From Mobula hypostoma (taxonomy: Eukaryota): DNA of 64,000 nucleotides. Positions 1-64,000 of this stretch are shown here, piece by piece. Position 1 is the first letter of the stretch, and each line of letters starts with the position of its first letter. Where the stretch lies: the NCBI RefSeq assembly GCF_963921235.1, contig NC_086097.1, forward strand, positions 97,342,001 through 97,406,000. The letters run 5' to 3'. The notes below the pieces were generated by a model. That model had not been told where the DNA came from, did not search any database, and saw nothing but the letters and a program-made list of their open reading frames with translations. The position numbers were made by a program, and so were the translations under genes.

Positions 1-669
1 CAAACATTTGGCTCCAGGATCGCTGTCTTCAGAACAGATGAGACTGAAATAAAGGAAGCAGTGGGTGTATGTGGGCTAGGGAGGGGTCCACCCCTTCCCA
101 AGCAGCAGTGGTCTGAGTGTAAATCTAATTTCACACCACACACAGTTACTAGCACAACTCACAAAGCACTGGCGAAACACAGTCATTAGGCAGTATCTAT
201 GGAGGAGAATGGACAGTCAGCAATTTCAGATCACGGCTCTTTATCTGGACTGAAGTCTTCAGTGAGATGACCCCTGAAGGCACTCACTCGCATGCAGTCC
301 TTTGAAGCTAGGCAGGGACATCCACATCGGGTTAATTAGCCACTGTAAAAACAGAATTGCCCTTATTGTGTGGGTGGGTGGTAGAATCTAGTGTGTGTTG
401 ATGGGAACGTGGGGAGAACAGGACACAGGGAATATTAGTTGGGATTGAGGTTGCTCTGTGACCTGGCATAGACTTGATGTCATAAGGAAATCTGAAAATT
501 GATATGAAAATATTATCAGCCTCTTCATAGCACAACAGGGGGGAAATTAAATCCACTTTCCTCAAATTCTATAGTAAGCAAATAAAGTTACCAGACGGGG
601 AGGAAAAGGTGGAAGGTGTCAGGGAGGGATGGAAAAGAGACCCACAACTGGCAGTAGGGAAGGACTCAC

Positions 670-830
670 CGGGATAGTTTCGGCAGCCTCCAGCCGAACA
701 GCCCCTTACCCACCGCCCCTCATTGATGGACACCGTCCACTTGTGGAGCTTGTCATCGTCCAGTGCATCTGGCGTCAGGTTGCAGATCTCCAGCTTTGTG
801 TAGTTCCTCTTGAAATCATCAAAAGCCATC
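670..830 (-). CDS. CAPN3: Calpain-3 exon (exon 10 equivalent); gene continues beyond the window start
   Basis: gtttgcag|GATGGCT...TATCCCG|gtgagt; 161 bp; [53 protein letters not shown]. Confidence 0.97.
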
Positions 831-2605
831 CTGCAAACAGCAACAGAGAGGAGGTGTTGTGTTCCATCCAGTAGCCCACTGCTCATCGGGATTCTTGTTA
901 TGAGGCATTGAATGATTAAAGCCTGAGTCAGGTTTAATTTGTTCATGTCTGACTGGGCTGGGAAGGGACGGGAACACCAAACAAAATTAGAAAGTGAAGC
1001 CTGTGGTTGTTGCATTTCCTCCCACTGCCCCTGGCCACGCCTCTGGTGCACTCCAATATTCTCAAACTAACTTACTGCTAATTGGTTCATTAATGTCAAG
1101 CGTACCAAGACACAGAGAATATATGCACCAAGTGGCAGTTTCTCCTGAAGATAATAACCAAACATAAGTATGCCAAGGCATATAAAGGGAATAACTGAAT
1201 GCAGACTATAATGTTACAGATTACAGAGAAAATGCAGTGCAGCCAGACAATAAGGAGCCAGGGCCATGATGAGGTAGATTGATTGATCAGTAGTTTATCT
1301 TCATCATACAAGAGGTCTGTTCAGGAACGTTATAGCAGTGTAATAGAAGCTGTCCTTGAACCTGGTGGTGTGTATTTTCTGGCTTTGATATTTTCTGACC
1401 ATTAGGAGGAGGAAGAAGAGAGAATGATCTGCATGGGGGGGTGGTCCTTGATTATGTTATACTCCTGTTCCCAAAGCAATTACCTACATTAGGACGCCGT
1501 GGTGCCGCAGTTGGTTCTGTGACCTGACGGCTCCAGAGACACAGGTTCAATGTTGAGTTCCGACGTTGTCTTTGCGTGCTCGCTACATGATTGGCCACAT
1601 TTACTCTGGTTTCCTCCCTCACCCTTATTGGAATAAAGAATCAGGGGATACTCGATGGGCATGTGAGACAAAGCAAGATGTAAGGCTACAGGGAGACAGG
1701 GTGGGGAAGAGAACAATGGGGATTTCTCTGCTGCGTGCCGACAGATGGACTGAATGGTCTCATTCTGTGTCATAATAAATAGGAAAGACCCGAGGCAGCA
1801 AGCAAAAGGTCCACCAACTTATACAAACCACAGATTTCTCACTAACTAGGCCATTCAGTCCATCAAGTCTATACTGTCTCTCAGATCACATTCCCTATCA
1901 TCCTCTTCAACTCCACTTCAATTGTCTTGGCACTCACCTGTGCCCCAGGAAATTTACAGTGACCAGTTAATCTACCAATCTACATGTCTCTGGGATATGG
2001 AAGGAATCCAGAGCAACTGGCTGAAGCCCACACAAAAACGGAGGGAACATGCAAACCCCACACAGACAACACCCAGAGTCAGGTTCAAGCCTGGGTTCTG
2101 GAGCTTTGAGGCAGCAGCATTACCTGCTGTGCCACTGTGCCCCACTCTTCCTTGTAACCTGGACTTCCGAACACCTGCGGAGGCCGTACAGGGGTCCCCA
2201 GTTCTCCAGGCTTCAGGCCCTTCTCCCTGCTAGGTACCCGCCTCACTGCCCTTGGTATTGTGGGACTAGGCAAAGACCTCTTGCTGTAGTAATCTCAGGG
2301 AATCATCCACCCGTGAGTGAAGATGGTAGCTTCAAAGGACTGCTTAATCACATGGACGTCTTCAAGAAGGAGGAGCCAGTGGCCGGCAGAACCAGCAATG
2401 GGAAACAGTGAAATCAACCAATTTTTCAGCTTCCTTAGAGACCCACTTCAGCTGCATCTCCAAGAAGCCCAGTGTTTTATTCTGAAATTAGGCTTTCCAA
2501 TTCTATGCTGTCAAGCTATTTTAGGTCGGGCTGTACGAAGGGGATGTGAGCAGTATTGATAAGACAGAGTGTTTGAACATCAGGCAACGGGGCTTTTATC
2601 CTCAC

Positions 2606-2683
2606 CAAAACTCTCCATCATCTTTCATTTGATGTTGCAGCCGTTGCTTTTGCGATTTGTCAATCTCAGACCACTCCCGGGCC
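2606..2683 (-). CDS. CAPN3: Calpain-3 exon (exon 9 equivalent)
   Basis: ccattccag|GGCCCGG...TTTTG|gtgagg; 78 bp; AREWSEIDKSQKQRLQHQMKDDGEF(W). Confidence 0.95.
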
Positions 2684-3519
2684 CTGGAATGGAAGGGGAA
2701 TACCGTTATCAGACTTGGAAAATCCCACGTTCACCCTGCCTCCCTCCCAAAGGATGGAAGTCTGGAACCGCCATTGCAACATCCTGAACTCTTCACCAAC
2801 TCCTGCTAGGGAAGGGCTTCACAAACAAGATCCTGTGTCCAGCTAGTACAACCACAACTTGCAAGAAGTTACACTCCAAGATATTCCGAGGCACTTCACA
2901 AGAGCATCTTCAAATGAAATGTGCCATCACACCAAATATTAGAGGAGATACTCACTTAATGGAGAGTAATAATTATCATTCTTGTCCTGTTCCCTGCAAG
3001 CGGTCAACTATATAAAATCTGTCTTTACCCTTACTCGGTTGGGAATGTCAAGTGCAGCAGGTTCAAACGCACATTCAGGTAAGCAGCAGCGATAGGCCAC
3101 AGCCCCTCGTGTGCTCTACCCTTCAATGAGATCCTTCACCCACTTGTTTATCATAACTCTGTTTAAAAATATCAAAGACTGGTTCCACGGCCTTTGAGGA
3201 AGAGAATTCTAAAAGACCCAACCTTTTGAGACAAAGAAAAAAATTCCCTACCTTTTCTTAAAGATATATCTCCCTCTTTGAAAGTATATCCCTAGTACTG
3301 AATTCTACCACAAGAATAAATATCCCCTCCACGTCCACATATCGTATCCTCAGGGCACGATGTCTTTGAATCTAGTCCCCTTCTCATTCTTGTAAACACC
3401 AGCATACACAAGCCTAGCCTGCCCAACCTTCCCTCCGAAGTCTACTCTGGATAGCATGCCTTAGCATCCTTCCTTAAATAAGACCAGTTCAGTACACTCC
3501 ATCCATTTTCACCAACACC

Positions 3520-3740
3520 CTGCTACTGTCCGTAAGGAGTTTGTACGCTCCCCCCGTGACTGCGTAGGTTTCCTCCAGGTGCTCTGGTTTCCTCCAGCAG
3601 TCCAAAGGTGTAACAATTGGTAGGTTAATCGGTCATTGTAAATTGTACTGTGGATAGGACAGGGTTAAATCGGGGATTGCTGGGCAGTGTGGCTCGAAAG
3701 GCCAAAAGGCCCTACCCCATGCTGTACCTCAACAAATAAG
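3520..3740 (+). mobile_element. V-SINE/HE1-like tRNA-derived SINE (other copies at ~1490, ~1930, ~13215, ~18960, ~26280, ~36040, ~44400, ~51100)
   Basis: V-domain-like ggagtttgtacgctcccccgtgactgcgtaggtttcctccaggtgctctggtttcctcc. Confidence 0.65.
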
Positions 3741-6222
3741 AAAAATATAACTAAAGCACTTGAAGTGGTTTCCTCTCAATAAGTAACCAGTCTGTTAGTC
3801 TTCCTAATCACTTGCTGTACTTGTGGGAACAATGCATTCAGAAGCCTAGATCCCTCTGCAGTCTCTCACCATTTAGATAGTATGTTACCTTTTAATTTAA
3901 TGTTTTTTGGAAGAATGGACATTTCCCACAATATACTCCATTTACCAGATTCTGTCTGTATTTTTGTAGCCTCTTTATGTCTTCTTCACAACTGACTCTC
4001 TTTGTCTCAGCGTCTGAGTGTTTTACATTTGCAAAAAGAGGCAGTTTCTGTCCATCAATTGTTACATCTTACTGACCAGACAAAGACCCATTTATGCTCT
4101 TTCTCTATGTCCTGTTAGCCAGTCAGTCTCCAAATGAGTCAACATGTTAACCTTCTACATCATGAACCATTTCTTTTGACAATAACAATGGATGTGCAAA
4201 ATTATTAAATATCTTCTGGAAAATGAAGTTTAGAACATCCATCAACTTTTCTTTATTCACAACACAAAGAACTTCAATGAATTGCTTGCTCATGATTTCC
4301 TATACACAAAACCACATTAACTTTGCCAGGTCATTTTGAATGTTTCAAAGTGTCCTGCTATAACGTCCTCATAAGGAAAACTTCTAACACTTCCCAATGA
4401 CAGATGTTAAGTTAATTGGCCTGTAGTTTCCTGCTTTCTGTCTCCCTGTCTTTTCGATTAAAGGAGTTACATTTTCAGAAACACAATCAGAATAAGGTTT
4501 ATTGCCACTGACACCTCAGGCTCACATACTTCCTCCTTGAATGTAACAACGAGAAGAGGGCATATCCTGAGTGGTGTGGGTCTTTAATGATGGATGTCAC
4601 ATTTTTGAGGGATCACCTTTTGACGATCTCCTCGATGGTGGGAAGTTAATTCTGCAATCTTATCGAATTTGCGGAAATTTTGGAAAATTAAAACCAACAC
4701 AACAGCTACCTCATTAGTCAATTATTTTGAAACCTTAGAATGAAGTCCATCAAACCTGAGGTGCTTAATGTCTTGAGAAACAAACAATCAAGCCAGCAAA
4801 GTTGACCACTCACACCAATTTATCACTTGGCACAAAGACACAAGTTTTACGGAAGTTTTGGAAAGGAACTTAATTTCTTTGAGGCTTGCTAACAGAAGGA
4901 TGGTGAAGTTCAGGAATGATTCTGAACTTGAGGAATGATGATATCCAAGTTCAGTTGTACTGGGGAAATTTACAAAAGAGGACTGTGGAAAGTATGAGAG
5001 AGTCATGGGTGGATTTAAGACCAAATTAATTCAAAAATTTGCTGTCAGTGAATGCCACACTCTCTGGTACAAATTAGGACAGAACTTTGGTGAGTTCACA
5101 GAAAGTAAATGAAGGAGGTCAGACAGGAATGTTCTGTGATTTGTTCAGTGCAAAGGAAACAAGAACTTGAATGAAGATTTGATCTGCAGGTGACCTGAGG
5201 TAAGAGCAGAGCTGGGCCATGCTATAGAGGTGGAAGTCTGTCCTGGTGGTTACAGCGGTGGAGCCTACAGAATGATGGGAAGCAATACTGTCTGACTTGC
5301 TGAAGGAGATTTCTGGCCATCCAGCAATGAGTCCAATTGTCTTTAGCCAATCTGAAACAGTGGAGGGGTCACAAGAGGTGGTAGCGATATAGAGCCAGGT
5401 GTGGTCAGTGTACATGGGACATTTACTTCGTGTTTCCAACGGATGTTGATGGGAAACAAAGTGTAGATTTCAAATAGCAGGGGTCAAGAGACAGATGCTT
5501 GGGAGCACACAGAACACTGGTGTGGAAGAAGAAAAGCTATTGCTTATAAATTTCCATCAATGGCTAGATAGCTAGATATGGAACCAGCTGAACATATGAC
5601 ACTGAGGTGGAGAATAGTGTGGACAACCTTGTCAAAGGATGCAAGGAGGTCAAGAGGTATGACAAGGAGTACCTTTGTCCTTGTTTAAAGATGCAGGGTA
5701 TTAATCAAGAGGAGCTGTGTCACTTCTCTGGTGGGGTGGGAACTAGACTGGAGGGATTCAGGGCTCAAGAAAGCTAGGAGGTGACATCACATTCGAGGGT
5801 TTTAGAGAAGAAAGAGACAGTGGAGGTGGGGCAATGGTTTGGAAAGACATAAAGATCAGGATCAATGCTGTGAAAGAAATGGTGAAAACAACTAAGGAGA
5901 AGGGGAACAATATCTCAGGAACTGAATATTGACTTACACGAGGGAAGTGAAGTTGGCTGGTGATAGGGGAGATCACATGTGAGCTTCAATAGATCCTTTC
6001 CCCAAAAATATAGACAGAAACTACAAAGTTCAAAGTATTATACGTAGCCCACAGATCATCGCCATGGTTCACTGATGCCATCTTGCTCCAACTACATGGA
6101 CTAACCAAACATAAGACAGACGATCCTAGATTTTTCCTTTAACAGCCCAGGGACAACATACGAGTAAAACAAAATGGACCACAGTTACAAATCTTTACAT
6201 GATTAGAGCAAGGAAAACATAC

Positions 6223-6308
6223 TTATCACTCCAGGGCCCATTCCACTCAACCGTTCCCCATGGGTTCCTCAAACGCACCAACTTCACTTTCTGATTTCTG
6301 TGAGTGAC
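6223..6308 (-). CDS. CAPN3: Calpain-3 exon (exon 8 equivalent), contains the catalytic Asn
   Basis: gacatcag|GTCACT...GATAA|gtatgt; 86 bp; [28 protein letters not shown](K). Confidence 0.96.
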
Positions 6309-6859
6309 CTGATGTCAAAATTACCACTGTTACTTGAGGACAAAAATTAAACACGAAGACATAAACATACAGAAACGTGGAAACCTTGATGTTTACTCCG
6401 TGACTGCAACAGAGAATTTAGTCTCGAAAATGTGCCCGTATCTATGTGTAAGATTTCCTCCCAAGCATAGCCCCAATCTTATCAGAATACATGCAAGATT
6501 ATGTGGAAGTGGGTGAGAGTATAGGTGAAACCATACCCACTATCCAGGTATTAGGCTTGTATTGCATTAGTCTCCTTAGAGCTATGAGATGCAATGATGT
6601 GCAAATTATATTTTCAATATTTCCAGGTTAACTTCAGCCAAGTTTAAAGCTTGACAAGAAATTTCTGGGGTCTCTTGTGTTTTCCCAGCCTGGAAGCTCA
6701 CCCAGCGATGCCCCCCTTTTTCCTGGGTCATAGTGTAAGTAGATCTCCCTGATCTACAAAATAACTCTACTAGCATTTTCAAATAAAGCTGCCATTCTAC
6801 AAACCATATTATTCTTCATTCATACACCAGTTAAAGGACAACCCTCTGACGACTTCATA

Positions 6860-7510
6860 AATCTGGATGCATCCACCATTTCTGCTGGCAGCTTGTTCCA
6901 TACTCTTACCACCCTCTGAGTGGTCCCCTTAAACATTTCATCTTTCACCCTTAATCTATCATCTCCAGTTCTAGTCTCACCCAACCTCAGTGGAAAAAGA
7001 CAGCTTGCATTTACCCCATCTATAATCCTCAAAATTGTGTATACCCCTATCAAATCTCCCCTCATTCTCCTACGCTCAGGGAATAAAGCCCTAGCCTATA
7101 CAACCTTCCCCTATAAATGAGGTCCTCAAATCCTGGCAACTTCCTTACAAATTTTATCTGCATTCTTTCAACCTTATTGATATCCTTCCTGTCGGTAGAT
7201 GACCAAAACTGCACACAATACTCCAAATATGGCCGCACCAATATCTTATACAACTTCAACATAGCATCCTAACTCCTGTACTCAGTACCTTGATTTATGA
7301 GGGCCAATCTACCAAAAGCTCCCTTTATGATCCTATTCACCTGTGGCCTCATTTTCAGGTAAGTATGGATCAGTGTTCCCAGATCCCTTTGTTGTACCCC
7401 ACTCCTCAATGTCCTACTGCTCACTGTGTAAACCCTACCCTGATTTGTCCACCCAAAGTGCAGCACCTCACACTTGCCTGAATTAAGTTCCATCTGCCAT
7501 CTTTCCAGCT
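6860..7510 (-). mobile_element. CR1 3' fragment
   Basis: KCEVLHFG, LYKILVRPYLEYCVQFWS, RGDLIGVY. Confidence 0.85.
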
Positions 7511-8040
7511 GATCAGAGTTAAATCAAACTCTTACCTAGTAGATACCCCGACCTTAGGAATTCTCATCCCCAGAATACTGTGGAGGCTCAGTCGCTAAGT
7601 TCATTGATAGATCTTTGGATATTAAAGGAATCAAGGGATCGTGCAAGAAGGTGGAGCTGAGGGAGCAAATCAATCATGATCTCGACGAAAGGCTCAAAGT
7701 GTTGAACGGAGATTCTGGATTCTAGAGCAACACACAAATGCTCTAGGAACTCAGCAGGTCAGACAACATCAATGGAGGGAGGTGGACAGTCAATATTGCA
7801 TGCTGAGACTCGGCTCTGGACCCAAAATGCCAATTCTCCATTTTCCTCCATACATGCTGCTTGATGTATTGAGTTCCTCCTGTGTCTTACTCAGCATTCC
7901 CTATCCCCAGGTACACCCCACATGTGATCTTATACCCAACTGTTTCCTCAGAGTTACCTTAAGAACCCCATTACCAACCTGTGCCCTGAGACAATAACAT
8001 ACATGGTAAATTACTTAACGTAAAGGCTCCCACACCTTAC

Positions 8041-8124
8041 CTCGTCCACACCGGTTACTGAGTAGGCGTGACCTTTGACCAGGCCGCTGGGCAACCGCGT
8101 CTCGAACTGCAGGGGTACGAAGGA
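8041..8124 (-). CDS. CAPN3: Calpain-3 exon (exon 7 equivalent), contains the catalytic His
   Basis: tcttttgacag|TCCTTC...GACGAG|gtaagg; 84 bp; [28 protein letters not shown]. Confidence 0.96.
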
Positions 8125-8268
8125 CTGTCAAAAGAGATGTTGATCAATATGACAATACTGATGAGACAGGGCTATAGAAACAAGCTGCAAATAAACATGA
8201 GTCGTTTCACCTCCCTGAGATGTGGCATTGTTTATGACCCCTATCCAGACCAACTTCAAGAGTGTGTT

Positions 8269-9084
8269 CAAGCAACACACATAAAATTTGCTGGTGAACA
8301 CAACAGGCCAGGCAGCATGTATAGGAAGAGGTACAGTCAACACTTCGGGCCAAGACCCTTTGTCAGGGCGAACTGAAAGAAGAGATAGTAAGAGATAGTA
8401 ACGGTCTCCCAGCCTGTGTCGGGTTTCGCTGAACACCTACGCTCTGTCTGCCAGAGAAAGCAGGATCTCCCAGTAGCCACACATTTTAATTCCATATCCC
8501 ATTCCCATTCTGATATGTCTATCCACGGCCTCCTCTACTGTCAAGATGAAGCCACACTCAGGTTGGAGGAACAACACCTTATATTCCGTCTGGGTAGCCT
8601 CCAACCTGATGGCATGAACACTGACTTCTCTAACCTCCGCTGATGCCCCACCTCCCCCTTGTACCCCATCCGTTATTTATTTATATACACATTCTTTCTC
8701 TCCCTCTCCTTTTTCTCCCTCTGTCCCTCTCACTATACCCCTTGCCCATCCTCTGGGCTTCCCCCCCTCCCCCTTTTCCTTCTCCCCGGACCTCCTGTCC
8801 CATGATCCTCTCATATCCCTTTTGCCAATCACCTGTCCAGCTCTTGGCTCCATCCCTCCCCCTCCTGTCTTCTCCTATCATTTCGGATCTCCCCCTCCCC
8901 CTCCCACTTTCAAATCTCTTACTATCTCTTCTTTCAGTTAGTCCTGACGAAGGGTCTCGGCCCGAAACGTTGACTGTACCTCTTCCTAGAGATGCTGCCT
9001 GGCCTGCTGCGTTCACCAGCAACTTTTATGTGTGTTGCTTGAAATTCCAGCATCTGCAGATTTCCTCGTGTTTGCGTTTTTAAA
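8269..9084 (+). mobile_element. Penelope-like element (Neptune-type family A), 3' fragment with inverted 5' end
   Basis: GIY-YIG C-terminus (FAEHLRSV...VATHFN...LRLEEQHLIFRLGSLQPDGMN). 8269-8400 is an inverted copy of the 3' end. 14-bp TSD ttcaagagtgtgtt at 8255-8268 and 9085-9098. Confidence 0.88.
8940..8975 (+). ncRNA. Minimal type I hammerhead ribozyme motif (PLE family A), GUU cleavage triplet
   Basis: AGTC-CTGACGA-A-GGG tctcgg CCC-GAAA-CG-TT-GACT. Confidence 0.72.
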
Positions 9085-9254
9085 TTCAAGAGTGTGTTAC
9101 CAAAATACTACCTGCATATCTCCCGTGCCAGCTCTGATCCAAATACCCTAGGCCATCATCTCGTAACCATCAAACACTCTCTGCCCACACTTCGGTAAAT
9201 CGGACTATCAGGCTGTGGTCCTTCTGCCCGCATGCAAACAGAAGCTGCAGCATT

Positions 9255-11335
9255 AGGGCTCCTGTACAGAGAGTCATTCAGTGCTACATGACTGCTTTGA
9301 GTTGGTAGACTGGCCCATGGCCAAAGCTCAGTAACAGGCCGATAGGAGTATGTCACCAATCTCACGGACTTCATCAGTAAGTGTGTTGAGGACTGTGTAT
9401 GAAAGAGGACAATTCAGGTGTTCTGAAGCCAGAAGTAATGGATGACCCAGAACATCCTCTCCCTATGAAAGCTGAGGACTGCAGCATTCAAACCAGGTGG
9501 CCCTGAACTTTACAAGAAATCAGCACGTGACTTCCATAACGATATCATGGTTGCCAAGAGACAGTGCCAGTCTAAAATGGAGTCGCAGACCAGCTATGGC
9601 AGGACTTACACGCTATAACAAGCTACAAGATGAGGTCAGGCAGCATCACCGACCTCACCAACAGCGCGTCCCTTCCAATGAACTAAATGCTTTCCATGCA
9701 TTGTTTGAACTGAAGGGGGTTGGAATGTCCCCACCCACCAAGGCAGATTCCAAAGTGCCTGAACCCATCGTCACCATCGCACATCTAAGATCAGCCTTCC
9801 ACCGAGTGAGCCTGCAGGCAGCATCTGCCCCAGATGGCATTCCTGGCTCTTTCCTTAGATACTGTTCAGGTCAACTGGTGAGCGCATTTGCAAACATTTT
9901 TAACTTCTCCCAGCTTCAATATGAGGTGCCCAACTGCCTTAAGAAGACGACTATCAAACCCGGTACCTCAGAAAAACAAGTTAACATGGCTTAATGTCTA
10001 CCTCCCAGTGACTCTGACATCCACTATAAGGAAGCTTTTTGAGAGGCTGGCCATGCATGCACTAACTCCAGCCTCTCAGACAACCTCGACCCACTACAAC
10101 TCAGCTACCGTCAAAACAGCTCTACAGCAGCTGCCTCTCCCTGGCCCTGCACTCTTTCTGGAGCATATGAGAAGTAAAGATGCCTACATCTGACTGCTGT
10201 ATATGGAGTACAGCTCTGACTTCGATACAACAGTTCCAAGGAAACTCATCTCCAAACTCCAAGACCTTGGACTCATCACCTCACTTTGCAGTTGGATCCT
10301 TGACTTCCTGATCAACAGATTGCAATCAGTAACACCTTACTCAAGGCTCTCCTCAACACTGGAATGATACCACCTTCCAATATATCAACACTGGGCCCCA
10401 CAAGACAGCATCGTCAGCCTCTTACTCCAGTCCCAGTACACACACGACTGTGTGGTCATGCTCTGCTCTATCTCCATTTACAAGTTTGCAGATGACACCA
10501 CTGTAATGGGCTGTACTGTATCTCAAATAACAATGAGTCGGAGTACAGGAAGGAGCTAGAGAACCTACTAACATGGTGACTTGATGACAACCTTTTCCTC
10601 AATGTCTGCAAAACAAAAGAGCTGGTCATGGGCTTCGGGAAGGGGGGGTGCACGTGCTACTGTCTACATCCATGGCATTGACGTCAAGAGGGTTGAGCGC
10701 TATTGGTGTGAGCATGATCAATAGCTTGTCCTGGTCCATCCACGTTGAATCCCTGGCCAAGAAAGCTTACCAGCACCTCTACTTCCTCAGGAGGCTAAAT
10801 AAATTTGTCACGTCCCCGCTAACCCTCACAAACTTCTATCGATACATAATAGAATGCATTCCAACCAAATTCATCATGGCTTGGTACGGCACCTGCTCTG
10901 TCTGTGAGCACAAGAAACTGCAGAGAGTTGTGAATGCAACTCAGCTCATCATAGAAACCAGCCTTCTTGCTGCCTCAGCAAAGCAGCTGCCCTCCCAGGA
11001 CATTTTCTCTTCTCCTGCCTCCCACCAGGCAGAAAATACAAAGGTCTGAAAGCACATACTACCAGGCACAAGGAGAACTTCCACCTGACTATTATAAGGC
11101 GATTGACTGGTTTCCTCATACGAAAAGTTGGACTCTTGACTGCACGGTCTATGTTATGATCTTGCACCTTACTGTCTCTCTGCAGTGCACTTTCTATGTA
11201 ATTGTAACAAGTTATTCTGCTCTGTTTAATTGTTTTACCTTGTACAACCTTAATCCACTGTTAATCTGTATGAACAATATGTAAAACAAGTTTTTCACTG
11301 TACCTCAGTACATATGACATACTAAATACAGTAAA
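9255..11335 (+). mobile_element. Rex1/Babar-type LINE fragment, degenerate
   Basis: ASAPDGIPG, PVTLTSTIRKLFERL, YKFADDT, and the KKAYQHLYFLRRL C-terminal domain. Confidence 0.78.
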
Positions 11336-13475
11336 TTACATTACCAATGTACTTCTACCCTCTCTCCTACATCCTGCGGACTTGCAGCTTTCCAATTCCC
11401 TCTGTCGATGGGATTTCTCAGTTCAGCTCCCCAACTCAGTGAATGTGCAAATTCCACACAGACAGCGTCAGAGGTTGGGAATGGACCCAAATCCCAGGTG
11501 TGCTCTTCTTGCTCTGTCGAAGCTGCCTTTCCACTCCTGCTTACTAATGTTAACGTACATCCCCTAATGATTGACATCTCAACAGGGGTAAATCTTTGAT
11601 GAAAATCGTGTTTAATTTTCTACTTCAAGATTAAATTCCCTCTTCCTCCTCTGGACTAAGTAGAATAACTTTAGCATAGCCGAATTTTCCTCTTAACCAA
11701 CAATCCTGTCTCTGGCATTATCATACATCCTTCTTGCAACGTGGACTCGGGACTCTGCACAATTTCCCAACTGCAAACATAGTGCAAGAATAAAATAAAA
11801 ATATTAAAAAACAGCAGATCAGTCAGTTTCTGTGGAGAGAGAAATAGTTAATGTTTTCAGGTCAAAGATGTCTCATCGGAACTGGGAAACAGAAAAAAGT
11901 TTGCCCTAACCATCTCTCCCCCATCTCTCTTTCCTAGTTCAGAGAAGGGTCTTTGGCTTGAAATGTAAACTTGTTCCTCCTTCTACAGATACTGCTTGAC
12001 CTAAGGAGTATTTACAAGATTTTGTGGGTTAATTTCAGATTTCCAGCATCTGTAGTTGTTTTACATTTTCATGGTACTGGAGTGACTTTAATGATCTTCT
12101 ATGCTATGCCTAATTATCACATAAATGATCTTTTCACCTTATCCATGGATTCTTCTTCTGCTTTTCCATTGGCTAACATTTTCTCAATGGTCTCTACTTT
12201 ATCATAAATGAGTTTGACCACTCTGCCGCCGTCTGTGTTTTATCCTGCAGCCCTGATTTCACTCCAGCCACATCTCAGTTATCTCTTCCGATTATAATTT
12301 GCTTGCAAAATATTATTGTCTCCATGTTTTAAAACAAAATTATCAAACACCCCAGCAGAAGCTTCTAATGAGTTCAGAGTTATTTTGTGACAATTAGGCA
12401 CAGATTAGCGCAGATTATTATCGGCATTGTCCGCCATTTTTCACTGAGTGTGTGTGTTTTACATGGTTAGCATTGCCTAGCCTAGTCCAAAAGCTAAAGG
12501 CTTCTGATGTTATGTTGTGTGAAAAAAGATCCAGAGCAGCTGCAAGACATTAAATGGTCAAAAGTAGAGGCAAAGCAAAACTTGCTGACAGGCTTAAAGT
12601 GTCTCTGTTATACTGTTCACGCCAGAAAATGCTGTGGTTGAAATTCTTTAGATCCATTGAATTTCCACCAGCTGTGCATCAGCTCAGCGTTGATATGGTG
12701 TTGGGGTCTTCCAGATCAGGAATCTACTGCTACGCAAAATATGAAATATCCCCACTTCTTTGTTCACATCTAAAAATTGGGGTCTGCTTGTACTTTTATC
12801 TGCTTTGCAAGTCAAAAGGTTCAGGCAGTGCAAGGCAGCCCAAGCTTGGTCCTGCACAGAGTTATGGGATAAAATTCACATGTTATAAATGTTATACAGT
12901 TTGTCTGGTAAACAACTGTGGAAAAGAATCTGTCATTGTATTTATTCCACGTGAAATGGATTCTCACTGTTTAATTGGACCTGTTTATTCAGGAGAGGAT
13001 TATTCGCAATACTGTTTCAGTTTATTTAACAGGCAAAGAGTTACCCACTGTAGAATTAAAGGTAATGATTAAAGATTAGTGTTATTTGCCATGTGTAGAT
13101 CAAAACATACTGTGAAATGCAGTGCTAGTTTCAAATCAAATCAGTGAGGATTGTGCTGAGCAGCCCACAAGTTCTGCCACGCTTCCAGCGCCAACACAGC
13201 ATGTCTGCAACTTACTCATCCCAACCAGAACGTCTTTGGAATGTGGAGGAAACTGGAGCACCCGGAGGAAAGCCACACGGTCAGAGGGAGAACACACAAA
13301 TTCTTACAGACAGCAGCAGGAGCTGAACCCCAATCTTACAGCTGGCGCAGTAAGGCATTGCACTAACTGTGACGCTACCGTGCACAAATTGCGCTAAGTT
13401 CCAGAAAGGTTATCCACAAGTGTCAGTCAGCATGCACTGCAGATGCAATAATGCTTGTGTCATTCCCATACAAAC

Positions 13476-13610
13476 CCTGACTAGATGGTCCTCCACGTTC
13501 TTGCTGAGATTACCAACGTTGGCCTGAGGCACAGCGTGGCCATTTACGCGGGACAGAAACTGTTGCAGTTGTGCTTCTAACATGACCGCAGTCCCACAAA
13601 ATATACCATC
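13476..13610 (-). CDS. CAPN3: Candidate calpain-3 IS1 insertion exon (exon 6 equivalent), diverged
   Basis: aattccag|GATGGT...GTCAGG|gtttgt; 135 bp, phase 0/0, no stop codon; DGIFCGTAVMLEAQLQQFLSRVNGHAVPQANVGNLSKNVEDHLVR. Lies between exons 5 and 7; starts DG and ends R like mammalian IS1. Splice sites are weak. Confidence 0.6.
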
Positions 13611-13651
13611 CTGGAATTTGAGATATATCACACAATATCACTCAGCTTGGA

Positions 13652-13930
13652 AGCAGAGAGGAACGAGGAAGCTAAGTGCAGAGGAGGAGGAAGGAGAGGA
13701 GAGAGGGAGAGAGGAATGGTGTCGAGTGGGCCTAGAAAGAAACAGATGGATTAGAGAGGAGGAGAGAAGGAGAGAGCGTGAGAGGGCAAAGTAGGAGGGG
13801 AGAGGGAGGTAGGTTTAAGTGGGGAGGGAAGAAGAGATGAGAGAGTGAGGAAGAACAGGAGCAGAGAGGGAAGGGAGGGCAGGAAGGAAGAGAGGGAATA
13901 AGGGAAGGGGAAGGAGAAAAAGGAAAAACA
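13652..13930. repeat. Polypurine/polypyrimidine low-complexity tract
   Basis: GA-rich on +, CU-rich in the CAPN3 pre-mRNA. Confidence 0.85.
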
Positions 13931-14877
13931 AAGTCATAAAAAGGCAGCAAGATACAGATGTAAGGACAAGAGACTATCAAATATTCAACCGATGAGAGAC
14001 AAAAGCGATGGAGAACGTGATATGAGAGAGAGAACTGAACATGGCATCTAAGTAGAACAAGATAACAAAGAAATAAATGAATAGATTCTCAAGGCTGAGA
14101 CAAAGATATCACAGGCGAGGGTGACATAGAGAAACCTGGTAAGGAAGAGTTGTTGATGGGAGGAATTCTGCACTCAGTCCTGGTTTGTGACTCCAGACCT
14201 GCCAATGACTGATTAAACCTTCCCGGCTCAGCTCAACTGGGGGTCGACAATGAATACTGGTATTGCCAATGACTCCAATGTCAATCCCATAAACAACTGC
14301 CTCATTACCAACCTGAATAGCAAAAGTCAGAGATTTGGACTTCTGGCCTCACTAAATGGTTACTACCCATCGCAGTCCTGGGGTTTGGTCTATAGTATTA
14401 CCTTCTTCGCACCATGTTCAAATAGTGAAGCAGTATTTGTGACCTGGCATCAAAAAGTCACTGGCAGTGAGTGGGGGGTATGAATTTCACATGAAGTGGG
14501 TGCAGAGTCTGTAGGGCAAATCAGACAAAGTGAATGAATTGCCTCCCTGACAAACAATCTGGCAGTACTTCGCCTTAAAGCCACTGGAGGCACAAAAATG
14601 GTCCAATCTGTGAAATTTCAGTTAAGTCCAAATACAAACCCTTTCAATTCGTCTGTCCAAGGCCGGGCAAGGGGAGTGCATTGGACAAAGGCCAGATGAA
14701 TGCCGGAATTTGTGAGGGGTGTGGGGAGGGAGAGGGAACTGGATTAGGAGCAGGAAAGACAGCGGGATTGATCTGGGGTGGTGAAGGAGCAGAGGTGATC
14801 AGCTGTGCTTGATTGGGAGAGTAAGGCAGGAGGCCTGAAGATGAGATGTTGGAGGAGGAGAGGAACCAGTCGACAGC

Positions 14878-17862
14878 AGGTTGCTTGTTGGAAGTGGGAT
14901 TGGTGTTGTGGGGGGGAACAGACTGACAGCGTCCTGGTTGCAGGTGGGATTGGTGTTCGGGGTGTGGGGTGAGGGGGAACAGACAAACAGATTGCTTGTT
15001 GGAGGTGGGATTGGTGTTGTGGGTGGGGAACAGACACACAGATTACTTGTTGAAAGTGGGATTGGTGTTGTGGGGTGGGGAACAGACTGACAGATTGCTT
15101 GTTGAAGGTGGGATTGGTGTTGTGGGGGGGAACAGACTGACAGCTTCCTGGTTTCAGGTGGGATTGATGTTGTGGGTGCGGGGGGAGGGGGAACAGACAG
15201 ACAGATTGCTTGTTGGAGGTGGGATTGGTGTTGTGGGGTGGGGAAACAGACAGACAACTTGCTTGTTGGAGGTGAGATTGGTTTTGTGGGTGGGGGAACA
15301 GATAGACAGATTGCTTGTTGGAGGTGGGATTGGTGTTGTGGGTGGGGAACAGACTGACAGACTGACAGATTGCTTGTTGAAGGTGGGATTGGTGTTGTGG
15401 GGGGTAACAGACTGACAGCTTCCTTGGAGGTGGGATTGGTATTGTGGGGGGAGGGAACAGACAGACAGATTGCTTGTTGGAGGTGGGATTGGTGTTGTGG
15501 GTGGGGAAACAGACAGACAGATTGCTTGTTGGAGATGGAATTGGTTTTGTGGGGGGGAACAGATAGACAGATTGCTTGTTGCAGGTGGGATTGGTGTTGT
15601 GGGTGGGAAACAGACAGATAGATTGCTTGTTGGAGGTGGGATTGGTGTTGTGGGTGGGAAACAGACAGATAGATTGCTTGTTGGAGGTGGGATTGGTGTT
15701 GTGGTGGGGGGGAACAGACAGACAGACTGCTTGTTGGAGGTGGGATTGGTGTCGTGGGTGGGGAACAGACTGACAGATTGCTTCTTGAAGGTGGGATTGG
15801 TGTTGTGGGGGGGGAACAGACTGACAGCTTCCTGGTTTCAGGTGGGATTGATGTTCTGGGTGCAGGGGGAGGGGGAACAGACAGAGAGATTGCTTGTTGG
15901 AGGTGGGATTGGTGTTGTGGGTGGGAAACAGACAGATAGATTGCTTGTTGGAGGTGGGATTGGTGTTGTGGTGGGGGGGGAACAGACAGACAACTTGCTT
16001 GTTGGAGGTGGGATTGGTGCTGTGGGGGGGAGGAACAGACTGACAGATTGCTTGTTGGAGTTGGGATTGGTGTTGTGGATGGGGTGGGGGAACAGACAGA
16101 CAGATTGCTTGTTGGAGGTGGGATTGGTGTTGTGGGGTGGGGAAACAGACAGACAAATTGCTTGTTGGAGGTGGGATTGGTGTTGTGGGTCGAGAACAGA
16201 CAGACAGATTGCTTGTTGCAGGTGGGATTGGTGTTGTGGGTGGGTAAACAGACAGGCAGATTGCTTGTTGGTGGGATTGGTTTAGTGGGTGGGGAAACAG
16301 ACAGACAAATTGCTTGTAGGAGGTGGGATTGCTGTTGTGGGTGGGGAACAGACTGACAGCTTCCTTGGAGGTGGGATTGGTATTGTGGGGGGAGGGAACA
16401 GACAGACAGATTGCTTGTTGGAGGTGGGATTGGTGTTGTGGGTGGGGAAACAGACAGACAGATTGCTTGTTGGAGGTGGGATTCGTTTAGTCGATGGGGA
16501 AACAGACAGACAGATTGCTTGTTGGAGGTGGTATTGGTTTTGTGGTGGGGGAACAGATAGACAGATTGCTAGTTGGGGGTGGGATAGGTTTTGTGGGTGG
16601 GGAAACAGACAGATTGCTTGTTGGGAGTGGGATTGGTGTTGTGGGTGGGGGGGAACAGGCAGTTAGATTGCTTGTTGGAAGTGGGGTTGGTGTTGTGGGT
16701 GGGGTAAACAGACAGATTGTTGCAGGTGGGATTGGTGTTGGGGGGGAACAGATAGACAGATTGCTGGTTGCAGGTGGGATTGGTGTTGTGGGTGGCAGAA
16801 ACAGACAGATTGCTTGTTGGGGTGGGATTGGTGTTGTGGTGAGGGGGAACAGACAGACAGATTGCTTGTTGGAGGTGGGATTGGTGTTGTGGGTGGGGAA
16901 CAGACAGACAGGTTGCTAGTTTGGGGTGGGATTGGTTTTGTGGGTGGGGAAACAGACAGATTGCTTGTTGGGGTGGGATTGGTGTTGTGGGTGGGGGGAA
17001 TAGACAGTCAGATTGCTTGTTGGAGGTGGGATTGGTGTGGGTGTCGGGGAAGGAGACTGACAGATTGCTTGCTGGAGGTGGGATTGGTGTCGTGGGTGGG
17101 GAACAGACTGACAGTTTCCTTGTTGTAGGTGGAATTGGTGTTGTGGGTGGGGAACAGACTGACAGATCGCTTGTTGAAGGTGGGATTGGTATTGTGGGGG
17201 AGAACAGACTGACAGCTTCCTTGTTGGAGGTGGGATTGGTGCTGTTGGTGGGGGGGAACAGACAGACGGACTGCTTGTTGGAGGTGGGATTGGTGTTGTG
17301 GGGGAGAACAGACTGACAGCTTCCTTGTTGGAGGTGGGATTAGTATTGTGCGGGGAAACAGACAGACAGATTGCTTGTTGGAGGTGCGATTGGTGTTGTG
17401 GGTGGGGAACAGACTGACAGATTGCTAGTTGGAGTTGGGATTGGTGTTGTGGGTGTGGAAACAGACAGACAGACAGATTGCTTATTGGAGGTGGGATTGT
17501 TGTTGTGGGTGGGGAACACACAGACAGATTGCTTGTTGGAGGTGGGATTGGTGTTGTGGGTGTGGGGGAAACAGACAGACAGATTGCTTGTTGGAGGTGG
17601 GATTGGTGTTGTGGGTGTGGGGGAAACAGACAGACAGATTGGTTGTTGGAGGTGGGGTTGGTGTTGTGGGTGGGGTAAACAGACAGGTTGCTTGTTGGAG
17701 GTGGGGTTGGTGTTGTGGGTGTGGGGGAAACAGACAGACAGATTGCTTGTTGGAGGTGGGGTTGGTGTTGTGGGTGGGGAACAGACAGACAGATTGCTTG
17801 TTGGAGGTGGGCTTGGTGTTGTGGGTGGGTTGGGGGGGGCAAACGGGCTGACAGATTGCTTA
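14878..17862. repeat. ~3-kb G-rich minisatellite with a ~50-bp unit, roughly 55-60 copies
   Basis: Unit gattgcttgttggaggtgggattggtgttgtgggtggggaacagacagaca with variants; lies in the intron after exon 5. Confidence 0.95.
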
Positions 17863-18630
17863 GAGGCAAGAATAGACAATACTTCATTTACCATGCACGG
17901 CTCTCAGCTTGGCATGATATTGTGAAGGTGACCCACAACCCCACACATCCAAGATGCTTTCAATCCTTCAAAGTGGAACGTTGCAGAGGGAACGTCAGCA
18001 CTCCATACATCACTGATCTGGAAACGACTTCCTGGAAGTCATCAGGGAACTGAAAGCAATGATGATCTGGCACAGAAGAGATTAGATCTGGGGAAGGCCC
18101 AGCATGATCATATTGAATTTCAGGGAAGGGTCAAAGTGCTGGTGGTTCACTCTTTCTCTTATTCCTTATGTTCATATAAAATGGCCTGAGCTGAACTTCA
18201 CTTGTGAAAAAATATCAGTCTTCGATTTCATTGTGCTGGGATTGAAACAGTGTTATGTAGACCAATGTTGATGAAATAAAAGCAGAAATTATTCATCAGT
18301 TCAACCAGCATCTGTGGAGGGAGAAGCAGTATCAGCATCTCAGTTATGACATGATACTTCTAGCTGTCTCACAGTTACAGTAAGGAATTCTGTCAGAAGG
18401 GTCACCACGTCAGGAATGTTTATGAACCTAAAATAAAAACAAAACGTGCCGGAAATCCTCAGCAGGTCCATGGGAAGAGAAACAGAGTGATTGTTTCAAG
18501 CTGAAGATCCTTTGCTAGAATGCCTAGGAATTGGTAGCATGCAATTCATGTGAAGCATTAGTCAGAAGAAGGTAGGATGAATGAATGAATTTCTAACTAG
18601 GCAGAACCAGTTAGAAATTTACAAACTTAC

Positions 18631-18799
18631 ATCAATGGAGCAGGCCATGAGGGACCCTCTTTCTGTCGCCTTTTTCATTATCTTGTACATATCTTTGGGG
18701 GCTCCCCTCATCTCAAAGAACTCAGTGACTCCGCCGGTGAAATCCTCCATTGCTTCGGTTGTGTTTCCACCTTTCAGAGCCTCGTAGGATCCATGCAAC
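18631..18799 (-). CDS. CAPN3: Calpain-3 exon (exon 5 equivalent)
   Basis: attcag|GTTGCAT...ATTGAT|gtaagt; 169 bp; [56 protein letters not shown]. Confidence 0.97.
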
Positions 18800-19639
18800 C
18801 TGAATGCGATAAAGAGAACACAAGGTGAGACTGTGCTCCTCCCTCTTGTTGTCAACATCCCTTCTCCAATTCATTATATTTATGATATAGAAGGGTACAG
18901 TATTTGACTCACCATCCATGCTGCCTCTCAGAACAATCCCATCAATCTCACACCTCCACTAATTTTCCCCGTGACCTATTCTTCCCACACTCCCATCTAC
19001 CCCTCACCTATACACTCAGGGCAAGTTACAGTGGCTAATTAGCTTAGCAATAAGCACTCTTTCTTGATTATGGATTAAACTGGAACTCCTAGGTGAAACC
19101 CATGCTGTCACAGGGAGAATATGAAAACTACACCTACACCGAGGTCAGGATTAAACCCAGGTTACCTCTTCAGTCCTGAAGAAGGGTGTCGGCCCAAAAT
19201 GTCACCTGTTTAGTCATCTGCGTGGATGGCACCTCACCTGCTGAGTTCCCCCAGCATTTTGTGTGTGCTGCTGGAGCTGTGTGGTAGCATTGCTCCTTTC
19301 GAGCCATCGCACTAATTATCTCACCTTTCCTACTGACGCCACTTGGTCCTTGCCGAGTGGAGATTCCAAAGCCTGAGTTTCACTTCTAGAGGATGAGAGC
19401 TGGGAAGTTTTTGATTAGAGCAAGGAAATAGCTGAGTTTGTAACAAACATCTAGATTGGGAGCAGCAAGAAGTCACTCTGCCCCCTGATCCCACTCTAAC
19501 TTCAATAAAATGTGATTTTAGCCTCAATTTAGCCTTGCCATCCCTTCCCTCTCACCACCTTGCCTACCCAGATACAATATACATCTTGTCTGCTTCCTCT
19601 GCTCCCACACCAGTACCAATGCACTTTACTCCTTTTATC

Positions 19640-20148
19640 ACAGGAAAGCACTTCAGTGGGTCGTCTCTAGTGCACAGAAGATCATCGGGACACAGCTGCC
19701 AGCCCTGGAGGACACCAACAGCTCACACTGCCTAAGGAAAGCTACAAGCGTCTGTAAGGACAATACACACCCATGCAATCATCTGTTTGAACTTCTTCCA
19801 TCTGGCAGACGTTATAAGACTTTCTATGCCCGCACTTCCAGACTGAAAAATAGCTTTTCCCCCAGAGCTATAATTGCTCTGAACCAATCGATCAAGCATC
19901 ATCCATAAATGGTTATATTGCTACTTTAATATTGGTTTTATGGCTGTCATGCATCTGAGTTGTGCTTTTGTACTGCTGGACATTGCTTGTACTGGCTGGT
20001 TACTTGATTTTATTTATTGTTTATTTATTTTAATTGTTGTTTTATAGCATTGAGTACGAGAGTTGCAAACTCATTTTTGCTGTATTGGTGCATGACAAAT
20101 TGTACTATGCAATGACAATAAAGATATTTCATTCATTCATTCATTCAT
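19640..20148 (+). mobile_element. Rex-type LINE 3' end with (TTCA)n tail
   Basis: HPCNHLFELLPSGRRY-like C-terminus; aataaa followed by ttcattcattca. Confidence 0.6.
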
Positions 20149-20902
20149 AAGTTGCCAGTCAGAGAGTTTATGCCTCCCCTCTGTTACCCATGGTGTCACA
20201 CAAGCAACCAGTTTACATATTAAATCTTGGCTTTAATGTTAGCTGTGGGATGTACACAATATTCTCTTGACTTGCTTTTACAGCTGCACGGAACAACCAT
20301 TGCTCTGAGCAGAAAGTTTTTACACAGCCGGAAAACTGCGCAGCACAAGTGCTATTATGTAAAAGAAAATTCCAGCTGCGTGACAACAAAGACGATGTGT
20401 GCACAACAGTGTTTCAGTTACTGCGCGGCCACACACCCACACAGCTTAGGAGGACGGTGGATGGACACATTCAAAAGCGAAAGCATTTTGGCTGAAAGTA
20501 CATGTGATGACTCAGTGGGGTTTCCTGGAAAGAAACCAGTGCTCCTCAGTATTTGGGAGAGCAGTGATAGCCCTGGGAACCTTCAGCAAGGTGCTTCAGT
20601 CATAGGCAAAATCCATTGGACTGAAACGTATGCTGGGAAAAGCCAGCCATTCCATGATGACAGCAGGGCCTTTCTCCCAAATAAGGAAGAATAGCAGAAG
20701 GAGAAGGCGAGAGGACAACTCTTTGTTTCAACCGGTCTTGTTTTATTGTGTTGAATTGTTTTTAAGCACCTTGCTTTAATTTGTTTGAATGTTAACTATT
20801 ATATTATTTAATTGATACTTAATATGTTGAACTGTCTTGAAGCATTTTACTTTTTTTCCTTTATAACTACTTATTTATCATTTAATTGATCTTTAATATG
20901 CT

Positions 20903-22935
20903 CAGGCAGAATGTTCTGTCCTCAGCAAATACCTTGCGTTGTCCTCCATTTCCAAGCCCTCTTCTTTGGTCTGTGAGGCAGACGTCTGATCCTCATTAAG
21001 GGCCTTACTAATATCCCCCCCTGCCCACACATTAGTGAGTTCTGTGACCGCCACGGCGCCAAGCTCTTCTTCCATCGCCTCCATCTCCGAACCCATTCCT
21101 TTGGCAAGGATTCCCCACCCTGCGCTGTTGACCCTTTACCTGTCTCCAATCCTACTCCTCTTCTTGGACACCCCAGTCTGGCTCTCTGTCTACTCAGGAT
21201 CTTTTCATCCGTAATTGCCAACAAGACAGCTGGACTTGGTCACCCCTCTCTCCTCCTTGAACCTTAGCTCTTCTGAATGCACTTATCTCCACTCTCTCTG
21301 CACTGTCCCTCCATCAAAAGGCCTTAAAGCTCTCCGCTTCTTTCTCAACAAAACACCAACCAGTCCACCTCTACCCCTGCCCTCCTCCATCTGACAGAAC
21401 TGGTTTTCACCCACAATAATTTCTCCTTCAGCTCCTCCCACTTTCTCCAAATCCAAGGTGTAGCCATGGGCACCCACATGGGCCCCAGCTATGCTTGCCT
21501 TTTCATTGGCTATGTAGGACAGTCCATGTTCCAATCCTTCCCTGGTAATGCTCCCCAAATCTTCTTGTGCTTCATTGGTGGCTGTATTGGTGCTGCTTCA
21601 TGCACCCTGGCTGAGTTTATCAAGTTCATCAACTTTGCTTCCAACTTCCACCATGCCCTTAAATTCACTTGGTCCATTTCTGACACCTGTCTCCCCATTC
21701 TCAATCTCTCTGTCTTCTTCTCTGGAGACAAACTGTCTACAGATAACTTATACAAACTTCCCGATTCCCAGGGCTATCGTGACTATACTTCTTCCCACCC
21801 TGTCTCCTGTAAAAATGCTATTCCCTTTTTCAGATCCCAAGATGAGGTTGTCCTTTACGGGACATCAGAGATGTCTTCCTTCTTCAAAGAACAGGGTTTT
21901 CCTTCCTCCATTGTTGATGCTGCCCTCACCTGCATCGTCTCCATTTCCTAGGCATTAATGCTCAGCCCATCTTCGTGCTGACTTAATAGGGTTAGAGTTC
22001 CTCTTGTCCTCACTTATCACCCAATGACCCTCTGCATCCAACACATCATCCTCTGTAAATTCCTCCATCTTCAGGGATCCTACCAAGAAACACATCTTTA
22101 CCTCCCCTTCCTCACTCTCTACTTTCCACAGGGATCACTCCCTCCATGATTCCCTTGTCCAGTTGTCCCTCGCCACTAATCTCCCTCCTGGCACATGTCC
22201 CTGCAAGCGACAGAAATGCTACACCTGCCCATTCGCCTCCTCCCTCACCTCCATTCAGGTCCTTAAACAGTCCTTCCAGGTGAGGAACACTTCACCTGCA
22301 AATCTTTTGGGGTCACCTATAGTAACCCCAATGCAGTCTCATCTACAGTGGTGAGGCCTGATGTAGATTGGGGGACCACTTTGTCGAGCACCTTCACTCC
22401 ATCTGCCAAGATCGGAATTTCTTGGTAGCCAATCATTTTAATTCCTATCCCCGTTCTGCTTCCAACATGTTGGTCCATTGCCTCCTTTATTGCCACAGTG
22501 AGGCCACTCTCAGGGTGGAGGTGGAACATCACATATTCCATCTAGATAGTCTCCAACCTATGACATGGACACTGATTTCGCCTTCCGGTAATTTTTCCCC
22601 ATCCCCTTCCCTCGTCTTCAGTTCCCCACTCTGATTTCTTACATCTTCTGCTCACTTGCCTATCACCTCCCTCTGGTGTCCCCCCTTCTTCCCTTTCTCC
22701 CATGATCCACTTTCCACTTTCTTCTCCTGTCAGATTCCTTCATCGCCCTACCTCTACCTTCCCCCCACCTATCACCTTCTAGCTATCCTCCTTCCCCCCC
22801 CCACCTTTTTATTCCGGCATCTTCCCCCTTCCTTTCCAGTCCAGATGAAGGGTCTCGATCCAAGATGTCAACTGTGTATTCATTTCCATAATGCGGCCTG
22901 ACTTGCTGAGTTCCTCCAGCATTTTGTGAGTGTTG
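20903..22935 (+). mobile_element. Older Penelope-like (Neptune-type) copy with RT and GIY-YIG remnants
   Basis: GVAMGTHMGPSYACLFIG RT motif, CPCKRQKCYTC linker, GIY-YIG remnant, decayed hammerhead at ~22838-22875. 12-bp TSD ctttaatatgct at 20891-20902 and 22936-22947. Confidence 0.85.
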
Positions 22936-23410
22936 CTTTAATATGCTGAATTACTTTTAAACATCCATGTTAAATTTCTTTATGATCTTAGATGAATGTT
23001 TTATAATTGTACATTATTATTTAATAAATGTTTAATCACTTTTGAATGATGTGAGGAAGAGATGTTAAGATCCCAGCTGAATGTTATAAAATAGTAAATT
23101 ATTTTATTATTTCATTTATTTTCAATCCCTTTTAAATGTTAAAATAGATTATCTTGGTCAGAGCTCATCCTGGGACACAGCTCAGCCCACAGTGTGACAG
23201 CACTGCATCAGGCAAGGCTCTGCCCCTTGCACAGGCCCCCACTGTTTTCCATTTGGTTGGCTTTGGGCAGCAACCTTATATTGGTGGATCTGGAAGTATA
23301 ATTCTGTGGTTAGTATGTAGCAGACTGTGAGGGTTTGGTCTGTAGCAGAAAAATCAAGTTGAACAAGGCAGCCAATCACAGCCAAGCTCATGGTGCGGGC
23401 CGGTACTCAC

Positions 23411-23544
23411 TTGGCATAGGCCTTCTCCAGTAGGGCACTCCAGAACTCGTTGCGCTCAGCTGATTTGGTGAATACCAGATGGTTGTTGAATGTAGGGATT
23501 CGATCATCAATGACAACATCCACCCACTCACCGAAACGCCAGAA
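23411..23544 (-). CDS. CAPN3: Calpain-3 exon (exon 4 equivalent)
   Basis: ttgcag|TTCTGG...GCCAA|gtgagt; 134 bp; [45 protein letters not shown]. Confidence 0.97.
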
Positions 23545-24352
23545 CTGCAAGGGACAATGGAGCAAGGATGGTGAGAGAGGGATGGAGCTCCCAGTTCCTG
23601 CTGCCATTGATGTGGGCCTAAGGTGTCCCACTCCAACTATCCAGGGGCACACACAGAATCTGTAGCAACACAGACCGCACCCACACTACGGCCATTCAAG
23701 TTAAGGAAGATCAGCCTGATGGAATTCACAAATCATAACCCCATAAACTAAATTTCACAGAGTGCAAAACAAAGTCCTGTCACCCTTCCTCTTTGAGCTC
23801 AGACAAAGTCCTGGTAAATTTATATTGTGTTCCCTTTATCTCCTTCCTTCTTTACCACCGGTTACTAATTGTGCATTACCCTGACAAACCCGAAATACTC
23901 TTACATCTCCAGACTGAACAATACTCTATCTGATTTCCAGTCTTTACTGTTCTCTCCCCCGCCCCTGGCAGCTTCGAACATTGCTTCAAGCACTTAGGTG
24001 CTCAGGTGTGGTCTAACCACCACTGTTTCAGAATTGAACCTCCTTGTGGACTAACTGATGTGAAAGGTAACGTCCTATTTGGATTCTGGATTATTCTGTG
24101 TGCTTGAGCAAGACGATTCAGTAATGTATATATGCATGGGGTCTCCTCTGCGTTTGGACCTCCACTGCCTCTAGCCTTTGACCATTTGGCGGGTCATTTG
24201 CGTGCATTCTTCTTAGTCCCAGCGTGAATGATGTCCTACACCAAAATCCACTGACACAGTTTGATCCATTTGTTTAATCTACCAGCATCATTTTGTAATT
24301 AATTACTGCCCCCCTCCCCCTACACATCAGTTACAGTACAGCTTTCTCTGAC

Positions 24353-24471
24353 CTGGAAATGGAAGATCCCAGCATAGTTCTCAGTGAAGTACTGATCCCT
24401 CGGGATGACGCGGTACAGCAGTTTCTCATTGAGGGTCAGGCAAGCAATGGCTGCCAGGAACCAGCAGTCAC
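24353..24471 (-). CDS. CAPN3: Calpain-3 exon (human exon 3 equivalent), contains the catalytic Cys
   Basis: tctaatcag|GT GAC TGC TGG...TTC CAG|gtcaga; 119 bp; translates (G)[39 protein letters not shown]. The 'AAIACLTLN' string is typical of CAPN3. Not in the ORF track; read by hand. Confidence 0.97.
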
Positions 24472-26639
24472 CTGATTAGAAACAAAAAGCGTCAGCATTC
24501 ATTGGCTCTAGACCCAGCCTGCAGAGGAACCATAATCCAAGATATGACTCTTGGGCAGTGTAAAATGTTTGGGAGGAACAGTTTTTCTTGGAGCTCTGCC
24601 CTAAAGATATCCACTTCCAAGGTTCTTCCTCCCCAATGGAAATGTGTAAATGTATTGATCAAGATTCATTGCTACATCAAGTCAAACATTTTGTGAGTAT
24701 CAGGATGATAAAATACTAACTCTTTCATCCAAAATGTTTAACCCAGCTCTCATTCACACCAAATGCAATTCTTCCATATGTAGTGATGACTTGGGCCTGA
24801 GCTTTGTGCTCGTAGGGTTAACACGACATTCTGTTTCTGGAATCATATTCTACCACAGGCCCTCAACACTTTGTGTGTAGTTTTTTTCATTAATTCTGTT
24901 ATTTCTTTGTTCTGCTGTGAATGCCTGCAAGACAAGAATCTCAGGGTAGCATATGGTGATATGTACCTAATTTGATAATAAATTTACATTGAACTTTGAA
25001 CTTTGAATAGTAGTTCCATGGATAGACCGGAGAACAACCCAAGCTTCTGCAGTCCATTTACAGAACTTATGCCCCTCATCATTCAAATCATATTTCCTGA
25101 AGTACTGAACATAATCCTCTAGTTGTGGTCATAGCAGTCTTTTATAAAGTCCATCATTGTTTCCTTGAATGCCCCCATGCTCTACTTATTAACCCATGGT
25201 TCCACGTTTCTCTTAACCATAACAACACAGTGGGCCTGCAGACAGATTTGCTGCCTCACAGAGCCAGTGATTCAAATTCAATCCTGACTTCCTGTGCTAT
25301 CTGAATAGAGTCATACCACACAGAAACAGCATGTTTCTATGCTGTATGGCCCCCATGGCCATGTGAAACATCAAATACCATAATCCAGACGTTAGTCTGT
25401 AGCCTTCAAGGCCGCAGCAATTTTAGTAGAGTTTGTTGAAGAAGTGACCAAGAAGATATATAAGTGTGGTAGACATTGTCTACATGGACTTTAGTAAGGC
25501 CTTTGACAAAGCACCACATCACACAGAATCCAGGACGAGCGAGCCATTTAGTTACAAATTTGTCATGATGGCAGGAGACAGAAGGTGGTGGTGGAGGCCA
25601 GTGGCCAGTGGTGTGTTGTAGAGATCAGTGCTGGGTCCAATGTTGTTTATTATTTATATGAATAATTTGGATAAGTAAGTAGGTAGTCTTGCTAGCAGGT
25701 TTGTGGATGACACTAAAATTGATGGTATAGGGGACAGTGATAAAGTTTATCAAAGATTACAACAGGATCTTAATCAACTGATAGAGGTTTAGATAGGTAC
25801 GTGGATGGTAGGGCTATAGATGGCTATGGACCCGGCGCAGGTCAATGGGAGTAGATAGCTTAAATAGTTTGGCATAGACTAGATGGGCCAAAGAGCCTGT
25901 TCCTGTGCTGTACTTTTCAACGACTCTATGTGTGTGACTATATGGGTTTCCACTGGATGTCCCAGTTCCTTCTACATCCAAAGACCTGTTGGTTGTTACG
26001 TTAATCACCTCAGGTGAAGGTGGCTGCTGGCAGAATCAGGGATTGATGGTCATGTTACAGGGAGATGTGGGAGGTTTGGGAGAGGTGATGCAAATGGGAT
26101 TGGGACTCTGAGAGTCAATATAGATCTGAAAAAACCAAATGATCTCCCAAATAATACAGCTTGTCTTGCCACTTTCAACAAAACTTTCATGTAGATCTCA
26201 CTGCTGTGCCATTTTGGTATTGTGTCCTCTACTTCATCTTTCTCATTCATCCTGCTAAGAGGTAACAAGTGCTAGTGAAATGGCTGCCGCAGTGCACTAG
26301 AGACCTAGGCTCGATCCTGGCCTGTGGTGCCATCAGTGCAGCTTGCATATGTTCCCTCTGATAGCATAACGCTCCTCCCATATTCAAAATCGCGCAGGTC
26401 AGGCTGTTGCAAAAAGTCTCTGGTGTGAGTGGCAGAATCTGGGAATGTGGTGAACAAAATGGGATTAGGGTAGGATTGGTACAAATGGGAACTTGATGGC
26501 TGATATAGAGTCAGTGGGCCAAAGGGCCTGTTTCTGTACTGTATGACTCTATGTCAAATTTCATCTGCCAATTCACAGGATTGGCTACGTCCTCCTGAAT
26601 TCTGCTCCACAGAATTCACTAAGCCTGGAACATGCAGGT

Positions 26640-28882
26640 CAACTGGAAAAATCAGGTTGGAAATAGACCTCATGAGAGTGAATTTGTTGAATGTCTATGA
26701 GATGGCTTTTCAGAGCAGTTTATCATTGAGCATTCTTGCTACATTGGATTGGATGTTATGTAATGAACCGGAGCTGATTAGGGAGCTTAAGGTAGAAGAA
26801 CCCTAAAGAGGCAGTGATCACAATATGACTGAGTTTAACTTGAAATTTGATAATGAGAAAGTAAAGTCTGATGTCGCAGTATTTCAGTGGAGTAAAGGAA
26901 ATTACAATGGTATGAGAGAGGAGGTGGCCAAAGTGAATTGGAAGGCGATACTGGCAGGGATGACAACAGAGCAGCAATGGTGTGAGTTTCTGGGAAAATG
27001 AGGAAGGTGCTGGATAGATGTATTCCAAAAACAAAGAAATACTCAAATTGCAAAATAGTACAACCATGGCTGACAAGGTAAGTCAAAGCTAATGTAAAAG
27101 CAAAAGACAAAAGAGAGGGCACACAACAAAGCAAAAATTAGTGGGAAGACAGAGGATTGGGAAGCTTATAAAGCCCTACAGAAAATAACCAAAAAAATCA
27201 TTAGGAGGGAAAAGATGAAATCTAAAACCAAGCTAGCAAGCAATATCAAAGTGGATAGTGAAAGCTTTTTCAACTATGTAAAAAATAAAAGCAAGATGAG
27301 AGTGAATATAGGACCACTAGAAAATGAGGCCAGAGAAATAATAACAGGGGTCAAGGAGATGGCAGGTGAACTAATGAGTATTTTGCATCAGTCTTCACTG
27401 AGGAAGACACCAGCAGTGTGCCAGATGTTGAAGGGTGCGAGAGAAATGAGTGCAGTTACTATTACAAGGGAGAAGGTGCTCGAAAAGCTGAACGACCTAA
27501 GGGTACATAAGTCACCCGGACCAGACGAACTGCACCCTAGGGTTCTAAAAGAGATAGCTGTAGAGATAGGACAAAGATAGGACAAGGTCGGTATGGTTTC
27601 CTTAAGCGAAAATCTTGCCTGAGAAACCTGTAGGAATTGTTTGAGATTACAAGTTGGATCGATAAGGGGGATGCTGTGGATGTTGTATATTTAGACTTAC
27701 AGAAGGCCTTTGACAAGGTGCCACACGTGAGGCTGCTTACCAAATTAAGAACTCATGGTGTTACAAGAAACTACTGGCATGGTTAGAGCGATGGCTGATT
27801 GGTTGGAGGCAGTGAGTGGAGATAAAAGGATCCTTTTCTGGTTTGCTGCCAGTGATTAGTGGTGCTCCGCAAGGGTCGGTGTTGGGACTGCTTCTTTTAT
27901 GCCGTATATCAATGATTTAGATGATGGAATAGGTAGCTATTTTGCCAAGATTGCAGATGATACAAAGATTGGTGGAGGGGCAAGTAGTGTTGAGGAAACA
28001 GGTAGGCTGCAGAAGGACTTAGATTAGGAGAATGGGCAAGAAAGTGACTAGTAAAATACAATGTTGGAAAATGAATGGTCTACTTTGGTAGTAGAAATAA
28101 ATTTGCAGACTATTTTCTAAACAGGGAGAAAATCCAGGAATCTCAGATGCAAAGGAACTTGGGAGTCCTTGTGCAGAACAACCTTAAGGTTAACTTGCAG
28201 GTTGAATTGGTGGTGAGGAAGGCAAATGCAGTGTTAGCATTCATTTCAAGAGGTCTAGAATACAAGAGCAGGGATGTGATGCTGAGGCTTTATAAGGCAC
28301 TGGTGAAGCCTCACCTCGAGTATTGTGAACAGTTTTTGGGCTCCTCATCGAAGAAAAGATGTGCTGACATTGGAGAGGGTCAGAGGAAGTTCACAAGGAT
28401 GATTCTGGGAATGAAAAGGTTATCATGTGAGGAACGTTTGACAGCTCTGGGTCTGTACTTGCTGGAATTCAGAAGGATGAGGGGGTTCTCATTGAAACCG
28501 TTCAAATATTGAAAGGCCTAGACAGAGTAGATGTGGAAAGGATGTTTCCCATGGTGGGGTGATGGGGGTGGTCTATGACAAGAGGGCACAGCCTCAGGAT
28601 AAAGGGCACCCACTTAAGACAGAGATGCAGAGAAATTTTTTTAGCTAGAAGGTGGTGAATTTGTGGAATTTATTACCACAGGCAGCTGTGGACACCAGGT
28701 TGTTGGGTGTATTTAAGGCAGAGCAGGACAGGTTCTTGTTGGGACATGACATCAAAGGTTACAGGGAGAAGACTGGGGTGTGGAGCTGAGGAGGGGAAAA
28801 GAGGATCAGCCATGGTGGAATGATGACGCAGTCTCAATGGGCCAAATGGCCTAATTCTGCCCCTAGGTCTCATGGTCTTATG
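26640..28882 (+). mobile_element. CR1 LINE ORF2 fragment, degenerate
   Basis: KSPGPDELHPRVLKE, YLDLQKAFDKV, PQGSVLG, IADDTK, LYKALVKPHLEYC; 3' tail tggtcttatggt. Confidence 0.9.
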
Positions 28883-28929
28883 GTTGTAGAAACTATGCTC
28901 TGTTCATCCAGGTTCAAGCCAGTAACATA

Positions 28930-29495
28930 TACTCAGTGGCACCTCATCAGGTACTTCCTTACTGAATAAAGAGGCTACTGGATGTACAGCCTGTCCGTGG
29001 TGTGGCCCATCCCCTTCAAGTTCAACGTGTAATGTGTTCAGAGATGCTCTTCTGCATATCACTGTAGTAACACATGGTTATTTCAGTTATTGTCGCCTTC
29101 CTGTCAGCTTGGACCAATCTGGCCATTCTCCCTTGACCTCACTCTCTCAGTAGCAAGACGTTTTCACCCACAGAGCTGGTGCTCACTGGATGTTTCTTTT
29201 GTTTTTGTCCCATTCTCTGTAAACTTGAGAAAATCTTGTGTGTGAAAATCCCCAGGAGATCAGCAGTTTCTGAGGTACTCAAACTATCCTGTCTGACACC
29301 AACAATCATTCCACATTAAAAGTAATTCATATCACATTTCTTCCCCATTCTGACGATGGGTCTGAACAACAACTGAATCTCTTGACCATGTCTGCATGCT
29401 CTTATGTGTTGAGTTTCTGCCACATGATTGGATGATTTGATATTTCCACTAATGAACAGATGTGCAGGTGTACCTAATAAAGTGGCCACTGAGTG
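28930..29495. mobile_element. Non-autonomous Tc1/mariner-like element
   Basis: TIR (c)actcagtggc.ac.t.at.aggtac / gtacctaataaagtggccactgagtg; TA at the left flank. Confidence 0.7.
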
Positions 29496-30724
29496 CATAT
29501 TTATAATACCAGGATGCCCCCACTCCCTAGAAATGGCCTAACGGAAATTTACCTTATAGTTCTCTTTGATCAAAAGTGCACCTTTTTTACCACAACTCTG
29601 CTTCCTGTCACTCAGCTAACTTTCTATCCATGTTACGGTAGCCTGTTTTATTCTTAACGACAGCCCAACTACCTGATGCTTCATTCTATGCCTTTTGACA
29701 GTCAATGCATACCATATTAACCACATATGCTCAGCAATCCCCCTCCCCATTATATAATCAATTCAACATGCCTTGCCTTTCATAAGTCTATTAGTTTTCT
29801 GTTATTGTCACACTTTGTCGAAGTGTTAGTTCTGAGACTGATTATCATTTGCAAGGCTTTCCCACACTGACGTTAATCTGCCTGATCTAGGATTGCTAGG
29901 TTTATCCTTGCATCCCTTTTTAGCAAAAATACAGTATATCCTATTCTCTAGTCCTCAGATGCACCCCAAAGCTGTAGATGTTGGAAGATTCTGACCACAA
30001 CTTCACAATTTCCTCACATACGATCTATCTGGACCAGATGATTTATCCACATTCAGTTCAGCTGGCATTTATGGCATATCCTCTTTTTCAACATCTCCCC
30101 AGAATGGAGCCTCATCTTCCTTTGCTGAGACTCTGACAGTATCAGCTCCTGGGTGGATACGGATTTTTTTCGTCAAGGTTTGAAATGCACTGCCTGAAAG
30201 TCAGGGAGTGCAGGAGCCTTCAAATGAGAACTAGATAAATCTTCAAGAGCAAGGGGAAAGGAGAAGGACAGTAGAACAAGTTTCTAGAAATAGTGCATAT
30301 AGACTTAATGGTGTGGTCCCCTTCTCCCCCCTAATTTCTTCGGAATTATGATGCAACTAAGAGATTGAAGCAAAATTTCTGAAGGTACTGTTTTGAAGAC
30401 TAGAGCTGATCCTGTCATTTAGCTCAGGGATTTTATTTGAATCCCCTGGCACTAAACCTGAATGACAAATGATTGCAAACCAACACCAATGCTTGCAAAG
30501 CTTTTTCAGACAGTCAGAGTCACCTCCACCCTGAGAAGACCAGTGCAGGCTTTCTCTGCCGATATAGGCCATGGACAATACTTCGAGGCTGCATTGCAGA
30601 AATCATGTCTATAACCAAAATGGGCAATCTTTGCTTTTGATAAATATAACTTCTGCTTTCACACCAGAACCGAGCATTCGGCCATAGTCCACAGCTTCCA
30701 AAAATGCAGCCATCCATTCATCGA

Positions 30725-30902
30725 AAACAAGAGAATATCTGCAGATGCTGGAAATCCAAGCAACACACACAAAATGCTGGAGGAACTCAACAGGCCAGGC
30801 AGCATCCATGGAAAAGAGTACAGTCCTACTGAAGGGTCTCGGCCCGAAATGTCACCTGTACTCTTCCATGCTGAGTTCCTCCAGCATTTTGTGTGTGTTG
30901 CA
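30725..30902. mobile_element. PLE-derived fold-back minielement
   Basis: caacacacacaaaatgctggaggaactca ... tgagttcctccagcattttgtgtgtgttg inverted arms around a decayed hammerhead. Confidence 0.7.
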
Positions 30903-32475
30903 TTCTTTCCATTATGATGGTGTAAGAGTTAAATCATTGGATGTGTGCTTCAGGATATGAGTTCCACTCTCACCATGTGGCTGTCGAATTTAAATCTTTT
31001 AATTGTAGTCTGAAATTACCTTAAGAATGCGACTTATTAGTTATGCTGTCCGCAAAACTACTGAAATGTTGTTAAAAACCCATCCAGTTCTGTAAAACAG
31101 ACAAACAAACTTGCCTTCCTTACCCAGGATGACTTCAGACCCCAGCAATGGAACTGACTCCAAAATACTCGAGTGTAGTTTCAATGCCAGAACAAAATTC
31201 CTCTGCCAACTCCACAATGCCAGAGGAAAGGTGTTTTTGTGCATTTGTTTCTGTGTGAGGTGCAAATATTCGATCATGGTTTTGTTCTGGATTTTGAGAC
31301 TGAATTCATATCTCACTAATTTGACTGATCATTTTTCAGAACCAAGAAGATTAATGAACACGTGCATGGGCTTTAACCGAGCACGGACAAGGCGATAGGA
31401 AACAGAGGATGGTGGTAGAAGGATGATTTTGTAATTGGATATCTGAGACTAGTTATGTATGACAGGGATCAATGCTGAGACCTTAGTGTGTGAAGAAAGG
31501 ATTAGTAAATTCATGGAAGACACAAAATTTGGTAATAGTGATATAATGGGGAAGGTTCTCTAAGGTTACAGAGGATATAAATCAGATGGAAGGAAGGCTG
31601 ATTTTAGTAGATGGCGTTTAATCCTGATGCATTTTGATAAGTCAAACAGGGACAAGACATCGACATTAAATGGTAGGGCACCAGAGAGTGTTGATGACCA
31701 GAAAGTCTTTAGGGTTGAATTCTGTTTTCCCTGAAGGTTGCAACACACGTTGATGAGGGAGTGATGAGGGAGTGAAGAGGGCATGTGGCATGGCAGCATG
31801 CACCATTCTCAACTTCACAAATTGGGACATAGAGTATAAAGCTGGGACATTACATTTGACTTTACAAAACTCGGATTAGGACACAGAGTATTGTCAGTGC
31901 AGTTGTGGTCAGAACACGACAGGAGGAACCTGTTTGCAATGACAAGAATACAAAAATTATCATCAAAATGTCACCTAGTTTGGAGGATTTTAGTTATGAG
32001 GACAGATTGTAAGACCAGATTGTTTGCCTTGAAGAGAAGAAGGCCAGGAGTGATCTGATAGGTGTACAGTATACAAGATTATGAGAGGCAGGGTAGATAG
32101 TCAAAATACTTCACCTGTGATAAGGACGTCACAAACATGTAGGCAGAGGTTTAAGCTGGGCAAAATAGTCAGCATGCATGTGATAGCCAGAAAGGCCTGC
32201 TTCTGAACTGCACAATGCTATGAAACCTAGAATCATGGAAATTTATTGCACAGGGGTCCAGCCATCAGTCCTACTATCTACCACGTTTCCACATTTCACC
32301 AGATAACTTTAAACCTTACCCTCTACCACTATTTTCCAGCATTGTGCTTCAGATGAAAACTCTCTTTCCTCCTCTCCCCTCTTAAACCATCTTCCAGTTC
32401 TGAGACATAACAATGTTGGCAAGCACTGTATTCTTCCTGTGTACAGCTTCCCGATTATGTCTCCTCTTGGTTTCC

Positions 32476-33205
32476 AATCAGAATCAGCTTTCATATCATT
32501 GGCAAAAGTCGCGAAATGTGTTAACTTTGCAGCAGCAGTACAGTGCAATGCATAATAAAAGAAAAACACCTGCGAATTACAATATATATATATATAAAAT
32601 GTTTAAATTACTAAGTACTGCAAAAACAGAAATAAAAAAGTAGTGAGGTAGTGTTCATGGGTTCAATGTCCATTGAGAAATTGGATGGCAGAGGGGGAAG
32701 AAGCTGTTCCTGAATGACTGAGTGGGTGCCTTCAGGCTCCTGTACCTCCTTCCTGATGGTAGCAATGAGAACAAGGCATGGCCTGGGTGATGGGGTGCTT
32801 AATGAAGGACGTCACGTTTGTGAAGCATCGCTCCTTGAAGATGTCTTGGATACTGCGAAGGTGAGTGCCCATGATGGATCTGACTAAGTTTACAGCTGTC
32901 TACAACTTCAATCCATTGTGGGGGCTACTGCAATGGATTGAATTAAGCTGCAGAGAGTTGTGAACTTAGTCAGCTCCATCATGGGCACTAGCCTTCGTTC
33001 CAGACAGTGATGCAGGCAGTTAGAATGCTCTCCACAGTGCATCTGAAGAAACTTGCGAGTGTTTTTGGTGAATCACCAAATCTCCCCAAACTTCTGATAA
33101 AACACAACTGCTGTCTTGCCTTCTTTGTAACTGCATCAGTATTTTGGGTTCAGATTAGATCCTCAGGGATATTGACAGCCAGGACCATGAAATTACTCAC
33201 TCTCT
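32476..33205 (-). mobile_element. Rex/Babar LINE 3' fragment (with an internal inversion near 32915-32995)
   Basis: Reverse complement of the 39100-39650 tail (aatcagaatcag...cagcagtacagtgcaa). Confidence 0.65.
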
Positions 33206-33458
33206 AAAATATCTAAAATAAAGATAATTTACCCTGGTAACATCCTTGGGAACCCTCTTTCTTGCTACCTCAATCTTCCACTAAGTATGTTCAATGGAAG
33301 CACAAAAATGAGATCCACAACTTTTTGTAAGTTAGTAACGAGGTATATACTGGTGCTGAGGTTAATTCTACTGACTTCCAAACATGAGTGCTGTTGCCAA
33401 GGTTGAAAACTCTCACCATATAGAATGAGGCTCACAGAGCAATCCCATCAGTTTTACT

Positions 33459-33562
33459 GAGTTTATATATGGTGTTTGAGCTGAGAGTTTATATATGGTG
33501 TTTGAGCTGTGAGTTTATATATGGTGTTCGAGCTGTCAGTTTATATATGGCGTTTGAGCTGT
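33459..33562. repeat. 26-bp tandem repeat, 4 copies
   Basis: gagtttatatatggtgtttgagctg(a/t), at the edge of a Rex RT fragment. Confidence 0.9.
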
Positions 33563-34084
33563 GACACTCAGTCATGAGGGTGATCAAATAGAGCAGTGGG
33601 TTAAGCACACATCCTAGAGGAGCTTTTGTGTTGATGATCAGCAATGAGGAGATGTTATTAGCAATCCTAATTGACTGTCCTCTCCCGATGAGAAGGTCAA
33701 GGATCCAATTGCAAAGGAAGGCACAGAGGCCCAGGTTTGAAAACTTGTCAATTAGTACTGTGAGAGTGGATGACTAAGTTGAATGCCAAGCAGTAATGCG
33801 TGTACGCCATGTGTGAAAACATGATTATACTGTGTGTGTATGTACATGTGCGCATGTTCTATGTAAGTGTACATATGCGTATGTGCCCATGCAAATGTGT
33901 ATTGGAAGAATTTAAATAAAAAATAGAAAAGAATGGATTAAAAGTTCCAACTTCAGATCTGATTCCTTGGAATTAACATTGGATTTTCAACATTGGAGAG
34001 CTAAGAATATACAATACAGAATTACCAAATGATGAATTACTGTTTTCCATCCCTATGCAAAGGGATGGTAGGATTTGGCAAATT

Positions 34085-34465
34085 TCTCCCCACTTCCCCA
34101 CTCCTCTATTCCACACTCTGGCCTCTTACCTCTTCTCATTTGCCTATTACTTCCCCTTGGGTCCCCTCCTCTTTCCCTTTCTCCTACAGTCCACTCTCCT
34201 CTTCTATCAGATTCCTTCTTCTCCAGCCCATGACCTTTCCCACCCACCTGGCTACACCTATCACCTTCCAGCTAGCCTCCTTCCCCTCCCCCCACGTTCT
34301 TATTCTGGCACCTTCCTCCCTCCTTCTCAGTCCTGAAGAAGGCTCTCGGTCCAAAACATTAAATGTTTATTCATTTCCATAGATGCTGCCTGACCCGCTG
34401 AGTTCCTCCAGCATTTTGTATGTGTTGCTCTGGATTTCCACCACCTGCAGACTTTTTTGTGTTTA
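34085..34465 (+). mobile_element. PLE 3' UTR fragment (a similar fragment lies at ~34970-35380)
   Basis: Pyrimidine-rich UTR, decayed hammerhead, and the gatgctgcctgacccgctgagttcctccagc terminus. Confidence 0.7.
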
Positions 34466-35475
34466 TGATTTGGCATTTTCCCTTATCACTCTGCTATCTT
34501 AAATGTTCTACATGCATTAAGGATGGGTAAGGATCAATACATTTGAGCTGTGTCCTCCGCCAGAAGCAGCAGTTGTTGGTGGAATGAGTGGGGGTAGTGG
34601 GCAAGGCACGAGATTGTGTTTAGAATCTTCTATCCTTAGGCAGACCATTCTGTGATTGGAAAGGTTAACTTCCTAATTCTAACAATCAGTAATCTCCAAC
34701 AGAAGGTCTGGTGATGAATCCAAAAGGATTCTCCTCCACCCCTATAGCTGTTTGGATAATCATTTAAATTGAGATATAAGGTTGGTGATATCAATATAAA
34801 ACTTGGGAATAACTTTTTAAAAAATTATTCCACTGTATACTAAGGCCCCTCACTATTTGAAAGAGGTAGAGATAAGGTCTTCACATGGATAGCAAAAAAA
34901 AGCAATACCTCTCAGGCCACTGCCTGTGCCGATTTACCTTAAGCAACAATCCCTCCCCGATAAAACAATTTCTGAAGGTGGCCAAATGTTTTACTCTCAA
35001 TTCTCATTCCTGTTCTCACATTTTGGTCCACGGCCTCCCCTCTGGGTGGAGGAACACCATCATATATTCTACCTCAGTAGCCTCCAACTTGTTACCCCTT
35101 CCCACCTACTTAACACTTCCCCGGGGTCCCTTCCTCATTGCATTTCTCCTATAGTCCACTCCTCTCCGACCAGATTTCTTCCTCTCCAGCCCTTTACCTT
35201 TCCTATCCACCTGGCTTCACATATCACCTTCTAGCTATCCTCCCTCCACCTTTTCCTCCCTCCATCTTCCCTCTTCATTTCCAGGCCTGAAGAAGTGTCT
35301 CAGCCCGAAAAGTCGACTGTTTATTCAGTTCCATAGATGCTGCCCGGCCTGCTGGGTCCCTCTGGCATTTTATATGTGTAACTTCTGAATCAGTTTCAGT
35401 TTGTATGTTCCATCTTGTCGCACAAACAGATACTTTTGATTTATTGCAGCATTACATGCTTTGAGCTTTACTCAC

Positions 35476-35800
35476 CATCCGCGACAGCTGTGGCCCACAT
35501 TGCAACAGCAAACTGCAGAGGTGGCAACACATCTGCCCATGCTCCTGACTTGCTACTGTTCCTGACCCTGACCCCAGTTTTGGCTGCAAACCTACCCATA
35601 TTCCCAAACCCTGCCCTGGTGCTCTTAACCTTTGCCCTGGCTGTAAACCTATGCACATTCCCCAGCCGCACTCCAGGGCCCAGCCAGCCCAGTCTGCACA
35701 TCCAGCCCCCACTCACTGAAGCTTCAGCCTTGGTACAACTGCTTAAACCGCTGACTTTGGAATACAAACAAAATCAAATCAGCTGCCAATGCTTTTTATA
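35476..35800 (-). promoter_or_regulatory. Candidate TATA promoter plus alternative first exon of CAPN3
   Basis: TATAAAAA at 35800-35793; CAGCTG E-boxes at ~35780 and ~35485. First downstream ATG at 35701 is open for 75 codons to a consensus donor GATG|gtgagt at 35476, phase 1, matching the exon 3 acceptor phase. Confidence 0.3.
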
Positions 35801-36889
35801 GCTCATATAGGCTTTCACCAGCAGACACCACTGACCATTAAGTCTATGGAATGCTGACATATCAAACTAAACCATGGGCAACTCTAATTAAAGGGTAATA
35901 TTTTGGTTTTACGCTGCAGAACTACTAAACATATCACTTTAATATGAAGTCAGGGATTGGGGAAAGAAGATGAGAACTGGAAACCCTTTAACCATGCTTT
36001 CAACGTTCCAAGAGATCTCACACGATAGCTGTTTGCTATGGGAGCGGCATGGTAGTGTATCAGCTACCTGCAGAGTGAGTAACCCAGTTTTAATGCCACC
36101 GCTGTCTCTAAGGAGTTTTCACATTCTCCCATGCTCTTGTGGGTCTCCTCCAGCTGGTCGGGCTTCCTCCCACATTCCAAGGACCTGCAGGCTAGCAGGT
36201 TAATCGGCCGTATGGATGCAATTGAGTTACCCGGACTCAGTGAGTCGCAAGGGTCTGTTACCCCGGTGTATCTCTTTCCTTCCTTTTTAATCTTTTTATT
36301 AGTTTTCAAGTTCATAAACATAATAACAATAGTGATATAAAGAGATTGGAATTACATTATTGATAATAAACATATACAAGAGAAACTACAGATAGTACAA
36401 GTGTAATAGACTTCCAAACTCTTGACATAATTAATCATGAAGCGAAAAAAAATAAAGAGAAAAAAGTATCACAAAGAAAAACCCCCCCAAAAAATTTAAA
36501 AAAAAACAAACAGAACAAAACAAGGCTGAGCCAATATATTAGATCGAATACATTCATTAATGAAGTCAACTCCGCTCCTCTATTCATATATTCTAAGTTA
36601 ATAAAAAGGATTCGGAAAAGGTCAAACTACATCATATGAAAAATAAAATAAATAACATTTCCTCCAATAAATCTATGAGCCAAAGATGCTCTTCACTGGA
36701 AAAGAGACAACTTTCAGGGGTCTTCAAGAGGCAAGAAGGTTGATACCTAACGTGAAGGAAATGGCACTGATAAGTGATGACTGTATGTAGATCATCAGAC
36801 ATTCCTGTTTAGGACAACTACAGCTGAAATCCAGTCACAGCCATGGGTATTTCAGTAAGTGCAACATTTCAAGATGTTTAAAATCTATC

Positions 36890-39657
36890 ACGAGTATGGG
36901 TCCCCTTTAAGAGAACGGAAGCGGGAACGCTGCATCGGTCAACAGGTATGGGTGAATCACTGAGGCCATAGACCTCCTCTACTGACTATCCTGCTAGTGA
37001 ATGTACAGTCTCTGGAAAATAAAACTGAAAACCTCAAAGCAAGATAGTGATACCAGAGGGACATCAAGACTACTGTGTGCATTGCTTCATGGAAACATGG
37101 CTAAGTCCCACCATTTCAACACAACACTGCAGCCCGATGGCTTCACCATTCTCCACAAAGACATGACAACTGAGTCTTTTATAGGCAGAGGAGGTGGGGT
37201 ATGCTTTATGATTAACTCATCATGGTGCACAGATGTGGCAGTTCTTTCTCAGTCCTACTCGCTCAACCTGGAACGTCTAGTGGTCAAATGTCAGCTACTT
37301 TATCTGCTGAGGAAGTTTTATGCCATTATCCAATTAGTGGTATATGTTCCACTTCAGACCAATGTCAAACAGGCACTGGATGAGCTGAGTAACATAATCA
37401 GCAGATACAAAACTGCAGACCATGATGCCTTCCCGATCACTGTGGTGGACTTTAACCAGGCCAGCTTGAAGAAGTCTCTGAACAACTACCACCAATGTAT
37501 CACCTGTGGAATCAGAGGAGCCAACACACTTGACTACTGTTTCACCACCATCAATTACTGTGCCATCCCACACCCACACTTTGGAAGGCATATCACCTGG
37601 CTCTACTTCTACTGCTGGTGTACAGGCAGAGACTAAAGACCACAGCACCAATGGTGAGGAAGGTATGATCAAAGGAAGCAGAGGAACACTTACAGGACTG
37701 CTTTGAGCTGGTGGACTGGACAATATTCAGGGATTCATCTTCGAGTCTGAATGAATATGCCACAGTTGTCAGACTTCATCATGACCTGCACGTCTTCGAG
37801 AACATACCAGACATACCCAAACCAAAAGCAGTGGATGAACCAGAATATTCACAGAGGGGCTAGATCTGTGGCATTCAAACTGGTGATCAGAACAATACAA
37901 GAAGTCTGGATATAACTTACAGAAGGCTGTTTTAAGGGTGGAAAAACAATTCTGATTAAGGTTAGAGATGTCAGCTCTGGCAGGGTTTACAGGCCATTAC
38001 TTCCTGCAAAGTGAAACCTAACATCATGAATGGCTATGATGCTTCACTCCAGATGAGCTCAATGCTTTCAATGCAGACTTTGAAAAGGAGAATAAAACTA
38101 CAAATCCCTGCAGCATCTGATGACCCTGTGATCTCTTGACTCGGAGGCTGATGTCAAAACCTCTTTCAAGAGGGTGAACTGTCACAAGGCATCAGGCCCT
38201 GATAGTGTACCTGGTAGGGCTCCGAAAACCTCTGCCAACTAACTAGCAGCAGTGTTCAAGGACATCTTCAATCTCTCACTGTTGAAGATGGAGGTTGCCA
38301 CCTGCTTCAAAAGGGTGACAATCATACCAGTGCCCAAGAAAAGCAGGGTGAGCAGCCTCAACCACTATCACCCCAGTGGCACTCACATCTACTGTGATGA
38401 ACTGCTTTGAGAGGTTGGGCATGGCTGGAATCAACTCCTGTCTAAGCAAGGACTGGACCCCCTGCAATTTGCCAACAACCACAATAGGTAACCTCACTGG
38501 CTCGCCACTTGGACGAGGATCACCCCGACAATAGTAATAGTCAGACTGCTGTTTATTGATTATAGCTCAGTATTCTACACAATCATACCCGCAGTTCTAA
38601 TCAACAAGCTCCAAAACCTGGGCCTCTGTACCTCCCTCTGCAACTGGATCCTTGACATCCTCACTGGGAGACCACAGTCAGTGCGAATCAGAAATATCAT
38701 CTTCTCCTTGCTGGCAATCAACACTGGTGTACCTCAGGGATGTGTGCTTAGCCCACTGCTAAACACCCTCTACAATCACGATTGTGTGGCTCGGCAGAAG
38801 TCAAACGCCATCTATAAATTTGCTGTCGACATAACTATTGTTGGCAGAATTTCAGATGGTGACAATGTGGCATTCAGGAGCAAGATAGTCCAGCAACAAT
38901 CTTGCACTCAATGTCATCAAGACCAAAGAACTGATTGTGGACTTCAGGAAGGGGAAGTCAGGGAAGCTCACACTCGTCCTCATCGAGGGATCAGAAGTTG
39001 AAAGGGTGAACAGTTTCATGTTCCGGAGTATGAACATCTCTGAGAATCTATCCTGATCCCATCATATTGGTGCAATTACAAGGAATGCATGACAGAGGCT
39101 ATATTTCATTAGGAGTTAAGGGAGAATTGGTATATCACCAAAAACACTTGTAAATTTCTACAGGTGTACCATGGAGAGCATTCTAACTGGTTGTATCATT
39201 TGCATCATGGTCGGGCCACTGCACAGGATCAGACAACACTGCAGAAAGTTATAACCACCGCCAGCTCCATTATAGAAAACCGCCTCCCCATCAATGAGGA
39301 CACCTTTAAAGGGAGATGCCTCAAAGAGGTGCCATCCATCATTAAGGATTCCCATCACTTAGGATATGCCCTCTTCTCATTGTTACTATCAAGGAGGAAG
39401 TCCAGGAGCCTGAAGACACACACTGAACATTTCAGGAACAGCTACTTCCCCTCTGCCATCAGATTTCTGAATGGACATTAAACCCATGAACACTACCTCT
39501 GTATTTTTCCCTCTCTTTTTGCACTACCTATTTAATTTATTTTTATATATACTGATTGTAATTTATAGTTTTTATTATTATGTATTGCAATGTTCTACTG
39601 CTGCAAAACAACAAATTTCATGACATATGCCAGTGATAATAAACCTGATTCTGATTC
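36890..39657 (+). mobile_element. Rex1/Babar-type LINE, near full length, degenerate
   Basis: APE remnant (GRGGGVCFMINSSWC); RT ([15 protein letters not shown]...YKFAVD); tail aataaacctgattctgattc. Confidence 0.8.
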
Positions 39658-40070
39658 GCAATGGGTACCTCGGAGAAATGATGGCAGATATCAGAATGGG
39701 AAATGGCGTTGGAATCATTCGCATCTAATAATATCCGGTTTTTAAGGAGAAAAGAAAAGTTGTGACAGATTTCAGCACATTGTCTAGTCGGGGCATCCGT
39801 TCCCTTGATGCCGTTATCTGCCAGACTACAACCTGGCAAGTGACCAGGGACCCTGTCGAAACGAGCAAATCAAGGGGCTGATGCTGACTTCAGTACCGTG
39901 CGTAATATTTGTTTTAAAACCAAATCTGCTAAATTTTCTGAACCTGGAGCACTAACCCAGGACATGAGAAGGTATTACAAAATGGCACAAAGAATACCAT
40001 ATATTGACTCTACCAAAGACTGGATGTGATAAAATTTGTCAAATGTGTTTCCTTAATCAATATATAGAGG

Positions 40071-41325
40071 TGTCATGGTCAGGTCTGTGAAGTCTGTGTT
40101 CCGGTTCATGGTCCAGTCCATGGTTCCTTGTTCCGGGGTTTCTGGTTTTCCCCAGTTTCTGTTGTGGGCTGCTGGTTTGTTTTGTTAAGATCTCGTGGGA
40201 GCAACCTGCCAGTGGAAGGCTAGAGTGGCCACTTGTCATCTTTGGGCCGTGTTGGAGAACCATCACTTCATGGAGCCTTGCTGTCTGTAGTCGGAACTGT
40301 CTTTGCGGTATGGATTCGGCTGTCTCCTGGGCCAGCTGAGTGGCTGCCAGCCACTCTGAGCTAGGTAGGGATCTGGCTGTTTCCCTAGCCAGCCGAGGTT
40401 GCTGGCTGAACTGAGACTCGGAGCTACCCCAATGCAGAGATGGAACTGTCTGTCGTTCTTTGGTGTTTGTCTCTTCTTGTCCTCGCCTCCGTGGGGTAAG
40501 TCAGGCCATTCTGCCATTGCCCTGCGGGGGGTCCTGTCTTGTCTTGTCCTCGCCTCCGTGGGGTAAGTCAGGCCATTCTGCCATTGCCCTGCGGGGGGTC
40601 CTGTCTTGTCTTGTCCACGCCTCCGTGGGGTAAGTCAGGCCATTCTGCCATTGCCCTGCGGGGGGTCCTGTCTTGTCTTGTCTTTGCCTCTGTTGGGTAA
40701 GTCCAGCCGTTCTGCCATTACCCGACAGATGGACCTGTCCCATCTTGTTGTAGAGATAAGGTTGAGTCCCAGCTTGTCTAAGGATAAGTCCTGGCTCTAC
40801 GTCTATGTTCTGTCCAATCTCATGTTAGTGTCATGTTAAAAATGAGTCACAGCTTTTCGAAGGATAAGTCCCGGCTCTGTGTTGATGTACAGTTCCCAGT
40901 CTGTCTCTGAGCTCCAGCCTCCGAGTTATCAGCCTCCACATTCCAAGACCTAAGACCCCAGCCTGCAAGCCTCAAGAGCCAAGACCCTAGCCTGCAGGCC
41001 TCAAGACTCAAGACCCCAAGCCTGTCTCCAAGCCTCAAGCCTCAAGACCCCAAGCCTGTCTCCAAGCCTCAAGCCTGTCTCTAAGCTTCAAGCCCCAAGA
41101 CCCCTGCCTCCAGTCCTGCAGTCATGTCATGTCCATGCCTGGTTCAGGGGCCTGAGCCCGAGGCAAGACCCAGGTTCTGGGTCCCTGTCCAAGCCCTAGT
41201 CTGTTTTCTTGTCCCTGCTCCTTGTCTGTATCCTTTGACGTCCCTACTCTAGTCAAGTCCTGTTCCTTGTACTTCAGTGTCTGTGTCTTGCATTTGGGTC
41301 TGCTACCAGTGCCCCCATTGTGACA
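40071..41325. mobile_element. Solo LTR (1255 bp) inserted in a CR1
   Basis: TGTCA...TGACA termini; perfect 5-bp TSD AGAGG at 40066-40070 and 41326-41330; no internal coding sequence; internal tandem repeats. Confidence 0.85.
40476..40722. repeat. 67-bp tandem repeat, about 3.6 copies, inside the solo LTR
   Basis: Unit starts at 40476, 40543, 40610 and 40677 (cttgtcctcgcctccgtggggtaagtcaggcc...). Confidence 0.9.
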
Positions 41326-42034
41326 AGAGGACCCAAATAAAAGGAGTGCGATGCTGCATATCCTAATAGGGAACGAGGCAGAACAGGAGACAAAAGTGTG
41401 AGTAAGGGAGAACTTTGAATCTAATGATCTTAATTCCATTAATTTCGAGGTAGGTCTGGTCCTCAAGTTGAGATTTTCAATTGGAGAAAGGCCAATTTTG
41501 ATGGCATCAGAGAGGATCTGGCAGGAATGGATTGGGAGAGGTTGTTTTATGGCAAAGGGATGCTTGGTTGGTAGAAGGCCTTCAAAAGTGAAATCCTGAG
41601 AATACAGAGCTTGTGTGTTACAAAAGGCAAGGCTAACAGATTGAAGGAGCTGTGGTTTTCAAGGGATCTTGATGCCTTGGTTAAGAAGAAGGGATGCACA
41701 ACAGGTATAGACAGCAAGTGAGGTACTTAAGGAGTACAAGAAATGCAGGAGGACAGGGGAGGGAAATCAGGAGGGCTAAAAGAAAGCATGAGGTTGCTCT
41801 GGCAGACAAGGTGAAGGAGAATCCAAGGGGTTTTTACAGATGCAATAAGAACAAAATGATAGCAAGGGGCAAAATTGAAGATCAGCGTGGCCCTCTTGAA
41901 AATCACTGTGGTCATTTATGTGTTTGGAGTCAAAAGAGATGGGGAGATTTTAAATCAATCTTTTGCATCAGTATTTGCTCAGTGATAAACAGAGAGTCTA
42001 AAGAAGTCATGCCAAACTACAATGAGTTTATGGA

Positions 42035-43050
42035 CAGTAAACCATCTAAGGTGTGTGCATGTACACATGCACATACATCTTTTCTACTAGTGCACAAAGG
42101 AATTTAAACTGTGCACAAAAGGCTGTTATCCTCTACCTTGTTGGCATGTTAAGTATATTTCACAATCGTACACAATCACATTTCCTTTTCCTGATGCGGA
42201 CGGTGTTGACAATGTGGAGTTTGCGATGATTTCTCTGCAGATTTTAGAATTGGCTTATTTATTCTGTTTTTATTGAAGAAATTATTGATCCACTATGTCG
42301 AATTCCAAAGAAGCAAATTGCATGAAGCACAGAAAAACTGCCAAATGGCTTAATGAAACAGTATCAAGTTCATAAGGCCAGGAATGTGCAGCTGCGAGAA
42401 ATATTTATGTACAATACAGAAACTGGTGTTACCTGAGTGTATTATCGCAATGCAAAAGTTGCTAGAGAATTTGCAAGTGGGAAGAAGTGGAGTGATATTT
42501 AGAAAGTCGACTTTATAAAGCACCATTTAGCAGCAATCACATATGGACGGTGTGCAAAAGCTCCGGTAAGAAAATCCTTCATTACCCAGCACTGGTCTAT
42601 TAGAGCAACACACAGCAAAGTTGCTGGTGAACGCAACAGGCCGGGCAGCATCTCTAGGAAGAGGTACAGTCGACGTTTCGGGCCAAGACCCTTTGTCAGG
42701 ACCTTTTTGGTCCTGACGAAGAGTCTCAGCCCGAAGTGTCAACTGTACCTCTTCATAGAGATGCTGCCTGGCCTGCTGCGTTCACCAGCAACTTTGATGT
42801 GTATTGCTTGAATTTCCAGCATCTGCAGAATTCCTCCTGACAGGCCTATTACGTATGTTTTGTGAGAGTGCAGATGAACAAGAGTGAAAACAATCAAACC
42901 CATGAGGAGATCAGGGTTCATATTGACAGTGTTTTGCTACCTGTTAAAACGAATACCCCTATATATACAATTCATTGTGCACATGTTGTTGTCACTGGGC
43001 AAAAACAAGATTTTATGCACACTGGTCATTACACATTAGAGGGAACATTC
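42035..43050. mobile_element. Non-autonomous hAT-like element
   Basis: Degenerate TIR cagtaaaccatctaa / ttagagggaacatt; approximate 8-bp TSD tttatgga/gtcatgga; interrupts a CR1. Confidence 0.5.
42603..42840. mobile_element. Fold-back minielement made of two inverted PLE family A 3' ends, with two hammerhead motifs
   Basis: Inverted arms meet at ~42703-42709. Hammerhead-like cores at ~42668-42702 (-) and ~42710-42744 (+), each with a core mutation. Degenerate TSD ctggtctatta/caggcctatta. Confidence 0.75.
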
Positions 43051-46000
43051 GTCATGGACCATATACAGATCACAGAAGAGGAGGTGCTTGCTGTCCTGAG
43101 GCAGATCAGAGTGCATAAATCCCCAGGACCTGAGAAGATGTCTCCTCGGATCTTTTGGCGAGTATAGAAATTGCAGGGACCCTGACAGAGGTACTTAAAA
43201 CATCCTTACCCACGGGTGAGGTGCCAAAAGACCGGAAGACAGGTAATACTATTCCATTGTTCAAGAAAGTCTCTAAGAATAAGATCACAGTCTGTATGAA
43301 AAACTTGCTTCTCAAATTTTCTTTAAGTACATCCCTTTTTCGTTTTTAACCTATACCCTCTAGTTTTAGACTTCTCTACACTTGACCATCTACCCTAGCT
43401 ATAACTGCCATAATTTTATAAACCTCTATAAAGTCACCCGCTCAGCCTCTTGTGCTCCAATGAGAACAATCCTGGTACCCAATCTCTTCTTGTAACTAAA
43501 GCCCTCCATTCTAGGCAACATCCCGCAAGTCTCTTCTACACTTTTTCTCGTACTACATCCTTGCAATACCAGGGTGACCAGAACTACACATGATATTCCA
43601 TGTGTGGCCTAACCAATGTCTTGTATAGCTGCAACATGGTGCCACAATTCTTATAGTCAATAGCTCTCCCTGCCACTGAATGCAAGCAAGCTAAAGGCCA
43701 TCTTCACTACCCTATACACTTGCATTGCCATTTAAAGGGAGCTATGAACCTGCACCCAAGGATCCTATGTATATACCTGGCCAGTGTTAGATTGTCCAAA
43801 ATATCACACTATTCTAGATTACCGAAAATTCCATCTGCCACCGCTCCACCAAACTGTCCATCTGTTCTACATCCCTCTGCATCCTTAGACAACCATCTTC
43901 ACTATATAGAACTCCAGCAATCTTCATGGTGTCAGCAGACTTACTTATAAACCAACATGCATTCTCATCAAATATGTCAACCAACAACAATGAGGAGCAT
44001 ATTGTCTGAAACAGCAGTGCAAACTAATGCAAGAGAACTCTTCCATACCAGAACCGTTTAAGTACAGTACTTGAGAGAAAAGACCAAAAGATATCGGAGC
44101 AGAATTAGACCCTTTGGCCCATCAAGTCTGCTCCGCCATTCCATCATGGCTGATTTTTATCCCTCTCAACCCCATCCTCCTACATTCTCCCGGTAAACTT
44201 TGAGGCCCTTACTAATCCTACACTTATCAACCTCCGCTTTAAATATACCCAATGACTTAGCTTCCACAGCCGTCTGTGGCAATGAATTCCACAGATTCAC
44301 CAAGAAAGAAATTCAACCCACCAAGTTCATGCTTATCATCAACCAACCCTTTTATATTCTCTAACATTAATCCTATCTCTTTCATCCTGCCTGCGTCCTC
44401 ATCAGTTCTCCCCAGATTCTACCATTCTCCAAAATATTAGGAACAACTTACAGTAGTCAATTAGCCTACCAAACTGAAGATCTTTAGGAAACTGGAGTAC
44501 CAGAGGGAAACTCACCAATACACTGGTCGCACGACAAGCTACATGGTACCTTTTACATAATATGATTCTAATTCTAATAATATCTGATCGATAGATCTGA
44601 GTAATTCTCCTTCTCTGCACTGGCTTCAACCCTAATCCTTTCAGAGAGGTCAGCATGTGCCTCAGATGACCCGCTCCCTCAGTAAAACATTGTCCTTACG
44701 CTACTTAGCTGGGCTCATATCTGAAAGATGGCCACTTGAACAAGGTTCAATTGAGTCATTACCAAGTGCCTGTTAAAACCTTCAGTGGAAGGAGAGAGAA
44801 ATTCCAAGGAATCAACGTAAATGCTAAATTCAGTAAAGGTTTTCAGCACTAAAATAGAAGGATAAAACCAGTCCAGAGGAAAGGGGCAAGTTCACCTCTT
44901 TAGATTCTATGCAGCATACAATAGGAGATCATTTTGTCTTAGCCGGCATTGCGTGAGCAAACTAGAGTACTCTGGCTTTCAAAAGCTGTGACATTTAAAG
45001 TCAGCATTAACTTGTCTGGCTTTGCAAGGATGATCATTCCCCTAATATTAGAAACAGCATGAGATCGCCTGGCACAGAGAATGCAAGGATAGAATGATAG
45101 CATTAGCTGTTTAATATTTCACAGAGAATAAAGTTATTTAAGAACTCTCAAGCATTACCAGAGACTGAAAACAAAATAGTTTGTTTTACCTTACAAAACA
45201 GAAGCAAGCTCCTTTGCTAATCCATGGGACGTTTATCTTTTACACAACTGCTTGTGATTCTTAACCAAAGTCAACAGGCAACAAGGGGAGATACAAAGTC
45301 AGATCGCGCCAAAGGAAGATGGCTGGGGTTGCTGGAGGTCAATCGTCTCAGTCCCAGGACATCACTGCAGGAATTCTTCAGGACAGTGTCCCAGATCCAA
45401 TCATGTTCAACTGCTTTCTTAATGACATATTTTTATTATGAGGTCTGAACTGGTATTTTCATGGATAATTGTACAATTATCAGTTCTATTTACAACTCCT
45501 TAGCAAATGGAGTAATCCTTCACATGGCAAGACCAGACAATATTCAGGCATGGGCTGATATGTGACAGGTAACATTTACATCACAAAAGTGCCAAGCAAT
45601 AATGATCTTAAGTAAGAGAGGAATCTAAGTATTTACCCTTGCTATTCAAAGGCATTGTCATTAGCAATTCTTGCACAATCAGTATCCTGGAGGCTACCAT
45701 GGACCAGAAACTCAACAGATCAAATTATAAGTTGGGAATTCTGCAGCAAGTGCACGTCAACGTCTTTACACTGTCATCAAGGCACAAGTCAGGAGTGTGA
45801 CGGAATACTCTTCATTTCCCCTTATGAGTGCAGTGCCAACAATTCCCAAGAAGCTCAGTGCATTCCAGAACAAAGATGATTGGCACCTCATCTATTTCCC
45901 TGTCGACCATTGTATATATGGCTGCAGTGTGCTGCATGTCTAAAATGCACTGCCTTTACTTGACCAAGCATCTCCCAATCCAGTGAACTTTACCACCAAG

Positions 46001-46077
46001 AATAAGGCAGGACATGAGATGACTACTAAGCTGGCCACAAAGTGCACACCATTCTGGCTTGGAAATACATCACCAAT

Positions 46078-47325
46078 ATGAAAAAGGATCTAGTGCTTTC
46101 CCCGCGTATATGACGAATAAACGCTTCTCGGTCTTCCAGCTGGGTACATGTGTCAATTTTAACTGATGTTTCGATGGCAAACTCTGCCATCTTCATCAGG
46201 GATGATGCTGGGCTTGTCTAATCCGATGGTATTTATACCCCCATCGTCCATCCCTCTTGATTGGCTAGTCCTCATCCAATCAGGTTTCCCTCTCCCACCT
46301 TACTTCCAGTTCTTATTTAGAGTGAGACCTTCATCTTTGTTAAAATTCTTTCCCTCTAGTTTTACTTCAATAGCTCCTTTCACCAGGCAGTCCCAAAAGC
46401 TGTTGGCCTGGCACAGTACATTTGTGCCCTTGCAAATGCAATGTTCTGCTACCACTGATTTCTCTGGGTAACCCAAATGGATACACCTCCTGTGCTCCTT
46501 GATGCAAGTTTCCACTGTGCGACCCATCAGGCCGATATACGCTGCTCTGTATTCACAGGGAATCCTGTAAGCACCAACCATCCTAAATCCCAGGTCATCT
46601 TTGACCCACATAAGCTGTGATTTGAGCTTCCTCATGGGTTTGTGGATGGTATTAATCTGGTATTTTTTGAAGAACCTGGTAATCCTTCCAAAATCGTGGA
46701 AATATAGGGAAGACAGTTGGTAGCGACAGGTTCCTCCTCGTTGTTAGGTTTCCTGGTTTTTCTGTTGGCCCTTTTAAGGACCCAATTGATTTCCTTCAGC
46801 TTGTAGCCATTCTGTAGGAACATCATGCACAATTGTCTTATTTCCTCGTGAAGACTCTCTGGGTCCGAAATAGATTTTGCACGGTTACTCAAAGTAGAAA
46901 GAACTGCTCCACATTGGGAGGCGGGATGGTGGCTGCTGTCACACCTCCCAACATAGAGCGGTTCTTTCTCCACGAGGAACCTGCAATGGCCATAGATTGA
47001 CTTTGAGGGCACGTAACTACTGTGCTACACCAGTGGCTTTCGGGACCGCCTGGTAAAGGAAGCCATTGAAATAAACTAGAAGGCAAAAATTTTATCAAAG
47101 ATGGAGTTCTTGCTCTAAATAAGAACTGGAATTCAATTGTAAACAAGGTGGGAGAGCAGAAACCTGATTGGGTGAAGACTAACCAATCAGAAGGGTTAGG
47201 TAATGGGGGTTATGAATACCACTGGACTAGACTTGCCCGGGCATCATCCCTGGTGAAGATGGCAGAGCTTGTCATCAAAACTCCAGTTAAAGTCGATACC
47301 CGTACGTGGGAGAAGAGTTTATTTG
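46078..47325 (-). mobile_element. Penelope-like element (Poseidon-type family B) with inverted 5' end
   Basis: RT thumb (SHHPASQ...LQNGY) and GIY-YIG (GAYRIPCEYRAAYIG...KEHRRC). ~47013-47325 is an inverted copy of ~46115-46420. 11-bp TSD acatcaccaat at 46067-46077 and 47326-47336. Confidence 0.87.
46163..46201 (-). ncRNA. Hammerhead ribozyme motif (PLE family B)
   Basis: CC-CTGATGA-A-GATGGCA gagtt TGCCATC-GAAA-CA-TC. Core and 7-bp stem II intact; stems I and III weak. Confidence 0.6.
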
Positions 47326-47521
47326 ACATCACCAATGCATCTGGTTGTTGGGTCAAAATCCTGGAACTCCTTATTCATTAGCAAGGTGGGAGTACTTTTA
47401 GCAGAATGAAACAATACTATAAGAAGTCAGATCACCACCACCCAGATTAGTTATTAATATCATTCCTGGCTACATAGGCAACACCCACATCTCACAAAAG
47501 GAGCAAGAAAATGAATGTATG

Positions 47522-47590
47522 CAATTTCTTTTGATGTTAAACTGTACTAACGTCTTTGAAATTATTCCTGTTTAACATCAAAAGAAATTG
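47522..47590. repeat. Perfect 21-bp inverted repeat with a 27-bp spacer
   Basis: caatttcttttgatgttaaac (47522-47542) / gtttaacatcaaaagaaattg (47570-47590). Confidence 0.9.
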
Positions 47591-49382
47591 GATTAACAGA
47601 AGAACTCTCTTCTCCTAAAAAGCAAAGGGGATCATTTTCACTGGCAGTCTCCCAATTTTTCCCCTGTAACTACCAGTGAGGGTGATGAGATTGTTTAATT
47701 TTTAGCTATCTATGCTGATGGTCAGAGTATTCCCAGCACCTTCCCTTCAAGCTATATTGGGAAATCAGGCAAACCATCACAGGAACACAAGCTCAGGAAT
47801 GTATACTGTCCTTGGTAAATACGATCCTCCAAGCCAAGTGTGCTCCTTTCAGATAACCTTCCTTAGCATCTATCAGGAAAGGCAGAGAGGCTCACTTCAC
47901 TGTGGAATTGACATGGCATTTAAGTTTTCTCCACTGTTATTCCACAGACACTCATCCCTGCTATCAGTATGTTAACGGGCCATTGTAAATTCCCCATCAG
48001 AGTGTAGACAAGTGGTAGCAGCTAGGAGGAGTTGAAGGGAAATTAGATCAATGTAGGGTCACAAGAAGCTACAACAGGGAGTACAGTATTAGACATAACG
48101 TAGTATCCATCATGGGCTCAGCCTGCCCCACAGTTGGCAATTGACAGCTTCTGTAGGAGGTACTGCCTCAGCAATCCACACCTTTTTTTCATTGCTACCA
48201 TCAGGCAGGAGGTACAGAAGCTTGAAGTCCCACATCACTACGTTCAGAAACACTTTCCTATAATTATCATTTTCCTGAAATGATCTACTCAACACTAACC
48301 TACTTCAGCAATGGAATACTCTGAACCACCTCCCTACACTACCATGGACCTGTCCTGGGCATTTTTTGCATTAATATCTTGTTTTGCATAACTTACTTTT
48401 TCTAATCACTGTCTTAAATAATTTCTTTTTAATTTCTATTATAATATTGTTTATAATACCTACCTACATGCGTGCAATGATGCTATAAGCAAGTTTTGTA
48501 TTGTACCTGTACCTCAGCGTACCCGTGCACACAACTACTTAACCGAGCTGTTGATGGCTGTCGCGGATCCATGGGCCAAAAAGAGATGTTTCCATGCTCT
48601 GTAACTCAATGGCTCTGTGTCCCGCAGGATTGCTTTGACCCAAAGGCTTCTCAGGAACCTACGTACTGCACACAGACAAGGGGGTGGGTGCACACAGGGA
48701 GAAACCGTGGCAGATACCACTTATTGAGATACATACTGAGGTAAGGAGAAGCGAGAGAAAGTGCAGCATAAAACTAGGAACAGCAGGGGAAGGATAGCAC
48801 CATTTTGAGAAGGGAAAACTTGATGTGAAAGTGCTGCTGTTGAAGTCAAAGTGCTGCCTTGAGGCCTTCGGTGAGGAGGGTGACCGACAATAGGGTAAAG
48901 CTCATAATTTACTTCCCTTTCTTTAGTCCACTAGTACTAAGGAGACAGTAATGGTAGTCAGTGGAGTGGTATCAGGGTAATTTGTAGAAGATCAGGGAGA
49001 GGTTTGGTGACCCTGAGGACTATGTCTACAAGAAGTGTATCCAACTGCAGCTCCTCCCAGACTACAGGGATTGGCTGGAGCAACAAATGAACTCACTGAG
49101 GGGCAGGCAAAGAGTATCTGAGATAGGAGCTTCAGGGAAGTGGTCAAACCAAAGGTTCAGCCAGCTCGGTGGGTGAGCACCAGGAGGGACAGGAAAATAG
49201 TTCAGGGACTCCCTGCAACTGCCCCCCTCAAACAAGCGCTTGGAGGAGATGGCTTCTCAGGGGAAAATGACAGTAGCAGCCAGATCAGTGGCACCACAAA
49301 CGGTTTTAAATGAGTATTTCTCATTGATATTCACAAGGAGAAGCATAGTATGAAATGGGAGGGACATGCTGATATTTTAGGA

Positions 49383-50002
49383 CACGAGTGGTGAACCTTT
49401 ATGAGGTTGTGTGCTCAAACTGAGGATGAACTTCTAAAAAATTCTCTCACATGCCATCATAATTTTGAGCAGAGTTTATAATTGATTAATGAATTAGGAA
49501 CACTAATTATGAACTTTTTTAAAGCAAAAAGGCTGAGTCTTGTTATTTATGTATTTTCATTGTTTTATTATTAATAAAAATATAACAGATTGAATTAAAT
49601 GTAGTATTTTAGAGAACCTGTTCAAAAGTTATTAATACTAATCTTTTAAAAAAACAATTAAAAATAGCATCATTTCTAAATAGTATTGTTATTGTACCTT
49701 GTATATAACATAAGAAATGTGAATGTGAACTTAGAAGCTTTAGTGCATATTCATAAAAGATCAGGGAAAGGAATATAAAAACACTTTATTCACAATGAAA
49801 TCTTTGCTGTTGCGCTAACGATAACAAGTATTTTATATCTAACTTGTACTTGGCGCTACACTTGGCAATAAAGATAATCATTATGAACCTTTTTATTGTG
49901 GATGGATTTTAAAGGATTGAGAGGTGGCACTGCATGTCGTGTGCTAACAAAATTTTTTGCATGTGCCATCTTTGGCATGCCTGCCAACGTACACCACCCC
50001 TG
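49383..50002. mobile_element. Non-autonomous hAT-like element
   Basis: TIR-like cacgagtggtgaac / gtacaccacccctg; AT-rich interior; interrupts a CR1. Confidence 0.45.
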
Positions 50003-51309
50003 CATGGCATATTGTTATTAAGGAGGAGGTGTTGAGTCTCTTGAAGGACATTAAGGTACAAGAGTCTCCAGGCCCTGATAGGATCTGTCCCAGGTTACAG
50101 AGACTGTTGTGTGCTCTTTAGTTGCAGGTGAGGTCCCAAAAGGACTAGAGAGTAGCCAATGTCGCTCCTCCATTCAAGGAAAATAAGGATAGTCCAGCAA
50201 ATTATAGGCCTGTGAGCCTTACATCAAAAAATAACCGGCTTTGGGTGAGGTAGGTCTTGTCTTACAAACCTGAATGGGTGTTTATTTATTTAGAGACACA
50301 GCGCAGTCGCCAGCCCTTCTGGCTTAATGAGCCAATGGTTCTCAGTTACACCCATGTGACCAATTACCCAACAGCTCTATTTCTATCTTTGATATCTCTT
50401 TTTTTCCCCTTTTCAAGGTTCTTTTGAAGACCCTGACCTGGAGTTACACTCTGACTTTGGTTCATTACGGGAATAGGACGCGCTCTCAGAGCCTCACGAC
50501 CGGATGCTTTTTGATACCCCAAGGTCGCAGCCTGGAAGACGAGCACGCCTTCAGGGTTCCGGCATTTCATGTCTCTGGGGACGTGCTGTTTCTTGGCTGG
50601 TGCCCCTGACCAAAGCGTCACAGAAGAACGCGGAACAGCGAGAGCAGCGAGTTAGCTGCCGGGGGTTGTGTGTCTGGGGAGCCACATCCTTTTTAGTGCC
50701 AACTCTCCGGGTGCAGAGCTCGGAAAAAGCAACGCAACAGACTTTTAACATCATAAATCAGCAAGTTGTTAGTTATGTCTCCCCTGTCACTGTGAAACAG
50801 CGACACCTCTTTTTCCCTTATTAGGGAGAGGGAGAGCCTGTGGGACGTAGAATTACTGGGTGAATGTGTAGTTTTTGAGGTACTGCAAGTCTGTGTCTTT
50901 ATTGATGCTTTGCTGCACGTTTGAGTGCTCAGTGGGAGGCGCTGATGCTTTTTAGTTGGTGGGGGTGGGGGGGGCTTAGGGTTCTAACATTTTAACTGTC
51001 TTTGGGGCACTCCTCTGTTTTTGTGGATGTTTGCAAAGAAAAAGAATTTCAGGATGTATATTATATACATTTCTCTGACATTAAATGTACCTCTTGAAAC
51101 CAGTTGAACCACTGCATCTTTGGAATGTGGGAAGAAGCACATGTTTTTACAGGGAGAGCATACAAACTTCTTACAGATGGTGGTGGAATTGAACCAGGGT
51201 CACAGCCACTGCAACGGCACTATGCTAACTGTTACGCCATTGCGCCTCCCCATGGTAGTGTCGAGGTTAGGATAACGCTAATACAGAGCCATCTTCTCTT
51301 CCAAGGTTG

Positions 51310-51499
51310 CTGGTGAGGAGAGGGCAAATGATGTCATATACATGAACTTTCAACAAGGTTCATCACCATAAACTGATCCAGAGGATTAAGGCACGTAGGA
51401 TCTAAATTTGTAAAGCTATAGAAAACGAAGAGTAGTGGCAGAGAGATGTTATTCTGACTAACAGTCTGTGACCAGTGGAGTTCAGCGGGGATCAGTTCT

Positions 51500-51553
<54 letters not shown>

Positions 51554-52440
51554 ATATGTGTGTATATATATGTCTATGTATAAACGATATGGACAGAAAA
51601 ATAGGTGGACTGATTCGTAAGTTTACAGATGGCACAAAAATTAGTATAGTCATGGATAGTGAGGAAGGTTGTCAAATAATATAGTGGGATAAATATCAGT
51701 TGGAAGAGTGGACACAGAATAGGCAAGTAGAGTTTAATCTGGACAAGTGAGGCCAAATGCAAGAAGAGAGCATGGGTATGGTAAGTTACAGGGTCCTTAA
51801 TAATATTAATGTACAGAGGGATTTTGTAGTGCAAGTCCATAGCTTCCTGAACATGGCAAAACAAATGGAAAGAGTGGTAGAGAAGGCACGCGGCTTGCTT
51901 GCCTTCATCATTTGGGACACTGAGTGTAAGCACTGGCAAGTCATGTTGCAGCTATATTTAACATTGGATGAGTCACATTGTAGTATTGTGCAATTCTGGT
52001 CACCACATTACAGAAAGGACGTGGAGACTTCAGAGAGGGTGCAGAAGAGGTTCAGCAGAAATAGAGACTATGAACTATTAAGGAGAGGCTGTTCCAACTT
52101 ACCTTGTTTTTTCTCTGGAGTTTTGGAGGCTGAGGGATACATAACAGGAGTATATAAAATTATGAGAGGAATGGGTGGGATAGTCAGAGTGAATTCTCTA
52201 GGATGCCAGTGTTCAAGAGTAGAGGGCAAAGCTTTAAGCTGAGAGGAAGAAAGTTCAAAGAAGATTTATGAGACAATTATTTTTACAAAGAGAGTGGTAA
52301 GTGCCTTGGAGGTGGTGGAAGAAGAATCAAAATTAACATTTGAGAGGCAATTAGACAGGACCATGAAACAGGCAGGGAAATGAGGGATACAGGCCATGTA
52401 TGGGCAGGTGGGTTCAGTTTAGTACGGCATTATTTCCAGC
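51310..52440 (+). mobile_element. CR1 fragment with an internal (GT)n microsatellite at ~51499-51575
   Basis: KFTDGTKI and QFWSPHYRKDVETSERVQKRF. Confidence 0.75.
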
Positions 52441-54348
52441 ACAGGTACAAGTCCATAAGACATAGGAGCAGAATTAGGCCACTCAGCCCATCAGGTCTGC
52501 CATTCCATCATGGCTGAGCTATTAGCCCTCTTAACCCCATTTCTTTTCCTTCTCCCCATAACTGATGATGCCCTGACTAATCAAGAACCTATCAACTTGC
52601 ACTTTAAATATGCTCAGTGACTTGGCCCCCACAGCCGTCCAATGCACTGAATTCCACAGACTCTCCACCCTCTGGCTCTGCTCTAAATAGATGCTTCCTC
52701 TATTCTGAGGCTGTGTTCTCTGGTTTTAGACACCTGCGACAGAAACATCCTCTCCACATCCACTCCATCTAGCACTTTCAATATTAGATAGGTTTCAATG
52801 AAATCCCACCTCACCCCCCATTCTTCTGAACTCCAGCAAGTACAGGCACAGGGTCATCAAACACTCCTCATAAGTTAACCCTTACATTCCCGCAAATATT
52901 CTCGTGATCCTCCTCTGGATTCTCTCCAATGCCAGCACATTCCTTCTTAGATAGGGGCCTAAAACTGCTCACAATACTCCAAGTGCTGTCTCAGAAATGC
53001 CTTATAAAGCCTCAGCATTACATTCTTGCTCTTTTATTCTAGTCCTCTCAAAATGAATGCTAGCATTGCATTTGCCTTCCTCACCACTGACTCAACCTGC
53101 AAGTTAATCTTTAGGGAATCCTGCACAAGGACTCCCAAGTCCTGCTGCACCTCTGACTTTTGAATTCTCTCCCCATTTAGAAAATAGTCTACGCCTTTAT
53201 TCCTTCAAACAAAGTGTATGACTATACATTCCCCTACTCCATATTCCATCTGCCACTTCGTTGTCCATTCTCCCAATTTGGCTAAATCCTTCTGTAGACT
53301 TCCTGCTTCCTCAACACTACCTTCCCCTCCACATATCTTCATATTGTCTGAAAACATGGCCACAAAGCTATCAATTCCGTCATCCAAATCATCGACATAT
53401 AACGTGAAAAGAAGTGATCCTGACGTCCACCCTGTGGAATACCACTGGTCACCTGTTGTCAACCAGAAAAGGCTCTCTTTATTCCCACTCTTCGACTCCT
53501 GCCAGTCAGCCAATCTTCTATCCATGCTAGTATCGTTTTTTTGTAATACCATGGCCTCTTATCTAGTTAAGCAGCCTCAGGTACAGCCCATTCTGAAAAT
53601 CAAAGTAAAGAGCATCCACTTACTCTTTGTCTTTCCTGCCTGTTAATTCCTCTAAAGAATTCCAACACATTTGTCAGGCAAGATTTCCCCTTAAAGAAAC
53701 GATGCTGACTTTGATCTATTTTATCATGTGCCTTCAAGTACTCCAAAACCCTATCCTTAATACTGGACTCTAACATCTTCCCAGGCTAAGTCAGGCTAAC
53801 TGGCCTATAATTTCCTTTCTTTTTCCTCCCTCCCTTCTTAAAGAGTGGTGTTACTTCTGCAATTTTCAGTCCTCTGGAACCAGTATCACTAATGCCTCCA
53901 CAATTTCTTCAGCTACCTCTTTCAGAACCCTGGGGCATATTCCATCTGGTCCAGGTGACTTATCTACCTTCAGATATTTCAGCTTCCTAAACACCTTCTC
54001 CTTAGTAATAGCAACTACACTCTTTTCTGTCTCTTGACGCTCTTGAATATCTGGCAAACTGCTGGTGTCTTCAACAGTGAAAAATGATGCAAAGTACTAA
54101 TAACGTTCATCTGCCATTTCTTTGTCTCCCATTACTACCTCCCCAATGTCATTTTCCAGTGGTCCATTATCCATTCTTACCTCTCTTTTACTCTTTATAT
54201 AGCTGAAAAATTTTTGTATTCTCTTTTATGGCTAACTTAACTTCACATTTCATCTTTTCTCTCTTTATGGCTTTTTACTTGCCTTTCGTTGTTTTTTAAA
54301 AACTTCCCAATCCTCTAGCTTCCCACTAACTGTTGCTATATATATATA

Positions 54349-55287
54349 GCAACACACATAAAAGTTGCTGGTGAACGCAGCAGGCCAGGCAGCATCTCTA
54401 GGAAGAGGTACAGTCGACGTTTCGGGCCGAGACCCTTCGTCAGGACTAACTGAAGGAAGAGCTAGTAAGAGATTTGAAAGTGGAAGGGGGAGGGGGAGAT
54501 CCAAAATGATAGGAGAAGACAGGAGGGGGAGGGATGGAGCCAAGAGCTGGACAGGTGATTGGCAAAAAGGATATGTGAGGATCATGGGATAGGAGGCCCA
54601 GGGAGAAGGAAAAGGTGGGGGGGGGGAACCCAGAGGGTGAGCAAGGGGTATAGTCAGAGGGACAGAGGGAGAAAAAGGAGAGAGAGAGAAAGAATGCGTG
54701 TATATAAATAAATAACGGAAGGGGTACGAGGGGGAGGTGGGGCATTAGCGGAAGTTAGAGAAGCCAATGTTCATGCCATCAGATTGGAGGCTACCCAGAC
54801 GGAATATAAGGTGTTGTTCCTCCAACCTGAGTGTGGCTTTATCTTTACAGTAGAGGATAGACATATCAGAATGGGAATGGGACGTGGAATTAAAATGTGT
54901 TGCCACTGGGAGATCCTGCTTTCTCTGGCGGACAGAGCGTAGATGTTCAGCAAAGCGGTCTCCCAGTCTGCATTGGGTCTCACCAATATATAAAAGGCCA
55001 CATTGGGAGCACTGGACGCAGTATATCGCCCCAGCCGACTCACAGGTGAAGTGTCGCCTCACCTGGAAGGACTGTTTGGGGCCCTGAATGGTGGTAAGGG
55101 AGGAAGTGTAAGGGCATGTGTAGCACTTGTTCCGCTTACACGGATAAGTGCCGGGAGGGAGATCAGTGGGGAAGGGATGGGGGGGACGAATGGACAAGGG
55201 AGTTGCGTAGGGAGCAATCCCTGCTGAAAGCAGAGGGGGGGAGAGGGAAAGATGTGCTTAGTGGTGGGATCCCATTGGAGGTGGCGG
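54349..55287 (-). mobile_element. Penelope-like element (family A) 3' fragment nested in a CR1 LINE
   Basis: ORF 54745-55197 has a Cys-rich linker (PCKRNKCYTC) and GIY-YIG (AIYCVQCSQCGLLYIGET). The CR1 sequence resumes on both sides. Near-identical to 8408-9040 in the opposite orientation. Confidence 0.9.
54412..54447 (-). ncRNA. Minimal type I hammerhead ribozyme, intact core, GUC cleavage site
   Basis: AGTC-CTGACGA-A-GGG tctcgg CCC-GAAA-CG-TC^GACT; stem I AGTC/GACT; palindromic ACGT stem III. Confidence 0.82.
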
Positions 55288-55884
55288 TGCCCTCTCTTTT
55301 GCTTTTATACTGTCTTTGACTTCCCTTGTCAGCCATGGTTGCCTCCAAAAAGTCCAGCTTTTGTTGTTCTGCCATCACCCCTGATAGTATTCCCTTCCAA
55401 TCAATCTTGACCTGCTCCTCCCTCGTGCCTCCGTAATTCCACTTATTCCAGTGTAATACTGATACATCTGACTTTACCTTCTCCCTCTCAAACTGTAGGC
55501 TGGATTCAATCATATTAGGATAACAGTCTCCAAAGGGTTCCTTTACCTTAAGCTCCCTAATCAGATCTGGTTCACTACATAACAACAAATCCAGAATTGC
55601 CTTTCCCCTAGTGGACACAAGCTGTTCTAAAAAGCCATCTTGTAGGCATTCCAGAAATTCCCCCTTTGGAATCCAGCACCAACCTGATTTTCCCAATCTA
55701 ACTGCATATTGAAATCTCCCATGACAATTGTAACATATTGTGGCCAAAAAGTCTGTTTCTGTGCTGTATTACTCTAAGTCTGTGTTCCTGTACAAGTGTA
55801 TTATATATATTGTGTTGATGAAGAACAAACATATTATGGGTGATATCTGAAATATATAACTAGAGTATATCAAGCAGTGATAAA

Positions 55885-56925
55885 TCAAGGCAACTTGCTG
55901 TGTCGTCTAGAAGACGTTTCACCACTCATCCGAGAGGCTTCCTCATTTCTGATCCATGGAGGGTAGTTTTCCAGCTTATAAACTTTGTGAGTTGTTTAGA
56001 AGTATAGCGACCACATGAGGGTCATTAAGAACCGTAATGAGAGGGTTATTAGTCTTATCTTTGCATGAATGGAGGTGTGAACTGCTGTAGAGATGCTGGG
56101 GTAAAGATGTTAAGACTGCATTGTAAGTACAAACGTAGCTGATAGGTGATGTCATACCCACCCCCTCTGCTCAGGGATGGGTTTTCCAGTTTGACAAAAA
56201 TAGTTTCTTTAACCCCTCTTTCAAACCACCTGTCCTCCCTGTCCAAAATGTGCACAACGTTATCATCAGAGGAGCGTCCTTTGTCCATTACGTGTCGATA
56301 TACTGTTGAGTTGTGAGGTGCAAGCCTTCACAGAACACGTCAACTCGGTGGATATCAACATCAAATTTATGCAAGAAGACATCAAGAATAATAGACTGGT
56401 TTTGTCAGACTGGGCAGTACTTGTCAAAGAAGATGGACATCAAGATATTGAAGTTTACAGGAAACCAACCCACACAGATCAGTATCTATGGTTTGACTCT
56501 CATCGTCCATCAAAACCTAAGTTCGGGGTTATCAGAACACTAAATTACCATGCTGAGAATGTGCCCACCAACGCTACAGCTAAAGACAAGGAGCACAAGT
56601 ATTTGAGAGAAGCCTTGAAAGCTTGTGGCTACCCTGACTGGGCCTTCATCAAGACAGCAACAAAAAACCAGCAGGAACATTGGCGCAACAGAGGTAAGGA
56701 GCAAAGCAGACGGTAAAACGTAGTCATCCCATACACAGCTGGGGGTTCAGAGAAACTCAGGATTGTCAACAAACACTAGATCCCTGATAGTAAACACCAG
56801 ATAGTAAAACTACAAACGCACCTCAGACAGAAACTCGTCCACCCCAAGGATCCTACACCCAAACCTAAACAGAGCAATATTGTATATGCTATCCAATGCA
56901 ATGAGTGGAGGTATTTGTAATGGGG
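55885..56925 (+). mobile_element. Penelope-like element (family C) with inverted 3'-end segment
   Basis: + ORF 56306-56716 encodes an RT C-terminus (IKF..E...VYRKPTHTDQYL.FDSH), followed by SNIVYAIQC. The minus segment 55885-56300 encodes the GIY-YIG tail (ILDREDRWFERGVKE). Confidence 0.8.
55909..55950 (-). ncRNA. Hammerhead ribozyme motif (PLE family C), C3 mutated
   Basis: AGAA-aTGAGGA-A-GCCTCTC ggat GAGTGGT-GAAA-CG-TC-TTCT; stem I AGAA/TTCT. Confidence 0.55.
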
Positions 56926-57299
56926 TGAAAACTCCAAAATTCCTCCAAAATTTTGTGTGTGTTGATTTGGTTTCATGAGAACTTAAAATCAAGATTTAGA
57001 TACCAAAACCAAAAAATGAAAACAAAGTTGGAATGTTCTACGTCAAGGGTTTAAAAACACTTACAGAAGTTTTCACTGAAGGCCATGAAAATAAAAAATG
57101 TAGATACATTCAGAAATTCAACAGTTTGCTGAAGAGAATATTTAAAGGAATACAGAGAGAAAGGGAGAATTTCTCCAACTTCATTATTTTCCCTGTTGCC
57201 TATCAGATTGACTCAGTTTTTGTATTCTGGCCTGCTGGCTTGAAAGGGTAGGACTTGAATATCAAAGTCTATTCCACCTAACCATCTCTTCAGAAAATA

Positions 57300-57397
57300 G
57301 CAACACACGCAAATAATGCTGGTGAATGCAGCAGGCCTGTAATTTTTTGTGTGTGTTGCTTGAATTTCCAGCATCTGCAGATTTCCTTGTGTTTGCG
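57300..57397. mobile_element. 98-bp PLE-derived fold-back insertion
   Basis: Inverted caacacac/gtgtgttg arms of the family A terminus; perfect 13-bp TSD tcttcagaaaata at 57287-57299 and 57398-57410. Confidence 0.75.
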
Positions 57398-58199
57398 TCT
57401 TCAGAAAATATTCCATTTACTGCATATAAGGCCCTCATAATTTTATGCACTTCAACTAGAGTAAATCTTCCCTCAGCCACCTCAATAACCTTATCAATTT
57501 CAAATAAAACGTGTACAGTAATACTGTGAGCACTCGACTATTCAGAAAACCTGATGACTCAGTAGCTTGCTCATCATGTGATGTTTCCTGCACTTTCTGA
57601 AACGCATCGAGACCCCAGTTCCTGCACTTCCTGAATCTCACTGGAGCCTGGGTTACTCCACTCCCCTGCATCTATCACTTGATGGTCTGATTCTCTGTCC
57701 ACGTGGAAGGGACTGCCAAGCGTCAGGTACACATTTCTCAGATGATCCCCACACAGGAAGGCTGCTGAATGTTAGAGGGATGAACTTCCCCTAAAGTTTC
57801 TGTCTGATGTTGGATTTATGAAGCTCCCAATGTGAGCCCTCACTTTGGGTTTGAATCTAGAACCACCATTTAATGCAGATAATGTCACATCAGAATAATT
57901 CGACATAACATAAATGACATTTCAATCACTGTTAATGGCATCTGCAGATGGTACAGCACCAGACAGAGTTGGAACACTTTGTGAGCAGTCTCGTGTTGAC
58001 GGACATTGCAACTATGAACAGGGAGAGCTGGAAAGACAGAACATCTGGAGAAGCCGGAACACTGTGGCAGAGTACCGAGCTGATCAGTTCAATATGTTAG
58101 TCAGAGAGTGGCAATATCAAAGTGTATGGAATTAAGGTTAATGAAAAAGTATGGATTTTAAAAAGATTAGTTGTCAGACAGTGTGGCAGGTGATGATCA

Positions 58200-59097
58200 G
58201 TAAGGACTGCAAGAATCAGTGCTTGGGCCTTAGCCAATCATAAAACGTAGCAATGACTTGCTTGTGTTGTTATGTGAAAAATTATGATTTCAAAGTTGGC
58301 TGATGACACTAATAATGGGGAATAATGGGGAATTTGAAAAATGGGGAAAGAATTCAAAGTTCTGAGATGCAACGGGACTTGGGAGTCCTCGTACAGGATA
58401 CCCTTAAAGTTAACCTCCAGGTTGAGTCGGTAGTGAAGAAGGCGAATGCAATGTTGGCATTCATTTCTAGAGGAATAGAGTATAGGAGCAGGGATGTGAT
58501 GTTGAGGCTCTATAAGGCGCTGGTGAGACCTCACTTGGAGTACAGTGGGCAGTTTTGGTCTCCTTATTTAAGAAAGGATGTGCTGACGTTGGAGAGGGTA
58601 CAGAGAAGATTCACTAGAATGATTCCAGGAATGAGAGGGTTAACATATGAGGAACATTTGTCCGCTCTTGGACTGTATTCCTTGGAGTTTAGAAGAATGA
58701 GGAGAGACCTCATAGAAACATTTCAAATGTTGAAAGGCATGGACAGAGTGGATGTGGCAAAGTTGTTTCCCATGATGGGGGAGTCTAGTACGAGGGGGCA
58801 TGACTTCAGGATTGAAGGGCGCCCATTCAGAACAGAAATGCGAAGAAATTTTTTTAGTCAGAAGGTGGTGAATCTATGGAATTTGTTGCCACGGGCAGCA
58901 GTGGAGGCCAAGTCATTGGGTGTATTTAAGGCAGAGATTGATAGGTATCTGAGTAGCCAGGGCATCAAAGGTTATGGTGAAAAGGTGGGGGAGTGAGACG
59001 AAATAGGAGAATGGATCAACTCATGATAAAATGGCGGAGCAGACTCGATGGGCCAAATGGCCTACTTCTGCTCCTTTGTCTTATGGTGTTATGGTCT
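58200..59097 (+). mobile_element. CR1 LINE 3' end with an open 223-aa ORF2 C-terminus
   Basis: QRDLGVLV...LYKALVRPHLEYS.QFWSP...RRDLIETFQMLKG. Confidence 0.9.
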
Positions 59098-59439
59098 AAT
59101 AAAGTTACACAGCAGTGAAACAGGCCCTTTGGCCCAACTTATCCATGCTAACCCAAACCAGTCTCATTTGCTGCACTTGAGCTATATTACTTTATCCATG
59201 TACCTGTCCTGATGTTTTTAAAAGTTGCAGCTAACTGTACCTGCCTCAATAATACATTTGATAACTCAATCCACATACATTCCATACTCTAGGTGAAGCT
59301 GTTGCCTCTCAGCTCCCTTTTAAATCCTTTCCATCACATCTCAAACCTTCTGCACACTAGATTTAGACTCCCCTACTCTGTGAAAATGACTTTGATAATT
59401 CACCTATCTATGCCCCCATGATTTTACACAGCCATCGAG

Positions 59440-60972
59440 TCAGAGTATTACTGTACAGAAACAGGCCTTTCAGCCCAACTAGTCCATGCCAAACTGTTAT
59501 TCCGCCAAGTTCCATCATGATACATAGCCCTCCATACCCTTCCCATTCATATAGGTACTTCCCATTCATAACTTTCCCATTCATACCTTTCCCATTCATA
59601 CCCTTCCCATTCATACCCTTCCCATTCATACCTTTCCCATTCATACTCTTCCCACTCATATACTTCCCATTCATACTCTTCCCACTCATATACTTCCCAT
59701 TCATACCCTTCCCATTCATATATTTCCTATTCATATACTTCCCTTTCATACCCTTCCCATTCACATACTTCCTATTCATATACTTTCCATTCACACCCTT
59801 CCCATTCATACCCTTCTCATTCATACCTCTCCCATTCATACCCTTCCCATTCACACTCTTCCCATTCATACCCTTCCCATTCATACCTTTCCCATTCATA
59901 CTCTTCCCACTCATATACTTCCCATTCATACCCTTCCCATTCATACCCTTCCCATTCACACCCTTCCCATTCATACCCTTCCCATTCATACCCTTCCCAT
60001 TCACACCCTTCCCATTCATACCCTTCCCATTCATACCCTTCCCATTCACACCCTTCCCATTCATACCCTTCCCATTCATACCTTTCCCATTCATACTCTT
60101 CCCATTCATACCTTTCCCATTCATACCTTTCCCATTCATATATTTATCCAAACTTCTTGTAAATGTTACAATCTAATCTGCATCCACCACTTTCACTGAC
60201 AGCTTGTTCCACACTCACAACACACACTGTTCAGCTTCTTTTTAAATATTTCACCTTTCATCCTTAACATAAGAACATGAAAAAGTCTTTGACAAGAACA
60301 AGCCATTTGGCCCAGCAAAGCTTGCCAAATTCCTATTCACATAGTGTATTGAAATAACTATCGAGTTTAGATTTGAAAGTCTCTACGTACTACTCTCAAC
60401 TACACAACTAGGTAGTTTGTTCCATGTGTCCACAACTCACTATGTAAACAAATGCTTCCTGATGTTAGTCTGAAATCTCCCTTTAACCAGTCTCCCCTAA
60501 GGCCTCATGTCCTCATTGACGGATTAATTTTGGAGTGGCAGCTGGCATCCACTTTACTTATACCCCTAATGATTTTGAATCATATCTCCTCTCATTCTAC
60601 ATCTACGTAGGCTAAAAAGATTTATTTCTTTCAATCTTTCTTCATAGTTCATACCCTGCAGACCTGGAATAAGTCTCGACGCCCTTCCCTAGAGTCTCTC
60701 CAGTGCCTTCACACCCCTCACACAATATGGAGGCCAAAATTGTACGGAGTACTCGAGGAATGGCCTCACAAGCACATTATACAGCTCAAGGAGAATGCCT
60801 CCAGACTTGAACTCCATGGAGCGCGTTGTATAGCCCAACATTCTATTAGCCTTCCTAATCGCTTCTGTGCATTGTCTAGATGTTGATAGTGATGAGTCTA
60901 CCAGGATACCCAATTCCTTCTCACACAGTCCACTTTCTAACTCAAGACCCGCCCCATTGTATATTTATGTAC
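59440..60972 (-). mobile_element. CR1 3' fragments (two adjacent copies)
   Basis: KANRMLGY...LYNVLVRPFLEYSVQFW; the 3' end hosts a 15-bp minisatellite. Confidence 0.75.
59530..60142. repeat. 15-bp minisatellite (cccttcccattcata), about 40 copies
   Basis: Direct reading; produces the MNGKG and FIPFP repeat ORFs. Confidence 0.95.
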
Positions 60973-61258
60973 TGTAGCGGTGTGCTACACACAGCGCTAG
61001 AATAACCACACGTAGTCGGTGAGTTGGAGTTGCCATAAAGAGATTTATTCAAACTTCGTGGCCTGCTTTAAAGCCTTCCCGTTCCCGCCCTCCCTGGGCG
61101 GGACTGCTGTGGGGAATGCATATTCCCAGACCCTTTCCGCGCGCGGGATTTTCCCCCTGCTGGAGAAGATGGCCTGGCGCCCTTTTTGCTGCCGGCCCTC
61201 TGCCTGCGCGCGCTGTTTCGTGAGCCGGTTCGTGGGTGCTAGAAAGTAGGTTGCCACA
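60973..61258 (-). mobile_element. 3' LTR (286 bp) of the Gypsy element
   Basis: TGTGGC...GCTACA termini directly after the PPT; AATAAA at 61049-61044. Confidence 0.85.
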
Positions 61259-64000
61259 TAACCCCCCCCCCCCCAGAACCGGCGATACCTCCCCCAATGT
61301 CCACAGTCTGGATCGGCCTCTGTTTGGGAGGTCTGCCCCTGTGCCGCGGTGCCTGAGCCTGGACCGGCTGCGCCAAGTCCACATGGGCCGGTTTGAGTCG
61401 GTCCACCGTGAAAACCTCCTCTCTCCCCCCAATGTCCAGCACGAACGTGGACCCATTGTTCCTGATCACCTTAAACGGCCCCTCGTAGGGCCGCTGTAGC
61501 GGTGCCCGGTGTCCGCCCCGTCATACAAAAAGAAACTTACAGTTCTGCAAGTCTTTGGGTACGCAGGACGGGCTTTGTCCGTGCTGTGAAATGGGTATGG
61601 GGGCCAGGTTACCGAACCTCTCCCGTAGTCTGTCCAGGACAGCTGTGGGTTCTTCCTCTTGCCCCCTTGGGGCCGGTATGAACTCTCCTGGGACGACCAG
61701 GGGTGTGCTGTACACCAACTCGGCCGACGAGGTGTGTAGATCCTCTTTGGGCGCGTGCGGATTCCGAGCAGGACCCAGGGAAGCTCGTCAACCCAGTTAG
61801 GCCCCTCCAGGCGGGCCATGAGAGCCGACTTCAGGTGACGGTGGAAACGCTCCACTAGTCTGTTCGACTGTGGGTGGTAGGCAGTTGTGTGGTGTAGCTG
61901 CGATCCTAAAAGGCTGGCCATAGCTGACCACAGGCTGGAGGTGAACTGGGCGCCCCTGTCGGAGGTAATGTGGGCCGGTACCCCAAAGCGTGCTACCCAG
62001 GTTGCGATCAGTGCTCGGGCGCAGGATTCGGAGGTGGTGTCGCTGAGCGGGACTGCCTCCTGCCATCTGGTGAACCGGTCTATCATAGTTAGGAGGTACC
62101 GCACTCCTCATGACACTGGCAGGGGTCCCACGATATCCACATGAATGTGGTCGAACCTCCGGCGGGTGGGTTTGAACCGCTGCGGCGGAGCCTTGGTGTG
62201 CCGCTGCACCTTGGCCGTTTGGCACTGCATACACGTTTTGGCCCATTCACTGACCTGCTTACGAAGCCCATGCCACACGAACCTATTGGCGACCAGTCGG
62301 ACGGTTGTCCTGATGGAGGGGTGCGCTAAGTTGTGAATGGATTTGAACACCCACCGGCGCCAGGCTGCTGGGACGATGGGGCGGGGTTGGCCAGTAGCTA
62401 CGTCACATAGTAGGGTCCTCTCACCTGGGCCTACGGGGAGGTCTTGGAGCTGCAAACCGGAGACTGCAGTCCTGTAACTGGGGATCTCCGCGTCTGCCTG
62501 CTGTGCCTCTGCCAGCGCTGCATAGTCCACCCCCTGGGACAGGGCCTGTATGGTCGGTCGGGGTAGTGCGTCCGCCATGACGTTGTCCTTTCCCGAGACA
62601 TGCCGGATGTCCGTCGTGTACTCGGAGATGTAGGACAGATGTCGCTGCTGGCGGGACGACCAGGGGTCGGACACCTTCATGAACGCAAAGGGAAGCGGTT
62701 TGTGGTCTGTGAACGCGGTGAAGGGCCTACCTTCTAAGAAGTACCTGAAATGCCGGATTGCCAGGTATAGTGCCAATAGCTCCCGGTCGAAAGCACTGTA
62801 TTTGAGTTCGGGTGGTCGTAGGTGTTTGCTGAAGAACGCCAGGGGCTGCCAGCGACCATCGATGAGTTGTTCCAGCACTCCACCGACTGCTGTGTTGGAT
62901 GCGTCCACCATGAGGGCAGTAGGAACGCCCGCTCTGGGGTGCACTAGCATCGCGGCGTTTGCCAAGGCTTCTTTGGTTTTAACGAAGGCGGCTGCGGCCT
63001 CTTCGTCCCAGGTAATGTCCTTGCCCTTACCCGACATTAGAGTGAACAGGGGTCGCATGGTTCGGGCTGCTGAGGGGAGGAAACGGTGGTAGAAATTCAC
63101 CATACCCACGAATTCCTGCAGGCCTTTGATTGTGTTGGGTCGGGGGAAGTGGCGGACCGCGTCTACCTTGGCGGGCAGCGGGGTTGCCCCGTCTTTGGTA
63201 ATCCTGTGGCCCAGGAAGTCGATGGTATCGAGTCCGAACTGGCATTTGGCTGGGTTGATTGTAAGGCCGAATTCGTTCAGGCGGGAGTAGAGCTGGCGGA
63301 GGTGGGACAGATGCTCCTGCCGACTACTGCTGGCTATGAGGATGTCATCCAAATAGATGAATGCAAAGTCCAGGTCGCGTCCCACCGCGTCCATTAGACA
63401 CTGGAAAGTCTGTGCGGCATTCTTTAGACCAAACGGCATTCGAAGGAATTCAAAAAGTCCGAACGGGGTGATGAGTGCTGTTTTGGGGATGTCGTCCGGA
63501 TGTACCGGGATTTGATGGTATCCCCGGACGAGGTCTACCTTGGAAAAGATCCTTGCGCCTTGTAGGTTTGCTGCAAAATCTTAAATGAGTGGCACAAGGT
63601 AGCGGTCTGAAGTTGTAGCCTCGTTCAGCCTGCGGTAGTCACCGCATGGTCTCCAGCCGCGCCCCCCCCCGCCCCCGTTGCCTTGGGCACCATGTGCAGC
63701 GGGGAGACCCATGGGCTGTCGGACCGTCGTATGATCCCCAATTCCTCCATCTTCTTGAACTCCTCTTTCGCCAGTCGGAGCTTGTCCAGGGGAAGCCTTC
63801 GAGCACGGGCGTGGAGGGGTGGTCCCTGGGTCGGGATGTGGTGCTGTACTCCGTGTCTGGGCATGGCTGCCGTGAACTGCGGTGTCAGTACTGATGGGAA
63901 ATCCGCCAGGACCCTGGTGAATTCATCGTCAGACAGCGTGATGGAGTCCAGGTGTGGCGCTGGCAACTGTGCTTCATTCAGGGAGAACGTTTGAAAAGTC
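60973..64000 (-). mobile_element. Ty3/Gypsy LTR retrotransposon, 3' half (RT-RNase H-integrase, PPT, 3' LTR), disrupted
   Basis: [13 protein letters not shown] and YLDD in RT; DAS/ELLA/TDHKPL in RNase H; HHCC and SDRG in integrase. G13 PPT at 61262-61274. Stop codons near 63582 and 62109; frameshifts near 63660 and 61750. CpG-rich; inserted into a CR1. Confidence 0.95.

Follow-up and report, generated by a model that had tools for sequence, protein, structure and literature searches.

Does the calpain-3 gene (CAPN3) of a ray contain an exon for IS1, a segment that the fish literature treats as a tetrapod feature (PMC3783371), and if so, how old is IS1? In mammals, as described in the available text of three sources (bioRxiv 2024.02.28.582628, PMC2915920 and PMC8480384), IS1 occupies the catalytic cleft, serves as an internal propeptide and receives the first cut on activation, and the available text of the first two describes it as mostly unstructured apart from a short helix at its centre. 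The journal version of the bioRxiv paper is marked as retracted, and only its background statements are used here. The question arose from a preliminary description of the window, i.e. the whole stretch of 64,000 nt that was analysed, in which a stop-free segment between exons 5 and 7 of a putative cartilaginous-fish CAPN3 was proposed to be a hidden and highly diverged IS1-like cassette exon.

The CAPN3 gene and the candidate exon

Exons 3–5 and 7–10 lie on the minus strand and are nearly letter-for-letter identical to CAPN3 of Mobula hypostoma. The top PDB match of exon 5 is human calpain-3 (E = 4e-28), the closest named relatives of this exon are CAPN3 of M. hypostoma and M. birostris, and none of the motifs for the catalytic Cys, His and Asn is disrupted. 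Calpain-3 best matches and near-identity to the M. hypostoma gene thus confirm the earlier assignment to cartilaginous-fish CAPN3. Neither exon 1 nor exon 2 was found in the window, and intron 2 is therefore longer than 39.5 kb (24472–64000 of the window). The features of the gene, in the order of transcription, are:

24353..24471, minus strand: CAPN3 exon 3, 119 nt, with the catalytic Cys motif GDCW
23411..23544, minus strand: CAPN3 exon 4, 134 nt
18631..18799, minus strand: CAPN3 exon 5, 169 nt, ending in CSID at a codon boundary and followed by gtaagt
13611..13640, minus strand: 3′ splice site of exon 6, ...atctcaaattccag, ending in ...aattccag, with a long C/T-rich tract farther upstream
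13476..13610, minus strand: CAPN3 exon 6, a cassette exon of 135 nt (45 codons, phase 0/0) and very probable orthologue of IS1, called from anatomy, an exact-border contig, orthologues and profile homology
13470..13475, minus strand: 5′ splice site of exon 6, gtttgt, off consensus at +3/+4 when compared with gtaagt at exon 5
13431..13436, minus strand: TGCATG, candidate Rbfox-type motif by sequence, starting 40 nt 3′ of exon 6
8041..8124, minus strand: CAPN3 exon 7, 84 nt, with acceptor gacag, starting at a codon boundary and carrying the catalytic His motif GHAY
6223..6308, minus strand: CAPN3 exon 8, 86 nt, with the catalytic Asn motif RNPW
2606..2683, minus strand: CAPN3 exon 9, 78 nt
670..830, minus strand: CAPN3 exon 10, 161 nt

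The exon 6 segment, read from 13610 to 13476 on the minus strand, has no stop and gives DGIFCGTAVMLEAQLQQFLSRVNGHAVPQANVGNLSKNVEDHLVR. Coordinates, borders and translation all agree with its description as a 135-nt stop-free AG/GT segment of phase 0/0 between exons 5 and 7. The donor gtttgt appears to be weak, as would fit a regulated exon. Anatomy of this kind is common here: the 10.5-kb span from exon 5 to exon 7 holds 21 stop-free phase-0 segments of 120–150 nt bordered by YAG and GT, which derive from 19 acceptors, so that outside evidence was needed for the exon call. This count would suit the reading that the segment is intronic sequence whose AG/GT borders arose by chance, as would the result of a word-indexed search with the 45-aa peptide alone, which returned no relatives among 8 candidates; P0130, to which it is most closely related, is absent from the cluster representatives.

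Orthologous inserts in cartilaginous fishes

An HMM was made from 11 shark and chimaera inserts, with no ray among them, and was scanned against 2671 six-frame segments of the window. The exon 6 segment ranked first and was the sole significant match (E = 6.4e-10, the next segment having E = 0.24). Among public CAPN3 models, an insert of 44–47 aa at the exon 5/7 junction was found in 10 of 12 shark species and in all 19 Callorhinchus proteins; the single models of Heptranchias and Rhincodon have no insert, and five shark species are represented by models of both kinds. The preliminary description had pointed to the CAPN3 of sharks, skates and chimaeras for comparison, and orthologous inserts were indeed found there at the same junction as ray exon 6, direct examples being those of Mustelus XP_078089658.1, Carcharodon XP_041070249.1 and Callorhinchus XP_007908857.2.

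The closest of these inserts comes from P0130, an unnamed skate-type protein of 785 residues on a 3230-nt contig, which clusters with Amblyraja CAPN3 and differs from it by 12 substitutions and by 46 residues inserted at the junction. The P0130 contig is single, uninterrupted and full-length, with an NS-type start, the insert and IS2, and therefore a skate splices exon 6 in. In pairwise comparisons the ray peptide scored Z = 19.3 against the skate insert, with 28 identities, Z = 10.8–15.3 against shark inserts and Z = 5.9 against the chimaera insert, and in each case none of 2000 shuffles reached the score; the shark and chimaera inserts have 14–24 identities to the ray peptide. The named batoid proteins, a subset of annotated isoforms, are all without the insert (0/14, from 8 species), and in the four Mobula proteins retrieved (P0004–P0007) CSID is joined straight to SFVP, with exon 6 skipped.

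Batoids, sharks and a chimaera have kept exon 6 in frame, at a place in the PC2 part of the protease core that follows CSID and precedes the catalytic His; included and skipped forms both exist among cartilaginous fishes. The word ‘hidden’ applies to the ray models retrieved, which omit the exon, but not to 10 shark species and Callorhinchus, where the insert is already contained in NCBI/UniRef models of the predicted proteins, although it is not labelled IS1 in the names shown.

RNA contigs over the locus

Contigs over positions 500–14500, a region with exon 5 outside it, were available from four of the six listed runs, which are presumed to be RNA. Exons 7, 8, 9 and 10 are joined over GT–AG introns in all four. 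In run X3, from a second organism that is a sister species, a 195-nt contig lies exactly on 13476–13610, with the exon at contig positions 31–165. This layout of 30 + 135 + 30 nt breaks at both splice sites and has 30 foreign letters on each side, the shape to be expected of an included exon in a 31-mer assembly graph. There is one difference from the window, at 13536 (CAC/CAT), and it is synonymous; a single change is too few for estimating a rate. Because X3 has zero depth in several unique bins of the introns, the signal is not genomic coverage. Contig depths in this run were 16.5 for the exon 6 contig and 45.6 for exons 7–10, values that are not a measure of inclusion.

At 13536 there is no depth from contigs of runs X1, X2 and X5; since records are lost to a filter and minor forms disappear from contigs, we do not take this as evidence against exon 6. 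A contig of X2 begins precisely with the first base of exon 7 (248 = 84 + 86 + 78), a branch sign that is compatible with exon 6 and with unspliced intron alike. In a contig of X5, 740 letters stand ahead of exon 10, a length that would fit exons 2–5 and 7–9 without exon 6 if exon 2 has 70 nt, which we assume from the protein and from the size of the human exon. Low-depth contigs of X1 at 12223–12767 and 13657–14490, in the introns flanking exon 6, are consistent with unspliced transcript.

Borders by chance are hardly conceivable for a segment with a contig that ends at its exact exon borders, with an orthologous insert in a full-length skate protein and with such a match to a ray-free profile. 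The segment at 13476–13610 is a real exon, and very probably the orthologue of CAPN3 exon 6/IS1. Its earlier description as a cassette exon is borne out by the X3 contig, by the orthologous inserts and by the presence of both forms in five shark species.

Homology to tetrapod IS1

With IS1 of human and mouse CAPN3 exon 6 (D268–R315), ray exon 6 shares the gene, the junction, phase 0/0, skippability and homology at the profile level; it has 45 codons compared with 48 in mammalian IS1. Pairwise comparison of the ray peptide with nine mammalian inserts was not significant (Z = −0.5 to 1.1, 5–8 identities), nor was that with the caecilian (Z = 1.6) or the coelacanth (Z = 2.1). The motif match to mammals cited in the preliminary description (DG, CGTA for YGTS, QFLSRV for ELIARM, and R) is hence not significant by itself, and the pairing of CGTA with YGTS needs a two-residue shift: HHalign pairs ray CGT with tetrapod YGT by this shift at the N-terminus, whereas MAFFT aligns the two groups unshifted. 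Against the Ambystoma insert the ray peptide reached Z = 5.8 (0/2000 shuffles), and the chimaera insert reached Z = 5.2–5.7 when compared with those of coelacanth, caecilian and bilby. Since the inserts of chimaera and sharks form a bridge of this kind, the pairwise failure between ray and mammals is attributed to divergence.

Scores of single inserts against the HMM of the other group were weak. The sarcopterygian HMM misses ray exon 6 (rank 9 of 1596 scored in the window, E = 18), and for 4 of 13 chondrichthyan inserts at most 5 of 1000 shuffles did as well; the shark HMM attained this for none of 13 sarcopterygian inserts, the best having 7 in 1000. Accordingly, the statement that the exon is too diverged for homology-based annotation is correct for a tetrapod-based search, but not for the shark-based profile that found it. 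When the 13 chondrichthyan inserts were compared with the 13 sarcopterygian ones by HHalign, the score was 22.6 over 43 columns (P = 1e-4). None of 300 column shuffles reached this score (maximum 15.0), and the best of 82 and 83 other non-overlapping CAPN3 windows scored 12.8 and 13.9, so that the profile comparison with tetrapod IS1 proposed in the preliminary description came out positive.

Column conservation was counted over 26 distinct inserts, one shorter Mustelus splice variant being left out. The first residue is D or E in all 26, column 8 is G in 24, the hydrophobic helix face is kept in 26, 24 and 26, a P in the penultimate region occurs in 23 and the final R in 24. Among 150 calpain representatives, of which the junction pattern parsed 58, the IS1 profile matched one, coelacanth CAPN3, which is itself in the profile, and in the PDB only calpain-3 chains align to the skate protein unbroken through the insert. 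In an unnamed distant calpain (P0366), ∼30 residues of unrelated sequence are inserted at this junction; the exon 5/7 loop hence tolerates independent insertions.

The likeness between the two groups might also be convergent, the cartilaginous and lobe-finned lineages having each recruited an unrelated exon of ∼46 codons in the same intron that provides a flexible cleavable loop and an amphipathic helix. Cross-group scores are weak and the N-terminal register is ambiguous, as convergence would allow; teleosts, which branch between both groups, are without the insert, and the accessible text of Ono 2010 (PMC2906292) argues that any unstructured peptide might serve. However, junction, phase and length (44–49 aa) are the same in both groups, the profile score is well over the shuffles and every other CAPN3 window, the matches fall at both insert ends and in the helix, the chimaera is linked to coelacanth, caecilian and marsupial at Z > 5, and two gains would be required instead of one gain and one loss. 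We thus regard convergence as quite improbable. Common descent is the simplest reading, because a link at the profile level goes together with identical junction, phase and length; chondrichthyan exon 6 and coelacanth/tetrapod IS1 appear to share descent, with support at that level.

Origin and loss of IS1

The insert is present in coelacanth (2/2 parsed), in three amphibians (6/6) and in many mammalian isoforms. None of 15 teleost proteins from 8 species has it, in a sample biased by how the proteins were found. In the part of Ono 2010 (PMC2906292) that was available, IS1 is reported in 7/7 tetrapods and 0/4 teleosts (Fig. S1), a set with no cartilaginous fish, and no obvious IS1 is reported in two pufferfish genomes. 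The absence of IS1 from teleost capn3, which the preliminary description had put forward, agrees with both samples. A single sturgeon model is also without the insert, a model that is flagged as unverified and is internally duplicated, and among the 150 calpain representatives no recognisable gar, bichir or lamprey CAPN3 was seen, nor did the proteins retrieved include one from bowfin or lungfish.

By parsimony, these data require one gain before the split of cartilaginous and bony fishes and a loss toward teleosts. As part of the explanation that we favour, IS1 would in all likelihood date to the last common ancestor of jawed vertebrates rather than to tetrapods, as had been suggested from the ray exon, with an insert common to chimaera, sharks, skate, coelacanth and tetrapods; teleosts probably lost the exon secondarily. 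The jawed-vertebrate ancestor is ∼450 million years old. The Mobula product in which exon 6 is skipped has its counterparts in two forms without IS1, teleost Capn3 and mammalian lens Lp82. The ray, however, possesses the exon as an option, and no IS1 exon was found in teleosts.

Possible function and regulation of the exon

Mammalian IS1 is first cut after the Tyr at its position 7, and the Tyr-Gly at positions 7–8 corresponds to Thr-Ala in the ray. Deletion of exon 6 almost abolishes intramolecular autolysis. The skate protein, rather than the Mobula isoform, was modelled with AlphaFold; a first fold on 42 sequences had a pLDDT of 47, and with 134 sequences the mean pLDDT was 86.6. In this model the insert forms a loop, a helix (259–270) and a second loop, similar to the description of human IS1, as far as an insert pLDDT of 42–57 permits the comparison. 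Foldseek confirmed the calpain fold and gave no information on the placement of IS1.

By analogy with mammals, inclusion of exon 6 would add a loop-helix-loop internal propeptide in the catalytic cleft, its cutting by the enzyme itself would give a self-activating and short-lived enzyme of the muscle type, and skipping would give a stabler, Lp82-like form. We consider it probable that the two products differ in this manner, i.e. a self-blocking and self-cleaving propeptide form against a stabler one.

In mouse, Rbfox1 promotes exon 6 inclusion, and it acts through TGCATG located 3′ of exons, according to the available text of PMC3536703, and in adult double-knockout muscle the reported Capn3 change lies in exons 15–16, not 6 (bioRxiv 257261, available part). 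Rbfox bound at the downstream TGCATG of the ray gene could likewise promote a muscle-biased inclusion. We give about even chances to inclusion being muscle-biased and promoted through this site, a view drawn from one hexamer noticed post hoc. The minus strand of the window has 22 copies of TGCATG, and the chance of at least one per 100 nt is ∼3%; no copy was found within 150 nt after exons 3, 4 and 7–10. A second copy occurs at 18538–18543 (minus strand), 88 nt downstream of exon 5.

A different view of the present function is that the ray exon, a true IS1 orthologue, has become a minor or weakened one that is rarely included and serves as an inefficient cleft-blocking propeptide. Regarding origin, this view agrees with the explanation that we favour. 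It would account for the absence of the insert from all 14 named batoid proteins when 10 of 12 shark species have it, although batoid annotations come without tissue context, for the weak donor gtttgt, and for the length of the X5 contig, which fits a transcript without exon 6 given the presumed size of exon 2. Both batoid inserts (ray and skate) have other residues in place of G8, P11 and the late P, which are retained by most other inserts, including most of those of sharks and chimaera, and in the ray peptide the hydrophobic moment is best in a window other than the helix. Nevertheless, frame, length and 28 identities have been retained between Mobula and skate, the skate insert is part of a full-length contig with an NS-type start and IS2, and the sole difference from the sister species is synonymous. 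A weakened exon is hence unlikely, though by no means negligible, in comparison with a self-cleaving propeptide as the probable product of inclusion.

Relation to the literature and implications

No statement that cartilaginous fishes have IS1 was found in the literature searched, a review alignment and its figure lying outside the search. In its available text, Macqueen and Wilcox 2014 (PMC4043111) includes sharks and never mentions IS1, and ‘IS1’ is absent from the literature found on capn3 and callorhinchus. A 2015 Data in Brief paper (PMC4773371) presents, as far as its available text goes, a vertebrate CAPN3 alignment made to show IS1 conservation; in its figure, or in the companion review of 2015–2016, elephant shark IS1 may already be present. 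The value of our result is limited in that shark and chimaera models already contain the insert and the review alignment may show IS1.

For the Mobula genome the result amounts to an annotation fix, as the four retrieved proteins miss exon 6. With a gain in jawed vertebrates and a loss in teleosts, the polarity of IS1 evolution would be reversed, which is probably under-reported and bears on how well zebrafish capn3 models the human enzyme. Moreover, natural variants of IS1 with great divergence become available, from which the important residues can be read.

More tentatively, and with less confidence than for the parts discussed above, the whole IS1 switch, consisting of an optional exon, a downstream Rbfox element and a conserved peptide (Gly-x-x-Pro, the helix face and an acidic-Pro-Arg end), might be an invention of jawed vertebrates that teleosts gave up and that is now undergoing remodelling in rays. 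If this were true, IS1 would be constrained in sequence, contrary to the published opinion that an unstructured peptide of any kind suffices, and sharks and rays, not zebrafish, would be the fish models of self-activation of this muscular-dystrophy protease, a point that would be unpublished so far.

Other features of the locus and the window

Two types of N-termini, the NS type and a lens-Lp82-like type, occur in rays and sharks (P0128, P0129, P0010 and P0169 versus P0004 and P0126), and the alternative first exon therefore predates bony vertebrates. Among chondrichthyan proteins the insert accompanies the lens-like start in 4 of 14 and other starts in 49 of 67. The first 18 nt of exon 7 (8107–8124, minus strand) hold an internal pyrimidine-rich ...cccctgcag after six codons, and a Mustelus model (P0145) has an exon 7 that is shorter at its start by just these six residues; since the two coincide, an alternative exon 7 acceptor may be shared by ray and Mustelus.

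The intron between exons 5 and 6 contains, at 14872–17829, a 3-kb tandem array with a 51/104-nt unit, ∼55 copies of 51 nt and strong GC skew. Another array, at ∼59400–60170, has a 15-nt unit and encodes NGKGM repeats in one frame. In intron 2, at ∼61050–64000 (minus strand), retrotransposon frames for reverse transcriptase, RNase H and an integrase-like domain are broken by stops, and we take them to be of Ty3/Gypsy type. Fragments at 54748–55257, 46303–46743, 22362–22631, 38492–39478 and 58316–58993 resemble, as judged by us from their translations, Penelope-type GIY-YIG elements and CR1/L2-type LINEs.
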